This document shows positions 1 through 64,000 of a stretch of DNA of 64,000 nucleotides, in pieces. How positions within the stretch are numbered: position 1 is the first letter of the stretch; each line of letters opens with the position of its first letter. This DNA comes from Deltaproteobacteria bacterium (GTDB lineage: Bacteria > SAR324 > XYD2-FULL-50-16), in the NCBI GenBank assembly GCA_018645005.1, contig JABGPJ010000058.1, forward strand, positions 30,965 through 94,964. The letters run 5' to 3'. The notes under the pieces are model-generated. The model had not been told where the DNA came from. It did no database searches and was given only the letters and a program-made list of their open reading frames with translations. The position numbers were made by a program, and so were the translations under genes.

Positions 1-767
1 ACGGCGTCCAAATATTGCCAATCGACAGTGAACACAATGCCATATTCCAGTCTTTACGAGACGAAAACCCGGATCATCTCGATCATATTACTTTGACTGC
101 TTCAGGCGGGCCATTCAGGACACTGCCCAAAACACGTTTCAAGGATATCACCCTTGAAGAAGCATTGAAACACCCCAACTGGGATATGGGGAAGAAGATC
201 ACGATTGATTCTGCCACCATGATGAATAAATGCCTTGAGATAATTGAGGCGAAGTGGTTGTTTCGAATCGATCCTAATCAGGTCAAGGTGTTGATCCATC
301 CACAATCCATTGTACATTCGATGGTTACATTCAAGGATGCGTCAACGATCAGCCAGATGGGAACACCTGATATGCGCATTCCGATTGCCAACTGTCTTGG
401 CTATCCTGACCGTATTATCTCAGGGAGCTCTTTTCTCAATCTCGCTGAGACCGGAACGCTTTCATTTGAAACGCCCGATTTGGATAAATTTTCCACTTTG
501 CGAATGGCATACGACGTTCTTGCACTGGGGGGTGGATCACCAGCTGCTCTCAACGGTGCCAATGAAGTTCTGGTCGATCTTTTTCTCAAAAAAAAGATTC
601 CTTTTATACGTATTTTTGAGGTGCTTTCTGACCTGGTGCAGCAACTGAAAAATCTTAAAAACAGTCTACAAACTAATGAAACTCCATACCTGTTCGAGAT
701 CAATCAGATTTCGGATGCAATGTCTGCAGATGGGTGGGGAAGAGATTTTGCGTTACAAGCAATTTAA
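1..767 (+). CDS. dxr: 1-deoxy-D-xylulose-5-phosphate reductoisomerase, C-terminal part (5' end is upstream of the window; frame begins at nt 3)
   Basis: The frame is open from the window edge. The translation GVQILPIDSEHNAIFQSL... carries the conserved DXR DSEHNAIFQ block and MNKCLEIIEAKWLF. Canonical dxr-rseP gene order. Confidence 0.9.
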   Translation, partial: GVQILPIDSEHNAIFQSLRDENPDHLDHITLTASGGPFRTLPKTRFKDITLEEALKHPNWDMGKKITIDSATMMNKCLEIIEAKWLFRIDPNQVKVLIHPQSIVHSMVTFKDASTISQMGTPDMRIPIANCLGYPDRIISGSSFLNLAETGTLSFETPDLDKFSTLRMAYDVLALGGGSPAALNGANEVLVDLFLKKKIPFIRIFEVLSDLVQQLKNLKNSLQTNETPYLFEINQISDAMSADGWGRDFALQAI

Positions 768-849
768 AATAGAGCTGGACCTTGCATCAGAATTTTTCAA
801 GACAGGCTCAGTATCAGCTGCATAATCTACATAATCGATCAAATACAAT

Positions 850-2139
850 ATGATTACAATTATTACCGTTATTTTGGTCTTAAGCTTCCTGATTTTCATA
901 CACGAACTGGGTCATTACCTTGCGTCGAAAGCTGTTGGTGTCAGGGTCATTGAATTTTCTATTGGTTTCCCACCCAAGATCATATCCAAGATTATCGGGC
1001 AAACAGAATATATGCTCTCGGCTATTCCCATTGGCGGGTATGTCAGACTTCATGGACAAAATATTGATGACGAAAACCCATCGGAAAAAGACAACTACGC
1101 TTCAAAATCGATTTTACAGCGGTTGACGATTCTACTGGCAGGTCCCTTGATGAATTTAGTGGTTGCGTTTGCCTTAATGCCCTTTGTGTATTTTATCGGT
1201 TATGACATACCAGCCTATATGTTAGCCCCCCCGGTCATAGGCAGCGTTATCGCCGGCAGTGAAGCCGACAAACTGGATATTCGCAAAAACGATCTGATCG
1301 TTGCCGTGAATGGAAATCCGGTAAAAACATGGCGGGAAACGCAAACCGAACTGACACGGAATCAAAATGAAATTATCAACCTGAATTTCAAACGGGATTT
1401 AGAGATTCTCGAACGGAATTTCAGTGCCAATTTATTGGAAAAGAAAGCTGGACTGGGGTGGACCGCAAAAATCGAACCCATTGTCGGCGAGCTGTCTCCT
1501 GAATCTCCTGCCACCCTGGCAGGCCTTTTACCAGGAGACAAAATCATTAAAATCGATGGGCAATCAATCGATAACTGGTCGGATATTTCACCTCAGTTAC
1601 AGAAAACAGACGGAAAAGAAGTGCTTCTCCGAATCAACAGAAAAGGCAGGACTTTCGACCTCCATATCACACCATCCTGGAACGAAAAGAACAATTATTG
1701 GATCATTGGAATTGGCAGTCAAAAATCCAGAGTGTCCGAATCTTTCAGCGATTCAGTTGTCAGCGGTACCCGGAGAGTGATCTTGATGTCAGATCGAACA
1801 TTGGAATTTCTGTATCAATTGATCTCCCTGCAAGCCGACACAGATTCAGTCGGCGGTCCAATCATGATCGTGCAAATGGTTGGGCAAGCTGCAGAAACCA
1901 ACTTTAGTAACTTGATCGCTCTGATCGCTTTTATCAGCCTCCAGTTTGCCATCTTTAACTTGCTACCGATCCCCGCACTCGACGGTGGCCACATCTTTTT
2001 TCTTGGACTTGAGAAGATTAAAGGAAGCGCATTGTCAAAGGGTTTTCGCTTAACAACCCAAAAAATAGGTTTTATGCTACTGATGTTTCTGATAATATAC
2101 ATCTCTGTGCAAGACGGATTAAGGCTATTCAGTCAATAA
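850..2139 (+). CDS. rseP: RIP (site-2) zinc metalloprotease RseP with PDZ domains
   Basis: HELGH zinc motif near the N-terminus (FIHELGHYLASK) and a second S2P motif NLLPIPALDGGH near the C-terminus. Multiple TM segments. Lies directly downstream of dxr. Confidence 0.9.
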   Translation: MITIITVILVLSFLIFIHELGHYLASKAVGVRVIEFSIGFPPKIISKIIGQTEYMLSAIPIGGYVRLHGQNIDDENPSEKDNYASKSILQRLTILLAGPLMNLVVAFALMPFVYFIGYDIPAYMLAPPVIGSVIAGSEADKLDIRKNDLIVAVNGNPVKTWRETQTELTRNQNEIINLNFKRDLEILERNFSANLLEKKAGLGWTAKIEPIVGELSPESPATLAGLLPGDKIIKIDGQSIDNWSDISPQLQKTDGKEVLLRINRKGRTFDLHITPSWNEKNNYWIIGIGSQKSRVSESFSDSVVSGTRRVILMSDRTLEFLYQLISLQADTDSVGGPIMIVQMVGQAAETNFSNLIALIAFISLQFAIFNLLPIPALDGGHIFFLGLEKIKGSALSKGFRLTTQKIGFMLLMFLIIYISVQDGLRLFSQ

Positions 2140-2272
2140 CAGACCTGTCGACATCGCTGATAGAAAGGTGTCCGGCCCTGACCGGAGATATTTTCTCTTT
2201 CTTTTCCTGCGGACATCTGCTATTAATAGGACCAATTTTTTTTGACATGCCTCGCTGTAAGGGAATTTTGCC

Positions 2273-3214
2273 ATGAAACAATATAATGTCTTAGTATACG
2301 GAACAGGCGCAGTTGGTATCTATTACGGCGGGAAGCTTTTCAAAGCCGGGTTTAACGTCGTTTTTGTCGACACGCCTGAAAAAACGGCTAAGTTGAACAA
2401 AACAGGCTTACATATACAATCGAAGATCGATCACGACTTCAGTTTTGAGCCCGTCATCGTCTCAGATTTAAAGGATCAACCCCCTCAGGACATTATCCTG
2501 GTCTGCGTCAAAGCATTCCAGACTTACGACATTGCCCTGAACCTCCTCCCGGTCGTAAAGCCGTCAACGATCACGATATCTCTACAAAATGGTCTGGAAA
2601 ACGAAAAGATTTTATCCGATATGCTGGGAAAAAATCTTGTCATTGGGGCAGTCCTGTTTTTCAATGGAGAACTACAAAACGACGCCACTGTTGTGCAGAA
2701 AGCACCGGGCAACATTGTTTTTGGAGAGCTCGATCACCAGCGGTCTGACCGTGAAGAGTGGCTCTCGGAGATATTGTCCCATGCAGATATCGATCACCGT
2801 ATTTCCAACTCAATAACTCACGAAATCTGGAAAAAGTTGATTTGGAATAACGCCTATAATGCTATCAGCGCGCTGACCCAAACGACTCTTGGACAGATAT
2901 ACCGGTTTGAAGAGATCCTACCCACCATTCGAAAAATGATGAATGAGGTCAAGCAAGTTGCAGCTGCCGAAGGAATAGAAATTTCAGGACAGACGATCGA
3001 TGAATTGATCAACCTGAATCCCAAATATGGTGATGTTAAAACCAGCATGCTCAAAGATATCGAGGCAAATCGAATGCCGGAAATCGAGCCGTTGGTGGGT
3101 GTTATTCTTCAGAAAGCAAAAAAACTTGGTATCTCGACACCCGTTAACCAGACAATTTATGAACTCATTCAACTCTCTCTCAGCCGAATCAACAAAGAGT
3201 CAGATGGGGAGTAA
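2273..3214 (+). CDS. panE: 2-dehydropantoate 2-reductase (ketopantoate reductase, ApbA/PanE family)
   Basis: N-terminal Rossmann motif VYGTGAVGIYYGGKL. The 313-aa length and a C-terminal helical domain with KxSMLxD-type motif (VKTSMLKDIE) are typical of PanE. Confidence 0.8.
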   Translation: MKQYNVLVYGTGAVGIYYGGKLFKAGFNVVFVDTPEKTAKLNKTGLHIQSKIDHDFSFEPVIVSDLKDQPPQDIILVCVKAFQTYDIALNLLPVVKPSTITISLQNGLENEKILSDMLGKNLVIGAVLFFNGELQNDATVVQKAPGNIVFGELDHQRSDREEWLSEILSHADIDHRISNSITHEIWKKLIWNNAYNAISALTQTTLGQIYRFEEILPTIRKMMNEVKQVAAAEGIEISGQTIDELINLNPKYGDVKTSMLKDIEANRMPEIEPLVGVILQKAKKLGISTPVNQTIYELIQLSLSRINKESDGE

Positions 3215-3262
3215 ATAAACATACACCAGATCAGAAAAACGATTGAAAAAAAGCCAGATGAA

Positions 3263-4057
3263 ATGGAATCAATGGACTGGAAGAACCTGAACACCTATTT
3301 TAAAAATATCCCTACCGGATTTATCAGCGACCTTTTCGAAGACTGTGCATACCCCTGGACCCCTTTGTCCCGCCTCCGTAAAAGTATTGAAGCGTTTTTC
3401 GAAAACAAACGTGCTTCTGGTAATATAAGAGGGGAAAAAGCAGTCATTTTCAAGAATCAAACAGATTTTATTGAAGGTGCATACCACATTACACAGTCGG
3501 GTATTCTGACTGAAGATTTTGTGGATATAGAGCTCAGAATCTACATTGGATCGGGAAGCTTTGTGGAAGCTGGCGCAACGATTAAGAATCATACGATCAT
3601 CGAGAGAAATTGTGAAATCAGGCAGGGAGCGTACATCCGGGGCTTCGTTTTTGTTGGTGAAGGTTCCGTCGTCGGTCACACAACAGAGATGAAGAACAGC
3701 GTTTTTATTAAACACGTTGAAGCCGGACATTTTGCTTATATCGGCGATAGTATCGTCGGATCATATGTCAACCTGGGTGCGGGAACAAAAATATCGAATC
3801 TTGAATTTCGTTCCCTCTCTGCAAAGAAAAATGAACATTTTCCACAGATTCCATTCAGAGCAGACAAAAAAGCAATCACAACCGATCTCTCAAAGTTCGG
3901 TGCAATTATTGGTGATGGTTGCGAAACAGGGTGTAATTCCGTGCTCTGTCCCTTCGTTTTGTTGGCGCCTGAATGCTGGATCATGCCCTGTCATTGTGTC
4001 TTAAAGGGCATTTACGCAAAGGGATCGATTATAAGAAACAGACAATCCAAACAATAA
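3263..4057 (+). CDS. Hexapeptide-repeat (left-handed beta-helix) transferase-family protein
   Basis: Long run of imperfect hexapeptide repeats (IGSGSFVEAGATIKNHTIIERNCEIRQGAYIRGFVFVGEGSVVGH...IGDSIVGSYVNLGAGTKISN). Substrate is not inferable. Confidence 0.6.
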   Translation: MESMDWKNLNTYFKNIPTGFISDLFEDCAYPWTPLSRLRKSIEAFFENKRASGNIRGEKAVIFKNQTDFIEGAYHITQSGILTEDFVDIELRIYIGSGSFVEAGATIKNHTIIERNCEIRQGAYIRGFVFVGEGSVVGHTTEMKNSVFIKHVEAGHFAYIGDSIVGSYVNLGAGTKISNLEFRSLSAKKNEHFPQIPFRADKKAITTDLSKFGAIIGDGCETGCNSVLCPFVLLAPECWIMPCHCVLKGIYAKGSIIRNRQSKQ

Positions 4058-4391
4058 AACATTACCTTAAGCGCACAGCTCTTCCTGTTTTAGGATTGTT
4101 TCTATTGGATTTCAAATAACAACTATTCTGCCCCTGTCCTGCCAAATGGGTGCAACAGAATTGGCAGGTACGAATGAATTGAGGAAACTGGTAGAGTTCT
4201 TGCTTAAACACGCAGGTAGTTTGTATAATTAAAGATCGCTGATCATCACCCCGATTCAACCCGGTTTATACGATACAACAATTCAGTACAGTCCGCTGAG
4301 GAACAACGAACGACCTCTAAACGTATTGCGGCCCATAGAGACCGCATGACAAAAACAGACTTATTTTTGATGACCTTTAACTGGAAAACCT

Positions 4392-5372
4392 ATGGATTTT
4401 AATTCGCTGCTGATAAATATCCCTTTGGCACTGCTCTCCATCGTCCTATTATGGAAGGGATCCGATTGGGTTGTGACCTCTGCTTCAAAATTCGCTCATG
4501 CCTGGGGAATTTCGGATCTGGTCATTGGGCTGACGATCGTTGCCATCGGAACTTCGGCTCCTGAATTTGCGGTCACGATTAGTGCCGTTCTCACCGGAAA
4601 GGCTGATATTTCTGTCAGTAATATTGTCGGCTCCAATATCTTTAATTTAGGGTTTATTCTGGGAGGCACAGCCAGTTTCTATGCCATCGCAACAACACCA
4701 AAACTGGTTTATCGGGATGGCTTTTTCCTGATCGGTGTGACCATACTACTCAGTTTTTTTCTTTTCGACTTTCAACTCCTGCAATTTGACAAACCGATCA
4801 CGAACGGTGTCATGACACGTTGGGAAGGAGCTACGCTGCTGACACTGCTCATTGTGTATATGACATACCTGTTCTTTAAAAGAGAAGATTTGGGTGAAGA
4901 GATATCCCATGAAAAAGCATCCTGGAAAGATGGTTTACTTCTGATCGCTGGTCTTGCATCTGTTGTATATGGTGGTCATCTGTTGGTGGAATCGGCTTCG
5001 ACGGTCGCCAGATTTTTTGGGGTCTCTGATTGGGTCATCGGTGTGACTATCGTTGCAGCAGGAACATCAGCCCCTGAACTGGCAACCTCCATCACGGCGC
5101 TGCTCAGAGGTAAAAGCGGCATGGCCATTGGCAATCTGATTGGTAGCGATCTTTTTAATCTGCTTGGCGTTCTGGGTCTGGCTGCCATTCTCAAACATCC
5201 GTTAAACGTCTCTCTAGAGGCACGGAGTAGCATGATCATGCTGGTACTGATGGTCATGCTTGTTGTTTATTTTATGCGTTCTGGATGGAAAATAACCCGA
5301 CTTCAAGGTTTCTCACTGGTCATTATCAACCTCGTTCGCTGGGTCTTCGATTTTATGGGGAAAGCCGGGTAA
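4392..5372 (+). CDS. CaCA-family cation (Ca2+/Na+) antiporter, YrbG-like
   Basis: Two alpha-repeat signatures, GTSAPEFAVT and GTSAPELATS, in the two halves of a polytopic membrane protein of 326 aa. Confidence 0.85.
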   Translation: MDFNSLLINIPLALLSIVLLWKGSDWVVTSASKFAHAWGISDLVIGLTIVAIGTSAPEFAVTISAVLTGKADISVSNIVGSNIFNLGFILGGTASFYAIATTPKLVYRDGFFLIGVTILLSFFLFDFQLLQFDKPITNGVMTRWEGATLLTLLIVYMTYLFFKREDLGEEISHEKASWKDGLLLIAGLASVVYGGHLLVESASTVARFFGVSDWVIGVTIVAAGTSAPELATSITALLRGKSGMAIGNLIGSDLFNLLGVLGLAAILKHPLNVSLEARSSMIMLVLMVMLVVYFMRSGWKITRLQGFSLVIINLVRWVFDFMGKAG

Positions 5373-5424
5373 TTCGCACAATTCTCTGAAGACCGGCATC
5401 AACACCGTTTTAGCCAAATATACC

Positions 5425-6330
5425 ATGCCCTTTTCACTCAATATCCCACAAAACACCCCTGCCCCTAAAAAACCGTGGCCTAAACGATTTCCTGTTTTAC
5501 TGCCTCTCTTCGTTTTTCTACTTCTAATTATTGGGTATTCGTTACTCAACCGATCCGTTGCCCCTCCGTTGATCGGTATTATACCCATCGAAGGTGTTAT
5601 ACTTGAATCTGAAACGATCATTAAAAAAATCAGAGAGCTGGAAACCAATCCACAGGTAAAAGGGATCATTGTACATATTAACAGCCCAGGTGGCGCAGTT
5701 GCCCCCTCACAGGAAATTTTTTCCGAACTCATTCGCATTAAGTCCACAAAAAAAGTATACGCCTCATTATCGTCCGTTGCTGCATCAGGTGGATATTATA
5801 TCGCCATCGGCGCTGAGAAGATCTATGCAAACCCCGGATCATTAACCGGAAGTATCGGTGTGATCATGCAATCATTCAATGTTCAGAAGCTCATGAATCG
5901 ATTGGGCATTAACGTGGAAATTATTAAGTCAGGTGAAAACAAGGATATAGGATCTGCATTTCGTTCAATGAAAATGGCGGAACGTAAATTGCTAGAATCG
6001 GTATTAGAAGACACACACAGACAATTTGTGAATGCCGTCCTTGAAAACAGGCCCATCGCTACAGACAGAATGCGGTTTCTTGCTGATGGTCGGATTTTTT
6101 CCGGCAAACAAGCGCTGCAACATGGTCTGATTGATGGACTGGCCGGTTTTCGTGAAACCGTAGAAGAAATGAGAAATGCACTGGGGATTACAGAAGCGGT
6201 GCAACTTTATTATCCATTAGACAAAAAGGATGCAATCCTGTCTATGCTTGATTTGGAATCAATTTTCCCGATCAAAAAGACGTTTACCTACACAGGTTTG
6301 TTTTATCTGGGATCATTCCTTAATTATTAA
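5425..6330 (+). CDS. sppA: Signal peptide peptidase SppA, 36K type (S49 family)
   Basis: N-terminal TM anchor, INSPGGAVAPSQEI and SVAASGGYYIA blocks typical of the S49 ClpP/crotonase fold. 301 aa. Confidence 0.85.
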   Translation: MPFSLNIPQNTPAPKKPWPKRFPVLLPLFVFLLLIIGYSLLNRSVAPPLIGIIPIEGVILESETIIKKIRELETNPQVKGIIVHINSPGGAVAPSQEIFSELIRIKSTKKVYASLSSVAASGGYYIAIGAEKIYANPGSLTGSIGVIMQSFNVQKLMNRLGINVEIIKSGENKDIGSAFRSMKMAERKLLESVLEDTHRQFVNAVLENRPIATDRMRFLADGRIFSGKQALQHGLIDGLAGFRETVEEMRNALGITEAVQLYYPLDKKDAILSMLDLESIFPIKKTFTYTGLFYLGSFLNY

Positions 6331-6366
6331 TTACACCTGGCAGCAAATAGTTCCTATCATCTATTC

Positions 6367-7164
6367 ATGAACAAGAGCTCAACGGCCAATCTGAACGTCA
6401 CTTTTCTGGGTTGCTCAAAGGATCCGATCGAAATTTTATATTCCTCTTCCAAGATCAGGCAATCTCCTGATGATGCCGCGAAAATCTGGCAACAGATACA
6501 AAGTGGTGAGATAACTCGAGAGGCCATGGTCAATTATGCGGCCAAAAATTTAGGGAGTAATTATCAAACCCCGCTGAAGCAGGCACAGTTCTTATTTGTT
6601 GTAGATAATATTAGTCAGATAGGCACCTCTTATTTTAATCGACAACAAATTGAATCAGACAAAAACAATATTGCCCAAAGTTACCTGGAGTTACAAAACA
6701 AGGATCAAACTGCTGTGACCCCGCCATCATTTCAAGTCAATCCCGAACTTTTAGAAAAATGGTCCAATCTGCAGACGGATATTGTCGCATTTTACAATTA
6801 CTGTCGTGATCAGGGCGTTGAAGCGGATGATGCAGGATTCGCTTTACCTCGAGGGCTCCGATGTCGTGAGCAAATATCCATGAGCTTCCAGACGATGCAA
6901 CGATTTCTCGATCAGAAAATGTGCGAAAAAATCCAGTGGGAAATAAATGAGTTAAGCTGGCAGATTTTTCAGATTATGAAAAAAGAATTTCCAACACTGG
7001 CGAAAAGGCTAGGGATAAAGTGCTGGGAAAACCGTAATCTTTTTTGTGATGAACCTCATCAAATATATGAATCCTGCAAATGGCACAGATCCAGACCCCA
7101 TAAAGATGATTTGAACAGTCTTTGGGCCAGGGAAAACAATTTGACCTCACAGGCTGTCATGTAA
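6367..7164 (+). CDS. ThyX-fold (flavin-dependent thymidylate synthase-like) protein with degenerate catalytic motif
   Basis: Aligns by eye to ThyX blocks. TPLKQAQFLFVVDNISQIGTSYFNRQQIESDKNNIAQSY corresponds to TPFEHxxFTFxVxxxxxxxxQxxRHRxxSxxxxSxRY. DAGFALPRGL...FLDQKMCEKIQWEINELSWQI corresponds to ARxxLPxxL...FLxxRxxxxAQWEIrxxA. Confidence 0.6.
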   Translation: MNKSSTANLNVTFLGCSKDPIEILYSSSKIRQSPDDAAKIWQQIQSGEITREAMVNYAAKNLGSNYQTPLKQAQFLFVVDNISQIGTSYFNRQQIESDKNNIAQSYLELQNKDQTAVTPPSFQVNPELLEKWSNLQTDIVAFYNYCRDQGVEADDAGFALPRGLRCREQISMSFQTMQRFLDQKMCEKIQWEINELSWQIFQIMKKEFPTLAKRLGIKCWENRNLFCDEPHQIYESCKWHRSRPHKDDLNSLWARENNLTSQAVM

Positions 7165-7305
7165 CCCCCACCTTAAGTCCGATACCCTCTTAATTATATG
7201 TCTCCGGAATCCGTGCTATTGAAATAGATTAGATTGTTGGTACGTTTTTTGAATTATAGTTACCAACTCGTTTTTATTCCAATCACCCCTTACAAAGGAG
7301 ACAAG

Positions 7306-7563
7306 ATGTTTGTTCAGGCTTTGAGAAAGGTGGCAACGCAATTGGAATATTTGACTCAGTACAGCATTACATTGGAACGTGCTTTGGATCTGCTGGAGAC
7401 GTCAACACAGGACCTGGAAGAGATAGTTGCCATCAATACTATGAGGGAAAGCATGGGGGAGCTGCATGATATCGTAAGAATCAGTAAACAGCTGGACCCA
7501 GAAATGATTTTTTCATCTGATATAACTAAGAAACAAACCACGAAAATTTTATACCATGCCTAA
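7306..7563 (+). CDS. Hypothetical small protein (85 aa from the internal ATG)
   Basis: The ORF track gives 7234..7563. The ATG at 7306 is preceded by a good RBS (AAGGAGA). No recognisable motif. Confidence 0.4.
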   Translation: MFVQALRKVATQLEYLTQYSITLERALDLLETSTQDLEEIVAINTMRESMGELHDIVRISKQLDPEMIFSSDITKKQTTKILYHA

Positions 7564-7630
7564 AACCCGGAATATCGTTTTCATAAACTCTATTTCTGCT
7601 AAGGGATTGATCATATAAATTATTTTTTGG

Positions 7631-8359
7631 TCAATCCTCATTCACGTAGTCAACTACCCTCTCTTTGAAAAACTTCCGCGCCTTCGACAGATAATCTTGG
7701 TCCTTGTGCTCCATCACAATCTTCACCTTTACCGCATCCCCTACATAACACGGGTACGAACCCAGCTTTAAATCAGGAAACTGCGCTAGTGTCTGTTCCA
7801 GGTATTCCGTAATTTCGCCTTCATCCGCAACGAGATTGATTTCTGCAACCGGATTGACAACCCCTTGAAACCGGTCTTTGATCAAGAGGAATATAGCCCG
7901 GAGAAATTCAGGCACACCAGGAAATATGGTTATATTTCTGAACTGTAAAACCGGAATATGTGGTCGTGAAGTTTTCAGCAGCATCGTACCCTCAGGCACT
8001 CGGGCCATACGCATATGTTCAGGCGTGCAATTGGCGCCATACATTTTTTTAATCCGATTTTCAATCTCTGTATGGGTAATCAACGGAACCTTGAACCCCA
8101 GAGCCAGACTTTCCATAGTGATATCGTCCGGTGTAGGACCGATACCACCGGAGGTAAACACCCAGGTGACCTGTCTGGAATACTCCAGGGCGATTCTGCT
8201 GATGATCTCTTTTTCATCGGGAATCGTCAGGCAATATTTAACGTTCACGCCTTGAGAAGCCAACTGTTTTATTAAAAAAGGCGAATTCTGATCCTCATAT
8301 CTGCCGGACAGGATTTCATCTCCAATAATAATAATTGCTGCTGTATTTTCCTGAGTCAT
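7631..8359 (-). CDS. CinA-like / MoCF-biosynthesis (molybdopterin-binding) domain protein
   Basis: IIIIGDEILSGRYEDQNSPFL... and TSGGIGPTPDDIT are hallmark motifs of the MoaB/MogA/CinA N-terminal domain. Confidence 0.75.
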   Translation of the reverse strand: MTQENTAAIIIIGDEILSGRYEDQNSPFLIKQLASQGVNVKYCLTIPDEKEIISRIALEYSRQVTWVFTSGGIGPTPDDITMESLALGFKVPLITHTEIENRIKKMYGANCTPEHMRMARVPEGTMLLKTSRPHIPVLQFRNITIFPGVPEFLRAIFLLIKDRFQGVVNPVAEINLVADEGEITEYLEQTLAQFPDLKLGSYPCYVGDAVKVKIVMEHKDQDYLSKARKFFKERVVDYVNED

Positions 8360-8514
8360 TTAACAATCCAAAAATAGGTAACTCACCTCGATTTCTCCAA
8401 CTACATTTCACAGTTCCTTTCATCTTGTCATACATGCCATGGTGGTCGGCCTGCAAACCTGTTACCTGGTGGCATCACTCTTCCAAATAACTCGCCCGGA
8501 CAGATCGGCCATGT

Positions 8515-8530
8515 TGGTTGGGAAATTGCA
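8515..8530 (+). promoter_or_regulatory. Candidate sigma-54 (-24/-12) promoter upstream of the beta-barrel protein gene
   Basis: TGGTTGGGAAATTGCA has GG and TTGCA at the consensus TGGCACG-N4-TTGCW spacing. Lies 83 nt upstream of the start at 8613. Pattern match only. Confidence 0.3.
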
Positions 8531-8612
8531 TGATATACCAGCATATGACCTACTATCGCTGGTTATATTATGTGTAATGCATCCTAGAGCAACATAATTA
8601 ACACGATTTCCT

Positions 8613-9689
8613 GTGAAACTCAAAAGATTTCTTTACATCATTTTCATTATAATACTGGCTCAGTCCGCTATTGCAGAGTCAAGAGGCGTATTGGAACGAC
8701 CTTTGATGATCGGGCCCCAATACCCGTTGATTTTCATGAGTACCGCTTTTGAACCAGACAGTGCCTTCCTGTTACCGGAAGGAGAGATGTTTTTTCAGAC
8801 CTCCTATTCTATCACTAACACTTGGGGACACAGCGACAATGCGATCAGGGATGAAAACGGCATCAACTTTAGTGAAACTGATTCAGATGGCTATTCTCTT
8901 TATTTTGATGGAGAGATCGAAAGACGCTTTTTAAAATTCCATTACGGTTTCAATGATTCAATCGAGTTTCAGTATATATACAGAGAGATCCGGCTCACTC
9001 CAGGAAGTCTGGATGGATTAGTTGAAAATTTTCACGAATCTATTAATGTCGGCAATGCAGGTAGAGAGAGTACTGCAAGGGATCAACTGGAGATTTATAT
9101 ATATGATAATAAGAACAATCGTATAGTGACCAAATTGACCCAACCCACTAACGATTTTCACCAGGAATCTATGCAGTTGGGTCTCAAATTTTTAGTCAGG
9201 GAAACGGCTAATGAGGCTATCTCCATTTCATTGACATCAAATTTCAGCGATCATTACATTGAAAGGGGGATGAACGAAGCGACGAGCGATGCACAGTCAG
9301 AAAAACACGTGGAGTTCAATGATTTTATGGCGACCATACGCTACACATCGATTTTCCCATTATGGACTCTTCATGTAGGATCTTCCATTGCCTTTGTGAG
9401 CGACACCTTGTTGGATAACTCTCCAGAGGAACTGTACTACTTTTTTGCAGCTTCAAATTGGCATATAACCGAAAACTGGGACCTTCTTTTTCAGGTTCTT
9501 GAGTATTCCAGTCCTTTTCCGAATGACAACAGATCCTCTTTAAGTGAAGATATCAGGGAGATAACCATGGGACTTCGCTGGTTAATAGGTAGTCAATTCG
9601 CGTTAGAAAGCGGTTTTGTTGAAAACCAGAGTCAGGGGCCCCAGAATATTGATATCATGTTTTTCTTCAATACCATGTTTAATTTTTGA
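8613..9689 (+). CDS. Predicted outer-membrane beta-barrel protein (possibly DUF3187-like)
   Basis: GTG start, signal peptide (IFIIILAQSAIA/ES), alternating beta-strand-like pattern, and an aromatic C-terminus ...FFFNTMFNF typical of BAM substrates. Confidence 0.5.
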   Translation: MKLKRFLYIIFIIILAQSAIAESRGVLERPLMIGPQYPLIFMSTAFEPDSAFLLPEGEMFFQTSYSITNTWGHSDNAIRDENGINFSETDSDGYSLYFDGEIERRFLKFHYGFNDSIEFQYIYREIRLTPGSLDGLVENFHESINVGNAGRESTARDQLEIYIYDNKNNRIVTKLTQPTNDFHQESMQLGLKFLVRETANEAISISLTSNFSDHYIERGMNEATSDAQSEKHVEFNDFMATIRYTSIFPLWTLHVGSSIAFVSDTLLDNSPEELYYFFAASNWHITENWDLLFQVLEYSSPFPNDNRSSLSEDIREITMGLRWLIGSQFALESGFVENQSQGPQNIDIMFFFNTMFNF

Positions 9690-9979
9690 TCAAAATATCA
9701 TGACTTGACTTCTGACGTTTACAACATATCAAATTTGATTGATTATAAAGAAGGACAAACCTACTATTTTCAACGAATAACGCATATCTTGAATTTGCGC
9801 ATACATTTTATGGCAGTCTGAGTCAATCTCGATTTTGTAAACAGTTCACGGGGGATTCTTGCAGAGTTAAAAGAAACAGTCCTTGGTTGTGGGTACTATT
9901 TTTCATGAGAGCGCACAATGGGGAATCGACACCCCTTCCTTCGATTATTGACGGATTTTAGCAACGTATAAACAGCAGT

Positions 9980-11362
9980 ATGGAAAAAATTGTTCAAAAA
10001 TTTGGTGGTACCAGCATCGGAAATGCAAACCGCATGAAAGCGGTTGCCGGCATTGTACAAAAAACCCTGGAAAACAATATCCTCCCGGTTGTTGTCCTTT
10101 CTGCTTTAAGCAGCAGAGGAAAAAAAGACGGTACTACCAGCCGACTTTTGGAAGCAGCAGAGGAAGCAATAAAAAAAGGTCCCTACTATAAGATTATCGA
10201 TCACCTCCTGGATACTCACATTAAAATCGTCAAAGACGCTATTGAAATTCGTAACCTCCGAGAGGAACTGGAAGAGGAGATCGAGAGTGAACTGCATAAA
10301 CTCAAGTTGTTTTTGGATGCCATTCAAGTGATCGGAGAAATCTCGCCCCGATCTCTGGATGTCATTATCGGTACGGGCGAGAAACTGTCAGCACGCATAT
10401 TTACAAGTACATTGATCAGTCAAGGCACCGATGCCAGTTACGTCAACCTGGATAATGTGATTGACAAACCGTTTCATGAAATTGACCAGCGTTTTTGCTC
10501 CTACCTGCAGAAAAAACTGGCGAATCTTGTGAAAGAGTGTGGAGCCAATGTACCCGTGGTGACCGGATTTATGGGATTTGTTCCATACGGTATCATACGG
10601 AGTATTGGCAGGGGATATACCGACTTTACAGCAGCCCTGATTGCAACCGGAATTCGGGCGAAGGAGCTACAGATCTGGAAGGAAGTCAACGGGATATATA
10701 CTGCAGATCCCAAGAAAGTCAACTCCGCAAAAGTGTTGACCCGGATCACGCCGGCAGAAGCCTCAGAATTGACCTATTTTGGTTCCGAAGTGATCCACCC
10801 GTTTACAATGGAGCAGGTAACAAATGCCAATATCCCTGTGCGGATTAAAAATACGTTTGAACCCGATCTGCCAGGTACAATTATCAAACCACCGGAAAAA
10901 TCGGGCAGTGAGAAGAATGGAGCGACTGCTGTGACAGTCAAACGGGATATCGTGATCGTCAATATCCAATCCAATCGTATGCTGATGGCTTATGGTTTCA
11001 TGTCTAAGGTCTTTGACATCTTTAACCGCTATGAAATTGTCATCGATCTGGTTTCAACATCAGAAGTCAGTGTTTCTCTTTCCCTTGATAATATGCAAAA
11101 TCTGGATCAGGCCATGCGCGATCTCAAGCATCTGGGTTCTGTTTCACTCAGAAAGGGAATGGCCATTCTCAGCCTAGTGGGAGAGGGAATGAAAAATTCA
11201 GTTGGAACTGCCGGGAGGATGTTTTCAAATCTGGCTGAACAGGGTATTAATATCGAGGTTATCTCTCAGGGCGCCTCGGAGGTCAACATATCTTGTGCCA
11301 TCGAAGACCAGTACAGTGACAAAGCGCTCAAAGCTGTGCACGAAATGCTGGTGGAAATCTAA
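9980..11362 (+). CDS. Aspartate kinase (monofunctional, with C-terminal ACT domains)
   Basis: KFGGTSIG kinase motif at the N-terminus. 460 aa. The C-terminal tandem ACT-like region ends in ...GINIEVISQGASEVNISCAI. Confidence 0.9.
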   Translation: MEKIVQKFGGTSIGNANRMKAVAGIVQKTLENNILPVVVLSALSSRGKKDGTTSRLLEAAEEAIKKGPYYKIIDHLLDTHIKIVKDAIEIRNLREELEEEIESELHKLKLFLDAIQVIGEISPRSLDVIIGTGEKLSARIFTSTLISQGTDASYVNLDNVIDKPFHEIDQRFCSYLQKKLANLVKECGANVPVVTGFMGFVPYGIIRSIGRGYTDFTAALIATGIRAKELQIWKEVNGIYTADPKKVNSAKVLTRITPAEASELTYFGSEVIHPFTMEQVTNANIPVRIKNTFEPDLPGTIIKPPEKSGSEKNGATAVTVKRDIVIVNIQSNRMLMAYGFMSKVFDIFNRYEIVIDLVSTSEVSVSLSLDNMQNLDQAMRDLKHLGSVSLRKGMAILSLVGEGMKNSVGTAGRMFSNLAEQGINIEVISQGASEVNISCAIEDQYSDKALKAVHEMLVEI

Positions 11363-11440
11363 ACTTTTTCAAATTGCCTTTTAAGATGCAGCGAGCAGAT
11401 TCATCGGCCCTGCTGCAATCCCCCAACCGAATGATCAATC

Positions 11441-12073
11441 ATGTTGTCTAAATCCATTCAAAGGATTTTTCGATTACTCTCCGAACACTTTCCAAACCCT
11501 CAGACCGAGCTCATTTTTAATGATCACTACCAGCTGCTCATCGCCGTCATTCTCAGCGCACAGGCAACTGACGTGTCTGTTAATCGTGTGACCACCACAC
11601 TGTTTAAAGACGCACCCACACCTACAAAAATGGTCCAATTAGGGGAAAAAGGGATCAAAAACCACATTAAAAGCATTGGATTATCAAATACAAAAGCCAA
11701 AAACGTGCTGAATACCAGCAGAATCCTGATTGAGAAACACGATTCAAAAATCCCGGATACACGTGACGCGTTGGAAACGCTACCGGGTGTTGGTAATAAA
11801 ACAGCAGGTGTGGTGTTGAATGTGGCATACGGAGAAGCGACTATTCCGGTTGACACCCATGTTTTCAGGGTTTCCAACCGATTGGGTCTGGTCAAAACGA
11901 AAACACCCACTGAAACCGAAAAACGACTGCTGAAAATTGTCCCGCAGGAGTTTCTGCCCAAAGCGCATCATTTGTTGATTCTACACGGCAGATATGTCTG
12001 TAAAGCCAGAAAACCGCTTTGCATGGACTGTTGCATCAAACAACAGTGTGAGTATCCGGAGAAAACGGCCTAG
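11441..12073 (+). CDS. nth: Endonuclease III (DNA-(apurinic/apyrimidinic site) lyase)
   Basis: Helix-hairpin-helix LPGVGNKTAGVV, catalytic region VDTHVFRV, and C-terminal [4Fe-4S] motif CKARKPLCMDCCIKQQC. Confidence 0.92.
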   Translation: MLSKSIQRIFRLLSEHFPNPQTELIFNDHYQLLIAVILSAQATDVSVNRVTTTLFKDAPTPTKMVQLGEKGIKNHIKSIGLSNTKAKNVLNTSRILIEKHDSKIPDTRDALETLPGVGNKTAGVVLNVAYGEATIPVDTHVFRVSNRLGLVKTKTPTETEKRLLKIVPQEFLPKAHHLLILHGRYVCKARKPLCMDCCIKQQCEYPEKTA

Positions 12074-12133
12074 AGGTTTGTCGCAGAAGAGAGGGAAAGA
12101 GCCGACTGGGAGCCGATTTGAAATAAATAAACT

Positions 12134-15046
12134 TTATTCGGCTGCCGTTACTGTGGGGTTGTGGCTCAAGTATTTATCAAATTGCAGATCGTTCAAGATG
12201 CGCTTGTGCATTTCATTTGCCATGGGTCCCCATAAGGCATCCGGATTTTTCTCTGCAGCTTTCTTCAGTTCATCAAAAATCTTGAGAGCCTGATCCTTTT
12301 TTTCGTTTTTCACGTAGATCTCGCCCTGATAATACTTGGCCCATGGGGTCCTGTCCGATTCAGGGAACAAACGCACGGCCTCACCGTATGTCTCCATAGC
12401 TTCAGGCAGCTGGTTCAATTCTTTGTAAAGATCCCCAAGCAGAAAATAGGTTTCCACCACCGTTTCATCCACGAACTTGCTTTGCAATGGGTGTTCATAG
12501 GAGTTCAGCACGTTTTTATAGGCTTCGATGGAATCATCGTATTGCCCGATTCCAAAATAAAGTTTTCCCAGCGCAAACCAGCAGGAAGGTATAATTTCAC
12601 GCTCTAAAATGTTTTCAGAATCCTGATAATCACGGATAGTCTGTTGGTAAATACGAATGGCCCTGGAAATCCGATCTGCCTTGTGTACTTTAAAATAAGA
12701 GTCGCCAAGGGTTTTCTTGACTTGTGGCGTGTAGACATGCTCTGGATACTGATTGATGAATTTCAAGAATATACTTTGAGCCCTTTCCGGCTGTTCAAGG
12801 GAATCATATATCTTCCCCTTATTGAAAAGTACAACAGAGCTCAGAGGATCATTGGCATCTTGAAGGATAAGTTCATATTGTTCCAGCGCTTTGGGGTATA
12901 ACCTTAAGCGATAATATGAGTCCGCGATCAGGAACAGTGGCGCTTTCTTTATCAGCCTTTGAGCTACATTTTTTGGATTTTCATCAGGTTTCAATTTGAA
13001 ACAAGTGCTATAATGGGGTCGCTTATAGTATTTGTTTTCATATTGTTCAAACACACCCAGTGCATTCAAGTACTCTCCTTTGTAATAATAGTCTGCAATA
13101 TAAGACTTAATGGTGTCCTGGATGCGGTCGTGAATGATGTGATTCACCACATAAATGTTTTCTGGATATTTCCTGCAGAACTGTTCGAGATTATCGACAG
13201 CGTCTGCATATTGATGAAAAAGTGAAAGTGTCAACGCTTTTCTCAGCATGGCTTCTTCTTTCAGCGTATCTGATGCTGTTTTGTCATCAATCACAAAATT
13301 GTATTTCTTAATAGCTTCCTGAAATTGATTTTTGCCCGGTTTCTCCGCTTGAATATTGGCAATACGCATTTTCCCTATTAAATAAAGTTCTTCCGGGTAC
13401 CTGTTGATCGCTTGTTTGTAGGCCTTGATCGCATCCTCATCTTTAGCTTCAGCTCTCAGAAAATCGCCGATTCGTATCGCAACCAGATTACTAAAGGATT
13501 CACTGGGGTATCGATCAATCAGCTGCTCGTAAAGAGCTCTGGCCGTATTGTAGTCCTCGTTTTCAAAATAGGCCTCCCCCATATGAAACATTAATGCCGG
13601 GTCTTTTTTCATATAGGCCGCATTGAGACTCCAGGCTTTATCAAAATTCTTTTTGGCTTCCTTGTACCTTTTTAATTGAAATTGAGCCTCACCGATTTTA
13701 TAATAAGCGGCGTGAATTCCCGGAGACTTGGCGTTCTCTTCGACAAATCTTTCCAGCAATTCAATACTCTTTTCATAACGCTCCATATTCAAGTGGATGA
13801 CCCCTTGATGAAACACAGCGTTTTTTGAATAGGGAGATTCCGGATATTTCCTCAGAATAATTTCAAATTGATTGAACGCATCTTCCCAGAATTTCAGGTT
13901 TAGATAGTTTCGGCCGATATTATAATAGGCTCTGGGAATGCTATCATACCCTAAATCTGCTGTGAGAGCCGAATTGATGGCGCTCTTATACTCCTGGATC
14001 ACAAACAGTTCACCGTTTTTTTCTTCCGTCCGATTCTGATATTGATAAAATGAATCTGCAGACCTGAAATTCGCCCGTACGCCAATTTCGGAATTGGGAG
14101 CGAAATTATAGATGTTCTTGAACATGAGACCCGCCTGCTCAAAGCGGCCCAATTTAAAAAACTTTTCAGCTTCTTCGAAGCGTGTCGTCAAAAACTTGTC
14201 TCTGTCGAGTTTTTCCTTATTCTCTTCCTCCTTTTTCTGTTCTTCCTCTTTTAAATCAACATCAGGGTCAGAAACAAGCTCTTGCTTGTTTTCAGATACA
14301 ACAAAAGTCAAACTAATGGGTGATTTGGAGGAGGAGGCATCAATTTTCAAAGTATATTTCTGCGGTGCCATAACCACATTCAGGTATTTACCCCGTTTTT
14401 CAAACTTGATGTATTTTATTAAATCGGTTTCTGCATCCGGAACGATCAATCGCTCTGTCAGGCGAGCATTGAGTAACCGGACCTTCATCAGTTTCCCCGG
14501 TCTGGTTTTGTCTCGGGTGACATCATATTGGAGAGGTTTTTTCGAAAACACCGTGATCCGTTCAGAGCTCGGTCTCAGCTCTCTTGAAACCCGTGTAATT
14601 TCGATTCCAGCCAGTTCCGCTATTTTTTCAAACAGGCGTGTAAACTCAATCGACAGTTTCAATGAGTTTTTATTCCGCCTGATGATAGCTGCTTTGATAT
14701 CAGTGGATTTAGTTCTTATTTTTATTAAATACTCGGAATTACCTATATCTTGTATTTCCAAACCTCTGATAAGGGAATTTTCTTTGAAAACATGCATTTT
14801 CCCTATGTTTCCCAAATCCATATTTCGGAGCTTGATAATATAAATTCGATGTTTGAGATTTTCGAAGACCTCGAAATCAGGTTTGGCGTCAAAGTAGATG
14901 TTAAGTTTTGCCTGATGTGCCCCTTTAGAGTAGTTGTCAATCTTCTTTAAAGCATAAGACGTGGCCTGAACACTTGCAGGAAGTCCAAAGAAGCAAAAAC
15001 TCAATATCAAGCACAAACAGCTTTTGATTTGATGACGATTTATCAT
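12134..15046 (-). CDS. Large secreted TPR-repeat protein with beta-rich (AMIN-like) N-terminal modules
   Basis: Signal peptide (CLCLILSFCFFGLPASVQA), about 250 aa of beta-rich N-terminal modules, a K/E-rich linker, then many TPR-like units (repeated Y..A..Y......A...F..........P pattern). 970 aa. Confidence 0.7.
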   Translation of the reverse strand: MINRHQIKSCLCLILSFCFFGLPASVQATSYALKKIDNYSKGAHQAKLNIYFDAKPDFEVFENLKHRIYIIKLRNMDLGNIGKMHVFKENSLIRGLEIQDIGNSEYLIKIRTKSTDIKAAIIRRNKNSLKLSIEFTRLFEKIAELAGIEITRVSRELRPSSERITVFSKKPLQYDVTRDKTRPGKLMKVRLLNARLTERLIVPDAETDLIKYIKFEKRGKYLNVVMAPQKYTLKIDASSSKSPISLTFVVSENKQELVSDPDVDLKEEEQKKEEENKEKLDRDKFLTTRFEEAEKFFKLGRFEQAGLMFKNIYNFAPNSEIGVRANFRSADSFYQYQNRTEEKNGELFVIQEYKSAINSALTADLGYDSIPRAYYNIGRNYLNLKFWEDAFNQFEIILRKYPESPYSKNAVFHQGVIHLNMERYEKSIELLERFVEENAKSPGIHAAYYKIGEAQFQLKRYKEAKKNFDKAWSLNAAYMKKDPALMFHMGEAYFENEDYNTARALYEQLIDRYPSESFSNLVAIRIGDFLRAEAKDEDAIKAYKQAINRYPEELYLIGKMRIANIQAEKPGKNQFQEAIKKYNFVIDDKTASDTLKEEAMLRKALTLSLFHQYADAVDNLEQFCRKYPENIYVVNHIIHDRIQDTIKSYIADYYYKGEYLNALGVFEQYENKYYKRPHYSTCFKLKPDENPKNVAQRLIKKAPLFLIADSYYRLRLYPKALEQYELILQDANDPLSSVVLFNKGKIYDSLEQPERAQSIFLKFINQYPEHVYTPQVKKTLGDSYFKVHKADRISRAIRIYQQTIRDYQDSENILEREIIPSCWFALGKLYFGIGQYDDSIEAYKNVLNSYEHPLQSKFVDETVVETYFLLGDLYKELNQLPEAMETYGEAVRLFPESDRTPWAKYYQGEIYVKNEKKDQALKIFDELKKAAEKNPDALWGPMANEMHKRILNDLQFDKYLSHNPTVTAAE

Positions 15047-15297
15047 ATCAAATAATTCCAGGACGGTTCACGGCCCATTCACGTCTAAACCATTTCCTAT
15101 AGAGAAACAATGGCATAGACAGTCGTTTTAAGGGCGAATACAAATATCCCGCAGTTATTGTTCTCTGTTCTGCGAGAATGCAGGGGGAATACCTTGTAGA
15201 ATGATAAGCAAAACTCCTGCCTATCAACAGTAATAGTGAAGTTATTTCGGAATATTATTTCAAATAAGATAATATGTAACTATTCAGCATGAGTTCC

Positions 15298-15394
15298 GTC
15301 GAGGGTATCTTGATTCAAAACACGCATAAATCGATCCCTGGAGCTGTTGGAAAACGTCCTGTTTTCCATCGTTTTGAATCAAGAAACCCTCGAC
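15298..15394. repeat. Long inverted repeat (24-bp arms, 23/24 complementary, 49-nt spacer containing a nested 7-bp hairpin)
   Basis: GTCGAGGGTATCTTGATTCAAAAC (15298..15321) pairs with GTTTTGAATCAAGAAACCCTCGAC (15371..15394). Inner hairpin GGAAAAC-GTCCT-GTTTTCC (15349..15367). Lies in the 485-bp gap between the bactofilin stop and the TPR gene start. Confidence 0.8.
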
Positions 15395-15531
15395 TCCCGA
15401 AAAGTGGTGAATAATTACTATAATACTTCCATTTTTTCAGAAGATGAAGAGGATAATAGAAAGGAAAAATATCGTTACGGGCGTCAGAGATCGCAATTGA
15501 AGGTCATCAGGACAGGATTCGGTCACCTCTT

Positions 15532-16026
15532 TCAATACTCGACCAGAGGCACATCGCTCTGTCCGTGCCCGATGCTCTGACGATTCTGGTCGAGTTGTCG
15601 TTGATGATGGACTGTGTAGAAACCCTCCATTTTTAAAGCGTTTTTTTCCTCAAAGCTGAGGTGTCGAATCATGATACACTCTCCCTGAAATAACGCCCCG
15701 TCCTCGATACTGAAATCACTTGTGTATACCAGCCCCTCGAGTCTACCAGGAGCATAAAGCTCCAATTTTTCAGTCGCTTTGACATTACCCAAAACCGTTC
15801 CAGAGATAATCACGTTATCTGCAACAATATCGGCTTCTACAGAGGCCAACTCAGTGATGATGACGGTGCTTGGCTTCGAACTTTTACAGATGATTTGGCC
15901 CAATACATCGCCGTCAATCCTGAGCGTTCCGTCAAAACGGATCTCACCTTCAAAATGGCTGCCTACCCCGAGCAGTCCGGATATCTCATGTTGTTTTTCT
16001 TTTCTCATCCTGAAACTTGTAATCAC
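15532..16026 (-). CDS. Bactofilin (DUF583 polymer-forming cytoskeletal protein)
   Basis: Beta-helical repeat core FEGEIRFDGTLRIDGDVLGQI...VEADIVADNVIISGTVLGNVKATEKLELYAPGRLEGLVYTSDFSIEDGALFQGEC. GTG start at 16026, with an alternative ATG six codons in. Confidence 0.85.
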   Translation of the reverse strand: MITSFRMRKEKQHEISGLLGVGSHFEGEIRFDGTLRIDGDVLGQIICKSSKPSTVIITELASVEADIVADNVIISGTVLGNVKATEKLELYAPGRLEGLVYTSDFSIEDGALFQGECIMIRHLSFEEKNALKMEGFYTVHHQRQLDQNRQSIGHGQSDVPLVEY

Positions 16027-16806
16027 CTATTCAAGAAATATCTCTTTTTTTATTTCGAAAACCTGTCTCCCTAAAAGCCGACCCTTATAAGAGTATAGAA
16101 AAACAATAGCGTCTGTATAGTATTCATTCACTTCAGTCAGAGTGAATTTGAAACGTTTTGTACTGGAACGTCGCTTAATGAGGTATTGTCTACCGGTTTT
16201 ATAACTTGCCGGATACCCATCTTCACCTATTGCCCCTTTTGAGATGGATTTGAACAAGGGTGGCGAGTGACCACTGTTCCTCAGCGTTATGCCGATATAC
16301 CCACCGATTCTTTGGATGGGATTGGAGGTATTTAGCAGTTTTATAAGAATATTCAGATCGTCGCCTGCAACTGAAGCATCGAACCGCTCGATCTCTGCGG
16401 ATGTTGTTCCCTCCAGTAAATCTTCTTCTGAAAGGGTACTTTTATCAGTAACCCAGATCCCTTCGGTAGAAAAACGGGGTTGACTAAGAATGGCAGATTT
16501 TACCGTCACACTCTCTTCTGATTTTACCTCTTCACTTCCCCAGTATCGGTCATGGTCCAGTTTTGATATCTGTTCTGATAGAACCGTCACCTTTTTCTGT
16601 GACTCTTTCAGTGCCAGATTCAGATTTTTTGAATTTGCATGCAACAGCAGATAGCTAATTGAAGCGTAGACAAGTATTGAAAATAACAGAAGAAAGACGA
16701 TGAGAAAAAACAACACTTTGGCTGGCTTAACAGTAAACGAAATCGGAATACCGATATTCCGAACAATCATGATGGTATATATTTCCTTATCTGCCATATT
16801 GCTCAC
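16027..16806 (-). CDS. Membrane-anchored coiled-coil protein, unknown function
   Basis: N-terminus YTIMIVRNIGIPISFTV + TM helix + coiled coil resembles the leader module of many M23 peptidases. I see no HxxxD/HxH catalytic motif in the C-terminal domain. Its stop codon abuts the bactofilin start. Confidence 0.55.
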   Translation of the reverse strand: MSNMADKEIYTIMIVRNIGIPISFTVKPAKVLFFLIVFLLLFSILVYASISYLLLHANSKNLNLALKESQKKVTVLSEQISKLDHDRYWGSEEVKSEESVTVKSAILSQPRFSTEGIWVTDKSTLSEEDLLEGTTSAEIERFDASVAGDDLNILIKLLNTSNPIQRIGGYIGITLRNSGHSPPLFKSISKGAIGEDGYPASYKTGRQYLIKRRSSTKRFKFTLTEVNEYYTDAIVFLYSYKGRLLGRQVFEIKKEIFLE

Positions 16807-16814
16807 CCGTGATG

Positions 16815-19217
16815 CTATGCTTTTTCCCTGTTCTCACGAAGATGATATCCGGCATTCGCCAAAACTTCAACGATCTTATCCTGAAGTGACGTAATATCCT
16901 CCGGAATCAGGGTTTTTTCCATGGAACGAAATTCGATGGAAACTGAAAGTGATTTTTTGCCAACATGTTCCTTTGGAGAAAATGTGTCAAGAAATCCAAC
17001 CTTTTTCACAAGGGGATCGACTCCCAGAATAATACCCTGGACTTCCTGAAAATATGCCTGCTCCGGCATTAAGAGTGAGACTTCGAAATTGACGGCTGGA
17101 TATTTCGGCGGTTCCCGATAAATAAACTCTTGTTTTTTGATAGAAAAAAGTTCATCAAAGTCTAGATCAGCAATACAGACGTCCCCTTTCAATCCTCGTT
17201 TATCCAGAAAATCCGGTGCAAACGTGTAAAGCTCCCCCAGCTTACATTGACCTGAAAAAACGGCTGCAGATATTTTCAAATGCTGGTAGAACTCTATCTC
17301 AGCGGTCAGTGGCGTCCATCTGATATCAGGAATCTGCAGTCTGGAAAACAGTTTCAACAGGTCGCTTTTCAGCCTGAAAAAAGAATCCCCTATTGATTCG
17401 ATTTTCTTTGACCCTCCCAAGATCAAGTGTATCGGTTCAGTAATCTCACCAGATTTGGATTTGTAATAGGTGCGACCCACTTCGAACACTTTAAAGTTCA
17501 AATTAATTTTCTGATTCTCCAGCAACGTTTGAACAAAATGTGCCAGCAACGATCTTCTCATCTGATCCTGATGCTCGGCAACCGGGTTTAGCAAACGCAT
17601 TGCAGAATCCGGATCAATGCCAAAAACAGCCTCTGTTTTTTGGCTCGTCAAAGGATAGTTGTATACTTCATGATATCCGTTTTCGCTCAAGACAGTTTTA
17701 GCCTTTCGTTCGAACTGATGCTGCCGATTAAAAGCCGGTCGCTGGATAGGGAAAAAAGGTGCCTGGGGGGTAATATTGTTGAATCCGTGAATGCGGCCGA
17801 TCTCCTCAACGAGGTCTTCTGCAATCGAAACATCCTTCGTACGTCTATGTGACGGAACATCCACAATCAACTCGGAACCCGATCCTGTAACAGTAAATTC
17901 CAAGTGACCCAGAATATCTCTGATCTCTTTCTCGTCAATATCCTTTCCAAGACGACGGCAAATGAAATCTATAGTTGTTTCGATCCGAACAGGGCTGTTC
18001 ATCTGGTTCTGAATATCGACCAAATCACCGGCCACATGCAGATCCGGATTCGTCAGCTTCATCAACTCCACAGCTCTTTGAACGGCTAATGCGGTCATCT
18101 CGGGGTCAAGGGCTTTCTCGAATCTCTGACAGGCGTCTGTCCTCAGCCCGATCCGTGTTGACGTTTTTCTGATGCCGGTAGGGTCCCAATTGGCCGCCTC
18201 AAGAAATACTGCATTTGTGCTCTCGATCACACCGGTATTGAGACCACCCACCACTCCTGCAACAACTGAAGCACCATTGGCATCGCAGATTGTCATGTCA
18301 TTTTCACCCAGCGTCACCTCTTTCTGGTGCAACGTCATTAATTTTGTACCTGAGTCTGCAGGACGCACCGTCAGCTTTTTACCTGCAATCTGATCTGCAT
18401 CGAAGGCATGCATCGGCTGCCCCATCTCCAGCATCACATAGTTTGTCAAATCAACCATGTTGTTGATCGGTCTCAGGCCGACCCGTGTCAAACGATACTG
18501 CATCCACAACGGACTGGGGGAGATACTGACGTTATCCACAGATATACCCGTAAAGCGTGGCACCAGATCCCCGGCCAGAACTTCCACTTCGATCAAACGG
18601 GATCCGGTTCCCTCCAGAATTTCAGGATTAAAATCCATCTTATCCACCGGAACTCTGAAAACAGCGCCCAATTCCCTTGCAAAACCGTAATGCCCCCACA
18701 AATCGGGTCTATGGGTAATAGATTTATTGTCAATTTCCATGACCACATCAACCTGATCAGGGAAAAGGGTTGCCAACGTATCGCCGACGTTACTGTCTTC
18801 CGGTAAAATCAACAGACCGTCGTGATCCTCAGACAGGCCCAGCTCATCTTCAGCACATAGCATACCGTCACTTTCTACACCGCGGATTTTTGCTTTTTTA
18901 ATCAGAAAGTTCCCCGGTAGCATAGCTCCCTCCCCAACAAAAGGGACCTTATCTCCGGGTTTGAAGTTGGATGCTCCACAGACAACCCGTTTTTCCTCTT
19001 TACCGGTGTTGATCGTTACGAGGCTTAGTTTATCTGCATCTGGATGGGGTTCAATGGCCAGGACCTGCGACACGAAGGTTTCTTTCAGATGTGTGCCTGT
19101 TTCTTCAAATCCTTCCACTTCACAGATCGAAAGGGTAATTTTTTCCACCAGTTCCTGATTGGAAAGATCTTCCTCGATACAAATAAAATCTTTAATCCAG
19201 TTTAATGAAATCTTCAT
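16815..19217 (-). CDS. pheT: Phenylalanine--tRNA ligase beta subunit
   Basis: 800 aa. N-terminal tRNA-binding (OB) domain MKISLNWIKDF..., with B3/4, B5 and C-terminal anticodon-binding-like regions. Lies immediately downstream of pheS. Confidence 0.95.
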   Translation of the reverse strand: MKISLNWIKDFICIEEDLSNQELVEKITLSICEVEGFEETGTHLKETFVSQVLAIEPHPDADKLSLVTINTGKEEKRVVCGASNFKPGDKVPFVGEGAMLPGNFLIKKAKIRGVESDGMLCAEDELGLSEDHDGLLILPEDSNVGDTLATLFPDQVDVVMEIDNKSITHRPDLWGHYGFARELGAVFRVPVDKMDFNPEILEGTGSRLIEVEVLAGDLVPRFTGISVDNVSISPSPLWMQYRLTRVGLRPINNMVDLTNYVMLEMGQPMHAFDADQIAGKKLTVRPADSGTKLMTLHQKEVTLGENDMTICDANGASVVAGVVGGLNTGVIESTNAVFLEAANWDPTGIRKTSTRIGLRTDACQRFEKALDPEMTALAVQRAVELMKLTNPDLHVAGDLVDIQNQMNSPVRIETTIDFICRRLGKDIDEKEIRDILGHLEFTVTGSGSELIVDVPSHRRTKDVSIAEDLVEEIGRIHGFNNITPQAPFFPIQRPAFNRQHQFERKAKTVLSENGYHEVYNYPLTSQKTEAVFGIDPDSAMRLLNPVAEHQDQMRRSLLAHFVQTLLENQKINLNFKVFEVGRTYYKSKSGEITEPIHLILGGSKKIESIGDSFFRLKSDLLKLFSRLQIPDIRWTPLTAEIEFYQHLKISAAVFSGQCKLGELYTFAPDFLDKRGLKGDVCIADLDFDELFSIKKQEFIYREPPKYPAVNFEVSLLMPEQAYFQEVQGIILGVDPLVKKVGFLDTFSPKEHVGKKSLSVSIEFRSMEKTLIPEDITSLQDKIVEVLANAGYHLRENREKA

Positions 19218-19293
19218 GTTGGTATTTAAAATGTGAATAAATCAATTGAATAGTGATCAAACGGTTGTGGTTGTCAACCAGGTGGAAAACAGT

Positions 19294-20322
19294 TTAAAGA
19301 ACTGTAAAACAACGGGCAAAATTCAGGTTCCCTCCATGCAAAGGTCGAATATCTGTAATGTCATATTTCATCATTGCCAGACGATCGATCCCTATCCCAA
19401 ACGCAAATCCTGAGTAGACAGACGGATCAATATTTCCCGCCCTCAGAACATTCGGGTGTACCATCCCACAACCAATCAATTCAATCCATCCAACCCGTTT
19501 ACAGAACTTACAGCCTTCCCCCTTACATAACAGGCATCTCATATCCAACTCAAATCCAGGTTCCACAAAGGGAAAATATCCAGGTCTCAAACGGACTTCC
19601 ACCTCGTTTTCAAAAATTTCGCTGAGCATGGTTTTCATAAAATAGATCAAATGGGCTACCGAAATATCCTTGTCAACCATCATCCCTTCAAACTGGTGAA
19701 AACAGGAGTCGTGAGACGCATCAGTCCGCTCGCAGCGAAAGACCTTTCCCGGACCTACAATTCTCAGCGGCGGCTGGATTCGTTCCATGCCCCGTATCTG
19801 GATGGGAGATGTGTGGGTTCTTAACAGGTGACCATCCTCAAAGTAGAACGTATCCTGCATATCACGGGCGGGGTGATGTGCTGCGATATTCAGCGCCTCA
19901 AAATTGTAGTACTCCGTTTCAATATGAGGCCCGTCCAGGACCTGAAAACCCATCGCGATAAACGCATCTTCAAGCTTTTGCTGTACGACAGTCACAGGAT
20001 GGAGACTGCCGGGTTCGGTCTGATACGGATCAGTCGTAATATCAATCCATTCACACTGCATGCGCTGTTCATACTCCAAATGCTTAAGATCCTCTCTACG
20101 AAGATCAATTTTCTCCTGAAAAAGGACCTTGAGCCGATTGACACTCTTTCCGATTTCCGCTTTTTTCTCGTTAGAAAGTTCTTTCAGCTGCTTCATGAAT
20201 TGGGAGAGTTCTCCTTTTTTGCCCAGAAACTGAACCTTGATCTCCTCCAACTCTTTCATATTGGATATTTCCTGGAGTCTTCTCCTGAATGAGTGCTCCA
20301 TTTTTTCGAAATTGTTACTCAT
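19294..20322 (-). CDS. pheS: Phenylalanine--tRNA ligase alpha subunit
   Basis: Class II aaRS motif 2 FRCERTDASHDSCFHQFEGM and motif 3 GFAFGIGIDRLAM. 342 aa. Confidence 0.95.
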   Translation of the reverse strand: MSNNFEKMEHSFRRRLQEISNMKELEEIKVQFLGKKGELSQFMKQLKELSNEKKAEIGKSVNRLKVLFQEKIDLRREDLKHLEYEQRMQCEWIDITTDPYQTEPGSLHPVTVVQQKLEDAFIAMGFQVLDGPHIETEYYNFEALNIAAHHPARDMQDTFYFEDGHLLRTHTSPIQIRGMERIQPPLRIVGPGKVFRCERTDASHDSCFHQFEGMMVDKDISVAHLIYFMKTMLSEIFENEVEVRLRPGYFPFVEPGFELDMRCLLCKGEGCKFCKRVGWIELIGCGMVHPNVLRAGNIDPSVYSGFAFGIGIDRLAMMKYDITDIRPLHGGNLNFARCFTVL

Positions 20323-20326
20323 AGCC

Positions 20327-21802
20327 TTATATTGACATCTTTGGTTTTGTTAATTGTAGACTCTGTTGAAAACAGTGTGCGATCTTCAGAAGTTTTCCTT
20401 CTTCCAGATGACTGGTCAACAGCTGGAATCCAACTGGCAGGTTGTTATTGGTAAAACCGCCTGGAACTGATATCCCCGGAATTCCTGCCAGGTTCGCAGG
20501 AATCGTAAACGCATCTCCAAGATACATTTTTAACGGATCATTGATCATTTCCCCAATTTTATAGGCTGCCGTTGGCGCGACTGGCGTTGCGATGGCATCC
20601 ACTGCCTGAAAAGCCTGATGATATTGGGATCGAATGAGGTTCTGAACTTTTTGAGCCTTGAGGTAGTATGCATCATAATAACCCGCTGATAAGGCAAACG
20701 TACCGATCAGAATTCGCATTTTGACCTCCTTACCAAACCCTTCGTCACGGGATTTTTCATACATATCCAACAAGCCGGATATCTCCTTTGCCCTCTGACC
20801 GTATCTCACTCCGTCGTATCGGCCCAGGTTTGAGCTCGCTTCGCAGGGCGCGATCACATAGTAAGTGGCAACAGCATCAGAAATATTTGGCATACTGATC
20901 TCAACGATTTCAGCACCTGCATCTTTTAACACCTCAATATTGTGCTGAAAAATTCTGACCACTTCTGAATCACAGCTGGAAAGATCGAGTTCTTTGATGA
21001 CACCTATTTTCATTCCCTTTATCGATTGATTCAGGAACTGTGAGTAGTCAGGAATATCTACTTCCAAAGATGTCGCATCCCTGCTATCATAACCGGCGAT
21101 TGTCTGTAGAAGTATAGCTGCATCCTCAACATCGCGTGTCATGGGCCCTGCTTGATCAAACGAACTCGCAAAAGCGACCATTCCCCAACGACTTACTCTG
21201 CCGTAAGTTGGTTTTAACCCGACGATCCCCGTGAAAGATGCGGGCTGTCGAATCGATCCGCCGGTATCAGTTCCCAGAGCAGCCAGAGATTGTCCAGATG
21301 AAACCGCGCTCGCAGAACCACCGGAAGATCCCCCTGGAACCCGATCCACATTCCAGGGATTTCGTGTGACACCAAATGCAGAATTTTCTGTAGAGGAACC
21401 CATTGCAAATTCGTCCATGTTTGTCTTACCGACAAGCAGCGAACCGGCTTCTTTCAGTTTTTCAGTCGCGGTTGACTCGAAAGGGGGGACATAATTTTCC
21501 AGAAACCGTGATGCACAAGTAGTCCGGATACCTTTTGTAGAAAAAATGTCCTTTATTGCGATTGGCATCCCCTCCAACGAATGAATCAGTTCCTTTTGTG
21601 AGATTTTATGGTCAATTTTCTCAGCCAGATCCAGATGCCTGTCTTCGGATAGTGTAATAAATGAGTGCAGTTTTTCTTCTACATTTTCCAAACGCTTTAA
21701 TATCGACTGAACGATTTCGACAGTTGTAACCTCTCCCGACAACCTTTTCTGGTGTAAATTATGGATTGGCAGCTCGTATAAATTCATTGCAAATGAGCCC
21801 AT
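20327..21802 (-). CDS. gatA: Glutamyl-tRNA(Gln) amidotransferase subunit A
   Basis: Amidase signature GGSSGGSASAV with the upstream K and the Ser-cisSer context. 491 aa. GatA-type N-terminus (LHQKRLSGEVTTVEIVQ). Confidence 0.9.
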   Translation of the reverse strand: MGSFAMNLYELPIHNLHQKRLSGEVTTVEIVQSILKRLENVEEKLHSFITLSEDRHLDLAEKIDHKISQKELIHSLEGMPIAIKDIFSTKGIRTTCASRFLENYVPPFESTATEKLKEAGSLLVGKTNMDEFAMGSSTENSAFGVTRNPWNVDRVPGGSSGGSASAVSSGQSLAALGTDTGGSIRQPASFTGIVGLKPTYGRVSRWGMVAFASSFDQAGPMTRDVEDAAILLQTIAGYDSRDATSLEVDIPDYSQFLNQSIKGMKIGVIKELDLSSCDSEVVRIFQHNIEVLKDAGAEIVEISMPNISDAVATYYVIAPCEASSNLGRYDGVRYGQRAKEISGLLDMYEKSRDEGFGKEVKMRILIGTFALSAGYYDAYYLKAQKVQNLIRSQYHQAFQAVDAIATPVAPTAAYKIGEMINDPLKMYLGDAFTIPANLAGIPGISVPGGFTNNNLPVGFQLLTSHLEEGKLLKIAHCFQQSLQLTKPKMSI

Positions 21803-22421
21803 TAGTGATGGTTGGAAATTCAGTTTTACAGCAAACGTGCATACCTGTTTTTAACAAACCGGATTCAACGATTCCTCCGAAACAGGTCTGAGACTTGCGA
21901 CGATTAAATTTAAGGAGATCAAACTGCATGTCGGACAACATCTTGGGAACCTGATGAGGATGTTGGTTATTCCAACTGGTTCTGGTTATTGCAGATCTTT
22001 GCAGTTTACCACAGACAGTTCCCTGACAGGCAGACGTATAATTTTATTTTTATCTATATTAATTCATACTGACAATCAAAAACTCTCCAAACGCTTGCCC
22101 CAAGGCATCAAATTCTCTTTATCGTAATAACTTTCGAACGATCTTCCGCTTAATTTTGACATTCATCATTCACAGACGCTGACCCATTTTTATATAATGA
22201 TGAATGATTACGGATATCCGCTGTCTTCAGGCGTGTCAGACTTCAGGAATATCAATCAGGAAGCAACCTGGATATGTTGTTGCACTCTATTCGTTGAGTA
22301 TACAGCAGACCTCCAATTACGCCAACCCTCGATAGACAGCTGGATACCCATACCGACGTTTCTGAAGGGAACCGAAATAACCGTCAAGGGGATAAATAAA
22401 TATCATAGTCAGGAAAACATT

Positions 22422-22700
22422 ATGACCAAAAGCTCAAAATTTGACGTTCTGATGCGGGACATTACAAGTGGTACGTTAACTGATCAGCAGGATGAACTGG
22501 TATCGCGCATGGAAGAGGTCCTTGAAGAGGAAGAGATGGGATCAATGGATGAGATGATAAATGACATCAGGGATTATCTGACTTCGAAAAACAAACTGGA
22601 TGCTTATCTCAAAGAGGGAGTGATGCAGTTGCCACTAGAGTTAGTTTTTTCATGGTTTTCAACAACGATCAAGAAGCGTAAAGAGAGCAGCAAGAATTAA
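22422..22700 (+). CDS. Hypothetical acidic small protein (92 aa from the internal ATG)
   Basis: The ORF track gives 22197..22700. The ATG at 22422 follows an AGGAAA RBS-like element. No recognisable motif. Confidence 0.35.
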   Translation: MTKSSKFDVLMRDITSGTLTDQQDELVSRMEEVLEEEEMGSMDEMINDIRDYLTSKNKLDAYLKEGVMQLPLELVFSWFSTTIKKRKESSKN

Positions 22701-22760
22701 TTCAACGTTTTCTTTAAAAAAACTAAAATAGCCTTAACAGGCACAACAGCGGATATAACC

Positions 22761-22967
22761 ATGTTACAAAAAGTATTAGACAGACTGGAAGGTATGAACA
22801 AGGACCGATTAAATGATGAGCTGATAAAACTGGTGTTGACTGCGGAAGAGATGGGTCTTGGATGCAAGAGTTACCTTTATGAAAACGGCACACGTGATGG
22901 GTTGCTAAAGAAGTATGATGAGTGGCAGATCGTGATCGACAGGTTTTATGAGTCATTTATCAAGTAA
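22761..22967 (+). CDS. Hypothetical small protein (68 aa)
   Basis: ORF only. No motif recognised. Confidence 0.3.
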   Translation: MLQKVLDRLEGMNKDRLNDELIKLVLTAEEMGLGCKSYLYENGTRDGLLKKYDEWQIVIDRFYESFIK

Positions 22968-23130
22968 GCAAATCTGAGCGCACCATTTTCCATCGATCTG
23001 CATAAAAACTTCTACGCCCCTTGACAAAGCGAAATACTTCAGTAACCTCATGTCAAGGGCGGCTAAGGATAACCACCTTATCTTCCTCTCTATCTTCAAC
23101 CAATACGCTTCTCCCTAGCCCGGTAACTCT

Positions 23131-24018
23131 ATGAAACAGCTATTCATTTTGGGGTTCCTTGTCATAAGCCTGTTCATATCCGCATCTGATGGATTCTGCC
23201 AGGAAATAGATGCCCCTAATACAAAAGTCACGTATTACGATGAAAGGGATCATATTATCAAAGAAATTAGAAATTTCAGTCTCGAAAAATCACAGGCACA
23301 GGGTTTCTATAAATCGGTGACAAATTTTGATAGATATGGGAAAATCGTCCAAACGGAAGAGGTCTTCACAGAAGGGGCTGTCCAAAAAAGCGGAATTCTA
23401 CGTCAGATCCGATTCTTTGATAAAAACGGCCACCTGACCCGGGTTGAAAAAGAGTTATCTCCAAACAACCCCAAAGATCCGGGTGTGCGAAAATCTGTTT
23501 TTCATCTGCGACCCAACGGGATGAAAGAAAAGCTGGAGCTCTACTATTCGACAGAAGCGGCTGAACGGACAGGGTTTAACAGAATTGTGTTCTTTCACAA
23601 TCCAGATGGCCGCAAAACACATGAGACCTTGTACCACACACAACACAAAGCCGAGCAGCAGGGAGTTTACAAATCCAATATAAATTATACTCCTGCCGGT
23701 CTGAAGAAAAGTGTGATCTGGTGGATGACTGAAGTCTATATTGCAGCGGAACAGATCACAAAAGTAGTTTTTTATTATGACAGTAAAGGCAATGAGACTA
23801 AGCAGGAAGGTCATTTCTCCAGAGAAAAAGCAAAGGAACTGGGTTACTACAAAACGATCATGCATCATGATCTGGCAGGACGGAAGTTGAAGGAAGAACG
23901 ATATTATCTTCAAAACAACCAAAGTGCAAAGGGCTACTATAAGGGTATAATCACCTTCGACGAGGATGGTAGAATCATAACAGAAGAGAAGTTCGATAAA
24001 TATGGCAACACCTTTTAA
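23131..24018 (+). CDS. Secreted repeat protein (YwqK/MORN-variant-like repeats)
   Basis: Signal peptide (FILGFLVISLFISASDG) followed by about 8 repeats with about 33-aa period of the form G(Y/F)YKxxxxFDxxGkxxxEExY, e.g. GYYKTIMHHDLAGRKLKEERYY and GYYKGIITFDEDGRIITEEKFD. Confidence 0.6.
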   Translation: MKQLFILGFLVISLFISASDGFCQEIDAPNTKVTYYDERDHIIKEIRNFSLEKSQAQGFYKSVTNFDRYGKIVQTEEVFTEGAVQKSGILRQIRFFDKNGHLTRVEKELSPNNPKDPGVRKSVFHLRPNGMKEKLELYYSTEAAERTGFNRIVFFHNPDGRKTHETLYHTQHKAEQQGVYKSNINYTPAGLKKSVIWWMTEVYIAAEQITKVVFYYDSKGNETKQEGHFSREKAKELGYYKTIMHHDLAGRKLKEERYYLQNNQSAKGYYKGIITFDEDGRIITEEKFDKYGNTF

Positions 24019-24156
24019 AAACTGCCCGCTCTGACCAAAACAATAAAAATAAATTTTCAAAGCAGTGCCAAAACTGTTTCCGCGTGTCTCTCATAGCAAT
24101 TAAAAAGGATTTTATGATTTTCGGTCATCCGGCCCACTCACAAAAATTATCGCCAT

Positions 24157-27100
24157 ATGAAGCATTTTTTCGATCAAGCTACCGCATTATCTGCTACTGA
24201 AAAGTCTCAGATACTGGATACTGCTCGACAAGAATTGAAAAAGAATCCTATGAACTTCAATGAAATGTCGACCCAGCAGTTATTGCTCTGCATCAACGCC
24301 AGCGCTTCGAATCATTATATTCCCACGGGGATGGAGAGTCTGATCACGACTCATATTATACCCTTAAATCAAAATATCGACAAACATGTACATTCGAGCA
24401 TTAAAGAACTACTCCTTGAAACAACCAATGACCTACTAGGGTATCTGCTGGAAAATATCCAGACAAAGGAAATCCATCAGTATTTCGACCTGATCTTCAA
24501 TCTTGAAAACCGATATCAGTTCGACCCCTTGCTGGTCGCACATTTTTCTTATGATGAACTGGTCGATTACCTTCAGGATTTTTTAAAGGCTTCGGTGGTT
24601 GATGACATTGATCGAAGCGTCGAAATTTTCGACGACCGTCAACCCAAGTCGTGGAAAACACTGACAAAGCTTGCAGATTTGGAAAGTGTTGATACCAGTA
24701 TTAAAATTCCTGCAATTATCGAGCGACCGTTTTTTTCCGATATCCATTTTAACATCACCAAACAGGGCCGAGCAACGTTGATCAAAAGCACTTTTGGTCA
24801 ACTGAAATCTGTGCAGCCGTATTTCAGTAAAACTAAGGCCCCAACCGGTGAATTGTTTAGCGCCAAGAACAAGGTATTTCTGAAATGGCGGGATATTCAT
24901 CAGTTCAAACTAGGATCCACGCAATCCAAATCTTTTCTGGGGGTTTCCGTCAAGGGTGAGTTTGTTGCGGCAACAAAGCTGATATCACATGATATCGGAT
25001 TAAAAATGATTAGCATTGAGGATATCGACTCATTCAAACTGAGAATTAACAAAAAAGTGGTCGATGTCAGCCCCAAGGAGATTACTCAAATCGAAATCAA
25101 TCTCGACACCCAACAGATGATTATGACCCGGGATGTCACCGAGGATGATTTTCATATCAGCCGGTTTAAGCGTCTCAAATTGAAAAAAGGGGATCAAGTA
25201 GGGCAGATTAACAAGATTGTCTCCTTTAACCGTGGCTCTTCAAATTTCGAGCAGATACAGACCATCTTTGGAACCCGCTATACTGAATGTGAAAAAGCAC
25301 GCAACATACTGAACGCGAGGGGTGAATACGGACTTTTGGGAACCAGGAATATCGCAGCGGGCGATCTGGCCTCTCATCTGGTTTTAACTAGTATGAAACT
25401 GCTCGGCTTTCTTCCGTTCAATATTCAGTGTATCGGATTTAAACCCGAAGATGTTAATAATCCCAAAGTCAGTCAAAGTGAAGCGATCAGCTGGATCAAA
25501 GACGTTCAGAATTCGCTGTCTGAAATTATGGATGTTTCAAAAACGCCCAGTTTTACTGAACACAATTTTTCCCGCCTGACAAAAACAGTGAGGACGATTA
25601 TTAAGCGGGATAATTTGTCGGATATAACTCCCCAGCATCTCGAACAGATTATTGAGGAATTAGAGGGCTTGATTCTGTATATGGATGACTTTTTCAAGTT
25701 GAACATATACCAAAAACTTGAGGACGATCTGGAATGTGAAACCGTCCCGGATCTGGATGAAGAATCTCAGCAGAATACAGACGTTCAAGCCGAAAATGAA
25801 GATCTCAGACTTGATGATCAGGCCAAAAATTTTATTACTGAAAACTACACCTTTTTTGAAAAACGGGATCACATTGAAAGCGTGCTGATTAAAATTGAAA
25901 AAATACTTTTCTATAATAAAAACATCAAGCCGTTTGCTGAAGATTTAAAATACGATCCTGATCTGATCTTATACACCAATTCAAATTCACAACTGCAGAA
26001 TTACCGTTTAAGCTCCTACCCATCCGTTTCAACGTCAAAAGTGCTTGACACCAAAACGCTGGAATTCAAAAACGAAGGTGAAGAGCTGCGATTCATTAGA
26101 TTCATGCGAGCATTCACACAGAAATGCCATCAAAAAGCACTGGAACTCAACAAAACCTTCCACCATCAGTTCAAACATACGTTATCAGAATTGACCTTTA
26201 TTGCAGATGAAAAACTCATGCAACTGAAGGACGAACTGGCATTTCTGGAGATTCCTGATAATAAGGAAGCCGCTTACCAAACACTTTTTGAAAAAATCAC
26301 TGCGCTCTACCATCAACACCTCAAAGATAAGCAGGAGAATATCGATAACCTCGAGAAAGAATATACCGAGATCAAAGCCAGATATGAGCAATTCAAGTCG
26401 GATCTGGAAAGGCTTCTTGACACACAATACACCGAAGAGGAACTCGGTGCGGTTCTGTCGCAAATGCCTGAGCAACTGGAGACGATGAAGCAGGAGATAC
26501 TTTCTCAGCACAAAACAAGACTTGCAGAGACATCCCCCGTTTTCAACGCCTATTTGAAGCTCTATAACGCCTCTATCAATTATTTTAAAAAGATCCTCAA
26601 GTACTCAAACCTTTTTCTTAAAGCGCTGTGGGTTCATAGGAATAAAGCGGCCTTTCAAGAGGTAAAATTACAGACAGTGACTTTCTTTTCAATGGACACG
26701 GATGTAATCCTGCTCAAGGTTAAAGAGTTTGAAAATTTTCAACATGATGAAAATAAGGAAAAACGGATTCAACAGGAAATCCACAATCTGTCGCAGAAAA
26801 TTAAATCTTCTTTGATCGAGATGAGTAAAATCCCGGTGAAAGGCTTATTTCAAGACAAGAACAGGGATATGGGAGATCTGACCACTTATCTCACATACTA
26901 CAAACGGGAAACCGATTCTCTTTGCTCACTAATCAAACAATTGCACCCGACCTATCAGCGACTCAGTCAACTACAGAATCTGCTTTTCAAAAAGCAGGAA
27001 GAACTGGTGTCCAGTAAACTGGAAAAGGCAAAAAATGATTTACGGATTCAAATTTCGAAAATGATTTGTAACAACCCCGAGTGTCATGCGGAAATTGATG

Positions 27101-28149
27101 ATTTGGAACGAAAATCGGAGAAGGTACCCAAGGAGATAAAGGATGAACTGGGCGATCTGCGTGGGAAACTCGTAGAATCTGTAAATCATTTCAAAACGAT
27201 TACAGCGCCTGTCAATCTCGAAAAAATCCTGGACTACGAAACCCTGTTTGCTCAGGCAGACAACAGGCATCAAATCAACGAAATATCAAAGGAGTTGGTC
27301 AATTTTACACAGGGACTAACCGCCATTGGGCAAGAAAAAGAGGGCGAAATTGAAGACCTGAACTATCTGTCATCCCAGGAGGAAAACCTTGAGCAAGTCG
27401 CAATGTCCAAGGCGTTGCCGTCAACAAGAATACTGCTGAAGAACAATTATATTCCAATGATTGAGAGAGAGAAAAAGATGCTTCTGCGGGCCAATCAGTT
27501 TCTCTCGGAAATCATCTCTAATGAAAAAGCAATTAACCAGGTTCTGGTTTCAACATTTTTTCATAAACGATTTGGTGTATATCAATTCATTAATGGAACG
27601 TACTGTCTAGATATTACAGCCGGGGCTAAAGATCATACAGAGAAGAACATATACAATGCTTTCATGCTGATAGCAGAACGTCTGGTCAAAGCTTGCTCAG
27701 GAGTTGTACTTCCGGGAACGCAGGTGAGCTTGAAGAAGGTGGAAGTCAAAGGCATTCCAGATTTGAGAAATCTGATTTCTCAAATCTGGCAAGGACATGT
27801 TGATGACCGGTTTATTCTACTACCGTCATCTCTTTCCTTGGAGGAGGCATTTGAACTCTGTGAGTATAAAGATCTGATCTGTCAAAAAAATCCCAAATCA
27901 CAGAAATCGAAGAATTCGTTGATTTTAATTTACGTCCACAAGATTGCTTTTGAAGCGATCGAAAGATCACCTGAATTAAAAATAAAATATAATCAGGCGA
28001 TTCTGAGTAATATCTTTATCAATGTAGACGGGGTGGAGATATTCAACAATCGTGATTCGATCTATGATGCCTGCATCAGGGAAACTTTCGGAAAATGTCA
28101 CGACAAGCAAGCAGACCAAATCATGCATAATTTTCTGTTTGCCAGTTAA
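24157..28149 (+). CDS. Giant (1330 aa) cytoplasmic protein of unknown function, coiled-coil-rich
   Basis: Uninterrupted 3993-nt ORF with no signal peptide or TM segment. The central ~600 aa is heptad-like and K/E/Q/L-rich. I found no Walker A, HxH, DxD or other catalytic motif by eye. Confidence 0.75.
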   Translation: MKHFFDQATALSATEKSQILDTARQELKKNPMNFNEMSTQQLLLCINASASNHYIPTGMESLITTHIIPLNQNIDKHVHSSIKELLLETTNDLLGYLLENIQTKEIHQYFDLIFNLENRYQFDPLLVAHFSYDELVDYLQDFLKASVVDDIDRSVEIFDDRQPKSWKTLTKLADLESVDTSIKIPAIIERPFFSDIHFNITKQGRATLIKSTFGQLKSVQPYFSKTKAPTGELFSAKNKVFLKWRDIHQFKLGSTQSKSFLGVSVKGEFVAATKLISHDIGLKMISIEDIDSFKLRINKKVVDVSPKEITQIEINLDTQQMIMTRDVTEDDFHISRFKRLKLKKGDQVGQINKIVSFNRGSSNFEQIQTIFGTRYTECEKARNILNARGEYGLLGTRNIAAGDLASHLVLTSMKLLGFLPFNIQCIGFKPEDVNNPKVSQSEAISWIKDVQNSLSEIMDVSKTPSFTEHNFSRLTKTVRTIIKRDNLSDITPQHLEQIIEELEGLILYMDDFFKLNIYQKLEDDLECETVPDLDEESQQNTDVQAENEDLRLDDQAKNFITENYTFFEKRDHIESVLIKIEKILFYNKNIKPFAEDLKYDPDLILYTNSNSQLQNYRLSSYPSVSTSKVLDTKTLEFKNEGEELRFIRFMRAFTQKCHQKALELNKTFHHQFKHTLSELTFIADEKLMQLKDELAFLEIPDNKEAAYQTLFEKITALYHQHLKDKQENIDNLEKEYTEIKARYEQFKSDLERLLDTQYTEEELGAVLSQMPEQLETMKQEILSQHKTRLAETSPVFNAYLKLYNASINYFKKILKYSNLFLKALWVHRNKAAFQEVKLQTVTFFSMDTDVILLKVKEFENFQHDENKEKRIQQEIHNLSQKIKSSLIEMSKIPVKGLFQDKNRDMGDLTTYLTYYKRETDSLCSLIKQLHPTYQRLSQLQNLLFKKQEELVSSKLEKAKNDLRIQISKMICNNPECHAEIDDLERKSEKVPKEIKDELGDLRGKLVESVNHFKTITAPVNLEKILDYETLFAQADNRHQINEISKELVNFTQGLTAIGQEKEGEIEDLNYLSSQEENLEQVAMSKALPSTRILLKNNYIPMIEREKKMLLRANQFLSEIISNEKAINQVLVSTFFHKRFGVYQFINGTYCLDITAGAKDHTEKNIYNAFMLIAERLVKACSGVVLPGTQVSLKKVEVKGIPDLRNLISQIWQGHVDDRFILLPSSLSLEEAFELCEYKDLICQKNPKSQKSKNSLILIYVHKIAFEAIERSPELKIKYNQAILSNIFINVDGVEIFNNRDSIYDACIRETFGKCHDKQADQIMHNFLFAS

Positions 28150-28270
28150 GGGATCTTCCCTGCTGATTCTCCTGTTTCTGTTGCCGAGGAAAACCCCAAC
28201 ACAGAATTCCATCAGTAATCTTGCAGGACCGCTTGTAGATCTGTTCGTGTATCCGGGCAGGCAGCACACC

Positions 28271-28807
28271 TTATCGACATTGACCCAAAGACCCTTTTGC
28301 ACAGGCATTTTCAAGGACGCCAGTTGCTCCCGTAAAGTCCACCAGTTTCAGATCTATATCATCCAAGACCACATCTGTCAGATTTGCTTGCCTTAATAAA
28401 ACCCCTTTCATCTTAACCCCTTGTAAAAAGGCTTCCTCAAGATCTGCCCCTGAAAAATCAACAAATAGCAGATTGCTTCCCTGCATAATTATTTCGTTCA
28501 ATTTGGCACCGGTAAAATCGACCATTCGGAGATTAGATCCGGTGAGATCTGCCCCTGCCAGGTTCGCCTGTGACAAATTGGTATTTTCAATAATTGCCCC
28601 TTTGAGATTAGCGCCTGTCAAGTCTGCTTCTCTCAGGTCGAGGTTAACCAAGCTAGCCCCTTCTAAATTACAGTTCGAAAATGTCCCTCCAGTACATTTT
28701 TTTGTCTCTTTTAGTTTTAACAGATCCTCTTTATTAAAACCGAATGCAATCATATTACTACAAATAAAAAATATGCAAATTACGAACAGAGATATGGTTT
28801 TTCTCAT
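28271..28807 (-). CDS. Secreted pentapeptide-repeat protein
   Basis: Signal peptide (ISLFVICIFFICSNMIAFG), then contiguous A(D/N)LxG-type pentapeptides (ANLKGAIIENTNLSQANLAGADLTGSNLRMVDFTGAKL...). Confidence 0.85.
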   Translation of the reverse strand: MRKTISLFVICIFFICSNMIAFGFNKEDLLKLKETKKCTGGTFSNCNLEGASLVNLDLREADLTGANLKGAIIENTNLSQANLAGADLTGSNLRMVDFTGAKLNEIIMQGSNLLFVDFSGADLEEAFLQGVKMKGVLLRQANLTDVVLDDIDLKLVDFTGATGVLENACAKGSLGQCR

Positions 28808-29219
28808 GTTTCACCTTTAAAAGAAGTTGGTCGACATGCGATTTTCAATAAAAAAAACCATGCGCACCCCGGTGCATTCAAATACTGCATTAGTGCGTTC
28901 TCATTGAAAAGAATTGTTATTTCAATGAGAACCTGCATGGAAGGCTAATTTCAGTCTGCCAAACGAAATCAATCACTAAAGAATGCAGAAACATTTTCAC
29001 AGACTTTTACTCAGGCTCTGCAATAGAGATTATACCAATTACTTCATCAGGGTAAAGGGATTTTTAATAAAACTATCCAAATTTGGGATATCGGAATCAG
29101 TAAATTTGATTCTACGTCGATCAACCTATTATTTCATTTCAGGGTTTTCTTACTCATATAGGTCATGTTAGATTAAAAGACCAGATACGGAATCCCGAAT
29201 GAAAAATATTTCCTTGGCT

Positions 29220-29235
29220 TGGAAAGATGTTTGCA
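29220..29235 (+). promoter_or_regulatory. Candidate sigma-54 (-24/-12) promoter upstream of the 144-aa coiled-coil ORF
   Basis: TGGAAAGATGTTTGCA has TGG, A5, G7 and TTGCA at the consensus spacing. Lies 33 nt upstream of the GTG at 29268. Pattern match only. Confidence 0.3.
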
Positions 29236-29267
29236 TTATAAAAAATATCTAATTTCCGGATAAAACA

Positions 29268-29702
29268 GTGCCCGTCAACGACCCATCAAGTAGCCAAAAA
29301 GACGAGACAGAAAAAGTGGAATTAGAACCCCTTCTGGCTTCTACTGACATTTCTGTCGAACAGGAACTGGAAGCCCACATAATCAAAAGCCTTGGGGATG
29401 AGGTCATTCAAGCGCGCATTCGAGGACTTCTGCAGGACATCATGAAAAAAGAACTCGCAAAGATGTCTAATATGCTCAGGGAGGCGATACGAAATTGGAT
29501 ATTTAAGGAAAAACAAAAATATAATCTAGCGCCACAAGACCTGCAACCACAAATGCTTGCGGATAAACTTGAGAAGGTTGAAACTGACTACCGGCAGCTT
29601 GAAGGCGAAAATAAGAGATTAAAGAGGGAAATGGAGTTGAAGGAGCACGAAAACAGGATCATGGTATCGGCCTTCAAGAAACTTCATCCCGAGTCCAAAT
29701 AA
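29268..29702 (+). CDS. Hypothetical coiled-coil protein (144 aa, GTG start)
   Basis: ORF with a heptad-rich C-terminal half (LEKVETDYRQLEGENKRLKREMELKEHENR). Preceded by a sigma-54-like -24/-12 element. Confidence 0.4.
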   Translation: MPVNDPSSSQKDETEKVELEPLLASTDISVEQELEAHIIKSLGDEVIQARIRGLLQDIMKKELAKMSNMLREAIRNWIFKEKQKYNLAPQDLQPQMLADKLEKVETDYRQLEGENKRLKREMELKEHENRIMVSAFKKLHPESK

Positions 29703-29721
29703 ACATGAAGCGAGGATAAAT

Positions 29722-29991
29722 ATGGTTTTCATTCAAGATTCCTGGGTAGGATTTTTATTTATGAGTTTTTTTCTCGTAGGACTATTGCAGATTATAGCTA
29801 AAAGTCGAACAACCGAAGTCCAACCGGGGATGGCGACTAAGTCTGATCAGTTTTCAATGAGAACTGTTTTTCTCAGTATCCGAAGTGGTGAAGCAATGCT
29901 GTTTTTCACTGTACTTTTCATCACTATCAGCTTTTTCTTTTTCTCTCTTGGCATCTGCAAATACATGATAGCGATGATCCCCATTGGATAA
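29722..29991 (+). CDS. Hypothetical small membrane protein (89 aa)
   Basis: Two predicted TM helices. Starts 19 nt after the preceding ORF. No motif recognised. Confidence 0.3.
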   Translation: MVFIQDSWVGFLFMSFFLVGLLQIIAKSRTTEVQPGMATKSDQFSMRTVFLSIRSGEAMLFFTVLFITISFFFFSLGICKYMIAMIPIG

Positions 29992-30230
29992 TAGGAAAAG
30001 ACGCGGTTTTTCATGAAGAAATTACTTTTTTCTGATACCAGATGTCTTTCCTCCCTCATAGATTTCAGCCAGATCAAAAGAAACCATAAATCTGAAGAAA
30101 AAACAAACAACCGTTACATGGACTCCCCTGCAAAAAAGCAGAAAATTGAGGAGTCCACCTAAGATATACTACGCTTAATATCCCAATTCCATAACTGAAA
30201 GACTGCACACAAATTTTTCAAACCAGATAG

Positions 30231-30830
30231 ATGAGAGATGTTTACCAGACTGTAAGAACGCATATATATGTAAATCTGATCAAACCCCTACGCGAAAGTG
30301 TGTCTCCAATACATGAAACCGCACTGGGGTCGGCAATTGGCATATTTGTCGGGCTTACACCAACAGTGGGGCTTCAAATGTGGATTGTACTCATGGTCTG
30401 GCTTGGGTTGAAATTTTTTCTGAAATTGAGATTCGATCTGATCGTTGGAACCGCGATTGTTTGGATTAGCAACCCCTTCACAATGTTTTTCCTGTATTAT
30501 GGATTTCTCGAAACAGGGTATTCATTTATATCGATGAGTGGAATCGGGTCCAAACCCCTGGAATTGAACTACACGACCTTTTACAATCAACTTTCCTTTA
30601 TACTCGACACCCATCAGCACAGCGGTCTCGACATCATTTTCAATGGTTCAAGATTCCTTTTGGTTGATCTCGGATACCCAATGCTAATCGGTAGCATGTT
30701 CTATGCGGTTCCCTGCTCTATTCTGTCCTATATTCTGATCAAACGGTATTTAACCGGTTACCGCAAACGAAGGGCAGAAAAAATGGGGATTAATTATGAG
30801 CAGTGGCGGGAATTATTTGAGCGGAAATAG
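30231..30830 (+). CDS. DUF2062-like integral membrane protein
   Basis: HETALGSAIGIFVGLTPTVGLQMWIV... and four TM helices match my recollection of the DUF2062 family layout. Confidence 0.5.
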   Translation: MRDVYQTVRTHIYVNLIKPLRESVSPIHETALGSAIGIFVGLTPTVGLQMWIVLMVWLGLKFFLKLRFDLIVGTAIVWISNPFTMFFLYYGFLETGYSFISMSGIGSKPLELNYTTFYNQLSFILDTHQHSGLDIIFNGSRFLLVDLGYPMLIGSMFYAVPCSILSYILIKRYLTGYRKRRAEKMGINYEQWRELFERK

Positions 30831-30890
30831 AAGTACTGTTTCTAATCTGCATGACGGCTGGCCATTATCACAGACGATATGATGAAATCT

Positions 30891-32186
30891 TTACTCAGCG
30901 ATAAAAAGAGGAAAGAGCAGCGATATTTTTGTCCCCCTATTTAAGGCTGAATCGATGAGTATGGTTCCGCCGTGTGAAGCCATTGTTTTATGAGCTATTG
31001 ACAGCCCCAAACCTGTGCCCTGCTCTCTGGTCGTAAAAAAAGGGTCAAACAACCTTTTTTTAACTTCATTCGTCATCCCTTTCCCGGTATCTATGATATT
31101 GATCTCAATCAGCTCCTGGGGCTGATCTTTTAAAATAAAATTGTTGTTAAATCTTTCCAGAATCATCGGATCATCCTCAAGGCGGTTTTCGGTAGACAGA
31201 TGAAGCGTTCCACCCTCCGGCATCGCTTGACACGCATTCACAAAAAGATTGTGAAGAACTTGTTTTAGCAGCTCTTTATTCCCTCTTATCTCTGATCGTT
31301 CTGCATTTAATTCGACTGTGACATCGATATTCTGCTGAAGTGCCGAAAAACGGGCAAAGTCAGCAAATTCAGACAAGAGTGAGTGAGGATCAAGTTTCTC
31401 AAGTACGGCTGGGCGGGGTTTGGTATATTCTAACAAATTGGAAATAATATGATTCATGCTCCGAGTCGCGGAAGTGATGTGTTGTATTAGATCCATTTCG
31501 CTGGAATCTTCGTCGGTATCCATTTTCATCATCGAAAGGAACAACTCAATACTCCCCAGCGGATTTCTGATTTCATGGGCAACCTGCATGGAGATTTCCC
31601 CCATTGCGGTGAGACGATTTTTCCGTTCAGCCTCCTCTTCAAGTCTTTTTAATTGAGTGATATCAATCAGATTTATAATTATACCCTGCTCCTCATTTTC
31701 GTCTGACTTCATCAAGGTGGTCGAACTGTCGATGATGATTTCCGATCTATCTGCTTTGCTGAAAACAAACTGCTGATGATAGTCCTGGTTGATTTTTTCA
31801 AAAGCCTCTTCGTCCAGAACTTCAGGCAAAACAGGGTTCTTCAGTAGTTCGCTAATCGGCTTTCCAATAGCCGATTCTATATCTATCCCTGTAATCGCGA
31901 CTGCGGCACGATTGAATGTCACTACTTTACCCAGCAAATCGGTTACAATCAAGCCATTGGAAAGACTCTGCAACACATTTGTCAATTCCTGGTTCTTAAG
32001 GTGAAGATCATTCTGCAGGGTTTTCATTTTCTTATGCAGGACCTCAATAGTCGGATTGAGGGATTCAATAAACTGACTCCATTCCTGCTGCTGTTTCATA
32101 AAGAAGCGGATTTGATCTTTTTCTTTGTATAGCTCTTTTTGCAGCTCGACAATCTGTTCCTCCTGGGTCATCTTTTTCTTTTCCAA
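30891..32186 (-). CDS. Cytoplasmic PAS-domain sensor histidine kinase (NtrB-like)
   Basis: N-terminal coiled coil, a PAS-like region, H-box HEIRNPLGSI, N-box LHNLFVNACQA, G1 IDTGKGM and G2 GTGLGLSIA. No TM segment. No response regulator is adjacent. Confidence 0.88.
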   Translation of the reverse strand: MEKKKMTQEEQIVELQKELYKEKDQIRFFMKQQQEWSQFIESLNPTIEVLHKKMKTLQNDLHLKNQELTNVLQSLSNGLIVTDLLGKVVTFNRAAVAITGIDIESAIGKPISELLKNPVLPEVLDEEAFEKINQDYHQQFVFSKADRSEIIIDSSTTLMKSDENEEQGIIINLIDITQLKRLEEEAERKNRLTAMGEISMQVAHEIRNPLGSIELFLSMMKMDTDEDSSEMDLIQHITSATRSMNHIISNLLEYTKPRPAVLEKLDPHSLLSEFADFARFSALQQNIDVTVELNAERSEIRGNKELLKQVLHNLFVNACQAMPEGGTLHLSTENRLEDDPMILERFNNNFILKDQPQELIEINIIDTGKGMTNEVKKRLFDPFFTTREQGTGLGLSIAHKTMASHGGTILIDSALNRGTKISLLFPLFIAE

Positions 32187-32423
32187 TTGATTCCTTTATC
32201 TGTCTTCCTTGAAGAGTATGCGCCTGAATTTAAGGTTAAATTGCTGATTGCTGAATTAACCAAATATGCTTTCTCCGCTTGATTCCCTTTTTTAGATGCA
32301 GTCTGTAGAGAGCGCCAAGACGGAATATTTTTCTGAGTAACAATCACTTTATCTGGGAATCAAAATGCAAAACGTGTACTCAAAACCGATCGGTTTCCCA
32401 TAAAACTTCCGAAACCATTTTAC

Positions 32424-32529
32424 CTAAGGGTCGGCTCATAAATTACTTCACATTCTGTTCGCAAAATGTCCAGTGTTTTGAGGGCTTTTGCAAATAGATT
32501 ATGTGAAGTTATTTATGAACGATCCCTAA
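32424..32529 (-). repeat. 106-nt palindromic repeat, copy A (inverted relative to B and C on the + strand, hence co-oriented with the minus-strand genes flanking it)
   Basis: Its reverse complement aligns to copy C without gaps (98/106 by hand count). Lies between the stop of the 394-aa gene and the start of the histidine kinase gene. Confidence 0.9.
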
Positions 32530-32675
32530 ACGTAAACACATAAGGGAACAGGGTCACACTGCGTCGGTTCGTAGCATATCGCTGACGAACCGGACTGTGC
32601 AATTCATGGATTGATGGCAAGGGAGAAAGAGAGGAGGGAGAGGTTTAATTTACCCAAAGCGGCATTATTGCAGTT

Positions 32676-33860
32676 TCAGGTTTTTTGCAACCCCTTCATA
32701 TAGGTTCCAATAAATTCTCGAATTTCTTTAATCTGATCGGAACGCATTGTTTTCAGTTCCTTAATGATACCAGTTTGTTTTTCCTTTAAAAGCTGATGTT
32801 CCTTTTCCAATTCAAAGATGGTTTCTTTGTGTGCCTCAACGGTACTTTTCAGCGACTGTATAAGTTTAGCTTCATTTCCTATGATGGTGCCTGTCTTGAC
32901 ACGGTTTCCACCTCCAATCGAAATACGCGCGCTATCTGTAATTTCCTTTTTTCCAAACAGCGCATGCGGCTTAACAACCCCCGTTGTTCTCTTCTTAACA
33001 GAAACTCCAGGCGGTCTTCCACGTCTTTTTTTAGGTGCTTGCGCTTCGGTAATCCGATTATCCTGCGACATGTTTCCATGGGTTTTTGAACCGCCGACCT
33101 GTTCAAGTGCTTTTTTCGAATCCGAGGCAATGTCCAAGCCAATGAATTCCTGAACAACGTCGTCAATCGATACTGCATTCGCTTTTTTCTCTTCCAGTTC
33201 TTTCAACCAAATATTATGGTATATTTCGATTGATTTGATCGGAACATCGGAAAAGGCGGCCTTAATTTGTTCAATACTGGATTCAGGCTTACTGTTGAGA
33301 AATCTGAAAATCACCTCGTACAAGCCACCTTTTTTGACCTTGTCTGTATTTTTCTGTTTTCTTTTCCATCCAGAGAAGTAGCTGTAGATGGAACTCTGTT
33401 TGGCTTCCGGAAACTGTGCATACAGGGTTTCAACAGTGGCATTAATTTCTGTATCAAGGTATGTGAAGACCATCTCTTTCAACTTTCTGGGACTAATGCC
33501 GGTTTTTTTAACGGTATCTTTTTGCCGCGCCTTTTCCTGCTTTTTCGTCCAATATCGATGATACTCACTGACTTTTGCAGGAGGGATTCCGGGCATCGCT
33601 TCGCGCAAATCGGCCAACGATGCCTTTGTTCTTTTATCCAGGTACTTGTATATTTTCCTTTTTATATTCTGCTCTTGATAGTCGTGTCGATTTACGACTT
33701 TCTCCTGCTTATACTCTTTTTTTGCTCTTTTAATAGTTGTCTTGCTCACACCTTTTAATCCTTCCATCTTAGTCAGTGCGTTTTGAGTCAAATCTGCGAA
33801 GTCCACTCCATCCTGGATCAGATCATCTATGGCTTTTTTTACTAAGTTTTTCTTACTCAT
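32676..33860 (-). CDS. Lys-rich protein with four tandem ~50-aa modules, an AT-hook and a C-terminal coiled coil (putative DNA-binding)
   Basis: The four repeats end in KRAKKEYKQEK, EYHRYWTKKQEK, SYFSGWKRKQKN and IYHNIWLKELEEKK. The AT-hook core is KKRRGRPPG (nt 32991..33032). The C-terminal heptads are KETIFELEKEHQLLKEKQ. Confidence 0.7.
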   Translation of the reverse strand: MSKKNLVKKAIDDLIQDGVDFADLTQNALTKMEGLKGVSKTTIKRAKKEYKQEKVVNRHDYQEQNIKRKIYKYLDKRTKASLADLREAMPGIPPAKVSEYHRYWTKKQEKARQKDTVKKTGISPRKLKEMVFTYLDTEINATVETLYAQFPEAKQSSIYSYFSGWKRKQKNTDKVKKGGLYEVIFRFLNSKPESSIEQIKAAFSDVPIKSIEIYHNIWLKELEEKKANAVSIDDVVQEFIGLDIASDSKKALEQVGGSKTHGNMSQDNRITEAQAPKKRRGRPPGVSVKKRTTGVVKPHALFGKKEITDSARISIGGGNRVKTGTIIGNEAKLIQSLKSTVEAHKETIFELEKEHQLLKEKQTGIIKELKTMRSDQIKEIREFIGTYMKGLQKT

Positions 33861-34185
33861 CGTGTCAACTCTCCAATACTACCTTTGTATAATGCCCCCA
33901 GCCTCATTTTGTTGACTGCCGGAGACCCCTTTTAGTTTTCGAATCTCTGAAAATCAAAGGGCCTTCCAGAGCCGGTTTCTAAAATGTGTTCTTAAACTAT
34001 CCAAATACTGCTCAAACCGTTGTTATTAGGTAAACTTATCGGTAATTTTAACATAATGCAATCATTTTTTTCAAAAACCGTTGTCGCCTCAGTAAGTTTT
34101 GCAAAATCTCATGCAATAAATTTATCATTTTATCCGCCAGACCTTCATACTCCAAAATGCCCTGACAATTCAACAATCAGGATTT

Positions 34186-34332
34186 TCAGATCGATTCCTC
34201 CAGCCGTTTAACGATTTCAGGTAAGGCAATACCACTCTCCGCTGAAATCCCGGCACCACAAAAAGAGACCACATGTCGGGCCTCTGCTATAATTTCAGCG
34301 GCTTTTTTAATTTCACTGGACCACATATTCAT
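34186..34332 (-). pseudogene. Remnant of a Sir2/CobB-family NAD-dependent deacylase (first ~35 residues only, 48-codon ORF)
   Basis: The translation MNMWSSEIKKAAEIIAEARHVVSFCGAGISAESGIALPEIVKRLEESI* contains the sirtuin N-terminal Rossmann motif GAGISAESGI. It then diverges where IPTFRG is expected and stops. Too short to appear in the ORF track. Confidence 0.5.
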
Positions 34333-34362
34333 ATATTCCTCTTCGATGGAACCATCATTGGA

Positions 34363-35991
34363 TCATCGGCTCAAAATTTTTTTATTTGGCTTTAGCCCTG
34401 TGTATCTCAAAAATTCGCAAGACTCTGGCAGATCCGGACCCCGTTGTTGCATGAAATCAAAAAATTGATCCCGCATAACCCGTTTTGAGATATTCACTTT
34501 CTGATTTGATGACAAAAATATCTGCGATTTAATCCCGCCCCCACCATAATAGTGGTAATCGGCTATTTTAACAGGATATTTTTTTATGAATTCATCTCCG
34601 TTCAACCACCATAAAGGCTGTTCCGGTACTGTCACATTGCTTGTGAAATGGGAAAAAAGGACTCGGTTATAAGGTATTCGGCGCCGGCCAAATTCTGGTA
34701 CAGGTTGGCTTAATAATTGGATATCCCTCAAGCTCAATAACACCGTTACTGTTCTGTTATCATGTCTAAACCATTTATACAAATCCAGACGACGAACTCT
34801 TTTTCCATTGAGGCCAGAAAGTCGTGAAAGGCTCAACTTTGGCAGCATGGTTCCCATAATTGTCGGGCCATCCTGGGACATTGCGTTCAAACGGTTCAGG
34901 CAGGCTGACGCCCGCCGTTTATCAGTATGGGTGACTAAATATGGCAAGGGGGTCTGAAGATAGTTTTTATAGTCGTCAGGTAGCAGCCGAAGGTACGAAG
35001 ATTCAATCTTTCTGCTCTGAGAAGCTTGATGCGTTTTATGTTCAATGTCGATAATCCGCCATTTATTACCCGATCTCAGGAGTCTTAAATCTAAAAAAAC
35101 AAACGCTTCACCCCAACGGCCGCCTTCAATAATCGGCGTCTGTCTGACATATTTGATACGTTTGCTCTTAAAACCCGGAGACAACCGATGATCATGCCCG
35201 GCAATCACGAGATCGAAACCGTCATTTTTCTTTAACGTCTCCATCACAGAATTGGCTGCCGAAATACGGTTCAGTTTACTGTTTTCATCGTCCCTGATCG
35301 AATACATCCCCGCGTGAAAAACACCGATAATCAGATCCGGTTTCTCCGTCCTTTTAATGATTTTTAACCAAAATGCAGCAGACCGTTCGACAGACCTGAT
35401 TTCAATTCCATTCAACCGGTCAACACCCAACCACATTTGAGAGCCTGGAGTTGAAAAACCCAGAACAACGATTTTTAATCCGTTGCGATACAAAGTTGTA
35501 AATGGTTCAAATACCAGTTGGGTATTTCTGTATATATTTGCCGCTAACCAGCTGAATTCAGAATTTGGCAGATATTCTCTTTCAAAGATTGGATTAATCC
35601 CCAGATCGTGATTGCCAACAACGACGGCATCATACCCCAAACTATTAAAAAGCTTGAAAAATGGATCTTTGGCAGCAGGAAATTTATGGGTTTGATGAAT
35701 ATAAGAGACAAGAGGAGATCCCTGCAAAAGATCTCCCGCGTCTACAAGAATCAGATCAGGATCCTTTGATCTTGCTTTTTTAATACTTTTTGCCAGGTGC
35801 AATAAACCCTTGCGTTTTTCAGTCGGATAGAGCAAAGCGGTCGACATCCATCCATGAAGATCAGAGGTCACAATCAGCCGAATCCGTTTGCTTTCTTGTT
35901 CTGCGGCAGCCGAGTGGGCTATGGCGTATAAACAGAAAATCAGTATACCAAACATTCGCCCGGGTACAATGAAGTTCCAAATAATAGCCAT
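34363..35991 (-). CDS. Secreted calcineurin-like metallophosphoesterase (5'-nucleotidase/UshA-like N-domain)
   Basis: Signal peptide, then SDLHGW, DAGDLLQGS, VVGNHDLG and GHDH metallophosphatase motifs. 542 aa. Confidence 0.75.
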   Translation of the reverse strand: MAIIWNFIVPGRMFGILIFCLYAIAHSAAAEQESKRIRLIVTSDLHGWMSTALLYPTEKRKGLLHLAKSIKKARSKDPDLILVDAGDLLQGSPLVSYIHQTHKFPAAKDPFFKLFNSLGYDAVVVGNHDLGINPIFEREYLPNSEFSWLAANIYRNTQLVFEPFTTLYRNGLKIVVLGFSTPGSQMWLGVDRLNGIEIRSVERSAAFWLKIIKRTEKPDLIIGVFHAGMYSIRDDENSKLNRISAANSVMETLKKNDGFDLVIAGHDHRLSPGFKSKRIKYVRQTPIIEGGRWGEAFVFLDLRLLRSGNKWRIIDIEHKTHQASQSRKIESSYLRLLPDDYKNYLQTPLPYLVTHTDKRRASACLNRLNAMSQDGPTIMGTMLPKLSLSRLSGLNGKRVRRLDLYKWFRHDNRTVTVLLSLRDIQLLSQPVPEFGRRRIPYNRVLFSHFTSNVTVPEQPLWWLNGDEFIKKYPVKIADYHYYGGGGIKSQIFLSSNQKVNISKRVMRDQFFDFMQQRGPDLPESCEFLRYTGLKPNKKILSR

Positions 35992-36056
35992 TTTTTTGTT
36001 TGGTGTTCAGGCGAAAATTCCTTTGGCAAAACACATGAATTTCCGCTCCGGGAGGG

Positions 36057-37376
36057 TTAGCTTTTCTTTCTCAAACGAGCGATATACATGCCATTTCCAT
36101 CTGTTTGAGGAGGGGCAATCGTCAATCCTTTCTCAGAGGATTCCTGTGTGAACGGATTCACAATCATTTCAAGATTGAAGCCTTTATGCAACTCCAGAAA
36201 TCTGTCAATAACCATCTCATTTTCTTCCGGAAACAGTGAACAGGTAGCGTATACGAGTACACCACCTTCACAGAGACTATCAGAGCAGAGTTGCAACAAT
36301 TTCAATTGTACATCGCTGTATTCATCAACCTGCTCTTTGGTAATCCGCCAACGAAGTTCAGGATTTCTGCGCCATGTGCCGGAGCACGAACACGGGGCGT
36401 CGACCAGGACGCCATCCATTTTTCGATTAAATATGGGCGGTTTAAATCCATCCCACAGAAGGGGTTGAATATTGGACCAACGGCTGTTTTTTCCGATTCT
36501 GCGCTTCAGCTCTCGAATCAAATTAACATTGATCTCCGATGCGTAAACCAGACCGTCTATCCCCATCAGTGCAGATAAATGAAGTGCTTTTCCACCGGAT
36601 CCGGCACAAACGTCCCACCAGACATCTTTGGCTTTTGGATCACATATCAACCCTACGGCCTGGGATGATATATCCTGTATTTCTAACTTTCCCTCTCTAA
36701 AATCAATGGATTCATTGAGGTTGAGAGTCGATAATATCTCAAGTGTTTTTGCATTTTTAGAATGAAAGCGGTAGGCGATCTTTTTCGAATCGAGAAACGT
36801 CAGAAAGGATTGCGGGTCCGATTTTTCAATTCTGACCCAGACACTGGGCCTGGATTGAAACGCTGTCAACCGCTCTGTGCTCCATTCATACATAAAATCA
36901 GGGTTTAGGTCGGATATTTGAACTGGACCGGTCATTCCGGATACAACTACGGCCTTTTTTTCCAGAGAGTCCACACTCTGCATATCGATCTGTTCCAACC
37001 AGTCCCGGGGCAAACCCAGATAATCTGACCAGTAAACGATCCGGTCATCTATTCTGTTTCCGTCAAGTAAATATCCCAGCAAAAGTCCTAAACTGAACCG
37101 TTCTTTTGAAAGTCGACTTAACCATCCATACCATCTGTAATACCCAAAAACTGAATTTGAGACAAAGCGACGGTCGTTTGACCCAAATTGCTTGTTCCGC
37201 CGGTAGAAAGCGGACAAGGCCTTGTCCACAGGCTGACTATGCCTGAACTTTTCATGTACAGCCTCAAAAACGCTCTCCAATGCTCTGATTTGATTGTGAT
37301 ATCGATTATTTTTATTCATGAAATAGCAAAAAAAAAGGTGAGCTAAATATCGACTTAACTCACCTTTCTGTTTCAA
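36057..37376 (-). CDS. rsmB: 16S rRNA (cytosine-C5)-methyltransferase RsmB/Sun family
   Basis: N-terminal NusB-like domain. Motif IV VDAPCSCSGTWRRNPE and motif VI YATCSLFPEENE. Alternative start at 37319 (MNKNNRY). Confidence 0.85.
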   Translation of the reverse strand: MKQKGELSRYLAHLFFCYFMNKNNRYHNQIRALESVFEAVHEKFRHSQPVDKALSAFYRRNKQFGSNDRRFVSNSVFGYYRWYGWLSRLSKERFSLGLLLGYLLDGNRIDDRIVYWSDYLGLPRDWLEQIDMQSVDSLEKKAVVVSGMTGPVQISDLNPDFMYEWSTERLTAFQSRPSVWVRIEKSDPQSFLTFLDSKKIAYRFHSKNAKTLEILSTLNLNESIDFREGKLEIQDISSQAVGLICDPKAKDVWWDVCAGSGGKALHLSALMGIDGLVYASEINVNLIRELKRRIGKNSRWSNIQPLLWDGFKPPIFNRKMDGVLVDAPCSCSGTWRRNPELRWRITKEQVDEYSDVQLKLLQLCSDSLCEGGVLVYATCSLFPEENEMVIDRFLELHKGFNLEMIVNPFTQESSEKGLTIAPPQTDGNGMYIARLRKKS

Positions 37377-37394
37377 TTAAAGAGGTTGTTGGCT

Positions 37395-37763
37395 TCAGAG
37401 AGTTTCTTCATCCATTACGGGAAGGGTTTCCGCTTGCGCTAAGACGTTCTGCCGGATGCTCTCCTTTCCGGTCTTTTTTTCATGAGAGTTAAATTTACCA
37501 CGCCGTAACTGTGTTTCCAGTTTATCCACACAATGATCGATCGCCTTATACATGCTTGCCGGGTCCTCAGCCTCAGAATTCAAATAAAATCCATTTCCTT
37601 TGATGATGGCATGAATATGATTGCGATGTTTTTCGACACCTAATGTGATGTTCGCATTGAGATTAAAATCAGTATATTTTTTTACGCGACTGATTCTTTC
37701 GGTCACATAGTTTTTCAATGCATCTGTTAGATCCATCTGTTTTGCTGATATGGATACATCCAT
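37395..37763 (-). CDS. hpf: Ribosome hibernation-promoting factor / RaiA family (short form)
   Basis: 122 aa. MDVSISAKQMDLTDALKNYVTERISRVKKY... and HRNHIHAII...AEDPASMYKAIDHCVDKLETQLRR are typical of the HPF/YfiA (sigma-54 modulation protein) family. Confidence 0.85.
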   Translation of the reverse strand: MDVSISAKQMDLTDALKNYVTERISRVKKYTDFNLNANITLGVEKHRNHIHAIIKGNGFYLNSEAEDPASMYKAIDHCVDKLETQLRRGKFNSHEKKTGKESIRQNVLAQAETLPVMDEETL

Positions 37764-37925
37764 ACTTATTCTCCTAGATAGTAATTAGGATTGAACAAAT
37801 AAACGATCATGATAAAACTGAACAGACCGCGCTAGCGGCTGCTCCCTACTAATCCTACTCATACTAATACAGTATTGAGCTGAAAATTTCCAGCAATATT
37901 TAGAGTTTTTAGGAATGTCTCTACA

Positions 37926-38693
37926 TCAAAAGCTGTCCTTCAGACCTCTCAGTTTCCCCATTCGTTCAGTGCGACTTAATTTGTTTTCCGAGTCAACTGC
38001 CTGTGCAACATCTGGGTGATCGATACGTAAAAACGGATTGATCTTCTTTTCCAACCCAACAGTTGTTGGCGTTGAAAACTGCCCGGAACTGATTATCTGA
38101 TCGACTCTTTTCCGATACGCTTCAAGATCTCCATTGTCAGGCTCAATCGATTTGGCAAAACGTATATTCGACTGTGTATATTCGTGTCCGAAATAGACAT
38201 TTGCATCGTCTGAAAATGAGGTTATTTTATCCATGGCACGTTCCAAATCGACTGGCTTACCTTCGAACAAACGGCCGCATCCAGCTGAAAAAAGAGCATC
38301 GCCAACAAACAGGTTTCCTTCAATATGGAACCCCGTGCAATACATTGTATGGGCTGGCAGACTGACCACTCCGATTTCAAACTGCCCGAAAGCAATCGCA
38401 TCCCCCTCCTTGACTTCCATAGCTTCCATTGTCAGTCTTTTCTCACCTGCTGGTTTTACGACAATTGCATCTGGAAAATGCTTTTTCATGTTTTCAATTT
38501 CACCTGCATGATCAAAATGAAAATGTGTAGCCAGTATGAAATTCAGGCGCCAATTGTTTGTCTCAAGCCGTCGTAGAACCGGTTCCATTTCTCCACAATC
38601 TACCAATGCTGTGACCCCCGCCTGTTTTTCATGAATCAGATAGGAAAAGTTGTCATCATAATATGGGACAATTTCAATGCCTAGATCTTTCAT
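37926..38693 (-). CDS. gloB: Hydroxyacylglutathione hydrolase (glyoxalase II), MBL fold
   Basis: THFHFDHAG (HxHxDH) motif, and a C-terminal GHEYT...NIRFA and INPFLR pattern typical of GloB. 255 aa. Confidence 0.8.
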   Translation of the reverse strand: MKDLGIEIVPYYDDNFSYLIHEKQAGVTALVDCGEMEPVLRRLETNNWRLNFILATHFHFDHAGEIENMKKHFPDAIVVKPAGEKRLTMEAMEVKEGDAIAFGQFEIGVVSLPAHTMYCTGFHIEGNLFVGDALFSAGCGRLFEGKPVDLERAMDKITSFSDDANVYFGHEYTQSNIRFAKSIEPDNGDLEAYRKRVDQIISSGQFSTPTTVGLEKKINPFLRIDHPDVAQAVDSENKLSRTERMGKLRGLKDSF

Positions 38694-38696
38694 AAT

Positions 38697-39242
38697 TTAT
38701 TCCTGATGAAATTTGTGATAAGTCTGCGAACAATCCTGTTTAATTTTAACAGGATGAGTTAACAGCAGAGGAGGAATTTTCTCCAACTCGGTTAGTAAGA
38801 AATCACCTTTGCACGGATGAATCAGTGTGTTATCCAGTTCCAGCAACGGGATTAAAAAAAAGTCCCGGTTGCTCAAATCATAATGAGGAATGGTCAACCG
38901 CGGCTGTTCAATGACCTGTTTTCCCCACAACAGTATATCAATGTCGATGATACGTGATTCCCACTTTTTGCCACTCCGTTTTCGTCCAACGATTGTCTCA
39001 ATTTCGGAAATTGTATCTAACATTTCCAACGGATTCAGATCCGTCCAACATTGGACGGAACAATTGATATACGCTTGTTGATTCATACCCTGAAAAGGGT
39101 CAGTCACGTAAAAAGAGGAAACGCGAAATCGAGCGGGAAAGTACTCTTTCAGTAGATGCAGGCTTTTAGAGATATATTGCTGTCTCGGTGAGATGTTGCT
39201 TCCCAATGACAGAAAAATCAGGTTATTGTCAGCAGTTTTCAA
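38697..39242 (-). CDS. folK: 2-amino-4-hydroxy-6-hydroxymethyldihydropteridine diphosphokinase (HPPK)
   Basis: FLSLGSNI..., the W.SRIIDIDILLWG and IPHYDLSNRDFFLIPL blocks are typical of HPPK. Confidence 0.8.
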   Translation of the reverse strand: MKTADNNLIFLSLGSNISPRQQYISKSLHLLKEYFPARFRVSSFYVTDPFQGMNQQAYINCSVQCWTDLNPLEMLDTISEIETIVGRKRSGKKWESRIIDIDILLWGKQVIEQPRLTIPHYDLSNRDFFLIPLLELDNTLIHPCKGDFLLTELEKIPPLLLTHPVKIKQDCSQTYHKFHQE

Positions 39243-39273
39243 GAATTTAAAACCAGGCCCGACGGTCTTGCCT

Positions 39274-39762
39274 TTAAAATTTAAAATGGATATTTAGTAA
39301 ATTGACACTATCGTTGCCGTTGATTGCAGATGAAGTAGCAAAAAACCGTTGTCCATCTGGATTCTGGTCGTAGTTCGGATAAAAGGCTATGCGAGAACGA
39401 CCTTCATCAAATGTGATCCCTCGGATGGATAAGTAAACACCTGCACCCGCGCCTATAATACCTCCGTATGTGGCACCAACAAGAAATTGTTCCGAAAGAC
39501 GGCTGAATTTAAACCGTTGTTCTGAAGGGATCGAATCATCCAGCGTCGACCAGCCCAACATCAGCATCCCGCCACTGAGAGATCCCCAGAGGACATTGAG
39601 GAATACATTTTTCATTGGAGGCTGTGCTTTTACAATCAAAGCCTCCTGGGGGATCTGCGCTGCCGCCTGCCCAAATATCGGGTTCACCTCTCCGAGAATT
39701 AGTACAGTCAGCAACAAACAGATTATAAATTTCTTTATGGTTAATGCCATATACCGGGCCAT
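39274..39762 (-). CDS. Hypothetical secreted/outer-membrane-associated protein
   Basis: Signal peptide, a Gly-rich hydrophobic core, and a C-terminal ...LLNIHFKF (terminal Phe). No family recognised. Confidence 0.4.
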   Translation of the reverse strand: MARYMALTIKKFIICLLLTVLILGEVNPIFGQAAAQIPQEALIVKAQPPMKNVFLNVLWGSLSGGMLMLGWSTLDDSIPSEQRFKFSRLSEQFLVGATYGGIIGAGAGVYLSIRGITFDEGRSRIAFYPNYDQNPDGQRFFATSSAINGNDSVNLLNIHFKF

Positions 39763-39835
39763 TTTACAATTTACTCAACCTAAAACGCTTTACATCCTCG
39801 TTTTACCAAAATCGTAGGTAACCGGAATGTAAAGA

Positions 39836-40126
39836 TCAATCTGAGGTCGGATTGAGCTCTTTTCGAAATACTTTTGAAGGGTAAAAAGTTACGACCACCC
39901 GTTCTGAGATTTCATAAGCTACTTTGGTCTTCGGATTTCTTCCAATTCGGGCTCGCTTGTGACGTACCTTGAAATACCCAAAACCAGAAATCATGACCTC
40001 TTCACCTGCCGCCAGCGATTCCTTAACGATTCTCAGGATCGCCTCGACCAGATTTTTAGCGTATTTTCGGTCCAGAGTAATTTTTGTCATTACATCACGA
40101 ATAATATCTTCTTTAATTCTTGTCAT
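39836..40126 (-). CDS. HU/IHF-family DNA-bending protein (IHF alpha-like)
   Basis: 96 aa. GFGYFKVRHKRARIGRNPKTKVAYEISERVVVTFYPSKVF is the beta-arm of the HU/IHF fold. Confidence 0.85.
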   Translation of the reverse strand: MTRIKEDIIRDVMTKITLDRKYAKNLVEAILRIVKESLAAGEEVMISGFGYFKVRHKRARIGRNPKTKVAYEISERVVVTFYPSKVFRKELNPTSD

Positions 40127-40672
40127 TTTTACTCTCCAACTATCAAAACAAATTCCTTACTCCAATAAAAAGCAATATCTGTTCCTGAAGAAACAAAAAT
40201 TACTGGAGTACCCATTAAAAAATGAAAGCCGCTAATTCAATCAGCCAATTGCCATTGAAACAAAAAACAATTTCTAATCACAGTCATAAGGATATAATTT
40301 TAATGAGCTGAAATCAATGTTTAAATTTCAGTTCTTCCCATATCAACCCTTTTTATAATCTTTTAAAATAGATGTGTAGGCCAAATAGAAGCACTTCACA
40401 GTTGTCGAACAGCATCAATAATTTCATCTTTCTGAATTTTATTGCCAAATGTGTGTTTTTTGCCAGATTCCTTAAAAATCGGAATGACAGTCCGTCCAAT
40501 GGAGATGCGGCTTGGCTTCAATCTAGAAGTATGATATTCTTATCACTTGATATTTTACTCGATTAAAAGCTGACGACTGCATTGAAACCCGGATTGATAT
40601 TTCACCAATGTCGATTTGTTTCAGGTTTGGTTTAATTGATAATCAACACTTTTCAATAATTATCGAATTCGA

Positions 40673-41233
40673 ATGCTTCGATTTAAAAACGGCCAAAAGC
40701 TCCTTTTTTTCGCCGGGGTACTCATCTTAAGCCTGTTGTCACTATGCAATTTTGATGAAGCTCAGGCGCAGAAGATAGATTTAGATACACTTGAAATTGA
40801 TCAGGGGATCAAACAGGCCAATCGTAACGTCTCCATTATCGCCAGAATCAGCCCAACGACCGTCTTCCGAGGCGATCAACTAACACTTAGGATTATCGGC
40901 CGGATTGACCCAGGTCATCACCTTTATTCCATTAGACAACAAGGGGGATTTGCCCCCGATCCAACAAAAATAGTGATCACGGACCCTTTTCTGAATGCGG
41001 TTTCAGAGATGGATGAATCAGCAACTTTACTAATACATGATGACGCTTTTGGTACGCCACTACAGGTGCATCAAGACGATTTCTGGATCAGCCTGCGCTA
41101 TCATGTGAGCGGAAAGGCAAATCCGGGTGTATATCAATTGAGGGGTTACCTGATTTATCAAATATGCAACAACCGAATCTGTTCTTTACCGTTAAAAAAC
41201 CATTTTCATGAAAAGATAACAATCAGTAACTAG
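40673..41233 (+). CDS. Secreted DsbD-alpha/DsbC-N-like domain protein
   Basis: Signal peptide, an immunoglobulin-like beta pattern, and a C-terminal YQICNNRICSLP motif resembling the cysteine-containing cap of DsbD N-terminal domains. Confidence 0.45.
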   Translation: MLRFKNGQKLLFFAGVLILSLLSLCNFDEAQAQKIDLDTLEIDQGIKQANRNVSIIARISPTTVFRGDQLTLRIIGRIDPGHHLYSIRQQGGFAPDPTKIVITDPFLNAVSEMDESATLLIHDDAFGTPLQVHQDDFWISLRYHVSGKANPGVYQLRGYLIYQICNNRICSLPLKNHFHEKITISN

Positions 41234-41279
41234 CAACAAATGACAGTTTATACACTACCGGTTCAAAATATTACGTCTT

Positions 41280-42095
41280 ATGCCTGAATTACCAGAAGTT
41301 CAGACCATCGTAAATGAACTCCAAACGAATCTTCCCGGCAGAAAAATATCATCTTGTCGCATAATCAGGGAGTCGATCGTTCATGGCGATCATAACCGAT
41401 TCCAGAAAATTGTTGAAAAAAAAACAATCATTAAGATCGATCGTCTCGGGAAGTATATTGTCATTCACCTCTCAACCGATGTTTGGATTATTGTCCATTT
41501 GCGGATGACAGGTAAATTTGTTCTTCAACCCGACTCCCGAAGCACCCACAAACATGATCGGGCTGTTTTCCAGCTGGATAATCGGCTGAAGCTGATATTT
41601 TCAGATGTTCGCTGCTTCGGCACACTCGAAGTGTGTGACGACCTCGGTAAACACAAAGGATTAAGACAGCTTGGCCTCGATCCCTGGAGTAAAAAGCTCA
41701 CGGCCGGGATCTTAAAGCTTAAATTTGACGCTCGCAAAATCCCAATCAAAACAGCCTTGCTGGATCAGAAAATCATTGCCGGCCTAGGTAATATTTATGC
41801 ATCGGAAATATTGTTCGATGCTGGAATTAATCCCATGATACCTGCAAACAAACTGTCAAAGGGGAAACTATCGGCCATCATACAATCCATGAGAAAAATT
41901 CTCAGCCTGGCATTAAAATATAATGGGACTTCAATCTCGGATTATCGACGTGTTGATGAAAAACAAGGGATGTTTCAGAATTTTTTAAAAGTGTATGGCA
42001 AAGCAGATCAAAAATGTTTAAACTGCAGTTCCAAAATAGAAAAAATTGTTCAAAATCAAAGAAGTACTTTTTTATGTCCGCTATGTCAAAAATAG
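41280..42095 (+). CDS. mutM: Formamidopyrimidine-DNA glycosylase
   Basis: MPELPEVQT N-terminus (catalytic Pro2/Glu3), the H2TH region, and a C-terminal zinc finger CLNCSSKIEKIVQNQRSTFLCPLCQ. Confidence 0.92.
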   Translation: MPELPEVQTIVNELQTNLPGRKISSCRIIRESIVHGDHNRFQKIVEKKTIIKIDRLGKYIVIHLSTDVWIIVHLRMTGKFVLQPDSRSTHKHDRAVFQLDNRLKLIFSDVRCFGTLEVCDDLGKHKGLRQLGLDPWSKKLTAGILKLKFDARKIPIKTALLDQKIIAGLGNIYASEILFDAGINPMIPANKLSKGKLSAIIQSMRKILSLALKYNGTSISDYRRVDEKQGMFQNFLKVYGKADQKCLNCSSKIEKIVQNQRSTFLCPLCQK

Positions 42096-43213
42096 TTTCA
42101 AAACTCAACATTTCATATCTCACTTTTTTTCTAATTTTTCTCGCAATGGGGGCACCTCTGTGCGCAATAGGAAAAAGTATGATGCAGATTGAAACAGGGG
42201 ATCATCAAAGTGCTTCCTGGCAGTTTACCATTGAACTGTCTGATCTTTGGCAGAAGAACTTTCCCGATTTGGATATAAGCTTTTCACCTTCTTACACATC
42301 CGAAATTGCGGAAAGATTTGAGAACCTGCTATCAAAAAACGCCCGCCTTGTGATCGCTCCGCTTAGCATGTCTGCAAATCAGACCATGCTCAGTTTTCCT
42401 ATTAGGTTAGTGACGGTGTTGTGGGAGGTATATGTGGTCCCGATCGACATTGGCAACAAAAATGAACCTATCAGTCTGAACAACTATCGCAATTGGTATA
42501 TTTCTGAAAAATCCGTTGTTATCCCTGAGTTGATGCGTGCCTTGAATAAGTCTTTTTTCGCTGAAACCATCAGGGCTGAATATGAGTACAAAATGTCGGT
42601 TATCAAGACCCCTGAAACACGAACCGGGACAGACATTACTGATAAAAGGCAATTCAATGATGATTCAATAGATACAGAATTAAATATTGAACCGACACAA
42701 CCAATATTAAAGCCCTTCGAAAATGATCAGGCGGATAACAGTCAGATATTCCAAAAATTGGCTCAAATTGCCGGACTGAAAGATTTCGATACTGAAGTTC
42801 TTCGGATTGACAATGATATGATTCAGGAAGTCGTTTCTGAATATCGGGACGGCATTCTTTTTTATGAAATGATGGGGTCCATTCTGAGCCTGAAGGAGGC
42901 ACTTGAAAGCAAATTGACAACGACATCTTTTAAGCGGAATGTCCAGGACTTTCTGGTCAGTGTCCACCCCTGGATTCAACCAATGTATAAGCGTCGAGCT
43001 AGATTGAAAACGCTGGGATTTAATATGGCTCTGTTTGTTCACGCTGATGAAGATCCAGAGTTTGTGAAAAATATCATCAAAGTGTTAGCGAAGCGACCGA
43101 AATCCTATTTTCCCACCTCCTTTATTCTCAGGAATCTATCCATTCAAAAAACAAAAGAGATTCTCCCTATCTACTTGCATGCTGGCAGCTTAAAATATTT
43201 CGGCCTGGATTGA
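42074..43213 (+). CDS. TAXI-family (TRAP-type) solute-binding-like periplasmic protein
   Basis: Signal peptide from the internal ATG at 42074 (the ORF track starts at 42014, inside mutM). The C-terminal IYLHAGSLKYFG resembles the conserved TAXI lHpGAxkYY tail. Confidence 0.45.
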   Translation: MSAMSKIVSKLNISYLTFFLIFLAMGAPLCAIGKSMMQIETGDHQSASWQFTIELSDLWQKNFPDLDISFSPSYTSEIAERFENLLSKNARLVIAPLSMSANQTMLSFPIRLVTVLWEVYVVPIDIGNKNEPISLNNYRNWYISEKSVVIPELMRALNKSFFAETIRAEYEYKMSVIKTPETRTGTDITDKRQFNDDSIDTELNIEPTQPILKPFENDQADNSQIFQKLAQIAGLKDFDTEVLRIDNDMIQEVVSEYRDGILFYEMMGSILSLKEALESKLTTTSFKRNVQDFLVSVHPWIQPMYKRRARLKTLGFNMALFVHADEDPEFVKNIIKVLAKRPKSYFPTSFILRNLSIQKTKEILPIYLHAGSLKYFGLD

Positions 43214-43555
43214 ACCCAGTCACTTTTTCCAGGGTAAATCGAGTAGACCAGCTTCTTTTTGTGATAAAAAGCTTGTCATTGTCTCATAAAAAACAGTAGC
43301 ATACCAAAAAGTGGACCTAATAGCTCTGAATCAGGCAAAGTTATTGAATTACTTAACAAAATTATTGTTAATGACTTTGAGTCAGATGGTCAGAAAATCC
43401 GGTTTATGTGAAGAAATTAAAAACTACAATTAGACGGCACTTGAGAAGCGATGATTTACCAAAATAAAACTGAAAGGATTGTCCGACAATTGAATTCAAA
43501 AGTTTCCCGGTTCCTTGGGCTAATAAGGTCCCTGAACACTGTTTTACAGCTGAAT

Positions 43556-45571
43556 ATGAAAAAATTCTTTCAGTTTCTGCACATCATAGTTTTTATCGTT
43601 TGCTTAAGCCCAGCAACGGTATCCGCAGCTAAAAAGAACCGGATTAAGATGAACTTCAATGATGTTGAAGTCATAAGTTTCATAAAAATTATCGGCAAAC
43701 AAACCGGTAGAACCTTTGTATTTAATAGTAAAGTTCTGAAAGGCAAAAGAATCACACTGATATCGAATCAGACATTTTCCTCTAGTGAGGCCTTTAAAAT
43801 TTTCGAATCAGTTCTGAATATCAACAAATTATCAACTATTGAAGAGGGCAAGGTTACACGCATAATCATTTCAAAAGAGGCAAAAAGTACCACCACACCC
43901 ATTTTCAAAAAAAACCTCCGCCTTCATGCAGGCGCATTTGTTACCCGGATAATTCCCGTCAAACACCTGGATGTAAGGACAGTTCGCTCCAATCTTGCTC
44001 CTTTAATTTCTAAAAATTCACTCCTTGTGGCAAACGAGAACGCCAATGTTCTGATTTTAAGAGATACAAAAGAGAATACGGATCGCTTTGCAGATATTGT
44101 CAATTCCATTGATAAAATCGACCATGTGCTCTCGTCCGTTAACCTGGACCTGGTCGCACTCTCACATGCTAACGCCGTAGAAACAGCTGCATTGTTAAGC
44201 AAGGTCTTTGTGCCAAAAGCCAAAAAAGGAGCCGCTAAAAGTGCAATACTGAAGGTTCTGGCGGACAAACGGACAAATAATCTCATCCTCATCGGACATC
44301 CGGCCACCTTGAAAAAAATCAAAAAACTGGTTTTTCAGCTGGATAACAAAATAGAAACAGATGAAGGCAATATCCGTGTTTATACGTTAAAAAATGCAAA
44401 TGCCAAGATAATAGCGGGTGTTCTTCAAAAAATCGTCACTACCCTGAAGAGTGCCAAAAAAAAACAACCTTCTTCCACTCCGTCGACGATCATTCCGGAT
44501 ATCCCATCCAATTCACTGGTAATCTATGCCGATCAGGCCGAGTTTCCAACCTTGGAAAGTGTGATCCGCAAACTGGATATTGAAAGAGCTCAGGTTTTCA
44601 TCCAAGCCCTGATTATGGAGGTCCGTCTGGATAAAAGTCTTGAACTAGGGGTCGAATGGCAAGCAGGTGACCAGATATCATCTGGAGATACAGACGCTTT
44701 TGTTACTGCAGGTGGTGTGGGTGCAACAGGAGCGCCTAAAACATTTGACCAAGTGAAAGGTGCCGGAGCAGCCGGAGCCGTAGTCGGAGTCATTGGTGGT
44801 CCCATAACATTCGGTGGAACAGAATTCAGCACCTTCAATGCGTTCATAAAAGCCATGGAACGGGATACCGAGATCGATATTTTGTCCAATCCGCAAATAC
44901 TGACACTGAACAACGAAGAGGCCGAAATCAAGGTCGGCGAGATCATTCCAACCGTCGGCAGTACCTCGACGGATGCAAACGGAAAAGAAACAATTAGCAT
45001 CCAGTATAAAGAAGTCGGCATTTCCCTTAAAATCACACCACAAATTAATGCCAACGACGCTATTGAACTGAAAATAGATGAAAACTCCAGCAATGTGATT
45101 GAGGGCAAAATTGGAGCATTTGATCAAGGTGCCATCACCACCTTAAACCGTTCTTTAAAAACTAAAGTCGTTGTTAATAACGGTCAGACAATTGTGCTTG
45201 GCGGGTTAATCAGCGATGAAATAACTGAGGTAGAGACCAAAACACCTTGCCTGGGTGATATTCCCATTTTAGGCTGGCTGTTTAAAACACGGAGTACGGG
45301 CACTAAAAAAACAAATCTTCTGATATTCCTGACGCCACACGTCGTACGCGATCAGGATGAACTTGAAAAGGTCAGCGAAAAAGCCAAATCCAAAGTCAAC
45401 AATGCCCGTCAGGGTCGTTTCCGCATCGACGTTTCAAATGAGTTTGGTATCCCTCAGAAGCAGGAGGGAAAAGAAGAAAGTGATAATGAAAGTGAAGAGG
45501 AAGAAAGTGAAAGTGAAGAGGAAGGAACACCCATTGAGAACCCGGAAGCTGAAAATAAAACAGCTGAATAA
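43556..45571 (+). CDS. gspD: GspD-type secretin (type II secretion outer-membrane channel)
   Basis: Signal peptide from the ATG at 43556 (MKKFFQFLHIIVFIVCLSPATVSA). N0 domain NFNDVEVISFIKIIGKQTGRTFVF. Secretin core VVVNNGQTIVLGGLI...TPCLGDIPILGWLFK. Acidic tail EESDNESEEEESESEEEG. Confidence 0.88.
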   Translation: MKKFFQFLHIIVFIVCLSPATVSAAKKNRIKMNFNDVEVISFIKIIGKQTGRTFVFNSKVLKGKRITLISNQTFSSSEAFKIFESVLNINKLSTIEEGKVTRIIISKEAKSTTTPIFKKNLRLHAGAFVTRIIPVKHLDVRTVRSNLAPLISKNSLLVANENANVLILRDTKENTDRFADIVNSIDKIDHVLSSVNLDLVALSHANAVETAALLSKVFVPKAKKGAAKSAILKVLADKRTNNLILIGHPATLKKIKKLVFQLDNKIETDEGNIRVYTLKNANAKIIAGVLQKIVTTLKSAKKKQPSSTPSTIIPDIPSNSLVIYADQAEFPTLESVIRKLDIERAQVFIQALIMEVRLDKSLELGVEWQAGDQISSGDTDAFVTAGGVGATGAPKTFDQVKGAGAAGAVVGVIGGPITFGGTEFSTFNAFIKAMERDTEIDILSNPQILTLNNEEAEIKVGEIIPTVGSTSTDANGKETISIQYKEVGISLKITPQINANDAIELKIDENSSNVIEGKIGAFDQGAITTLNRSLKTKVVVNNGQTIVLGGLISDEITEVETKTPCLGDIPILGWLFKTRSTGTKKTNLLIFLTPHVVRDQDELEKVSEKAKSKVNNARQGRFRIDVSNEFGIPQKQEGKEESDNESEEEESESEEEGTPIENPEAENKTAE

Positions 45572-45615
45572 AGTAATCTCACCCAGCAAAACGATCCTGT
45601 AATCGCAACAAGTTC

Positions 45616-46326
45616 ATGAAAGCCATGATTTTTGCTGCCGGGTTCGGCAAACGTCTCCAACCCTTGACATTTAAAACCCCCAAGGCTTTGGTGAAAGTAA
45701 AAAACCGGCCCATGCTGGATTGGGTGGTTGACAACCTGATTCATCATGGCATTAGCGAAATCATCATCAACACCCATTACCTGCACTCAAAAGTTCACTC
45801 CTATCTCAAGTCCAACCGTTTCTCAGTGCCGATTACAGTTTCTCATGAAGAGATCATACTGGGTACGGGATGTGGATTATACCAAACCCGTCAGTTCTGG
45901 AATGAATCCGATTTTTTCGTCTGCAATGTTGATGTTTTATGTAACGTTGATTTGAAGAAATTTTTCGAATTCCATCGAAACCACGAGGCGACAGTTTCAT
46001 TGGGAGTCAACAACCATCTGTCCAGTTCAATGCTACTCGTGGATGAGGCCGGTTTTCTGGTCGGTAGAAGTGTTGAAGGACAGCAGCAGCTACTCAGAGC
46101 ACCACAGGGAAAGACCTTTGAAGCTGGATTTTGTGGTCTTCATGCCATTTCTCCTGCTTTTTTCTCCGAAGTAACGCCACCCATGTCCTTTTCAATCATC
46201 GATGACTACATGAATCTGCTGAAAACAGGTGGTTCCATAATGACTTGGTCTATTGGAGATGCCTACTGGGAGGATATCGGAACAAAAGAGGCACTGAAAA
46301 AAGCGAATCGTGAATTTCCTGGCTAA
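45616..46326 (+). CDS. Sugar-phosphate nucleotidyltransferase (MurU / mannose-1-P guanylyltransferase-like)
   Basis: N-terminal AAGFGKRLQPLT (GxGxRL) nucleotide-binding loop. 236 aa GT-A-like NTP-transferase fold pattern. Confidence 0.75.
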   Translation: MKAMIFAAGFGKRLQPLTFKTPKALVKVKNRPMLDWVVDNLIHHGISEIIINTHYLHSKVHSYLKSNRFSVPITVSHEEIILGTGCGLYQTRQFWNESDFFVCNVDVLCNVDLKKFFEFHRNHEATVSLGVNNHLSSSMLLVDEAGFLVGRSVEGQQQLLRAPQGKTFEAGFCGLHAISPAFFSEVTPPMSFSIIDDYMNLLKTGGSIMTWSIGDAYWEDIGTKEALKKANREFPG

Positions 46327-46445
46327 AGTATATTACATCGTCAGTGGAGCGAATCTAAACCATAGCCTTATTCAAACAAATCTGTTGCTTTTTTCGAGAA
46401 TCCCGGAATTAATCAGTTTATCTTTAATCAAAGACAATGGTTTTT

Positions 46446-46847
46446 TTACACCTCTTTATCCTTTTTTTCGTTTGTCCCCAGAGGCGTCTCGGAACTTTTG
46501 GTCTCAGAATCTGCATTGGGATCTTGAGAATCCACCTCAGCTTTTTTCGGTGAATCTTTATAGCCCTCTTCTAACGCGTCAGCTGCTGTTTCAAGATAGT
46601 TTTCAAGACTTGAAGACATATTTTTTCTTTTTAAATCTTGCGCCATTTCGGCAAGATCCTTGACTTCTGAACCGGCTACATTTTCAAATTCACTCGTGAC
46701 CGTCGATTTGAATTCATTGGTTGCCTTACGGAATTCGGCCAAACCGCGTCCGATAGCTCTGACGACACCAGGAAGTCTCGACGGACCCAAAACGATCAGG
46801 GCGATCGCGCCAATGATCAGCATTTCCGTCATACCCATATTGAACAT
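46446..46847 (-). CDS. Twin-arginine translocase TatA/TatB-family subunit with long acidic tail
   Basis: [39 protein letters not shown] is the TatA/B TM helix plus amphipathic helix signature. The 133-aa length is between typical TatA and TatB. Confidence 0.85.
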
Positions 46848-46858
46848 TTTCCCTCTCT

Positions 46859-47443
46859 CTATGGTTGTTTGCGACTAAGCGTTTTGAAAAACTTAAGAAA
46901 CGCTTTTTTGCTCCAATTTGTAGGCCCAACCAGCTTGCCCAGAATCCGACCTTTTTTGTCAATTACCACCGTCGTCGGAAGTCCCTTGATGTTTAGCTTC
47001 CCACTAATTTTCTTATCTGTATCCGTCACCACGTCAAAAGTATAGTGTAACTTTTGAATGAAACGATTCACCTTATCTGAATTTTCACCATAATTAACCG
47101 CCAGAATCCGGAAATGTTCCCCTTTCATTTCATGCATCAGTTTTTGCATGTCGGGCATCTCCTTCTGACAGGGATAACACCAAGTAGCCCAGAAGTTTAA
47201 TAAAATGACGTTCTCTCGATTCGAAGAAAACTGCTCTTTTCCCCCGTTCAACAAAGTGTATTCGAAATCTGCTATTGATGCTGGCAAATCCGAAACCTCA
47301 AAATAGTGCTCTTTCAGAAACCTGGAGACATCCTCTGCTGACCGATATTTTTCTGGTTCTGTATCTGGGTCCTTGTTACAACCGGAAATATTTACGGCTA
47401 ATAATATTAGTAAAATAATGTAAGTAACCGAAAAACGGCTCAT
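46859..47443 (-). CDS. TlpA/ResA-like thiol:disulfide oxidoreductase lipoprotein
   Basis: Lipobox from the internal ATG ([22 protein letters not shown]) and thioredoxin motif [13 protein letters not shown]. The ORF track start at 47533 is probably too far upstream. Confidence 0.8.
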
Positions 47444-47554
47444 GAGGTGTTCCTTTATATTATGGCCTATTTTATGGAAGGTCAATTTGTATAAAATTGC
47501 TCTGAGAAATGATTTGAGCCTGAACATTATCAACAGTAATCTGAAGTGATAGGT

Positions 47555-48466
47555 TTATTTCAGTCCAGCCGCATAAAATGTTTCAATTCGAACAGAAATT
47601 TGTTGGCCAAGAAATCGAACCAGCTGGTTCATCTCTGTATCAGACCATGCAACAGCTCTGGTATCGGAAGGTCGACGAGCCAGAGTGTACGCTTGGATCA
47701 GTTTAATTTTCACACCATCGTCTATCAAGCGGGTTACCTGTTCAACATACTTCTGATATTTTTGACTACTATAGATCTCTTCTTGCCACGAAAAAAAGCA
47801 GCTCTGGAGAGTGAGCGGATACTTCCGTCCCACAGCTTTAATATTCTCTATCAGCTTTTTTGCAGAGATTTTGCTCCGGTTTATGGCTCTAAAACTTTGT
47901 TCGTCCCAGAAATCGAATTTGCACCAGATTTCCCCCCTGTTTGCCATCAGATCATCAAGTACCGGTAAGAGGTCAGGACGATTGAGCCTGGATGCATTGG
48001 TAAAGAGAATGATCTTGCATTTATCCAACCTGAATTCTTTCTGTAATTCAATGAGTTTTAATAACAATTGAGGGAGCACCTTGACTGTTGTCGGTTCTCC
48101 ATCTCCAGCGATGGATATGTCTTTTAGTGAAAATCCTTTGTACTTTCCTTCGTTTTTAGCAAAAATCCCCAGCCAGTGGTTCAGTTCTGTCACGATCTGT
48201 CCAACCTCCACTTTCAGGTTGGTTATCTTTTTTTCCCGATCGACCTGACAATATACACATCTGAAACTGCATTTCTTATCCGGATTGAGGTTAATCCCCA
48301 GGGATAATCCACCGGACCTTCTAGAGATCACAGGATAAACAAGTTTCTGATACTCACTCAAACGAGGGTGTTCAGAATATCCAAGGGATATGATGTCATG
48401 CAGCTGTTCAAAATCCTTTTTTGTCATGGATGTGCTTCCAATTATCAAGTACAACAGTTCCAACAA
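47555..48466 (-). CDS. Radical SAM protein (COG0731-like small family)
   Basis: CSFRCVYCQ (CxxxCxxC) cluster motif preceded by SGGLSLGINLNP, and a GDGEPT SAM-binding motif. Alternative start at 48427 (MTKKDF). Confidence 0.75.
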   Translation of the reverse strand: MLELLYLIIGSTSMTKKDFEQLHDIISLGYSEHPRLSEYQKLVYPVISRRSGGLSLGINLNPDKKCSFRCVYCQVDREKKITNLKVEVGQIVTELNHWLGIFAKNEGKYKGFSLKDISIAGDGEPTTVKVLPQLLLKLIELQKEFRLDKCKIILFTNASRLNRPDLLPVLDDLMANRGEIWCKFDFWDEQSFRAINRSKISAKKLIENIKAVGRKYPLTLQSCFFSWQEEIYSSQKYQKYVEQVTRLIDDGVKIKLIQAYTLARRPSDTRAVAWSDTEMNQLVRFLGQQISVRIETFYAAGLK

Positions 48467-48542
48467 TCAGTTGGTTGGCGGGGGATCCCAGTTTAGAAAA
48501 GACATTCTGGTAAACAATGGCAGAGTGAAGATCACAAGTAAT

Positions 48543-49949
48543 TTATTTTAAATAGTGAATCTGCCGCGCTTTTGAACTCATAATCATATCGTTTGTCGAT
48601 GACTCGCGAGGGAGCCTCTGGGATATCTCATGAATAAAATCGACGGCTTTTCTAACCAGATCAGGATTTTCATACACGGATAACTCTTTCACAATCACCT
48701 TGTACAGTGCGGTTTCAGCCTTCATCCGGATAATTGGATCAATATTTTCGGCACTGCTGCGAGACAAAATCTCGTTGAACAATCGTTTTGCCTCTTTTTC
48801 AACTTTCTTTGATGTATCGACCGTCTCTAATATAATCAGGTTCAGGCTTTGCTTGATGGCAGCCATTGACTTTTGGTCCACCCTATCCAAGACAGTGCAT
48901 TCACTCAGGTATTTATTGAGAAGTTCTTCCGCTTTTTGGTTCATCTCCTTGTTTTCTGCAACGGCCGCTGCTTCAACAGCCCGCTGATTAAGAATTTCGA
49001 AGACAGCCTGCTCTGTCTTCTTGTGCAGTGCGGACAACTCCATCGAATCGATAAATTCCGACAGAAGATTTTCAACTTTTCCCTGGACTATTGGATTCCC
49101 CTGTTCACAGGCAAACGCCTGAATCTCTTTATTGATGTGTTTGACAACTGTATTTGTCGATTCAGGTTGAATGATCGAGTTGTCGAGATGCTTGACCAGG
49201 TTTTGGGACAAATCTTCGGATTTATTTTTTACAAATTCATTGTCTTTTTGACAGGATATGTCGACCATCAGACCATTAACCAGCTTTCTGATCGTTTTTT
49301 CCGTATCCTGGGTGACCAATTCTGAATTTAAGCTTTGCAGGTACTCACGAAAAATTATTTCTGTTTGGGATAAAACCGTACTGTTCTTATCCTGGCAAGC
49401 CCATTGGACGCCCTTCTTATTGATAACAGATATAATGGACTGTTTGCTTCCTGAGCTGAACGTCTCGTGGGAAAGCTGGCTGAGGTAGTCCCGCAACAAC
49501 TCAATCGCCTTTTCCCGGACTTCATCATTTGATGGGTTGCGGGCGTTTAAGACCACTTGTTGATTAATGTGCGAAACAATTGCACCTTCACTCTTTTGGG
49601 TTATTACCGTCTGGTTAATTTTACTCACAAATTCCGCTGCCAGTTCCCCGACTTTTTGTTGAATTTCCGGACTTGATCCATTTTGTGCAAACTTAAGCAG
49701 CGAGGTATTGATATCCTCAAGCATTTTGGCATTCACATCTTTTCGGACCACTTCGATTCCAAATTTTTCAACACTTGCCAGAAGCAGTTCATGGGTTTTC
49801 TTTTTCACTACTTCTTCTATTTTTTTCTGATCAGACTTTGTTAATGAGATCTCCTTTGCAGCTCTATGAAACATACCAATAATTTTAAAGGTACGAATAA
49901 ATGACTGCACCGGATCCAGAAACAAACGATCAAAGATTGATTTAATCAT
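48543..49949 (-). CDS. Alpha-helical protein built from at least 7 tandem 48-residue repeats, unknown function
   Basis: Hand-parsed 48-aa units, e.g. SNDEVREKAIELLRDYLSQLSHETFSSGSKQSIISVINKKGVQWACQD / DNEFVKNKSEDLSQNLVKHLDNSIIQPESTNTVVKHINKEIQAFACEQ / GNPIVQGKVENLLSEFIDSMELSALHKKTEQAVFEILNQRAVEAAAVA. Confidence 0.65.
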   Translation of the reverse strand: MIKSIFDRLFLDPVQSFIRTFKIIGMFHRAAKEISLTKSDQKKIEEVVKKKTHELLLASVEKFGIEVVRKDVNAKMLEDINTSLLKFAQNGSSPEIQQKVGELAAEFVSKINQTVITQKSEGAIVSHINQQVVLNARNPSNDEVREKAIELLRDYLSQLSHETFSSGSKQSIISVINKKGVQWACQDKNSTVLSQTEIIFREYLQSLNSELVTQDTEKTIRKLVNGLMVDISCQKDNEFVKNKSEDLSQNLVKHLDNSIIQPESTNTVVKHINKEIQAFACEQGNPIVQGKVENLLSEFIDSMELSALHKKTEQAVFEILNQRAVEAAAVAENKEMNQKAEELLNKYLSECTVLDRVDQKSMAAIKQSLNLIILETVDTSKKVEKEAKRLFNEILSRSSAENIDPIIRMKAETALYKVIVKELSVYENPDLVRKAVDFIHEISQRLPRESSTNDMIMSSKARQIHYLK

Positions 49950-49960
49950 TTTTTCAATTT

Positions 49961-50152
49961 TTAGCTGTTGAATTTTGATATATGAGGTCGCCTTTTTTCA
50001 CCAATTTCGAAAATCTCAAACCTGAATCGTTTTCGAGATTGGCCGATTTTAATTAAGACTACTATTTCACTGCCACCTGACTCATATATACTGTGGCTTA
50101 GTGCTTTTCTGCGTATTTCTTCCTTAAACGGAAAATTGGGGGTGGTTGGCAT
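49961..50152 (-). CDS. Hypothetical small protein (63 aa)
   Basis: ORF ending 11 nt before the start of the repeat-protein gene on the same strand. No motif recognised. Confidence 0.3.
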   Translation of the reverse strand: MPTTPNFPFKEEIRRKALSHSIYESGGSEIVVLIKIGQSRKRFRFEIFEIGEKRRPHISKFNS

Positions 50153-50347
50153 TGAAAATGGCTCTCGACAACAATAATCGTGACCTATCAGGAGTTGTGA
50201 GATATATGTGTCAATCTAACGTTTCTCTTAGTCTTTCGAAGCCCAAAGCTAATGTCAAGCAGTCCTTATTGAATTCCGTGTTCAAGAATATTTTTTGACA
50301 TACTCGGACCCTCGTCACAAAAACCAATACTATATTTCAGATGGGTA

Positions 50348-50578
50348 CAGCAATGTCCGGTTTTTGTAGAAAGCTGAATGATGAAACCTGGATCGAGCTT
50401 ATAAGGATTTATTAGATTTTCTTAGTTTAGCGTAGCGAAAATAAGCCTTGTTTGAGCGAGGCAGGCGAGTTTGGCGGTTTTTCGTGAAGCAAACTTAGAA
50501 AATCTTTAAATCCTTATGCGCAAAGACGGATTTTATCATTGAGTTTTTGTTTAGCAAAAACCTAACCGGACATTGCTG
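50348..50578. mobile_element. MITE-like non-autonomous element (231 bp) with 15-bp perfect terminal inverted repeats, flanked by a 9-bp direct duplication
   Basis: Left TIR CAGCAATGTCCGGTT (50348..50362) and right TIR AACCGGACATTGCTG (50564..50578). AGATGGGTA occurs immediately outside both ends (50339..50347 and 50579..50587). Internal subterminal blocks are also inverted (ATAAGGATTTA..AGATTTTCT.AGTTT). No ORF. Confidence 0.7.
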
Positions 50579-50762
50579 AGATGGGTAGATTATACCAGGT
50601 CTCTGTTTCTTAACATTCCAGAGGCATTTTTTACTCTGTATAGCTGGTTATTGATGACAATTTTGTACCGAATGTACTAACTCTGAACCTAACACGGGTT
50701 GTCATTTATTTCGTTTTTCGGTGTTAGGCTACCTGTATTCAAATTAGCGGACTTCGTCTTAA

Positions 50763-54169
<3,407 letters not shown>

Positions 54170-54226
54170 TTTCTGTTATTTACCTCCTTTTCATTTTTAA
54201 GAATTATAAATGACTCCCAGCGGCTG

Positions 54227-55162
54227 ATGGTATCAAAAACACAAACCATTCACATATATTTATTGACCTATAATCGCCCCCAATATTTCCTTCAGGCGCT
54301 GCATTCGGTACTCAATCAGAATTTTGAAGATTTCCTGGTCATCGTTTCAGACAACTCAACCAATGATGAAACTGAAAAACTGGTTCAAACCATTCATCAC
54401 CCAAAACTACAATACATAAAAAGAACTCCCAGCACTCCCTCTTTAGAACATTATAGAACAGTTCTATCCGAAGTTTCATCCGAATATTTTATGATCTTTC
54501 ATGATGATGATATTATGGATCCGGATTGTTTAAGCATTCTGTCATCTGATCTCGACGCATCACCAACTGCCGCTGCAGTCGGTGGAAACGCGGAAATATT
54601 CTGGGATACAAAAAACCGTTTCAAACGACGTTTTTTCAAACCAGCGAAACAAAATCGTGTCTTGCAACATCCAAATGAGCTCGCTAAAATATACCTTACA
54701 TTTGAAGGGCTTGCTCCCTTCCCATCCTATATGTACCGCAAAAGCCTTATCAATGGACTGAATTTAGATCCTGAAGAAGGTGGCCAGGGTGCTGATGTTT
54801 CTTTTCTATTAAAAGTTCTGCAAAGAGGGGAAATTATTTGGGAAAACCGCTGTATCATGCAGTACCGAAAGCATCATTCTCAAGACAGCCAGGGCCTGGA
54901 CATCAAAGATTTGCTACAACTTTTAAATCACATTCATAAGAATACGGACGTATCAAGGAAATCATTCGAATCAAATTTTTTTCGATATAAGTCATGGGCA
55001 GGAGTACTTAAAAGCCAGTTCTTTCAAACTGGAGGCAAGTTGACTGACAACCGAATGAAAATGATATATCGAGCAATTTTCTGCTTTTCGCCATTCGATA
55101 TCTTTTTAAAACTATTTATTTGGAGAATCCGTGCAATCATAGCAGGAGTCAAATCCCGCTGA
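54227..55162 (+). CDS. Family 2 glycosyltransferase
   Basis: YLLTYNRPQYF..., VIVSDNSTNDET and FHDDDIM (DxD) motifs of the GT-A / GT2 fold. Confidence 0.8.
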   Translation: MVSKTQTIHIYLLTYNRPQYFLQALHSVLNQNFEDFLVIVSDNSTNDETEKLVQTIHHPKLQYIKRTPSTPSLEHYRTVLSEVSSEYFMIFHDDDIMDPDCLSILSSDLDASPTAAAVGGNAEIFWDTKNRFKRRFFKPAKQNRVLQHPNELAKIYLTFEGLAPFPSYMYRKSLINGLNLDPEEGGQGADVSFLLKVLQRGEIIWENRCIMQYRKHHSQDSQGLDIKDLLQLLNHIHKNTDVSRKSFESNFFRYKSWAGVLKSQFFQTGGKLTDNRMKMIYRAIFCFSPFDIFLKLFIWRIRAIIAGVKSR

Positions 55163-55208
55163 TGCCATTCACGCCTTTGATGAAACGATAGTGGGGACTA
55201 CTCAATTG

Positions 55209-55314
55209 TTAGGGATCGTACAAAAATAACTTGGCATAATTTGTCCGCAAAAGTCCCATAAAGACTGGACATTTTGCAGACAAAATGCCAAGTAATTTCT
55301 GAGCCAACCCTTAT
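55209..55314 (+). repeat. 106-nt palindromic repeat, copy B
   Basis: Ungapped alignment to copy C at 84/106 by hand count. Same long-hairpin architecture with compensated arm substitutions. Ends 56 nt upstream of the CgeB-like gene. Confidence 0.85.
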
Positions 55315-55370
55315 CCAGTTCTAATAGTTCACTTAACTCCGGCTATCGCCCATAAAAGTAAAATAAGCTT

Positions 55371-56453
55371 ATGAAAGTACTATATGTGGACTTACAGTAC
55401 GACTATGGTGTTAAGGAAAGAGGGTTAAACTATATCGGCCAGGATGGTTTTAAAAAAAACATTCAACGATTAAACCATGACCTGGACACCTTCTATTATG
55501 ATCGTTATCTAAACAACATCGATCAACTTCAGATAGATATAATTAAAAAGGCAAAAGAATTTGGACCTGATTTAATATTTTTCCAGCTCTTCTCCAATCA
55601 GTTTAGTCTAGAAACGCTAGATTATTTGAAAGGGACGTATCAGACAATAGCATGGTTTGGAGACGATACCTGGAGATTTGATTCATACACCAAAAATTTT
55701 GCAAATCATTTTACCTGGTGTATCACAACGGATAAATTTTCTATTCCTAAATACAAAATAATCGGTCAAAAAAATGTGATCCTCAGTCAATGGGCAGCAA
55801 TTGACTCTCATAAAATTCCCCAAAGAAAAAACAATTATCTGTACGATGCCTCATTTGTAGGGGGAATAAGTCCATATAGAAAATGGTTTATTGAAACGCT
55901 GCAAAAAACAGGACTAGAAATAAGCACTTTTGGTAATGGTTGGAAAGGTGGAAAAGTCACTCATGATGAAATGAATGAAATCTTTGTCAATTCCAAAATA
56001 AACCTGAATATCTCGAATAGTGAAAGTTATGACCTCAGATATCTTTTACATATACCCTTTAGATTTCGTAATGACTCATCAAACAATATCAAGGAAAGAC
56101 TTAAACCCTTAGCAGCAAAAATCAGGGAATGGCGAAAGATCATGATAAAAACCAAAGGAAGTAAAACTTACGGACAGATTAAAGCCAGAAACTTCGAAAT
56201 TCCATATTTCTCTGGCTTTCAACTGACAAATTATTTTCCTGGAATTGAAGATTATTTTGACATCGGAAGTGAAATCGTTTGTTACAGCGATGTTGATGAA
56301 GCTGAATTACTTATTCGATATTATCTTGACAATGAAAAGGAAAGAGAAGAGATCAAAAATAAATCCCATAGACTTGCTGTTGAGAAACATGGTTATTTGA
56401 ATAGATTAGAACCAATCTTGAACCAAGTTTTTAATAACCGGAAAAGGAAGTAA
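55371..56453 (+). CDS. CgeB-family / DUF3880-type glycosyltransferase-like protein
   Basis: C-terminal block KARNFEIPYFSGFQLTNYFPGIEDYFDIGSEIVCYSDVDEAELLIRYYLDNEKEREEIKNKSHRLAVEKHGYLNRL matches the Glyco_trans_1_2/CgeB pattern as I recall it. Confidence 0.65.
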   Translation: MKVLYVDLQYDYGVKERGLNYIGQDGFKKNIQRLNHDLDTFYYDRYLNNIDQLQIDIIKKAKEFGPDLIFFQLFSNQFSLETLDYLKGTYQTIAWFGDDTWRFDSYTKNFANHFTWCITTDKFSIPKYKIIGQKNVILSQWAAIDSHKIPQRKNNYLYDASFVGGISPYRKWFIETLQKTGLEISTFGNGWKGGKVTHDEMNEIFVNSKINLNISNSESYDLRYLLHIPFRFRNDSSNNIKERLKPLAAKIREWRKIMIKTKGSKTYGQIKARNFEIPYFSGFQLTNYFPGIEDYFDIGSEIVCYSDVDEAELLIRYYLDNEKEREEIKNKSHRLAVEKHGYLNRLEPILNQVFNNRKRK

Positions 56454-57409
56454 TGACAGATAATAAAAATAAAAAAATCCTGGTTACCGGGGCAAAAGGA
56501 ATGGTGGGACATGCTCTTGTTAAACACCTACAGGAAGAAAACTATAAAAATATTTTGGCTGTGGGCAGAACAGATCTGGACCTTACAGATTCTGCTGCAG
56601 TAGATTCGTACTTCGACAAATACAGACCTGATTTTGTGTATATGATAGCAGCCAAAGTCGGGGGTATTGCGGCCAATATGTCAGATCCGGTTGGGTTTCT
56701 CGTTGATAACCTTAAGATTGAACTAAATCTATACCAGGCCTGTCATAAATATAAAACGGCTAAGAACCTTTTCCTGGGAAGTTCCTGCATTTATCCCAAA
56801 GAATGCCCTCAACCCATGAAAGAGAATTACCTACTAACCGGCACTCTGGAACCTACCAATGAAGGATATGCTTTATCAAAAATTACAGGCCTGCGACTCG
56901 CAGAGTACTATTACCAGCAGTATGGAATGCTGACTGTTTGCCCTATGCCTTGCAATATATATGGTACCGGTGACCATTTTGATCTTCAAAAATCTCATGT
57001 CCTCTCAGCTCTTGTTAAACGATTCATTGACGCAGTTGATGAACAGACAAACAGTGTCACTTTATGGGGTACCGGAATTGCGCGCAGAGAGTTTATCCAT
57101 GTCGATGACGTTGCCCAAGCGCTACTGTTTTTTATGGAAACCCATAGTTCACCTGAATTTGTAAATCTAGGTACCGGAAAAGACATCACGATTCGGGAAC
57201 TTGCAGAGTTAATTGCAAGTGAGGCCGACTATCAAGGAAAAATAGTCTGGGATGAATCGAAACCGAATGGTATGTTAAAAAAATGTTTGGACATAACGAA
57301 ATTGGAAGCACTCGGTTTTACCCCGCAAGTGTCACTGAAAAAAGGCGTACAAAAAACAATTGCCGAGTATCGACAAATTAAACAGCAATTATCACGAGAC
57401 AATAAATGA
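56453..57409 (+). CDS. fcl: GDP-L-fucose synthase-family epimerase/reductase (Fcl; could equally be a ColC-type GDP-L-colitose synthase)
   Basis: VTGAKGMVGHAL Rossmann motif, PDFVYMIAAKVGGIAAN, LGSSCIYPK and catalytic YALSK. 318 aa. The start overlaps the upstream stop (TAATG). Confidence 0.8.
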   Translation: MTDNKNKKILVTGAKGMVGHALVKHLQEENYKNILAVGRTDLDLTDSAAVDSYFDKYRPDFVYMIAAKVGGIAANMSDPVGFLVDNLKIELNLYQACHKYKTAKNLFLGSSCIYPKECPQPMKENYLLTGTLEPTNEGYALSKITGLRLAEYYYQQYGMLTVCPMPCNIYGTGDHFDLQKSHVLSALVKRFIDAVDEQTNSVTLWGTGIARREFIHVDDVAQALLFFMETHSSPEFVNLGTGKDITIRELAELIASEADYQGKIVWDESKPNGMLKKCLDITKLEALGFTPQVSLKKGVQKTIAEYRQIKQQLSRDNK

Positions 57410-58578
57410 TTCCATTAATGAAAAATGCATTCCTTTATGAAACTCAAACAAAAAAGGAGTTAGCCGAGTTTATTATGACGGCATCTCGCTTAAGTATGAG
57501 CGATAAATGTCAACAGTTTGAGCAGGTGTTTGCAAAAACACAAGGAAGAAAAGATTGTGTTCTTTTCAATAGCGGAGGAAGCGCAAATCTGGCACTTATT
57601 CAGGCATATAAGAACCTTGGGGTCCTGAGTGATGGGGATAAAATTGGTTTTTCCGCTTTAACCTGGTCCACCAATGTTATGCCACTAATCCAACTGGGCT
57701 TGATTCCTGTGCCTCTTGATTGTGAGCCGCAGACACTAAATGTAATGAGTTACAACCTCAATGATCGTTTGCAGGAAACTGATTTAAAGGCTGTTTTTAT
57801 TACAAATGCATTGGGGCTGGCTGGAGATCTGGATAAAATCAGAGAACTGTGTATAAAAAGAAACATACTTTTGTTTGAAGATAATTGCGAAGCTTTGGGC
57901 ACCGTTTTATCAGCAACCAAAACCGGCAATTTTGGTGATGCCGCTACATTTTCCTATTTTGTTGCTCATCACATGTCTTCAATTGAAGGCGGATCAGTTT
58001 GCACTGATAATCAAGATTTAGCCGAAATGCTCAGAATTGTTCGTGCAAATGGGTGGGATCGTAATCTAACTTCAGAGCAACAGCATAAGTGGAGAAACAG
58101 GCATGAAATACAAGGAGAACTGGATGATAAATATACGTTTTATGATTTGGGATTTAATTTAAGACCCACTGAAATTACAGCATTTTTAGCATTAACACAG
58201 TTGAGATATTTAGAGGAAAACTGTTTAAAAAGGGAACGAATTTTTAAAATTCTTGATGCAAAAATCCGGGGAAATGACAATTTTCTTCCTCTAAATCATG
58301 ATCATATTTCCTTTCTGTCTGCATTTGCTTTCCCGGTAATCTGCAAATCCCCTCAAGTAAGAGATTATTACATCCAGCGGCTTGAAAAAGAGAATGTTGA
58401 AGTCAGGCCTGTCATCTCAGGTAATATTCAACGTCAGCCATTTTATAAAAAATATATCAAAGACGAGTACAAAGCACCCGGGGCTGATATGGTTCATGAC
58501 TGCGGATTCTACTTTGGAAATTATCCAGAGTTGACAGATGAAGACCTTGAAATTTTGTCCTCAGCGCTCATGAATTAA
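57406..58578 (+). CDS. DegT/DnrJ/EryC1-family PLP/PMP enzyme with His replacing the Schiff-base Lys: ColD/E1-type sugar 3-dehydratase
   Basis: The family fold is evident. The active-site segment ATFSYFVAHHMSSIEGG has His188-His189 (nt 57967..57972) where aminotransferases have SFxxxKxxxxGEGG. ATGA overlap with the fcl-like gene. Confidence 0.65.
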   Translation: MIPLMKNAFLYETQTKKELAEFIMTASRLSMSDKCQQFEQVFAKTQGRKDCVLFNSGGSANLALIQAYKNLGVLSDGDKIGFSALTWSTNVMPLIQLGLIPVPLDCEPQTLNVMSYNLNDRLQETDLKAVFITNALGLAGDLDKIRELCIKRNILLFEDNCEALGTVLSATKTGNFGDAATFSYFVAHHMSSIEGGSVCTDNQDLAEMLRIVRANGWDRNLTSEQQHKWRNRHEIQGELDDKYTFYDLGFNLRPTEITAFLALTQLRYLEENCLKRERIFKILDAKIRGNDNFLPLNHDHISFLSAFAFPVICKSPQVRDYYIQRLEKENVEVRPVISGNIQRQPFYKKYIKDEYKAPGADMVHDCGFYFGNYPELTDEDLEILSSALMN

Positions 58579-58757
58579 TCCTATTACAGAATCACTTCCT
58601 GAATTTGAAGTTTTCTTAATTAAGGCGAAAAGTTTGGTGAAACTGATCATTTTTTCCTCAATGATCATGGATTATCCCAGAACCGCTTATTCATTTCTGT
58701 CTGATTGAATTCATGTTTCAATTGACAGATTAGATTAATGAAAAAATCGGTATTAAA

Positions 58758-60155
58758 ATGAAAATCGTCTTAATATCAACTTCAATTGAAGATGTTCACC
58801 GCAGTGACACCATTCAAGAAAATTCACATTATCCCATTGGTGTCGCTTATTTAGTTTCGTGTTTAAAGCAAAAGCAGCATATAGTCGACACATTGTTTTT
58901 AAATGATTATAGCTACGATCAAAGCTTAAAAATCATTGAAAATAAAATAGAAACCTTTAAGCCAGATACTATCGGCTTTAATATACTGACGCCGAATAGA
59001 GTGAGCAGTTTTCAGGCAATTCACTTCATTCATACAAAATATCCGGATATTAAAATAGTAGTTGGGGGAATTCATGTTACTTTACTGTACGAACAGATAT
59101 TGGATTCATACGAATATGTGATTGCGGTGTTGGGTGAGGGTGAACTTACCTTCCTTGAGCTATTGGAAAAATTCTCAGATAACGACACCATTAGATCTGT
59201 TAAAGGGATTGCTTTCAAACAAAATGGGAACCTGGTCAAAACTGAATCCCGTCCATTAATCGAAGATTTAGACAGCCTCCCGTTTCCTGAACATAAATCT
59301 TTTTTTACACCTAACCGGACAACGGCTTGCCTGCTTACCAGCAGAGGGTGCCCATTCAAATGTAGCTTTTGTGTGCTGGACAGTATTTCCAGGCAGAAGG
59401 TCCGATATCGATCTGTCAGTAATGTGGTTGATGAAATCGAGTATTTGGATATAAATTTTCCGCAGTTGTCAACTATCTGGATTCATGATGACAACTTTTT
59501 GCTGAGTAATCGACGTGCGATTGAGATCTGTAATGAGATTGTGAACAGGGGGATTAAGAAGAAATTCATCTGTAGCGCCAGGTTCAAACCATTTTCCGTT
59601 AAACTTCTGAAAGCGTTGGAAACAGCTGGATTTGTGGAAATTTTATTTGGATTGGAATCTGGTTCAAAGAAGGTCCTGGAGCTGTGTCATAAGAAAATAA
59701 AACAAGAAGATGTCGTAGAAACAATATCCATCTTTAAAAACTCAACCATTAAGCCGATCTGTTTTTTAATTGTCGGATTATATGGTGAAGATGACAGCAC
59801 TATTAAAGAAACAATCCATTTTGTTAAAAAACTTCAAAAAATAAAATACATATATTTTGATGATATTGGTATTGCAATGGCTTATCCAGGCACAGAACTT
59901 TATGAGATTGCCCAAAAGAATGATCAGATAGATGACAGTTATTGGCTGACTGATAAGCCCACACCTATTTTTACTGCCGAACACAGTCAGGAAAAGCTAT
60001 TGTCTTATCACACGAAAATTCGGAACCATATTTCATTTAAGCGAATGTTCACCTTTTCCGGTTTTTTTATTCAACTGGCGATGTTGCCCCATAGCGCCCC
60101 CTATGTTTCCAGGAAGATATTTCAACGAATCAGAAGGAAAACAAATATGTTTTGA
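58758..60155 (+). CDS. Cobalamin-binding-domain radical SAM enzyme (class B, methyltransferase-like)
   Basis: The N-terminal ~140 aa is flavodoxin-like/B12-binding-type (MKIVLIS...PDTIGFNILTP...IVVGGIH). It is followed by SRGCPFKCSFCV (CxxxCxxC). 465 aa. Confidence 0.75.
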   Translation: MKIVLISTSIEDVHRSDTIQENSHYPIGVAYLVSCLKQKQHIVDTLFLNDYSYDQSLKIIENKIETFKPDTIGFNILTPNRVSSFQAIHFIHTKYPDIKIVVGGIHVTLLYEQILDSYEYVIAVLGEGELTFLELLEKFSDNDTIRSVKGIAFKQNGNLVKTESRPLIEDLDSLPFPEHKSFFTPNRTTACLLTSRGCPFKCSFCVLDSISRQKVRYRSVSNVVDEIEYLDINFPQLSTIWIHDDNFLLSNRRAIEICNEIVNRGIKKKFICSARFKPFSVKLLKALETAGFVEILFGLESGSKKVLELCHKKIKQEDVVETISIFKNSTIKPICFLIVGLYGEDDSTIKETIHFVKKLQKIKYIYFDDIGIAMAYPGTELYEIAQKNDQIDDSYWLTDKPTPIFTAEHSQEKLLSYHTKIRNHISFKRMFTFSGFFIQLAMLPHSAPYVSRKIFQRIRRKTNMF

Positions 60156-60366
60156 AGCAGTTAAATACTTAAATGGATTTCATCAAGTCTTTGAGTAAAC
60201 AAGGTGGCATCTCTAGATAGTGTCAAATATCCTTCGTTTTATTGCTAATTAGCCAATAAGACCTATATGGATTACCGCCTCACACGGTCAAACCTTTGTA
60301 AATCCCCCGGCGGAGCCGGCGGTTTAACAGTTGTAACTAACCTGAAAACCATAACAATAATAGTTA

Positions 60367-61221
60367 ATGATGAAAGAAAAACTAAATCAATACGCTGAAA
60401 ATATTACTTCTCAATACGGAGAAGATGGTATCATTAAATATATCATAGAGCATGCGAACGGAGACATTATTAAATCAGCATGTGAATTTGGTGCCTGGGA
60501 TGGGAAACATCTATCAAATATTTTCACACTCTGGCATAAAAAAGACTGGCGTGCCTACCTGATAGAAGGTGATCCACAAAGGCATAAAGATCTTGAAAAA
60601 AGCTATGGGCATCTACAAAATATTGATAGTGTCTGTGTCTACCTCACATCTGACGGGGAGAACTCTCTCGACCAGATATTTCTTAAAAATGATTGGGATG
60701 TAAATCTCGGACTTCTATCCATTGATATTGACTCATATGACTACCATATCTGGGCAGAATTAGAGCACGTCAATCCGCAAATAGTCGTTATCGAGTATAA
60801 CAGCCTGATTCCGCCTTATATAGATTATCACGATCCAAAAGGTGAGAATTTTCTCCGTTGTTCTATTAAAGCACTGGAAAACTTAGGAAATAAAAAAGGG
60901 TATAAGCTCATCAGTAGTACAGTAACAAATGCATTTTTCATCAAACAAGATCTGTTCAATAAGGAAAAATTTCCTGATATGCCCGCTGAATATCTATTCG
61001 ATTATGAAGGGAACAGAAAAAACAAGACACTTGAACCGGTAGTTGTCGGTTCTCAGCTTATTACGGCGTATCCGGTGTTTTCAAGCCCCCCCCCAACAAC
61101 TATTAAGGTCTATTACAATTTGAGAAAACTGGCCGCAAGATTTTTCAAAGGTGGTCCTAAAAGACTTCCCCCGTCTGACATTGTCAAGGATCAATTAAGA
61201 AAGTCAGGACTGTTTTATTAA
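60367..61221 (+). CDS. Hypothetical protein, possibly FkbM-like SAM-methyltransferase fold
   Basis: N-terminal SQYGEDGII and CEFGAWDGKHLSN resemble the SQxGED / xxGAxxG start of FkbM-type (Methyltransf_21) proteins. This is a weak assignment. Confidence 0.35.
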   Translation: MMKEKLNQYAENITSQYGEDGIIKYIIEHANGDIIKSACEFGAWDGKHLSNIFTLWHKKDWRAYLIEGDPQRHKDLEKSYGHLQNIDSVCVYLTSDGENSLDQIFLKNDWDVNLGLLSIDIDSYDYHIWAELEHVNPQIVVIEYNSLIPPYIDYHDPKGENFLRCSIKALENLGNKKGYKLISSTVTNAFFIKQDLFNKEKFPDMPAEYLFDYEGNRKNKTLEPVVVGSQLITAYPVFSSPPPTTIKVYYNLRKLAARFFKGGPKRLPPSDIVKDQLRKSGLFY

Positions 61222-61278
61222 TTCAACAGAGGTAAAAAAAATTACTTCTATTTCCAAAAAAATGAAGGTTATATCGAC

Positions 61279-62790
61279 ATGCATAACAGGGTTAAGAGCT
61301 TTTTTGGTGGATTGATCGTTGATACCCTGAGCTTACCGCTGACAATGTTTATCGGTATTCTAATAACACCACTTTTTTTCCGCTTTATTTCAGTTGCGGA
61401 ATTTGGTTACTGGGTCACCGTTCTGGACTTTGTAGGTTTTTTGTATATTCTAAATACGGGAATTGCCATCTATCTTGTTCAAACAATTGCCAAAGAGGCC
61501 ACAACCGGAATTGAAGATACCAAAGTTTCAATCAGTTCAGTGACTGTTTTTCAGTTTTCCTTAGTTATTGTGCTGCTGCTTGTATGCCTTTGTGTCTATA
61601 TTTTTTATCCTTCTTTTGGTGATCAGACAAACCAGTTTGTGGACTATCACTTTTTTATTGGATTAATGGGTATTTTTGTCGCCGCTAACGCTATCTGGGG
61701 ATGGCAAAATGGTATTCTTTACGGACAGAATAGAGTAACCCTATCAAACACTCTGGGGATGATACAAAAGCTTTTGATGCAATTGTTGCCGATCTCATTT
61801 CTTTTCATTGGTTTTGGTCTAATCTCATTCCCGATCTCATATATTATTATCAGTCTAATATTGGTTGTTTTATCAACCTTTTTTACGTGGAATTACCTTA
61901 AACAGCGGTTTTCTTTTTCATCTATCAGACGGGAGCGAATAAACGATATCTCTCTCTTTAATTTCAGAAGCATGATGGGTGGCACAAGTTATTATGTGCT
62001 TAATTTTACGGACACCATAATTATTGCAAATTTCTTGTCTTCGTCTAGCGTGACGGTTTATGTACTAACGATGAAATTGGCAAATTTCGCCAAGTTTATA
62101 CCCGGTAAAGTCATTTCTCTGGCTTTTCCCAGTATTGCGCAGTTGATCGCCGAAAAGAACTATGAAAGATTGCAGCCGGTTTCAATTAAGCTGTTTAAAG
62201 TTGGGCTTAGAATTGGTCTATTTTCAGGGGCAGTCATATTTTTTTTAAATGGGTTGTTTGTCCCCCATTGGGTCGGTTCAGACAAGTTTGGCGGAAAAAT
62301 GCTCAGCTATATGTCAGCAGTAATTTGTTTGCGGGAATCTATTGCTTTGTTATTTATACATATAATCTATTCAACCAGAGAGATTAAGACAATCAATTAC
62401 ATCCTTTTTTTCGAAGCCATCGCCAATATTATTCTCTCCATTATCCTTCTGAGATTTTTAGATATAAACGGGGTTGCGTTAGCGACTATTATATCGTCCT
62501 GTTTTCTCTCCCTTGGATATGCATGGTACAAGGCATCCAAAATTATTCATGCAACGAAATTCCATTTCATACGTCCACTGATTCACACAATAGTATACTT
62601 TTCACCGACATTCGCCATACTCTGGGTTGGAAGTATTCTTATTGGACATGATTTTTCCTGGATTTTATTTGTTGGGTTAGTTTTAATTGCCGGATTAATA
62701 AATGTTATTTGTTTTGAAGGAACAACAATTTACAAATATCGCAAACTGTCAGTCAAAGAAATTGCTTTCAAGGTTATTAATGAAGCATAG
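61279..62790 (+). CDS. MOP-superfamily polysaccharide flippase (Wzx-like)
   Basis: 503 aa with about 12-14 TM helices. The position within a glycan cluster and the typical two-lobed hydrophobic layout support the call. Confidence 0.7.
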   Translation: MHNRVKSFFGGLIVDTLSLPLTMFIGILITPLFFRFISVAEFGYWVTVLDFVGFLYILNTGIAIYLVQTIAKEATTGIEDTKVSISSVTVFQFSLVIVLLLVCLCVYIFYPSFGDQTNQFVDYHFFIGLMGIFVAANAIWGWQNGILYGQNRVTLSNTLGMIQKLLMQLLPISFLFIGFGLISFPISYIIISLILVVLSTFFTWNYLKQRFSFSSIRRERINDISLFNFRSMMGGTSYYVLNFTDTIIIANFLSSSSVTVYVLTMKLANFAKFIPGKVISLAFPSIAQLIAEKNYERLQPVSIKLFKVGLRIGLFSGAVIFFLNGLFVPHWVGSDKFGGKMLSYMSAVICLRESIALLFIHIIYSTREIKTINYILFFEAIANIILSIILLRFLDINGVALATIISSCFLSLGYAWYKASKIIHATKFHFIRPLIHTIVYFSPTFAILWVGSILIGHDFSWILFVGLVLIAGLINVICFEGTTIYKYRKLSVKEIAFKVINEA

Positions 62791-62847
62791 AGGAAAAAGC
62801 AGTAGATAACCTATTTCTGCTGTTATTTTCAATCGAACTGCACTTAC

Positions 62848-62953
62848 TTAGGGATCGATCATAAATAACTTCACATAATCTATTTGCAAAAGTCCCTAAA
62901 GCACTGGACATTTTGCAAACAGAATGTGAGCTAATTTATGAGCCGACCCTTAG
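62848..62953 (+). repeat. 106-nt palindromic repeat, copy C
   Basis: TTAGGGATCGATCATAAATAACTTCACATAATCTATTTGCAAAAGTCCCTAAAGCACTGGACATTTTGCAAACAGAATGTGAGCTAATTTATGAGCCGACCCTTAG. 98/106 identical to the reverse complement of copy A. Ends 15 nt before the GT10 start codon. Confidence 0.9.
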
Positions 62954-62968
62954 AACTAGCTGAGCCAC

Positions 62969-64000
62969 ATGACACCACTAGTTATTCTTGATTCTTCTCA
63001 TCCTTTAGTAAGACAGAATCGCTGTTTTGAAAAGTCTGAAATTGATGCTTTGCACGGCAATTCTTTTTACTTTCAATTACAACAGGAAGGAAAAAAAAGA
63101 GGGTTTGAGTTTATCACGGCAGATGAGTATCTGACCATGAGCCACTCGCCTTTTGCGCTTTGCGTAACTGATATGTTTTCACCTTACACTGAAAAAGTAC
63201 TAGAAAAAGGTGCATTCCCAGCTGTGTGTTCCTCTATGGAGTCACCAATTATCGCAAAAAAATTCTATCACCATATAAAAAAATATTCAGGTCACTTTCG
63301 CTACAACATTCAATTTCGTGGAACCCAGGAACGGTTTAGAGACCTGAAAACAGATTTTCATACTATGCATTACCCGGTTGAAAGACTTTTTCCCCCTTTA
63401 TCAGATACCACTTGGAAAAATAAAAAATATTTAACTCTTATCAACAGAAATAAAAGAAGCTTAATACTTGATTTTAAGGGTTTGAACGCTATAAAAACTC
63501 TGGCAAAGGTTGCTGTGTTTAAATGGTGGCAGTTGACAGATCCATGGATGAGATCAAGAGAAATATATGTAGACCGTATTAAAGCCATACACTATTTTTC
63601 ACAATATTCTGATTTGCACCTCTATGGAGAAGGCTGGGATGAACCCGTTTCAGGATTTAGTAAGAAATATCATGAAAGTGCCCGGAAAGCCTGGAAACAG
63701 ACACTGCCTTTTCGGGAGAAAAATCCCACATTAAACAAATATCGCTTTTCACTTTGCTTCGAAAACTGTTCATTTCCTGGATACATAACCGAAAAAATAT
63801 TCGACTGCTTTCATTCGGGTTGTATCCCTGTTTACTTCGGAGCACCAGATATTACCGACTTTGTTCCCAAGCTGTGTTTCATCGATTATCGGGATTTTAA
63901 AAGCTTTACACAGCTGGATAAATTTTTACGAGAAATGAGCGAAGAGACGGGAAAAGAGTACCTTGATGCAGCATATTCATTTCTTCAAAGTCCAGAGTGT
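62969..64000 (+). CDS. GT10-family alpha-1,3/4-fucosyltransferase (3' end beyond the window)
   Basis: Absent from the supplied ORF track because it has no in-window stop. My translation from the ATG at 62969 is open for 344 codons and contains YRFSLCFENCSFPGYITEKIFDCFHSGCIPVYFGAPDI, the FxLxFENSxxxGYVTEKxxDxxxxGxVPVYxG signature of GT10. Confidence 0.8.
   Translation, partial: MTPLVILDSSHPLVRQNRCFEKSEIDALHGNSFYFQLQQEGKKRGFEFITADEYLTMSHSPFALCVTDMFSPYTEKVLEKGAFPAVCSSMESPIIAKKFYHHIKKYSGHFRYNIQFRGTQERFRDLKTDFHTMHYPVERLFPPLSDTTWKNKKYLTLINRNKRSLILDFKGLNAIKTLAKVAVFKWWQLTDPWMRSREIYVDRIKAIHYFSQYSDLHLYGEGWDEPVSGFSKKYHESARKAWKQTLPFREKNPTLNKYRFSLCFENCSFPGYITEKIFDCFHSGCIPVYFGAPDITDFVPKLCFIDYRDFKSFTQLDKFLREMSEETGKEYLDAAYSFLQSPEC

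What the first reader, a model, noticed from the sequence alone, without database searches (positions are those of the whole stretch)
6367..7164. ThyX-fold protein with a degenerated RHRxxS catalytic motif and a Cys/His-rich C-terminal tail
The protein aligns by eye to both conserved ThyX blocks, but the residues that define the enzyme are replaced. The RHR of RHRxxSxxxxSxRY reads NRQ (FNRQQIESDKNNIAQSY, nt ~6637..6645). The Arg of ARxxLP reads Gly (DAGFALPRGL). The SGRY Arg reads Gln. The QWEI helix is retained. A C-terminal extension, CWENRNLFCDEPHQIYESCKWHRSRPH, has a C-x7-C-x3-H-x6-C-x2-H spacing suggestive of metal binding. This looks like a ThyX paralogue that has lost dUMP binding and been recruited to another role, either a different nucleotide substrate or a non-catalytic one. 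No canonical thyA or thyX is in the window, so it is unclear whether this is the genome's only ThyX homologue.
Basis: partly seen in the sequence, partly recalled or inferred. Interest (0 to 1): 0.6.

Follow-up and report, generated by a model that had tools for sequence, protein, structure and literature searches.

The report
Dead thymidylate synthase kept for its cysteine module
This gene is the SAR324 lineage's own flavin-dependent thymidylate synthase (ThyX), which lost its catalytic residues where relatives carry a replacement enzyme, yet selection still preserves it, most strongly a four-cysteine, probably metal-binding, module that also occurs in many active but unstudied ThyX enzymes.

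Summary
The 265-aa ORF at 6367..7164 (+) is real. It has a ThyX fold: Pfam Thy1 scores 79 bits and Foldseek returns only ThyX structures. It lacks nearly every dUMP-, FAD- and folate-site residue and fails the curated ThyX equivalog model (49 bits against a cutoff of 87.9).

It is not a paralogue. It is the syntenic orthologue, just downstream of sppA, of the thyX gene that is the only thymidylate synthase found in sister SAR324 genera. Those copies are catalytically intact and score 115-123 bits.

Degenerate copies form one nested, long-branched clade. In seven of eight genomes they co-occur with a thyA-folA cassette or a second, unrelated thyX. The eighth is the window's own genome, which is only 68% complete. 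Three sister genomes deleted the gene cleanly.

It is not a pseudogene. All copies examined are intact, and dN/dS is about 0.14. The old active-site loop is relaxed (0.25-0.59), while the region holding C186, C219, C227, C237 and R243-P244-H245 is tightly constrained (0.04-0.08). Only one new conserved residue has appeared, C16, so a new substrate pocket is unlikely.

The Cys module is ancestral. Many active ThyX from Chloroflexota, Binataceae and Omnitrophota carry it, and I found no literature on it.

Best reading: a ThyX pseudoenzyme kept for a metal-module-dependent, non-catalytic role. The nature of that role is inferred, not shown.

The parts
6367..7164 (+). Degenerate ThyX orthologue (265 aa): ThyX fold, catalytic residues lost, Cys4 module retained
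   Evidence: ORF. PF02511 scores 79.2 bits. TIGR02170 scores 49.1 bits against a cutoff of 87.9. Foldseek returns only ThyX. dN/dS is 0.13-0.16 against close orthologues.
6412..6414 (+). C16, the only residue newly fixed in the degenerate clade (53% Cys in active orthologues, 97% in degenerate ones)
6562..6564 (+). Y66, at the position of T. maritima H53 (a flavin/folate-site histidine, retained in all active orthologues)
6637..6684 (+). Degenerated ThyX motif NRQQIESDKNNIAQSY (canonical RHRxxSxxxxSxRY). It lies in the fastest-evolving, low-pLDDT part of the protein.
   Evidence: Alignments. pLDDT is 41-53. Region 57-113 has dN/dS 0.25-0.59. Conservation collapses here.
6835..6837 (+). G157, at the position of the dUMP-binding R147
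6916..6918 (+). K184, at the position of the catalytic R174
6892..7104 (+). Conserved Cys module (residues 176-246): Q178, F180-L181-D182, C186, W191-E192, P209, G216, K218, C219-W-E-N-R223, C227, C237, R243-P244-H245. Proposed metal (Zn or Fe-S) site.
   Evidence: Invariant columns. dN/dS is 0.04-0.08. C186 co-occurs with the tail cysteines (138/149 sequences, Fisher p = 8e-7). The tail has no PDB sequence match.
5425..6330 (+). sppA (Peptidase_S49), the conserved upstream neighbour, 36 nt before the ThyX-like start; probably co-transcribed
   Evidence: Pfam. Synteny. No promoter-like or terminator-like site on the + strand in the gap.
7306..7563 (+). Conserved 85-aa ORF downstream (true start ATG 7306), with no Pfam family. 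It is present next to both active and degenerate copies, and also where the ThyX-like gene has been deleted.
7631..8359 (-). CinA-like protein (MoCF_biosynth plus the FAD-synthase middle domain FLAD1_M), a convergent neighbour seen in the degenerate-copy loci examined and in the loci where the gene is deleted

Best explanation
The gene is the SAR324 lineage's ancestral thyX. It belongs to a ThyX subclass that carries a four-cysteine module: one Cys in the core helix next to the catalytic Arg174 position, plus three Cys and an RPH triplet in a C-terminal tail.

In the ancestor of genera g1 and g6, thymidylate synthesis passed to another enzyme. Today that enzyme is a thyA-folA cassette in g1 and in G018, and an unrelated tail-less thyX in the rest of g6. 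The resident thyX then lost its dUMP, FAD and folate contacts and is dead as a thymidylate synthase. This step is shown by residue loss and by comparison between genomes; no activity was assayed.

The gene has nevertheless been kept as an intact ORF under purifying selection across a deep, diverse clade. Constraint is now concentrated on the Cys module, and the old active-site loop drifts (shown).

Inference: the protein is a pseudoenzyme that keeps a secondary function already present in the ancestral Cys4-ThyX. That function most likely depends on a metal centre (Zn2+ or an Fe-S cluster) held by C186, C219, C227 and C237, possibly with H245 or C16, on an intact ThyX scaffold. Structural, partner-binding, or redox or metal sensing roles are all possible. 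Which of these applies is not resolved. The role is dispensable in some lineages, because three sister genomes (two genera) deleted the gene cleanly.
For: Fold and family.

Loss of catalytic residues. The protein fails the curated equivalog TIGR02170 at 49 bits, and other degenerate members score 21-60. Active orthologues score 115-123 and other Cys4-ThyX 158-169, against a cutoff of 87.9.

Orthology: profile A1 hits coincide with the only strong Thy1 locus in G004, G005, G006, G009, G010, G012 and G015. The synteny sppA, thyX, small ORF is conserved.

Displacement: 7 of 8 genomes with a degenerate copy have ThyA (310-318 bits, adjacent to folA) or a second ThyX (175-179 bits). None of the 8 genomes with an active copy has a full alternative. 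Fisher p = 0.0014; the genomes are not phylogenetically independent.

Single nested degenerate clade: 36 representatives, SH-aLRT 94, inside a SAR324 family supported at 99. The sppA species-proxy tree is compatible with this.

Selection: all 14 orthologues are intact. Whole-gene omega is 0.13-0.155, against 0.05-0.09 for the neighbouring genes. The Cys module has omega 0.04-0.08 and the ThyX-motif region 0.25-0.59.

No new pocket: 52 positions conserved in active copies collapse in degenerate ones, 30 stay conserved in both groups (mostly residues 176-245), and only C16 is gained.

The Cys module is ancestral and behaves as one unit.
Against: - No biochemical data exist. Loss of activity is inferred from residues alone.
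- Metal binding is inferred from invariant cysteines. The tail is modelled at only pLDDT 50-70, and I could not inspect model coordinates to check that the cysteines lie close together.
- The window's own genome shows no thyA, folA or tdk. At the site where congener G001 has thyA-folA next to a LUD-domain gene, G000 has an unrelated gene. So a replacement enzyme is not demonstrated in this particular genome, which is 68% complete.
- G003, G013 and G011 (genera g2 and g10) deleted the gene, so any retained role is not essential.
- Degenerate proteins evolve about twice as fast as active ones, so part of the pattern is simple relaxation.
- Monophyly of the degenerate clade could be inflated by long-branch attraction.
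Confidence: 0.7

Rival explanations
1. Neofunctionalised enzyme. The ThyX scaffold now binds and modifies a different nucleotide or other small molecule.
For: The fold is intact and under purifying selection. ThyX paralogues with altered substrate range are known (PolB; PMC5954106, read). C16 became fixed in the degenerate clade.
Against: The former active-site positions take different residues in each degenerate lineage, with no convergent new motif. The ThyX-motif region is the least conserved and least constrained part, with omega 0.25-0.59 and a mean top-residue frequency of 0.37. FAD-contact residues are also lost. The genomic context is housekeeping synteny, not a biosynthetic cluster. 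PolB keeps the ThyX motif.
Confidence: 0.1
2. Functionless relic. After displacement by thyA or a second thyX the gene is simply decaying slowly and will eventually be lost.
For: It evolves faster than the active orthologues. Three sister genomes (G003, G013, G011) deleted it cleanly. The sppA-to-thyX spacing is wider in degenerate loci (36-55 nt) than in active ones (-4 to 17 nt).
Against: Omega is 0.13-0.16 overall and 0.04-0.08 in the Cys module. No frameshifts or internal stops occur in any of the six degenerate orthologues examined, and all 36 divergent cluster representatives, down to about 35% identity, are full length. The four Cys, R243 and H245 are invariant.
Confidence: 0.1
3. Still the cell's thymidylate synthase. 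It would be a highly divergent but active ThyX that is the only source of dTMP in this genome.
For: No thyA, no other thyX and no tdk were found in the window's assembly. Public annotations call family members 'FAD-dependent thymidylate synthase'.
Against: H53, H79, R80, S88, R90, R147, R174 and H178 are all replaced. The score is far below the equivalog cutoff. Congeners with equally degenerate copies carry thyA-folA. The assembly is 68% complete.
Confidence: 0.04

Closest known systems
Flavin-dependent thymidylate synthase ThyX (EC 2.1.1.148; PF02511, TIGR02170), e.g. Thermotoga maritima TM0449
   Same: Same fold (Foldseek probability 1.0) and a significant Pfam match. The QWEI helix, Y91 and overall length are retained. 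It is orthologous to active ThyX in sister genera.
   Different: It lacks H53, H79, R80, S88, R90, R147, R174 and H178 and falls below the equivalog cutoff. It carries a Cys4 module that is absent from every ThyX with a solved structure that it aligned to.
Active 'Cys4-tail' ThyX of SAR324 sister genera (e.g. P0010, from a Candidatus Lambdaproteobacteria MAG), Chloroflexota (Thermobaculum, Limnocylindria), Binataceae and Omnitrophota
   Same: The same four cysteines and, in the long-tail forms, the RPH triplet, with the same tail length. The SAR324 members share its locus.
   Different: These keep the full catalytic signature and pass TIGR02170 at 115-169 bits. In SAR324 sister genera they are the only thymidylate synthase in the genome.
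Atypical ThyX of Corynebacterium glutamicum NCHU 87078 (PDB 3fnn, 3ge9), described in the PDB titles as not required for thymidylate biosynthesis because ThyA is present
   Same: A ThyX homologue coexisting with ThyA and dispensable for dTMP synthesis. It is the top Foldseek hit.
   Different: From my background knowledge, not tested here, that protein retains the ThyX motif. It has no Cys4 tail in the aligned region. The window protein has lost the motif altogether.
PolB-type ThyX paralogues in nucleoside-antibiotic biosynthesis (Streptomyces)
   Same: A ThyX-family protein used for something other than housekeeping dTMP synthesis (PMC5954106).
   Different: PolB arose by duplication, keeps catalysis (it methylates UMP and dUMP) and sits in a biosynthetic cluster. 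The window protein is an orthologue, has lost its catalytic residues and sits in housekeeping synteny.
Pseudoenzymes in general (catalytically dead homologues retained for non-catalytic roles)
   Same: Enzyme fold, catalytic residues lost, purifying selection maintained.
   Different: No partner or regulatory role has been identified. I found no report of a ThyX pseudoenzyme.

Membership tests
Thy1/ThyX fold family (Pfam PF02511) | Significant match to the family HMM above the gathering threshold | tested here: met
   79.2 bits against 24.8, E 4.5e-22, covering residues 35-210.
Thy1/ThyX fold family (Pfam PF02511) | ThyX three-dimensional fold | tested here: met
   The AF2 model (pLDDT 75) hits only ThyX chains: probability 1.00, E 2e-7 to 2e-6, TM 0.46-0.60.
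FAD-dependent thymidylate synthase, functional equivalog (TIGR02170; EC 2.1.1.148) | Score at or above the curated equivalog cutoff | tested here: not met
   49.1 bits against 87.9. Active orthologues score 115-123.
FAD-dependent thymidylate synthase, functional equivalog (TIGR02170; EC 2.1.1.148) | ThyX motif RHRxxSxxxxSxR (R78, H79, R80, S88, R90 in T. maritima numbering) | tested here: not met
   The motif reads NRQQIESDKNNIAQSY. At most one Arg is retained. H79 and R80 are Q and Q, S88 is A, R90 is S.
FAD-dependent thymidylate synthase, functional equivalog (TIGR02170; EC 2.1.1.148) | dUMP-binding and catalytic arginines R147 and R174, and the flavin/folate-site histidines H53 and H178 | tested here: not met
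   G157, K184, Y66 and K188 at these positions.
FAD-dependent thymidylate synthase, functional equivalog (TIGR02170; EC 2.1.1.148) | dUMP to dTMP activity with CH2H4folate, FAD and NAD(P)H; complementation of a thyA mutant | not testable with these tools
   Needs an enzyme assay or complementation in an E. coli thyA deletion strain.
Cys4-tail ThyX subclass (informal; defined here) | A Cys two residues after the R174 position, plus three tail cysteines (C-x7-C-x9-C in the long form) and, in the long form, an RPH triplet | tested here: met
   C186, C219, C227, C237 and R243-P244-H245. These are invariant in the SAR324 family and shared with canonical ThyX of other phyla.
Cys4-tail ThyX subclass (informal; defined here) | The cysteines bind a metal or an Fe-S cluster | not testable with these tools
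   Inferred from invariance and co-occurrence only. Needs ICP-MS, UV-vis or EPR, or a structure.
SAR324 thyX orthologous group | Same syntenic position (downstream of sppA, upstream of the 85-aa ORF) and nesting within the SAR324 ThyX clade | tested here: met
   Synteny. Clade support is 99.
PolB-type neofunctionalised ThyX paralogues | Retained ThyX catalytic motif and location in a nucleoside-antibiotic gene cluster | tested here: not met
   The motif is lost. The neighbours are sppA, a Na/Ca exchanger, a cinA-like gene, DUF3187 and aspartokinase.
Pseudoenzyme (operational definition) | Homologous to an enzyme, catalytic residues missing, gene maintained by purifying selection | tested here: met
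   Lack of activity itself was not assayed.

The most novel reading that the evidence does not exclude
The four-cysteine module is an Fe-S cluster (for example [4Fe-4S]) sitting next to the flavin and dUMP site. Its core ligand lies two residues after the Arg174 position. In the large, unstudied Cys4-ThyX class, the cluster would feed electrons to FAD from a ferredoxin-type donor instead of, or in addition to, NAD(P)H. In the catalytically dead SAR324 copies the cluster-bearing scaffold would have been retained on its own, as a redox, oxygen or iron sensor or as an electron-transfer or adaptor protein. That would be the first ThyX-derived pseudoenzyme, and would reveal a second cofactor in a major branch of a drug-target enzyme family.
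Probability: 0.15. Interest if true: 0.8.

Novelty: new variant of a known kind. Interest (0 to 1): 0.55.

Why it matters
ThyX is an essential enzyme and an antibacterial drug target, and it is normally treated as a single-function flavoenzyme. Two things here bear on that view.

First, this is a natural knock-out of catalysis. The orthologous gene lost its active site in lineages whose present-day members carry another thymidylate synthase, yet it has been kept under selection over long evolutionary time. That implies the ancestral enzyme had a second job, separable from dTMP synthesis.

Second, the part under the strongest selection is an invariant four-cysteine module. Many active ThyX of Chloroflexota, Binataceae, Omnitrophota and SAR324 share it. 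It is absent from every ThyX with a solved structure that aligned, and I found no paper describing it. If it binds a metal or an Fe-S cluster, a large branch of the family has an unrecognised cofactor.

On the practical side, public annotation labels these dead copies 'FAD-dependent thymidylate synthase'. That would mislead metabolic reconstructions of SAR324, an abundant deep-ocean group.

Tried and rejected
1. Treating the gene as a paralogue alongside a canonical thyX. Rejected: the 'strong' Thy1 hits in sister genera turned out to be the same locus, so they are orthologues.

2. Treating the Cys tail as an innovation of the degenerate form. Rejected: it is also present in active ThyX.

3. 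Locating thyA-folA in the window's own genome through synteny with G001 and G002. The conserved LUD-domain neighbour sits mid-contig on G000 C167 with no thyA beside it. This is inconclusive about presence elsewhere in the genome.

4. Salvage as an alternative dTMP source. Tdk is present in G001 and G002 but was not found in G000. Uninformative, given 68% completeness.

5. dN/dS between genera. Synonymous sites were saturated, so I used the closer trio instead.

6. Searching PDB sequences with the tail alone. No hits.

7. Literature searches for ThyX with Fe-S, zinc, cysteine-rich, pseudoenzyme or SAR324. Nothing relevant.

8. The search for related loci with an alignment of Cys4-ThyX failed because no stretch was conserved enough. 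The short-tail protein P0070 found no relatives, so the taxonomy of the short-tail forms, apart from Omnitrophota, remains unknown.

10. Earlier scan notes near this locus. None concerned this gene.

11. Spatial proximity of the four cysteines in the AF2 model. I could not check this because coordinates are not exposed.

Full report
**Observation.** The ORF at 6367..7164 (+) encodes 265 aa. It matches Pfam Thy1 (PF02511) at 79.2 bits, E 4.5e-22, well above the 24.8-bit threshold. It scores only 49.1 bits on the curated ThyX equivalog TIGR02170, whose cutoff is 87.9. An AlphaFold2 model built on 24 homologues (mean pLDDT 75, pTM 0.73) retrieves only ThyX chains from the PDB (Foldseek probability 1.00, TM 0.46-0.60).

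The phmmer alignment to T. maritima ThyX and two MAFFT alignments agree on the substitutions. H53 is Y66. RHR...S.RY reads NRQQIESDKNNIAQSY (nt 6637..6684). S88 is A, R90 is S, R147 is G157, R174 is K184 and H178 is K188. Y91 and QWEI are kept (coordinates checked). The SGRY arginine aligns with Ser, not Gln. The conserved set is C186-x32-C219-x7-C227-x9-C237-x7-H245.

**Who carries it.** A word-indexed search found 29 relatives, all from SAR324 or 'Lambdaproteobacteria' MAGs and annotated 'FAD-dependent thymidylate synthase'. A full HMMER scan of 1.84 billion cluster representatives with the family profile found 37 representatives at E <= 1e-30, grading into ordinary ThyX.

**The gene is an orthologue, not a paralogue.** I searched 41 related genomes with PF02511, PF00303 for ThyA and the family profile A1.
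- In seven genomes of sister genera (G004, G005, G006, G009, G010, G012, G015; 88-100% complete), the only Thy1 hit (150-165 bits on Pfam) is the same locus as the A1 hit (395-433 bits). None of them has a full ThyA. G004 has only a 78-bit fragment at a contig end.
- These proteins, and that of G022 in a different family of the same order, share one catalytic signature: H53, R78, H79, S88, R90, Y91, R147, R174. They pass TIGR02170 at 115-123 bits. They are evidently the cells' thymidylate synthase.
- The locus is the same everywhere: uppS, cdsA, dxr, rseP, panE, a hexapeptide protein, (a Na/Ca exchanger), sppA, thyX, a small ORF, (a cinA-like gene), DUF3187, aspartokinase. sppA ends -4 to 17 nt before active copies and 36-55 nt before degenerate ones.

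**Degeneration tracks displacement.** The window's genus g1 (G000, G001, G002) and genus g6 have degenerate copies, scoring 37-79 bits on Pfam.
- G001, G002 and G018 each have ThyA (310-318 bits) directly adjacent to folA.
- G007, G014, G016 and G017 have no ThyA. They have a second, very different, tail-less ThyX of about 305 aa with a perfect RHR...S.RY motif (175-179 bits).
- So 7 of 8 genomes with a degenerate copy have an alternative synthase, against 0 of 8 with an active copy. Fisher p = 0.0014, but the genomes are not phylogenetically independent.
- The exception is the window's own genome. It is 68% complete and shows no thyA, folA or tdk. The LUD-domain gene that flanks thyA in G001 and G002 sits mid-contig in G000 with no thyA next to it. 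The cassette is therefore not at that site, and whether it lies elsewhere is unresolved.
- In G003 and G013 (ThyA-folA present) and in G011, the syntenic block is intact but the ThyX-like gene is cleanly absent, with only 140-190 nt between sppA and the small ORF.

**Phylogeny.** A tree of 90 family and outgroup proteins recovers the SAR324 family with support 99. Within it there is a short-branched basal grade of active proteins and one nested clade of 36 degenerate representatives (SH-aLRT 94) with long branches. A species-proxy tree from the adjacent sppA gene groups g1 with g6, weakly (68/61), which is compatible with one ancestral loss of catalysis. Long-branch attraction could exaggerate the monophyly.

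**It is not a pseudogene.**
- All 14 orthologous genes examined are intact.
- Between genera, synonymous sites are saturated. Where omega could be computed it is 0.15-0.29 for degenerate pairs and 0.02-0.09 for active pairs.
- For the close trio (window, P0002, P0003; 73-75% identity; dS 0.76-1.05), omega is 0.13-0.155. The neighbours sppA and the cinA-like gene give 0.07-0.09 and 0.05-0.06.
- By region, residues 57-113 (H53 loop and ThyX motif) have omega 0.25-0.59. Residues 176-246 (the Cys module) have 0.04-0.08.

**What is conserved.** I compared 15 active with 34 degenerate family members.
- 52 positions that are at least 95% conserved in active proteins fall below 50% in degenerate ones. 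They concentrate in residues 57-113 and at the R147, R174 and H178 equivalents.
- 30 positions stay at least 90% conserved in both groups, mostly in 176-245: Q178, F180, L181, D182, C186, E192, P209, L211, L215, G216, K218, C219, W220, E221, N222, R223, C227, C237, R243, P244, H245.
- Only C16 became newly fixed (53% to 97%).
- The six degenerate orthologues carry different residues at the former catalytic positions. So there is no sign of a new, conserved pocket.

**The Cys module is ancestral and widespread.** The same four cysteines, and in long-tail forms RPH, occur in proteins with a complete catalytic signature that score 158-169 bits on TIGR02170. These come from Chloroflexota (Thermobaculum, Limnocylindria), Binataceae and Omnitrophota. 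Among 149 full-length hits, 138 have both the core Cys and at least 3 tail Cys, and none of the 5 lacking the core Cys has a Cys-rich tail (Fisher p = 8e-7). The hit list is biased by the query profile, so this is not a census. T. maritima ThyX has Asp at the core position and no tail. The tail has no sequence match in the PDB. Full-text searches found no paper on a metal-binding ThyX or a ThyX pseudoenzyme.

**Interpretation.**
- Shown: ThyX fold, loss of the catalytic and cofactor contacts, orthology with active thyX, co-occurrence with replacement synthases in relatives, purifying selection focused on the Cys module, and no new conserved site.
- Inferred: the protein is catalytically dead as a thymidylate synthase and is retained as a pseudoenzyme for a function that the ancestral Cys4-ThyX already had. 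That function depends on a metal centre (Zn or Fe-S) bound by C186, C219, C227 and C237. Because C186 lies two residues after the R174 position, such a centre would sit close to the former flavin and nucleotide site. In active enzymes this suggests a redox or structural role. In the dead copies it may serve sensing, partner binding or scaffold stabilisation.
- The role is not universally essential, because some lineages deleted the gene.

**Rivals.** A new-substrate enzyme (about 0.1) is disfavoured by the non-convergent, fast-evolving former active site. A functionless relic (about 0.1) is disfavoured by omega and by the intact ORFs across a deep clade. An active sole synthase (about 0.04) is disfavoured by the loss of essentially all defining residues and by thyA-folA in the congeners.

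**Limits.** There is no biochemistry. The window's own genome is incomplete. Earlier scan notes near the locus did not concern this gene.

Noticed in passing
window 7306..7563 (+): An 85-aa ORF (true start ATG 7306, not the TTG at 7234) lies just downstream of the ThyX-like gene. It is much more conserved than that gene, being nearly identical in L036 and L037. It is recognisable across SAR324 through the core motif L-x-R-A-L-D-L-x-E-A-S-T-Q-D-L-E-E-I-V. It has no Pfam family. It persists even where the ThyX-like gene is deleted.
   Followed up: partly
P0042-P0079 and beyond; loci L044-L123 (Chloroflexota): A large class of catalytically canonical ThyX carries an invariant four-cysteine module: one core Cys two residues after the R174 position, plus a C-terminal C-x(5-7)-C-x(6-9)-C, often followed by RPH. 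No solved structure that aligned has it, and no paper in the library describes it. It may be an unrecognised metal or Fe-S cofactor site in ThyX.
   Followed up: partly
L002-L005 (G007, G017, G016, G014): Genus g6 genomes carry a second, roughly 305-aa, tail-less ThyX with a perfect RHRTANVNEYSTRY motif, on a very long branch away from the SAR324 family. It was probably acquired horizontally. A congener, G018, has thyA-folA instead, so the replacement synthase differs within one genus.
   Followed up: partly
G024-G040 (class-level relatives, family f6), e.g. G024:C3:83296-84585: These genomes encode a single ORF of about 540-565 aa with two tandem Thy1 domains (a fused pseudo-dimeric ThyX). 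They have no ThyA and no member of the window's family.
   Followed up: no
G022:C4:112471-113090: Three short fragments match only the helix region of the family profile (positions 174-212). Each is interrupted by stop codons. They lie in tandem immediately downstream of that genome's intact thyX, and look like repeated partial pseudogene copies.
   Followed up: no
G001:C429, G002:C108, G018:C1, G003:C3, G013:C64: thyA and folA are always adjacent (about 20 nt apart) in the SAR324 family-f1 genomes that have them. The cassette's flanks differ between genomes, which suggests a mobile or repeatedly relocated two-gene unit.
   Followed up: partly
window 7631..8359 (-): The convergent neighbour combines a MoCF_biosynth (CinA-like) domain with the FAD-synthase middle domain FLAD1_M. 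It is present at the degenerate-copy loci examined (window, L020/L021, L036, L037) and where the gene is deleted (G003, G011, G013), but not at the active-copy locus L018/L019. It is a flavin-related gene next to a former flavoenzyme, which may be coincidental.
   Followed up: no

What the first reader, a model, noticed from the sequence alone, without database searches (positions are those of the whole stretch)
24157..28149. 1330-aa orphan protein with no recognisable catalytic or targeting motif
This is the longest gene in the window, an uninterrupted ORF on the + strand. It has no signal peptide, TM segment or nucleotide-binding loop, and I found no GxxxxGK[ST]. I can name no repeat family in it. 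The architecture by eye is as follows. A helical N-terminus occupies residues ~1-160. A beta-rich region occupies ~200-420 (SFLGVSVKGEFVAATKL...KKGDQVGQINKIVSF). An acidic linker follows (DLDEESQQNTDVQAENEDL). About 550 aa of heptad-rich coiled coil comes next. A mixed alpha/beta C-terminal domain completes it (FINGTYCLDITAGAKDH...ILLPSSLSLEEAFELCEY...LILIYVHKIAFEAI). Size and layout suggest a cytoskeletal, scaffold or SMC-unrelated tether-like protein, but this is conjecture.
Basis: seen in the sequence. Interest (0 to 1): 0.6.

Follow-up and report, generated by a model that had tools for sequence, protein, structure and literature searches.

The report
Giant SAR324-only protein of unknown fold
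The 1330-residue gene is real, expressed and strongly conserved, but only within the uncultured SAR324 bacterial phylum, and neither its sequence nor its predicted structure matches any known protein, so it is a new family whose function is still only inferred.

Summary
The ORF 24157..28149 (+) is real and is the longest in the window. It has no signal peptide, TM segment or P-loop. It is transcribed in four marine metatranscriptomes and is under strong purifying selection (pN 0.17-0.32 against saturated pS of about 0.85).

It is not an orphan. More than 60 full-length relatives exist, all from SAR324 / "Ca. Lambdaproteobacteria" MAGs. They form three deep groups: A (this gene), B1 and B2. The groups are homologous end to end (hhalign E = 1.6e-43, 16% identity). 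Nearly all are 1316-1347 aa long and have almost no indels.

Pfam, NCBIfam, PADLOC, PHROGs and PDB sequence or profile searches gave nothing. So did Foldseek (PDB, BFVD) on confident AlphaFold models (pLDDT 80 and 86). The only hits were generic long antiparallel coiled coils (dynein stalk, Rad50, SMC, MukB).

Neighbours differ by group:
- A: an AI-2E permease upstream (lost in this lineage) and a convergent secreted pentapeptide-repeat gene.
- B2: a translationally coupled GT4 glycosyltransferase.
- B1: none conserved.

My best reading, at low confidence, is a non-enzymatic, length-constrained stalk-and-heads scaffold whose functional site is the C-terminal alpha/beta domain.

The parts
24157..28149 (+). 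Complete ORF, 1330 aa plus stop (154 kDa, pI 5.96), a type-A member of the SAR324 superfamily
   Evidence: Homologues. True start is 24157: M1, H3, F4 and F5 are invariant in type A, although the database copy P0002 starts at M32 (1299 aa).
24157..24258 (+). Residues 1-34: N-terminal helix (13-29)
   Evidence: AlphaFold model. Length is invariant (34) in both A and B.
24259..24636 (+). D1, residues 35-160: alpha/beta domain (five strands alternating with helices). N47 after strand 1 is invariant across the superfamily.
   Evidence: (pLDDT 83-92). Foldseek gives only weak generic Rossmann-like hits (FolD/MTHFD2, E >= 0.02).
24637..25236 (+). D2, residues 161-360: all-beta region of about 17 strands. 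It is basic in type A only (median net charge +13). The PFFS motif (F192, F193) is conserved across the superfamily.
   Evidence: No PDB or BFVD fold match.
25237..25731 (+). D3, residues 361-525: helical bundle, with the YMDDFFKLN motif at 508-516
25732..25821 (+). Residues 526-555: acidic disordered linker. It is the main indel-prone stretch of type A and is absent from type B.
   Evidence: pLDDT < 50 at 524-553. Gaps. Length is 25-32 residues in A and 1 residue in B. Selection is relaxed here (pN/pS higher).
25822..26256 (+). D4a, residues 556-700: helices plus two short strands. It carries the most conserved type-A helix, KTFHHQ[YF]KHTLAEL (665-678). I infer this is the base of the stalk.
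   Evidence: Identity within A is 62% for residues 641-700.
26257..27381 (+). D4b, residues 701-1075: long helices (53, 70, 26, 65, 24 and 58 residues) forming the stalk. Sequence is variable (37% within A, 10% between A and B) but length is fixed (375-377 in A).
   Evidence: Foldseek hits only to dynein stalk, Rad50, Smc5/6 and MukB (E 2e-4 to 1e-2, TM <= 0.15). PDB profile hits only to apolipoproteins and designed bundles.
27382..27576 (+). Residues 1076-1140: highly conserved helices leading into the C-terminal domain (AMSKALPSTRILLKxxYIP, FFxKR). P1088 and P1100 are invariant across the superfamily.
   Evidence: 64% identity within A and 20% between A and B, among the highest of any segment.
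27577..28146 (+). D5, residues 1141-1330: (beta-alpha)5-type domain. It is the best conserved globular part. With the preceding helices it carries 13 of the 20 polar positions conserved across the superfamily (K1137, R1138, Q1143, N1164, S1225, K1238, Y1278, N1285, N1298, T1310, D1316 and others).
   Evidence: (pLDDT about 88-96). No PDB sequence match (E = 0.37).
28271..28807 (-). Convergent neighbour: a secreted 178-aa pentapeptide-repeat protein, kept next to type-A genes in 15 of 18 loci
   Evidence: Pfam PF00805, E = 2e-31. Synteny.
23131..24018 (+). Upstream same-strand 295-aa repeat protein with a signal peptide. It occupies the position held by the AI-2E permease in most relatives and may be co-transcribed.
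   Evidence: RNA contig X21 covers 23067-24231 and spans the junction.

Best explanation
The gene encodes a cytoplasmic, non-enzymatic structural or mechanical protein found only in the SAR324 phylum.

Shown:
- It has five ordered modules. These are an N-terminal alpha/beta domain, an all-beta region, a helical bundle, a stalk of long helices with fixed length but variable sequence, and a C-terminal (beta-alpha)5 domain.
- The family is vertically inherited, under strong purifying selection, transcribed, and duplicated into deep paralogues (A, B1, B2) that all keep the same length of about 1330 residues.

Inferred:
- The long helices fold back on one another as an antiparallel stalk. Helix 702-754 would pair with 1028-1085, and 770-839 with 908-972. 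Two highly conserved segments (641-700 and 1076-1140) would form the base of the stalk against the C-terminal domain.
- The stalk acts as a rigid spacer or transmission element between the N-terminal modules and the C-terminal domain.
- The C-terminal domain is the partner- or ligand-binding site.
- The protein probably works as a homo-oligomer, or as a B1/B2 hetero-oligomer where both exist.
- It probably works at the cytoplasmic face of the envelope. Type A is usually in an operon with an AI-2E-family inner-membrane permease, and type B2 is translationally coupled to a GT4 glycosyltransferase.
For: Reality and constraint:
- ORF.
- More than 60 full-length homologues of 1316-1347 aa, apart from one of 1373 aa.
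- Almost no indels.
- pN 0.17-0.32 against pS of about 0.85 in every segment.
- RNA contigs at 100% identity in four metatranscriptomes.

One superfamily with one architecture:
- hhalign of A against B gives probability 100%, E = 1.6e-43, 1205 aligned columns.
- The tree shows B1 and B2 in the same MAG.

Non-enzymatic character:
- No catalytic motif.
- Invariant residues are mainly F/P/G/L/N.
- No hit in Pfam, NCBIfam, PADLOC, PHROGs or PDB.

Stalk:
- Confident helices of 53-70 residues.
- The only Foldseek matches are antiparallel coiled-coil machines.
- Stalk length is 375-377 residues at 37% identity, flanked by the two most conserved segments.

Functional end:
- 13 of 20 conserved polar positions lie in the last 250 residues.

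Envelope link:
- AI-2E permease (PF01594, E = 2e-40) directly upstream in 13 of 18 type-A loci, with gaps of -4 to 141 nt in 12 of them and 491 nt in L013.
- GT4 gene overlapping the B2 stop codon by 4 nt in two divergent loci.
Against: - No partner, localisation or oligomeric state has been observed.
- The helix pairing is inferred from helix lengths only. I had no model coordinates, and the pTM of the C-terminal model is only 0.48.
- No neighbour is shared by all three subgroups. B1 genes stand alone, and the window's own lineage has lost the permease from the locus, so the envelope link may be incidental synteny.
- The conserved polar cluster in the C-terminal domain (K, R, S/T, Y, N, D) could equally be an active site.
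- The Foldseek queries were multi-domain models, which lowers sensitivity for the individual domains, and no AlphaFold DB library was available.
Confidence: 0.35

Rival explanations
1. It is a novel enzyme or nucleotide/ligand-dependent switch. The C-terminal (beta-alpha)5 domain, possibly together with the N-terminal alpha/beta domain, forms an unrecognised active or nucleotide-binding site, and the stalk transmits its state.
For: - Both terminal domains are Rossmann-like alpha/beta folds, the commonest enzyme and nucleotide-binding scaffold.
- The conserved K1137, R1138, Q1143, N1164, S1225, K1238, Y1278, N1285, N1298, T1310 and D1316 lie on loops and strand ends of D5.
- The very low rate of change and absence of indels are typical of enzymes.
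- B2 sits in an operon with an aldehyde dehydrogenase and a glycosyltransferase.
Against: - No Gly-rich loop, P-loop, metal-binding or acid-pair motif is conserved between A and B.
- The loop after strand 1 of D5 is not conserved between A and B.
- No profile or fold match to any enzyme family.
Confidence: 0.25
2. It is a degenerate relative of the SMC/Rad50/MukB class. Two half-heads (D4a and D5) are joined by an antiparallel coiled-coil arm. It has lost ATPase motifs and acts in chromosome organisation or DNA repair.
For: - Foldseek on residues 556-1330 ranks Rad50, Smc5/6 and MukB among its best hits, at E 4e-4 to 2e-2 over about 700-950 columns.
- The topology (small mixed domain, up-helices, apex, down-helices, alpha/beta domain) is the same.
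- The arm is fixed in length and variable in sequence, as in SMC arms (the comparison with SMC arms is from my own knowledge).
- The ancestral type-A locus lies just downstream of ligA.
Against: - No Walker A, no Walker B acid (LILIYVxK), no signature motif, no CxxC hook.
- TM scores are <= 0.15 with RMSD > 50 A, so the hits reflect long helices only.
- No sequence or profile link to SMC_N or any ABC ATPase, even with a combined A+B profile.
- 555 further N-terminal residues have no SMC counterpart.
- The basic charge of D2 is not conserved in type B.
Confidence: 0.1
3. It is a filament-forming cytoskeletal protein (a coiled-coil-rich protein of the crescentin/FilP/Scy kind) that shapes or polarises SAR324 cells.
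For: - A large helical fraction with long helices.
- Coiled-coil-type noise hits (apolipoprotein, spectrin repeat, ATG17) in Pfam and PDB.
- The size is similar to Scy (my own knowledge).
- A bactofilin gene lies 8 kb away in the window (note e1-2870711).
Against: - More than half of the protein is globular.
- The helices are broken into segments of 24-70 residues, not a continuous rod.
- Coiled-coil cytoskeletal proteins usually tolerate indels and evolve fast, whereas this family is almost indel-free.
Confidence: 0.12
4. It is a mobile-element, phage or defence-island gene, or an effector, and not a core cellular protein.
For: Large uncharacterised proteins with coiled coils are common in defence systems (my own knowledge). 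The gene stands alone in B1 loci.
Against: - No PADLOC or PHROGs hit.
- GC content is the same as the flanks.
- It lies among housekeeping genes (pheST, gatA, ligA, trkA, rpoBC, ilvD) with synteny conserved down to 34-40% identity.
- No BFVD fold match.
Confidence: 0.03

Closest known systems
SMC / Rad50 / MukB long-armed ABC ATPases
   Same: Overall topology of residues 556-1330: a small mixed domain, long helices up and back, then a C-terminal alpha/beta domain. The arm is constrained in length and variable in sequence. These are among the best Foldseek hits.
   Different: No Walker A or B, signature motif, hinge or zinc hook. TM <= 0.15. No profile similarity. There is an extra 555-residue N-terminal half made of three domains with no counterpart.
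Dynein heavy-chain stalk/buttress region
   Same: The top Foldseek hit (9y6s_9Q, E = 1.9e-4, probability 0.99) is long antiparallel helical hairpins adjoining alpha/beta modules.
   Different: TMq is 0.15 and RMSD is above 50 A. There is no AAA+ module or P-loop. The resemblance is limited to long helices.
Bacterial coiled-coil-rich scaffolds (crescentin, FilP/Scy, EzrA, AglZ)
   Same: Large cytoplasmic proteins without enzymatic motifs, thought to act as spacers or scaffolds. Similar size to Scy and AglZ (my own knowledge).
   Different: Those proteins are dominated by a continuous rod or spectrin-like repeats and tolerate indels. This protein is more than 50% globular, has no internal repeats and is almost indel-free.
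Lineage-specific 'unknown' gene families of uncultivated taxa (FESNov catalogue, PMC10849945)
   Same: A family without Pfam or other database homologues, conserved and under selection, confined to an uncultivated lineage.
   Different: I did not check whether this family is listed there. The main text does not mention SAR324. The family is unusual within that class for its size (154 kDa), its fixed length and its deep paralogy.

Membership tests
SMC/Rad50/MukB (ABC-type ATPase heads on a coiled-coil arm) | Walker A P-loop GxxxxGK[ST] in the N-terminal head half | tested here: not met
   Regex finds none in P0001. There is no conserved Gly-rich loop in the A+B alignment.
SMC/Rad50/MukB (ABC-type ATPase heads on a coiled-coil arm) | Walker B (hhhhDE) and ABC signature motif in the C-terminal head half | tested here: not met
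   The conserved strand is L[IV]LIYVxK with no acidic residue, and there is no LSGG-like motif.
SMC/Rad50/MukB (ABC-type ATPase heads on a coiled-coil arm) | Profile similarity to SMC_N / AAA_23 / Rad50 families | tested here: not met
   No such hit in Pfam or NCBIfam for 26 A and 18 B members, or in PDB profile searches.
SMC/Rad50/MukB (ABC-type ATPase heads on a coiled-coil arm) | Intramolecular antiparallel coiled-coil arm with an apex (hinge or Zn hook) | tested here: inconclusive
   Long helices are predicted and Foldseek gives coiled-coil hits. I had no coordinates to verify the pairing, and there is no CxxC.
Coiled-coil-rich cytoskeletal proteins (crescentin/FilP/Scy) | A continuous rod domain makes up most of the protein, with only short head and tail regions | tested here: not met
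   About 700 of 1330 residues are in alpha/beta, all-beta or bundle domains, and the stalk helices are 24-70 residues long with breaks between them.
Coiled-coil-rich cytoskeletal proteins (crescentin/FilP/Scy) | Self-assembly into filaments | not testable with these tools
   Needs purified protein or imaging.
AAA+/dynein-like motors | AAA+ modules with P-loops | tested here: not met
   No P-loop, no AAA Pfam hit, and Foldseek TM <= 0.15.
Anti-phage defence or phage proteins | Match to a PADLOC or PHROGs model, or location in a variable island | tested here: not met
   No PADLOC hit. In PHROGs there is only one weak hit (E = 0.031) for P0049. The housekeeping synteny is conserved.
SAR324 ~1330-aa superfamily (defined here: types A, B1, B2) | End-to-end homology at a length of about 1316-1347 aa, with invariant N47, F193, P622, F646, P1088, P1100, G1147, N1164 and N1285 | tested here: met
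   The window protein is the reference sequence. See alignments A1 and A6 and the hhalign result.

The most novel reading that the evidence does not exclude
The family is a previously unseen class of NTPase-free 'stalk-and-heads' mechanical protein. It has novel folds in at least the all-beta and C-terminal domains. It would build a phylum-specific intracellular or envelope-associated structure in SAR324, one of the most abundant deep-ocean bacterial lineages. Paralogues (B1/B2) would form hetero-oligomers, and subgroup-specific partners (AI-2E permease, GT4 glycosyltransferase) would couple it to the cell envelope.
Probability: 0.15. Interest if true: 0.75.

Novelty: categorically new. Interest (0 to 1): 0.5.

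Why it matters
SAR324 is a globally abundant, uncultured phylum of the dark ocean, and nothing is known about its cell biology.

This 154-kDa protein has several features that point to a lineage-defining function:
- It is found in every SAR324 lineage sampled here.
- It is expressed in situ.
- It keeps its length to within a few residues across sequence divergence down to about 15% identity.
- It matches nothing in the sequence and structure libraries searched.

It offers three things:
- Candidate new folds for structural biology.
- A phylum-specific marker.
- A tractable target, through heterologous expression, EM and pull-downs, for learning how these organisms are built.

The practical caveat is that lineage-restricted unknown families are numerous in metagenomes, and no function has yet been demonstrated for this one.

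Tried and rejected
- Sequence and profile searches. Pfam and NCBIfam on P0001. Pfam on 26 type-A and 18 type-B members. PDB phmmer and hmmsearch with A1, A6 (A+B), A7 (C-terminal domain, A+B) and A2 (N-terminal half). PADLOC and PHROGs. These returned only coiled-coil or compositional noise.
- Fold searches. N-terminal model against PDB and BFVD, C-terminal model against PDB. No domain-level match. A weak PTEN+C2 hit (3awe, E = 0.017, probability 0.12, TM 0.14) was rejected as noise.
- Exhaustive hmmsearch of 1.84 billion representatives. It found only the family itself and the distant B types. The shorter hits were checked and are fragments of B proteins, not new architectures.
- A third word-indexed search with the combined A+B profile found no further phyla.
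- Internal duplication, such as D1 against D5 or the two halves of the stalk, tested by hhalign. None found.
- Polyanion binding by the basic beta-rich domain. Rejected as a superfamily property because the charge is specific to type A.
- Chemotaxis link (cheB-cheR beside B1 in L019-L021). Not seen in other B1 loci, so I treat it as shared ancestry.
- Receiver-domain, SDR-tetrad and PIN-like readings of D5, compared against motifs recalled from memory (not a tool test) using the A7 alignment. The residue patterns do not fit.
- Rfam on the region. Nothing.
- Literature. No description found.
- Whole-genome searches.


Full report
1. OBSERVATION

The window has an uninterrupted ATG-to-TAA ORF at 24157..28149 on the + strand. 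It encodes 1330 residues and is the longest ORF in the 64 kb; the next longest is 970 aa. GC content (0.40) is the same as the flanks.

The protein is 154 kDa with pI 5.96. It has no GxxxxGK[ST], CxxC, HExxH, GxSxG or GxGxxG motif. Its most hydrophobic 19-residue window scores 1.46, below the level of a TM segment.

The public database copy of this protein (P0002) is 1299 aa and starts at M32. Residues 1-31 are conserved in all relatives, and M1, H3, F4 and F5 are invariant in type A. The start at 24157 is therefore the right one.

2. IT IS NOT AN ORPHAN

A word-indexed search of 5.8 billion proteins found 30 relatives at 37-100% identity, nearly all 1326-1346 aa long. A scan of one genome per GTDB species found 18 loci. 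All are in MAGs labelled SAR324 cluster bacterium, Candidatus Lambdaproteobacteria, Deltaproteobacteria or 'bacterium'. From my own knowledge, GTDB places Lambdaproteobacteria in phylum SAR324.

The 26-sequence alignment is almost free of indels over 1330 columns down to 37% identity. Gaps occur mainly in the acidic linker near residues 526-555, plus one 13-residue insertion at residue 152 in some relatives.

An exhaustive HMMER search of 1.84 billion cluster representatives, using a type-A profile of residues 131-1330, returned only 52 proteins. These were type A itself and a second tier (E between 1e-29 and 1e-9) of proteins 1316-1373 aa long. The shorter hits are fragments of that tier.

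Profile-profile comparison shows this second tier ('type B') is homologous to type A end to end: probability 100%, E = 1.6e-43, 1205 aligned columns, 16% identity. Type B also comes from SAR324 / Lambdaproteobacteria MAGs.

A maximum-likelihood tree separates A from B by a very long branch and splits B into B1 and B2. One MAG (GCA_016204605.1) has one B1 and one B2 on different contigs. Another MAG has two type-A copies from different A clades (L013 and L016). The subgroups are therefore at least partly true paralogues. I cannot exclude bin contamination for the double type-A case.

No locus-tag prefix is shared between the named A and named B hits. This hints that A and B occur in different genomes. 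I could not test it because the whole-genome search was shut.

3. IT IS A REAL, EXPRESSED, CONSTRAINED GENE

Against three relatives at 70%, 53% and 49% identity, synonymous sites are saturated (pS about 0.8-0.9). Non-synonymous differences are 0.17-0.32 in every segment. Only the acidic linker is somewhat relaxed.

More than 20 marine metagenomes hold the sequence, and 11 metatranscriptomes hold part of it. In four RNA runs, assembled contigs at 100% identity tile the ORF. One contig runs without a break from the upstream 295-aa gene into the ORF (23067-24231), which is compatible with co-transcription. Contig depth is comparable with gatA and lower than the neighbouring pentapeptide-repeat gene. 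DNA carry-over in RNA libraries cannot be excluded, but four independent runs agree.

4. ANATOMY

I predicted two AlphaFold2 models from alignments of 18 and 19 relatives, cut at the linker. Both are confident:
- Residues 1-560: mean pLDDT 80.4, pTM 0.63.
- Residues 556-1330: mean pLDDT 85.8, pTM 0.48.

The layout is:
- Residues 13-29: a helix.
- D1, 35-160: five strands alternating with helices, a Rossmann-like alpha/beta domain.
- D2, about 165-356: about 17 beta strands.
- D3, 364-525: a helical bundle.
- 524-553: disordered and acidic.
- D4a, 556-700: helices with two short strands, ending in the very conserved KTFHHQ[YF]KHTLAEL helix.
- D4b, 701-1075: helices of 53, 70, 26, 65, 24 and 58 residues.
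- 1076-1140: conserved helices.
- D5, 1146-1330: a (beta-alpha)5 domain with pLDDT about 90-96.

hhalign between the segments shows no internal duplication.

Segment lengths are strikingly fixed. The 375-residue stalk varies by only two residues among type A at 37% identity. Segment 1076-1140 is 65 residues in all type A and 66 in all type B. Type B lacks the 29-residue linker but has insertions elsewhere, so its total length still falls in the same 1316-1347 range in all but one member (1373 aa).

The most conserved segments are the two that flank the stalk (641-700 at 62% and 1076-1140 at 64% identity within A) and D5.

Of the 20 polar positions conserved in at least 88% of 43 A+B sequences, 13 lie in the last 250 residues: R1091, E1118, K1137, R1138, Q1143, N1164, S1225, K1238, Y1278, N1285, N1298, T1310 and D1316. 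The strictly invariant residues overall are N47, F193, P622, F646, P1088, P1100, G1147, N1164 and N1285. These are mostly structural types. No Cys/His cluster or acidic pair is conserved.

The strong positive charge of D2 (median +13) is confined to type A.

5. COMPARISON WITH KNOWN FAMILIES

Nothing significant was found in any of these:
- Pfam and NCBIfam, for the window protein, 26 A members and 18 B members.
- PADLOC and PHROGs.
- PDB sequences, by phmmer or by profiles of the full A family, the combined A+B family, the C-terminal domain alone or the N-terminal half alone. All hits lie in the helical region, to apolipoproteins, designed bundles, chemoreceptors and haemagglutinin HA2. That is compositional noise.

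Foldseek results:
- N-terminal model against PDB and BFVD: no hit below E = 0.017 and no TM above 0.15.
- C-terminal model: four hits below 1e-3, to dynein heavy chains and Rad50, followed by Smc5/6 and MukB. TM is <= 0.15 and RMSD is above 50 A. These reflect long antiparallel helices, not homology.

Membership in the SMC/Rad50 class fails on Walker A, Walker B, the signature motif and the hook. Membership in the rod-type cytoskeletal class fails because more than half of the protein is globular and the helices are interrupted.

6. GENOMIC CONTEXT

In the window, the gene lies between gatA-pheS-pheT (minus strand) with two small unknown genes upstream, and a convergent secreted pentapeptide-repeat gene 121 nt downstream.

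Across the 18 type-A loci, two neighbours persist through rearrangements of everything else:
- The pentapeptide-repeat gene: 15 of 18 loci, tail to tail, with gaps of 2-121 nt in most.
- An AI-2E-family permease (PF01594, E = 1.9e-40) immediately upstream on the same strand: 13 of 18 loci, gaps of -4 to 141 nt in 12 of them (491 nt in L013), with a 4-nt stop/start overlap in three.

In deep branches the permease is preceded by ligA and trkA. In the window, ligA and trkA sit at 50781-54133. The permease is absent from the window, and the 295-aa repeat protein has taken its place. So the permease link is likely an operon in most type-A lineages, but it is dispensable here.

Type B1 genes stand alone between variable housekeeping genes (ggt and ilvD; rpoC; divergent cheB-cheR in two related loci).

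Type B2 genes in two divergent loci follow an aldehyde dehydrogenase. A GT4 glycosyltransferase gene overlaps their stop codon by 4 nt, and a VWA protein gene lies nearby.

No partner is common to the whole superfamily. The only recurring theme, a weak one, is the cytoplasmic face of the cell envelope.

7. INTERPRETATION

Shown: this is a vertically inherited, expressed, strongly constrained, phylum-restricted multi-domain protein with no detectable relative of known function.

Inferred (confidence about 0.35): it is a non-enzymatic stalk-and-heads scaffold. The argument has three parts.
- The invariant residues are of structural types, and no catalytic motif survives between A and B.
- The stalk keeps its length but not its sequence, and its two ends are the best conserved parts. 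This is the pattern of arms that must pair in register and transmit or set a distance, as in SMC arms or the dynein stalk (my own knowledge).
- Helix lengths suggest that 702-754 pairs with 1028-1085 and 770-839 with 908-972. That would give a folded-back stalk of roughly 18-20 nm, with D4a and D5 together at its base.

D5, with its conserved K/R/Q/N/S/Y/T/D surface, is the likeliest binding site.

Rivals:
- An unrecognised enzyme or nucleotide-dependent switch in D5 and/or D1 (0.25).
- A degenerate SMC-like protein (0.10).
- A filament former (0.12).
- A mobile or defence gene (0.03, effectively excluded by synteny and).

The remaining probability is for something not listed.

8. NOVELTY AND VERDICT

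The family is new to every library I could search, and at least D2 and D5 may be new folds. That remains the main gap.

Lineage-restricted unknown families are common in metagenomes (for example the 404,085 FESNov families, PMC10849945). The finding is therefore notable for its size, its extreme length constraint, its deep paralogy, the ecological weight of SAR324 and its in-situ expression, and not for any demonstrated mechanism. Interest 0.5.

Noticed in passing
window 24157-24252: The public database copy of this protein (P0002) is 1299 aa and starts at M32. The 31 residues upstream are conserved across the family (M1, H3, F4, F5 invariant in type A), so the deposited start is probably called too far downstream.
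   Followed up: yes
window 27029-27036: One metatranscriptome contig (run X21) carries an extra A in the run of six A's (ggcAAAAAAtg) inside the ORF, which would shift the frame. The other runs do not show it. It is probably a homopolymer assembly or sequencing error or a rare variant.
   Followed up: partly
window 28271-28807 (-), and L001-L018: A secreted 178-aa pentapeptide-repeat protein stays tail to tail with the type-A gene in 15 of 18 loci, down to 34-40% identity of the large protein. The gap is often only 2-22 nt, and in RNA run X21 this gene has about 4 times the contig depth of the large gene. Periplasmic pentapeptide-repeat proteins have no known function.
   Followed up: partly
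window 23131-24018 (+): A 295-aa signal-peptide protein made of about 33-aa repeats with no Pfam hit. In the window, and likewise in L002, it sits where other type-A loci have the AI-2E permease. In L004-L006 and L013 it lies about 5 kb further upstream. A deletion of about four genes seems to have brought it next to the large gene.
   Followed up: partly
window 50781-54133 (+): ligA and trkA directly precede the AI-2E permease and the large gene in deep-branching relatives. Here they lie about 23 kb downstream of the large gene, which records a rearrangement of an ancestral ligA-trkA-permease-large-gene block.
   Followed up: partly
L022 10001-15135 and L027 534-6926: Type-B2 paralogues sit in a conserved aldehyde dehydrogenase / large gene / GT4 glycosyltransferase arrangement. 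There is a 4-nt overlap between the large gene's stop and the GT4 start, and a VWA-domain gene lies nearby.
   Followed up: partly
L019 7679-9596, L020 248-1309, L021 226-9397: Some type-B1 genes lie divergently next to a chemotaxis operon (cheB, cheR, and in L021 also cheY, cheA, cheW and an MCP). Other B1 loci do not show this.
   Followed up: partly
window 29722-29991 (+) and 30231-30830 (+): An 89-aa unknown protein (9 loci) and a DUF2062 membrane protein (7 loci) are also syntenic downstream of the pentapeptide-repeat gene in marine type-A loci.
   Followed up: no

Follow-up and report, generated by a model that had tools for sequence, protein, structure and literature searches.

The maize elements PIF and mPIF duplicate the trinucleotide TTA within the motif CWCTTAGWG. 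Duplications of 3 bp typify the PIF/Harbinger elements and the related IS5 elements (PMC4122938), and the IS1031 group recognises three nucleotides (PMC2516522). In prokaryotes, miniature transposons (MITEs) are defined by terminal inverted repeats, direct repeats, AT-rich intergenic targets and stable stem-loops, and one such group, the Correia elements, is cut by RNase III (PMC10969869). Small size, a lack of coding capacity and multiple copies belong to the definition as well (PMC10969869, PMC3184786). A REP family is defined by a GTAG or CGTC head (PMC3733652).

We analysed a 64-kb stretch of DNA (the window), whose proteins carry the NCBI label 'Deltaproteobacteria bacterium' and in which a first-pass annotation had reported three copies of a palindromic repeat: copy A at 32424-32529 on the minus strand, copy B at 55209-55314 and copy C at 62848-62953. 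These positions and strands were borne out, and the identities counted at the time proved exact over ungapped alignments (98/106 between A and C, 84/106 between B and C); copies A and B are identical at 85/106 positions, also ungapped. A unit of exactly 106 nt had been proposed. The ungapped alignment over that length stands, but the shared unit is 105 nt, made up of a 3-nt duplicated target, a 99-nt core (GGGATCG...CGACCC) and a 3-nt target; the 106th base is flanking DNA, G in copies A and C and T in copy B. The sequences flanking the three copies are unrelated to one another, and no fourth copy was found in the 64-kb window by blastn with a word size of 7. The parts of each copy are as follows.

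32428..32526, minus strand: copy A, 99-bp core of the putative MITE, which in the minus-strand reading begins GGGATCGTTCAT and ends TGAGCCGACCC
32527..32529, minus strand: copy A, left (5') target-site duplication, TTA
32425..32427, minus strand: copy A, right (3') target-site duplication, TTA
32507..32526, minus strand: copy A, left terminal inverted repeat, about 20 bp
32428..32447, minus strand: copy A, right terminal inverted repeat, about 20 bp
55212..55310, plus strand: copy B, 99-bp core, CTTGGCAT...ATGCCAAG, belonging to the 'GG/CC' subfamily
55209..55211, plus strand: copy B, left target-site duplication, TTA
55311..55313, plus strand: copy B, right target-site duplication, TTA
55212..55231, plus strand: copy B, left terminal inverted repeat
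55291..55310, plus strand: copy B, right terminal inverted repeat
62851..62949, plus strand: copy C, 99-bp core
62848..62850, plus strand: copy C, left target-site duplication, TTA
62950..62952, plus strand: copy C, right target-site duplication, TTA
62851..62870, plus strand: copy C, left terminal inverted repeat
62930..62949, plus strand: copy C, right terminal inverted repeat
62883..62919, plus strand: copy C, conserved apical stem-loop, TTTGCAAAAGTCC, a 10-nt loop and GGACATTTTGCAAA

Copy A lies between a 394-aa ORF without a Pfam family (32676-33860, minus strand) and a PAS histidine kinase gene (30891-32186, minus strand). Copies B and C lie inside a co-directional glycosyltransferase/polysaccharide gene cluster, where B is flanked by a GT2 glycosyltransferase gene (54227-55162, plus strand) and a Glyco_trans_1_2 gene (55371-56453, plus strand), and C by a Polysacc_synt flippase gene (61279-62790, plus strand) and a GT10 fucosyltransferase-like gene (start at 62969, plus strand).

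We consider it probable, at roughly 85%, that all three repeats belong to one family of non-autonomous DNA transposons (MITEs) with a 99-bp non-coding core. The family is new, is of a well-known kind and is not a dedicated RNA gene. The first-pass annotation had favoured an RNA-level element (a UTR or intercistronic stem-loop, or an sRNA) and had kept a MITE-like DNA element as the alternative. It is the alternative that fits the matched 3-bp duplications, the terminal inverted repeats, the many unrelated intergenic sites and the end-only variants described below; the anatomy of the element and its random orientation speak against the favoured reading.

Relatives were collected by pattern scans and by nhmmer. 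An exact pattern taken from the conserved apical stem, run against one genome per species, matched 23 loci. Two unclassified MAGs, 'bacterium isolate Mix_mud16' (JBFFHJ01) and 'bacterium isolate GMC6.concoct.212' (JAOZRE01), account for 21 of the 23; one further locus is from a Desulfobacula MAG, and the last is a chance match in a Planctomycetota MAG. Collecting copies by nhmmer, as the first-pass annotation had proposed, gave 36 further copies across 22 genomic loci (the two unclassified MAGs and the Desulfobacula MAG). Metagenomes, scanned with the element end sequence, added at least 186 copies in at least 118 loci. In total, the family numbers more than 220 relatives and, after same-site duplicates were removed, at least 144 distinct insertion sites. 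Besides many metagenomes, no fewer than three separate organisms or bins harbour the family, and the flanks are unrelated every time. Such wide dispersal of numerous copies over unrelated sites is a mark of MITEs.

The population to which the window belongs is widely sampled: among the contigs retrieved, contigs identical at 99.9-100% come from four NCBI MAGs and several ENA assemblies, and 11 of 11 near-identical contigs contain every copy that they span. The element had no match in 72,556 plasmids (blastn), and its central pattern had none among viral contigs; three viral matches to an 18-mer from the element end were due to chance, being coding-like sequence without similarity to the family. 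No earlier description of the family was found, and a literature search with its characteristic 11-15-mers gave nothing relevant.

The trinucleotides that flank the copies are matched. At the 144 sites among the matches listed, the two flanks were TTA/TTA in 70 cases, TAA/TAA in 18 and TAA/TTA in 3, and TTA/TAA was never seen (Fisher p = 2.8e-16). Other matched flanks are also present (ATA/ATA, TGA/TGA and AAA/AAA), as are versions decayed by one base. The metagenome pattern demanded TWA beside the right end of the matched copy and left the left flank free, so that the duplication test rests on the left flank. An extension of the element's palindrome would not explain these flanks, because it predicts TTA...TAA, which is essentially absent among the matches listed. 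Nor is the flank inherited with a subfamily. The nearest relatives of TAA/TAA copies, at 95-97 of 99 positions among the matches listed, are TTA/TTA or TGA/TGA copies, and because such near-identical copies (95-97%) differ in their flank, the flank is made at each insertion. The target logo for the 144 sites among the matches listed has C81/T44 at position -4 and G74/A44 at position +4. The insertion target is the palindrome 5'-Y-TWA-R-3', of which the central TWA is duplicated; the site of copy C, C-TTA-G, matches this consensus. We rejected a TA duplication of the IS630/Tc1-like kind, under which the element ends would have to be asymmetric in both flank classes; a duplicated 3-bp TWA accounts for the two classes simply. 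Direct repeats at the flanks are a defining trait of MITEs, and a 3-bp TWA duplication in a palindromic target is one of IS5 (IS1031-like) and PIF-Harbinger elements.

The terminal 20 bp or so at both ends form imperfect terminal inverted repeats, as expected of a MITE, with the consensus GGGTCGGCTCAAAAATTA. One end reads GGGTCG(G/A)CTCAAAAAT(T/A)A, and the other is an imperfect complement of it. The left end has drifted in the majority of copies, to GGGATCGTT/ACAAAAATAA, and in most the outer helix is paired. The element is non-coding and small, within the limit of about 500 bp for a MITE. The 99-bp core leaves no room for an ORF, and the variants range from 37 to about 260 bp among the matches listed.

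End-to-end lengths, among the matches listed, peak at 90-99 bp (109 pairs, the main form of 99 bp) and at 130-139 bp (33 pairs, the main form with a nested module). The same ends of about 20 bp also enclose other interiors, at 37, 66, 78, 126-127 and 135-140 nt, and they are the sole part common to all variants among the matches listed. The 37-nt variant (locus L107) consists of the ends only, and the variants of 66 and 78 nt (loci L057, L067 and L080) of the ends and an unrelated small hairpin. Every alternative interior seen is itself a hairpin.

The nested module is a hairpin of 36-38 nt, GCAACGTGTTTCC-loop-GGAAACACTTG, placed about 20 nt from one element end and present in about a quarter of the family copies among the matches listed. 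It occurs on either arm, as two or three tandem copies in loci L052, L102 and L106, and once within another module (locus L117), and two versions of its stem exist, complementary to each other. The module was never found outside an element in about 1 Mb of sequence at the family loci. Entire elements are also found side by side: three tandem copies with one common TTA lie at 5298-5607 of locus L007 and two in locus L012, and composite or nested copies are found at loci L097, L105 and L117. These last are not clean insertion footprints, because each lacks a portion of the host copy.

Intergenic, palindromic and numerous copies, with an apical stem-loop conserved family-wide as strongly as the element ends, would also be seen if the repeat were a DNA structure of the REP/BIME type, recruited by the host as a gyrase, IHF or nucleoid-protein site or as a cruciform, and spread by recombination. 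The target-site duplications and the defined YTWAR target argue against this, as do the spread over at least three organisms or bins and many metagenomes with flanks that are always unrelated, and the variants that retain only the ends. We regard this reading as extremely improbable.

The first-pass annotation had drawn attention to the orientation of the repeats, which is the same for all three window copies relative to the transcription of the flanking genes. This co-orientation holds in the window and not in the family. When neighbour orientation was taken from crude ORF calls, 33 of the 64 copies between co-directional ORFs were oriented with their neighbours and 31 against them (p = 0.90, among the matches listed), and the remaining contexts were balanced, with 17 convergent and 17 divergent among the matches listed. 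The shared orientation of the three window copies (a 1-in-4 event) is a coincidence. By the same crude calls, the 38 copies in the window and the genome-scan loci are intergenic, barring small overlaps with ORF ends, with one exception flagged inside an ORF call (locus L002, 4573-4678); among the matches listed, 5 of 144 sites lie inside such a call.

In line with the earlier failure to recognise a known Rfam family, the whole window gave no match at the gathering thresholds. At E <= 10, the only hits over the element were generic miRNA-precursor hairpins, which scored 15-22 bits where the thresholds are 58-140. In the sense orientation, no consensus site resembling a promoter or a terminator was present at the copies, and a role as an intrinsic terminator or promoter was rejected for that reason.

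Each copy folds as one hairpin over its whole length, as had been described from the window, with an MFE of -38.3 to -41.5 kcal/mol. Dinucleotide shuffles of the copies reached about -15 kcal/mol (z = -7.1 to -8.6), and 0 of 200 shuffles folded as well. Because gaps in the outer arms of a first alignment confined RNAalifold to the apical stem, pairs were counted on an explicit structure, in which 89.2% of the cells of the full hairpin are paired over 79 ungapped copies among the matches listed. The compensatory pairs 25/81, 26/80 and 37/71, first seen among the three window copies, are real in this alignment and divide the family into two large subfamilies: among the 79 copies, pair 25/81 is GC in 38 and CG in 37, pair 26/80 is GC in 37 and AU in 31, and pair 37/71 is CG in 34 and UA in 26. 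Several pairs have more than one alternative, and pair 38/70 occurs as UA, GC, CG and AU. Chimeric copies also occur, in which a left arm from one subfamily is joined to a right arm from the other (L115:11968, L133:7545).

Changes on both sides of a pair were compared with controls. We observed 15 pairs changed on both sides, compared with 9.3 ± 1.9 in column shuffles (2 of 500 as high) and 6-13 with slid partners; for cells changed on both sides, 130 were observed, compared with 51.5 ± 10.9 in column shuffles (0 of 500) and 8-44 with slid partners. In a control that preserves sequence relatedness, the 3' partner was swapped for another stem column with the same consensus base. Such mock partners averaged 7.3 pairs and 15.4 cells (p <= 0.001). 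With the three deep subfamily pairs taken out, 12 pairs and 36 cells remained, against 5.1 and 7.7 for mock partners (p about 0.002). The compensatory signal that the first-pass annotation had reported is thus significant across the 79 copies (among the matches listed), and since the compensatory pattern extends beyond the window copies, we conclude that the foldback is maintained.

The two strands do not fold equally well. The reverse complement of the orientation used in the first-pass annotation folds better in 25 of 33 copies, with a mean of -40.6 as against -37.0 kcal/mol (Wilcoxon p = 0.001). An A.C mismatch on one strand is a G.U pair on the other. On the strand originally read, 116 cells are A.C mismatches and 36 are G.U, with the consensus U11.G95 wobble set aside; counted as parsimony events, the ratio of A.C to G.U is 66 to 30. 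Raw transition counts in the inner stem are balanced, with 40 G>A and 40 C>T. We grade the wobble asymmetry as weak, because raw transitions are near symmetric and the copies are not independent; the same near symmetry led us to reject a strand-specific mutation bias as its cause. If the asymmetry held genome-wide, one particular strand would have to fold. Taken together, the compensatory foldback, the complementary stem versions of the nested module, the all-hairpin interiors and the weak bias towards wobble-compatible mismatches on one strand could mean that one defined strand must fold while single-stranded, either as an ssDNA or cruciform intermediate of a transposition that makes target-site duplications or as an element RNA co-opted by the host. 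We think this unlikely; if true, it would be an unusual mechanism for an element with terminal inverted repeats and target-site duplications.

Significant covariation alone does not imply an RNA function. The first-pass annotation had expected random orientation to go together with unsupported covariation if the RNA reading were wrong; the two came apart here, with significant covariation alongside random orientation. An RNA element whose fold is under selection by the host, be it a cis-regulatory or intercistronic stem-loop, an element for processing or stability, or an sRNA, would be expected to show a very stable hairpin (z about -8) and compensatory substitutions such as those seen, and copies B and C stand where read-through transcription is expected. 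It would not be expected, however, to be oriented at random among its neighbours, nor to keep its ends unchanged while unrelated hairpins replace its interior, and the matched, variable 3-bp duplications at at least 144 unrelated sites indicate insertion rather than descent with neighbouring genes. One strand does fold somewhat better, but in all three window copies it is the opposite of the strand transcribed with the neighbours, and neither an Rfam family (beyond the sub-threshold hairpins) nor a promoter-like or terminator-like site is tied to the copies. Since the copies are oriented and placed at random, have an interior that can be replaced and lack such sites, a structured RNA as the primary explanation is disfavoured, and we hold it to be very improbable.

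Returning to the MITE reading, we searched for the source of a transposase. In about 1 Mb of DNA flanking the copies, no autonomous element with the family ends was found, and this includes a resident insertion sequence with matching ends, which the first-pass annotation had named as the sign of a plain MITE. At the family loci, there were no solo ends, no terminal inverted repeat pairs 300-4000 bp apart except adjacent MITEs, and no repeated segment of 400-4000 bp. No transposase was found among the family-locus ORFs shortlisted by a Y-R-E-K motif and then by Pfam, or among the genes adjoining copies A, B and C. From the 3-bp TWA duplication and the palindromic target, and by analogy with elements that share them, the transposase would be of the IS5 (IS1031-like)/PIF-Harbinger type. 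Because no transposase was found, the family is likened to that group rather than filed in it.

Look-ups with two flanking proteins gave only filled contigs, 99.9-100% identical, and among these no precise empty site was found; queries of joined flanks against all family loci gave matches caused solely by neighbouring copies, with none that spanned the junction. The tandem copies with a single TWA and the composite or nested copies are indirect signs of movement.

That a DDE parent was not found would suit another type of mobile element, of the REPIN/RAYT kind or derived from IS200/IS605, in which ssDNA is mobilised by a tyrosine (HUH) transposase that recognises a hairpin on one strand. Compensatory changes in hairpins of about 100 nt and tandem clusters of near-identical copies have been described for REPINs (PMC3116915), and the cluster at locus L007 resembles the latter; the strand asymmetry between wobbles and A.C mismatches would also fit, although the equal counts of G>A and C>T in the inner stem make it weak. 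The flanks tell against this reading. Matched 3-bp duplications that differ even among near-identical copies arise from a staggered double-strand cut, and an HUH insertion beside a fixed tetranucleotide would not yield them. Moreover, the ends (GGGTCGGCTCAAAAATTA) have neither the internal palindrome of a REP nor a GTAG or CGTC head, and no small transposase gene of about 150 aa lies beside any copy at the family loci, the one 149-aa neighbour tested being a MarR regulator. We consider a REPIN/RAYT-type or IS200/IS605-derived origin very improbable.

For the MITE that we favour, we propose that a DDE transposase, supplied in trans, would recognise the element ends; insertion occurs at Y-TWA-R and duplicates TWA. 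Among the points against this reading, a cut-and-paste DDE mechanism alone does not account for compensatory evolution across the whole interior. The foldback is probably kept through DNA replication or through the way in which the element itself propagates. By one route, copies would be selected among themselves for competence in transposition, for example through a cruciform or foldback that joins ends 99 bp apart. By another, templated 'palindrome-correcting' mutation would act within the quasi-palindrome; the correction of quasi-palindromes by templated mutation during replication is established in E. coli. Effects at the RNA level may be a further cause. Maintenance by a host RNA function seems less likely, given that the copies are oriented and placed at random with respect to genes. 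Where copies lie in an operon, as B and C do, a read-through mRNA would carry the hairpin, with about 40 paired positions, and RNase III cleavage or altered mRNA stability, effects documented for Correia and ERIC elements, could arise as a side effect.

For the annotation of genomes of the uncultivated marine 'Deltaproteobacteria bacterium', these results mean that the repeat is to be treated as a mobile element and not as an RNA gene; the repeat also occurs densely in related MAGs, whose assembly it will affect. The family adds to the bacterial MITEs one with a Tourist/PIF-type TWA duplication and a palindromic YTWAR target, and it should be useful for tracing active transposases in unculturable lineages. 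Its more than 140 independent insertions, its 99-bp alignment free of gaps and its significant compensatory changes also make it a data set for asking why miniature transposons keep their foldback, whether through RNA effects, templated mutation or the mechanics of transposition. Its nested hairpin modules and its compensatory evolution, which has statistical support, lend it a modest extra interest. In the window itself, an operon for polysaccharide biosynthesis holds two copies, and a long hairpin there could affect how the mRNA is processed.

Among the systems with which the family can be compared, the small dispersed repeats (SDR) of Nostoc, tens of nucleotides long, are reportedly inserted within larger hairpin-forming repeats. 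The 36-38-nt module nested in a hairpin repeat may resemble them; sequences, sizes and hosts differ.

With the Correia/NEMIS elements of Neisseria, RUP of pneumococcus, ERIC of enterobacteria and Nezha of Nostocales, the family shares a size of about 100-170 bp, an intergenic location and a multicopy state (PMC3184786, PMC10969869), as well as terminal inverted repeats, direct repeats and transcripts that fold as long stable hairpins. It is set apart from all four, going by their published descriptions, by its ends, targets, parents and host lineage. Correia and RUP duplicate TA and have IS630-like parents, and Nezha is 130-170 bp long, belongs to Nostocales and has ends in common with ISNpu3 (PMC3184786). 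An identity with Nezha, or a cyanobacterial origin, was rejected, since the family sits in MAGs that carry the label 'Deltaproteobacteria bacterium' or simply 'bacterium', and both size and duplication differ from the description.

Like REPINs, the family is a hairpin-forming miniature mobile unit of about 100 nt in which compensatory changes are common and near-identical copies cluster in tandem (PMC3116915). REPINs, however, consist of two inverted REPs, each a small palindrome with a conserved head, are linked to RAYT and make no target duplication, whereas the present family has plain terminal inverted repeats and a matched 3-bp duplication.

The Tourist-like MITEs of eukaryotes, mobilised by PIF/Harbinger transposases, and their bacterial relatives, the IS5 elements of IS1031 type, offer a close parallel. 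The present family differs from them in its host, an uncultivated marine bacterium, in an inverted repeat that spans the whole element rather than the termini only, and in that no transposase was found near any copy, so that the likeness is one of duplication and target alone. In those two respects it agrees with them: a 3-bp duplication of TTA or TAA lies within a longer palindromic target, here YTWAR. As in those elements, the ends start with GG(G), and the element is short, AT-rich, non-coding and bounded by terminal inverted repeats.

Two of the three window copies of the MITE sit in a polysaccharide-biosynthesis cluster (window ~54200-64000) that extends on in L024-L031 (L-numbers denote loci or contigs from the genome and metagenome scans or from the window's own population) and that comprises GT2, Glyco_trans_1_2, epimerase, DegT aminotransferase, flippase and GT10 genes and two B12-binding radical-SAM genes. 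L024, an ENA contig of that population, agrees with the window at 99.98% from position 50427 on. Upstream of that point, gene content differs between L024:1-6200, which carries TetR, PIN/MazE, hybrid histidine kinase and Zip transporter genes, and window 44227-50426. The two part ways ~350 bp upstream of ligA, at a strain-level rearrangement or island boundary. Copy A lies directly downstream of a 394-aa ORF (window 32676-33860, minus strand). No Pfam family was found at E <= 0.001 for this ORF or for the 1330-aa ORF at window 24157-28149 (plus strand); at E <= 0.01, the 394-aa ORF gave only two sub-threshold matches, to KfrA_N and Gig2-like, both under the Pfam gathering cut-offs.

Family-wide, 25 of 33 copies fold better on the reverse-complement strand, as do all three copies in the window. 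On the strand read in the first-pass annotation, A.C mismatches outnumbered G.U pairs in the alignment of 79 family copies. Raw transition counts are near-symmetric, so the strand asymmetry is weak.

In two chimeric copies, the left arm belongs to one of the two major subfamilies (GG/TCCGC type or CA/TTTGC type) and the right arm to the other, and as a result the hairpins are mismatched exactly at the covarying pairs. These chimeras are evidence that the subfamilies have undergone recombination or template switching. Adjacent units of the tandem arrays have a single TTA in common; such arrays could have arisen when a new copy inserted into the duplicated target of one already resident, or through unequal recombination. 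In the composites, a host copy has lost its loop and half of its apical stem, and one or two further copies, of a subfamily with ends GGTCGGCTAAAAGGCTAATTCAC, take their place. The composite junction is identical in L105 and L117, which suggests that the arrangement has itself spread as a unit.

Chimeric, tandem and composite copies
L115:11968-12072, chimera
L133:7545-7649, chimera
L007:5298-5607, tandem array of three copies, period 102 bp, two units identical
L012:440-643, tandem array of two copies
L117:1400-1760, composite
L105:3480-3750, composite
L097:2960-3200, composite

Minimal elements keep the ~20-bp ends of the family and the flanking TWA. Some contain, besides the ends, only a nested module, a hairpin of 36-38 nt (GCAACGTGTTTCC-loop-GGAAACACTTG), of which a variant with GATTCC/GGAATC represents a compensatory change. 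Among the matches listed, about one in four family copies carries the module, nested ~20 nt from one element end; the 137-bp class accounts for at least 21 unique sites and the 126-140-bp size classes for at least 16 more (for example L035:731, L119:582 and L082:7284). A second small hairpin, AAGGCAA(A/T)GCG.AGCTTTGCC, is unrelated to the first module and occupies the identical arm position. With two unrelated hairpins at one position, the inner edge of the right TIR looks like a hot spot for hairpin-module acquisition.

Minimal elements and hairpin modules
L107:~459-495, minimal element, 37 nt, ends only
L057:~270-335, minimal element of 66 nt that carries a different, GC-rich hairpin
L067:2100-2180 and L080:~475-552, minimal elements at two different sites, 78 nt, ends and nested module only
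L008:3286-3422, nested module
L052:11865-12000, nested module
L102 and L106, nested module, one and the same array
L117:~1690-1740, nested module
L053:909-1034, second hairpin
L147:880-1005, second hairpin
L122:1557-1683, second hairpin

The nested module was found on either arm, as two or three tandem copies and, once, within another module; none was found outside TIR-bounded elements in about 1 Mb. The module behaves like a still smaller insertion unit, recalling the SDR elements of Nostoc.

Follow-up and report, generated by a model that had tools for sequence, protein, structure and literature searches.

A Predicted ColC/ColD-Type Module for a GDP-Linked 3,6-Dideoxy-L-Hexose in a Surface-Glycan Island of a SAR324 Bacterium

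Two overlapping genes of an uncultured SAR324 bacterium probably constitute a ColC/ColD-type module that makes a GDP-linked 3,6-dideoxy-L-hexose, most likely GDP-L-colitose (3-deoxy-L-fucose). The residues of both active sites, the missing iron-sulfur motif of the dehydratase, the phylogenetic placement of the two proteins, the conserved pairing of their genes and the precursor genes of the genome were observed directly, and from them we infer the substrate, the product and the acceptor. The pathway would be the route known from Escherichia coli O55 and Yersinia, and not a new kind of system.

Organization of the Locus

The window, i.e., the whole 64,000-nucleotide stretch of DNA that was analyzed, carries the gene pair in a low-GC surface-glycan island with the following features:

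54227..55162, + strand: GT2 glycosyltransferase of the same cluster (PF00535)
55209..55313, strand not given: left copy of a 105-nt repeat that flanks a six-gene block, 80% identical to the right copy
55371..56453, + strand: Glyco_trans_1_2 family protein (PF13524, 78.7 bits), with a 1-base overlap (TAATG) with the reductase start
56453..57409, + strand: predicted ColC-like (Fcl-family) GDP-4-keto-3,6-dideoxy-mannose 5-epimerase/4-reductase, 318 aa (NF047922, catalytic residues, tree, MPCN...DHF signature)
57406..57409, + strand: ATGA start/stop overlap of reductase and dehydratase genes, a translational-coupling arrangement (ATG 57406-57408, TGA 57407-57409)
57406..58578, + strand: predicted ColD-type PMP-dependent NDP-4-keto-6-deoxyhexose 3-dehydratase, 390 aa, of a subfamily of ~391-aa proteins (PF01041, ColD 2gms match, His188, no Fe-S motif, tree)
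57967..57972, + strand: codons CAT CAC for His188-His189 (ORF codons 188-189), His188 standing in place of the Schiff-base lysine
58758..60155, + strand: cobalamin-binding radical SAM enzyme of class B (PF02310 and PF04055), with a possible role in sugar or glycan tailoring
60367..61221, + strand: 284-aa protein without a Pfam or NCBIfam match even at E <= 0.1
61279..62790, + strand: Wzx-type flippase (PF01943; NF041503)
62848..62952, strand not given: right copy of the 105-nt repeat, 80% identical to the left copy
62969..64000, + strand: GT10 (fucosyltransferase-family) glycosyltransferase (PF00852, 64 bits), candidate colitosyl/fucosyl transferase that runs past the window end and has 374 aa in full

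Both open reading frames extend as the sequence-only reading had given them, and the overlap that it described between the start of the dehydratase gene and the stop of the reductase gene is real. A further coupling upstream, namely the 1-base overlap between the Glyco_trans_1_2 gene and the reductase gene, had been missed. The GT10 and Wzx genes lie downstream of the pair, and a second class-B radical SAM gene is found just beyond the window end. Among 88 SAR324 species, the reductase/dehydratase pair is present in this genome alone, and we propose that the module is accessory and was acquired horizontally as a cassette. Note also that gene callers place the start of the dehydratase at Met5 (386 aa, P0001); since the N-terminus MIPLMKNAF is conserved among relatives from many phyla, the upstream ATG is favored.

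The Dehydratase and Its Relatives

The dehydratase belongs to the DegT fold (PF01041, 193.5 bits, residues 16-383), and sequence similarity to ColD (PDB 2gms; 167 bits, E = 3.8e-48, residues 21-379) settles this assignment. The closest solved relatives rank as ColD, E1 (3bcx, 144 bits) and GDP-perosamine synthase (106 bits). The initial proposal that a His-His pair occupies the position of the Schiff-base lysine was borne out, as the two codons are as described and His188 of the window enzyme occupies precisely the column of the ColD His188 of E. coli (tfsyfvAHHmssiegg over tfssfySHHiatmegg in the HMMER alignment to 2gms). Engineered ColD variants differ in the same column (...sKh... in 2r0t and ...sNh... 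in 3b8x), which identifies the first histidine as the catalytic position. In an alignment of 143 sequences, this column is His in 141 and Lys only in an aminotransferase paralog from the same genome, so the register of the histidine is no artifact; neither this alignment nor that to ColD places a lysine at the Schiff-base position of the window enzyme.

This result bears on a reading without any dideoxy module, in which the reductase would be a second GDP-fucose synthase and its DegT neighbor a PMP-dependent aminotransferase-like enzyme for a 4-amino sugar such as GDP-perosamine. The rank of GDP-perosamine synthases as third-best solved relatives agrees with such a scheme, but the internal-aldimine lysine is missing and His prevails in the relatives, and we regard it as highly improbable, also in view of the reductase (see below).

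The two known types of His-type 3-dehydratase can be told apart by the four-cysteine [2Fe-2S] motif C-X57-C-X-C-X7-C of E1/SpnQ (role of the motif: PMC8987622), which is absent from the window dehydratase in the alignment. Cysteines 2-4 are replaced by R, L and a gap, as they are in 12 of 12 members of its subfamily and in 7 of 7 ColD sequences, while the motif is intact in the E1-like proteins of the same genome. The assignment to a ColD/E1-type 3-dehydratase thus holds and can be narrowed to the ColD type, and the lack of an iron-sulfur motif implies that the enzyme would need no E3 reductase. The best NCBIfam match is nevertheless the E1/RfbH model NF011936, at 222.4 bits and under its 423-bit cut-off. 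With E1 (RfbH/DdhC/AscC; CDP-6-deoxy-L-threo-D-glycero-4-hexulose 3-dehydrase) the window enzyme shares the character of a His-type PMP-dependent 3-dehydratase, but it differs from E1 in having no N-terminal extension, in the missing motif and in its separate position in the tree.

Phylogenetic analysis places the enzyme among the His-type 3-dehydratases and not among aminotransferases. The E1-like clade splits off, the window dehydratase falls in the Fe-S-free His clade (97 SH-aLRT; 97-99 for the placement as a whole), and its subfamily is sister to the clade of characterized ColD enzymes, outside it. ColD (WbdK), the GDP-4-keto-6-deoxy-D-mannose 3-dehydratase of E. coli O55/O111 and Yersinia pseudotuberculosis (PDB 2gms, 2gmu, 2r0t, 3b8x, 3gr9), has in common with the window enzyme the fold, the length (388-390 vs. 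390 aa), the His188 column, the absence of the [2Fe-2S] motif, the blocks GW(D/T)RNL and ExRP(I/V)xxGN, and a gene located directly downstream of, and overlapping, that of an Fcl-family reductase. In contrast, the two proteins are only 29-30% identical (BLASTP), about as close as the window enzyme is to the E1-like protein of its own genome (31%), and Ala187 replaces Ser187. Clustering at 50% identity yields more than 150 clusters nearer to the window dehydratase than ColD, all of them uncharacterized. Members of the ~391-aa subfamily are 61-65% identical across phyla and bear public names such as CDP-hexulose 3-dehydrase, ArnB or generic DegT.

The Reductase and Its Relatives

That the upstream partner is a member of the Fcl family was confirmed by its match to the GDP-L-fucose synthase equivalog NF047922 (383.6 bits, under the cut-off of 500), which is its best-match family model, and to E. 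coli Fcl (1e6u, 268 bits). On the same model characterized ColC proteins score 304-316 bits, the other Fcl copy of the genome 485 bits, and most SAR324 copies 470-509 bits. The catalytic set of this extended SDR protein is complete, Ser110, Cys112, Tyr139, Lys143 and His182 corresponding to S107, C109, Y136, K140 and H179 of E. coli Fcl, and the set is shared with both Fcl (WcaG/GMER, GDP-L-fucose synthase; 41-45% identity) and ColC (GDP-L-colitose synthase of E. coli O55 and Yersinia; 37-39% identity).

The reductase departs from Fcl at sites where 60 canonical sequences show 97-100% conservation, and it shares three substitutions at near-invariant sites with ColC. The position of E. coli Fcl T164 is T in 59 of 60 canonical sequences and C in 10 of 11 ColD-partnered reductases; that of N172 is N in 58 of 60 canonical sequences and never N in the 11 partnered ones; and that of L212 is L in 59 of 60 vs. 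M or I in 10 of 11. The reductase, with Cys167 and His175 at the first two of these positions, accordingly reads MPCN...DHF where canonical Fcl reads MPTN...DNF, and ColD-partnered reductases generally carry PCN...D[KSH]F instead of PTN...DNF. This three-residue signature was derived in the present analysis from sequence comparison. At two sites the reductase differs from ColC and Fcl alike, with F289 and I303 where both others keep Trp and Tyr.

The placement check gave the same grouping. Twelve ColD-partnered reductases stand on one side of a split from 48 canonical Fcl sequences (support 100/95.9), and the window reductase thus groups with characterized ColC, whose gene likewise lies upstream of that of the dehydratase. 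Differently from ColC, the window protein forms with five other partners a clade of its own (100/96; the type I partners), which is sister to the classic ColC clade and has a much shorter stem. In trees of phmmer-verified ORFs, the relation of the type I partners to ColC was not resolved with few canonical Fcl sequences and became resolved with 48. Although a second GDP-fucose synthase, as postulated in the perosamine scheme, would account for the complete Fcl catalytic set and the 41-45% identity, the score under the Fcl cut-off, the canonical Fcl found elsewhere in the genome and the grouping with ColC argue against it and in favor of the ColC/ColD-type module.

Precursor Supply and Proposed Pathway

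As had been noted at the outset, no Gmd is encoded in the window. Searching the genome located both precursor genes on other contigs: Gmd at C68:26542-27633 (TIGR01472, 606 bits, over the cut-off) and ManC on C11 (390 bits to Yersinia ManC). They are unlinked to the pair in this assembly, which represents a 68% complete genome of an uncultured organism. A nucleotidyltransferase of the window (45616-46326) was considered as a substitute for ManC and rejected, as it is MurU-like and below cut-off, unrelated genes lie between it and the pair, and the real ManC is on C11. The canonical Fcl (485 bits) is encoded separately, on another contig (C8:7320-8246). Because the genome holds Gmd, ManC and this separate Fcl, colitose would be additional to fucose; of the original proposal that the pair makes a GDP-linked 3,6-dideoxy-L-hexose rather than plain fucose, or in addition to it, the second part is favored.

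In the proposed pathway, ManC and Gmd would provide GDP-4-keto-6-deoxy-D-mannose, the inferred substrate of the module. By analogy with ColD biochemistry, the DegT-fold enzyme is expected to bind PMP and to form no internal aldimine, as His188 takes the place of the lysine. The 4-keto sugar would be joined to PMP as a Schiff base, His188 would take the C4' proton and the 3-OH would be expelled. In the absence of a [2Fe-2S] cluster, hydrolysis would release the enamine as GDP-4-keto-3,6-dideoxy-D-mannose and ammonia, PMP being regenerated from glutamate. The Fcl-family partner may then, as suggested by ColC biochemistry, epimerize C5 via a Cys112/His182 acid-base pair and reduce C4 with NAD(P)H via Ser110, Tyr139 and Lys143. 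Finally, the GT10 enzyme and other glycosyltransferases of the island could attach the sugar to a glycan exported by Wzx.

Substrates vary even inside the tight ColD clade, where Campylobacter jejuni enzymes 62-67% identical to ColD use a GDP-heptose (PMC10440746). The window dehydratase could by the same token act on another GDP-4-keto-6-deoxy sugar, e.g., GDP-6-deoxy-4-keto-D-lyxo-heptose, and lead to a 3,6-dideoxy-heptose as in C. jejuni HS:5/HS:11, and one related locus (L021) carries near its pair a nucleotidyltransferase and a GHMP kinase that weakly resembles HddA. We consider this very improbable: that kinase scores 162 bits against a cut-off of 600 and gave no homolog in the SAR324 genome, whose own Gmd is a canonical GDP-mannose 4,6-dehydratase, and in C. 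jejuni the work is split between a cupin epimerase and a reductase, with no Fcl-type enzyme (PMC10440746).

Related Loci in Other Phyla

The GDP-colitose route is also in keeping with the genomic context of the subfamily. The same pair is adjacent in seven of eight related loci fetched for the subfamily from other phyla, and the genes overlap by 4 bases wherever their gene calls are available (L022, L034, L035 and L036). A 4-base overlap is likewise seen between colC and colD of E. coli O55 (7081-8004 and 8001-9167 in L023), and the colitose locus of Y. similis has the same gene order with an 8-base overlap. Gmd is encoded in the flank of the pair in five of the eight subfamily loci, and a GT10 or GT11 gene occurs near it in four (L021, L022, L034 and L036). 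Homologs of the Glyco_trans_1_2 gene lie beside or near the pair in L036, L035 and L022, and this gene is therefore a conserved neighbor; L036 also has a GT2 homolog at the same relative position.

In L022, L035 and L036 the subfamily is found beside CDP-sugar genes (RfbF/RfbG/RfbH-like, together with a YerE-like ThDP enzyme), and the SAR324 genome has a CDP-sugar gene cluster on C68. This neighborhood would fit an iron-sulfur-free, glutamate-driven 3-dehydratase for CDP-4-keto-6-deoxy-D-glucose that serves a CDP-dideoxyhexose or yersiniose-like pathway. However, each such cluster brings an E1-like enzyme of its own that has the Fe-S motif, the pair and the CDP cluster are on different contigs here, and translational coupling ties the dehydratase to a protein of the Fcl/ColC family, in which the characterized enzymes use GDP-sugars. 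A CDP-linked substrate is accordingly given very little credence.

Another reading keeps the GDP-3,6-dideoxy sugar and adds a tailoring step, such as C-methylation by the adjacent cobalamin radical SAM enzyme(s), that would produce a modified colitose not yet described. It is prompted by the radical SAM gene directly after the dehydratase gene and the second one just past the window, by the 284-aa orphan between the former and Wzx, and by radical SAM homologs in the L022 and L035 clusters, with two such genes in L018. We think it unlikely, if less so than the readings above, as a radical SAM gene occurs in only two of the eight other subfamily loci, those two also carry CDP-sugar/YerE-like genes that are possible true partners of the radical SAM enzymes, and the best NCBIfam matches of the radical SAM enzyme are generic. 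In its wider form, this reading holds that the subfamily and its type I reductase partner are not isofunctional with ColD and ColC and, together with the radical SAM enzyme(s) and the orphan, produce another GDP-3,6-dideoxyhexose or one that is modified further, e.g., C-methylated colitose or another stereoisomer. The wider form is similarly doubtful; if it were true, the cassette would be moving horizontally and carrying a surface sugar not yet described through phyla of bacteria and archaea.

Significance and Distribution

The GDP-L-colitose module assigns a specific, testable function to two genes labeled generically or wrongly in public annotation (DegT aminotransferase, CDP-hexulose dehydrase, ArnB). 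On this model, an uncultured marine SAR324 lineage would bear a 3,6-dideoxy sugar besides fucose on its surface glycan. The PCN...D[KSH]F signature, if validated, could help genome annotation to distinguish synthases for colitose from those for fucose. Modules of the colitose type appear to extend far beyond the few serotypes of enterobacteria, Yersinia and Vibrio in which they were studied, reaching Leptospira, Elusimicrobia, Patescibacteria, Bacteroidota and one archaeal contig. In a Leptospira genome, a canonical Fcl and a reductase partner are both present.

The overlapping gene pair

The two genes under study lie in the same orientation and overlap:

56453-57409, + strand, Fcl/ColC-like reductase of 318 aa
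57406-58578, + strand, protein of the DegT/DnrJ/EryC1 fold of 390 aa (PF01041, 193 bits)

The sequence-only reading had described co-oriented ORFs joined by an ATGA overlap, the second with a His188-His189 pair encoded by CAT CAC at 57967-57972; codons 188 and 189, read directly, give these residues, and the observation is confirmed in all details. Gene callers start the dehydratase at Met5; since the N-terminus MIPLMKNAF is kept in relatives from many phyla, the upstream ATG at 57406 is real, as is its ATGA overlap with the reductase stop. The reductase start is itself overlapped, by one base, by an upstream Glyco_trans_1_2 gene.

A dehydratase of the ColD-type mechanism class

The closest solved structure to the dehydratase is E. 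coli ColD, the GDP-4-keto-6-deoxy-D-mannose 3-dehydratase (2gms; 167 bits, E = 4e-48), followed among solved relatives by the CDP-hexulose 3-dehydrase E1 (3bcx, 144 bits) and then by GDP-perosamine synthases (106 bits). A187-H188-H189 of the query align on S187-H188-H189 of ColD, and the engineered ColD variants H188K and H188N (2r0t, 3b8x) point to the same column, which holds His in 141 of the 143 aligned sequences and Lys only in an aminotransferase paralogue of the same genome. The proposed register thus held, and the missing Schiff-base lysine contradicts an aminotransferase function for the DegT protein.

A review (PMC8987622) distinguishes two types of 3-dehydratase: E1 and SpnQ have a [2Fe-2S] motif of four cysteines and depend on a reductase, whereas ColD, which lacks the cluster, frees its enamine by hydrolysis and uses glutamate to regenerate PMP. 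The motif C-X57-C-X-C-X7-C is present in the E1-like proteins of the genome (e.g. RDWGRDCYCSSGENNTC). At cysteines 2-4 the window protein has Arg, Leu and a gap (GWDRNL), as do 12/12 sampled members of its ~391-aa subfamily and 7/7 ColD. In a tree of 92 sequences an E1-like clade separates (95-97 SH-aLRT), and the Fe-S-free remainder divides into a clade with the characterised ColD (99) and its large sister clade (97). The window enzyme, predicted earlier to be a 3-dehydratase, indeed falls within this remainder, beside and not inside the ColD clade, in the well-supported ~391-aa subfamily (99) of the sister clade. It is 29-30% identical to ColD and 31% to an E1-like protein of its own genome, and over 150 clusters, built at 50% identity, stand closer to it than ColD does; almost all of these have the catalytic-column His. 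Because of the missing Fe-S motif, the tree placement and the His column, a ColD-type mechanism is well supported as a predicted class, which does not imply orthology with ColD. Public names of the subfamily disagree (CDP-6-deoxy-D-xylo-4-hexulose-3-dehydrase, UDP-4-amino-4-deoxy-L-arabinose aminotransferase, generic DegT) and are probably wrong.

A reductase that groups with ColC

Against the Fcl (GDP-L-fucose synthase) equivalog model, whose cut-off is 500 bits, the window reductase scores 383 bits and the characterised GDP-L-colitose synthases (ColC) of E. coli O55 and Yersinia similis 304-316 bits. A second copy in the genome (C8:7320-8246) reaches 485 bits, matching the range of the Fcl copies (470-509 bits) carried by about half of 88 SAR324 species. 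The pair is accepted by neither of the curated models Fcl and RfbH. All five catalytic residues of E. coli GDP-fucose synthase (S107, C109, Y136, K140, H179) are retained.

The reductases upstream of six subfamily dehydratases (window, Leptospira MAG, a contig annotated Argoarchaeum, Parvicella contig, two metagenome contigs) form one clade (100/96), and a second (100/100) unites characterised ColC with four more dehydratase partners; both are joined on a single split (100/95.9) against all 48 canonical Fcl of the reference set, from SAR324 and Pseudomonadota. The window reductase thus sits in a sister subclade to ColC, at 37-39% identity. Three Fcl positions distinguish the partners: T164 (Thr in 59/60 canonical sequences, Cys in 10/11 partners), N172 (Asn in 58/60, another residue in 11/11) and L212 (Leu in 59/60, Met or Ile in 10/11). 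The window reductase reads MPCNIYGTGDHF where Fcl has MPTNLYGxxDNF, and we propose these substitutions, derived here, as a candidate reductase signature.

The pair has the defining sequence features of both the ColD and ColC families, and the system is predicted to work like ColC/ColD. What is new is the joint split with ColC, the signature common to the partners and the distribution in SAR324.

After the canonical Fcl of the genome comes, within C8:7320-9255, a 313-aa SDR that belongs to the GDP-mannose-dehydratase superfamily; it scores 82 bits against the Gmd model and could be an Rmd-like GDP-6-deoxy-sugar reductase.

Gene order in related loci

In E. coli O55 (4-base overlap) and Yersinia similis (8-base overlap) colC lies directly upstream of colD, an arrangement that the window pair shares. 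Among eight fetched subfamily loci the reductase is the adjoining upstream gene in seven, with a 4-base overlap recorded for L022 and L034-L036; the exception is a Patescibacteria locus (L014), whose sole Fcl lies 3.5 kb off, beside Gmd. The fetched flanks hold Gmd in 5/8 loci, GT10 or GT11, which are fucosyltransferase families, in 4/8 and Glyco_trans_1_2 in 3/8. The Parvicella contig (L036) repeats the window order: GT2, Glyco_trans_1_2, reductase, dehydratase, Wzx, GT10.

Loci of unrelated lineages, namely L022, L035, L036 and that of Yersinia similis (one contig is annotated archaeal), repeatedly combine the colitose-type pair with a YerE-like ThDP enzyme, an SDR and an E1-like gene, just as colitose and yersiniose occur together in the Yersinia locus. 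CDP clusters often accompany the pair, as a CDP-sugar substrate would lead one to expect; such a substrate is nevertheless unlikely, as these clusters come with an Fe-S-bearing E1 of their own, and the characterised members of the Fcl/ColC family, to which the partner reductase belongs, act on GDP-sugars.

Precursor genes and proposed pathway

Precursor genes are present elsewhere in the genome, with ManC at C11:41487-42920 and Gmd at C68:26542-27633 (606 bits), each on a different contig from the window. A heptose substrate, which has a C. jejuni counterpart (PMC10440746), is unlikely, for this Gmd is canonical and no HddA-like kinase homologue was found in the genome. On the colitose route, suggested by sequence features, phylogeny and context, ManC and then Gmd would supply GDP-4-keto-6-deoxy-D-mannose, the His188 enzyme would perform PMP-dependent 3-deoxygenation with glutamate-driven cofactor recycling, and the ColC-like reductase would epimerise C5 and reduce C4 to yield GDP-L-colitose; transfer of the sugar to its presumed acceptor would fall to a GT10 enzyme, and export of the glycan unit to Wzx.

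Outside the window, Gmd adjoins a complete-looking CDP-3,6-dideoxyhexose/yersiniose-type cluster (C68:26542-36735):

small FNR-like reductase, E1/RfbH-like enzyme with Fe-S motif, RfbF, RfbG
acetaldehyde dehydrogenase and aldolase pair, SDR, YerE-like ThDP enzyme

Like Yersinia O:6-type strains, the genome may therefore produce two dideoxy sugars, one linked to GDP and the other to CDP. It also encodes, at C94:13013-14725, a second E1-like dehydratase of the His type that has the CxC-x7-C cysteines, which brings its His-type sugar 3-dehydratases to three.

Distribution and neighbouring genes

Of the 88 SAR324 species whose genomes were searched, this is the sole carrier of the ~391-aa subfamily; the best match in other SAR324 species is 38% identical. 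The island (54-64 kb) has 33-40% GC (genome, 44%) and contains a direct repeat:

55209-55313 and 62848-62952, two direct copies of a 105-nt repeat, 80% identical, bracketing six genes (55371-62790, Glyco_trans_1_2 to Wzx)

Given this rarity, low GC and bracketing repeats, the cassette is accessory and was probably acquired horizontally.

In another SAR324 genome (G087:C54:2377-4405), a ColD-like gene of 38% identity lies beside a reading frame resembling Fcl that contains three in-frame TGA codons; decay to a pseudogene, a sequencing problem or recoding could explain them. A 284-aa ORF at 60367-61221, which separates the radical SAM gene from Wzx, matches nothing in Pfam or NCBIfam, even at E <= 0.1. 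The glycan cluster holds two cobalamin-binding radical SAM enzymes (58758-60155 and, just beyond the window end, C115:95292-96767), class-B enzymes that may further tailor the sugar of the pair; homologues recur in other pair-carrying clusters (L022, L035 and two in L018).
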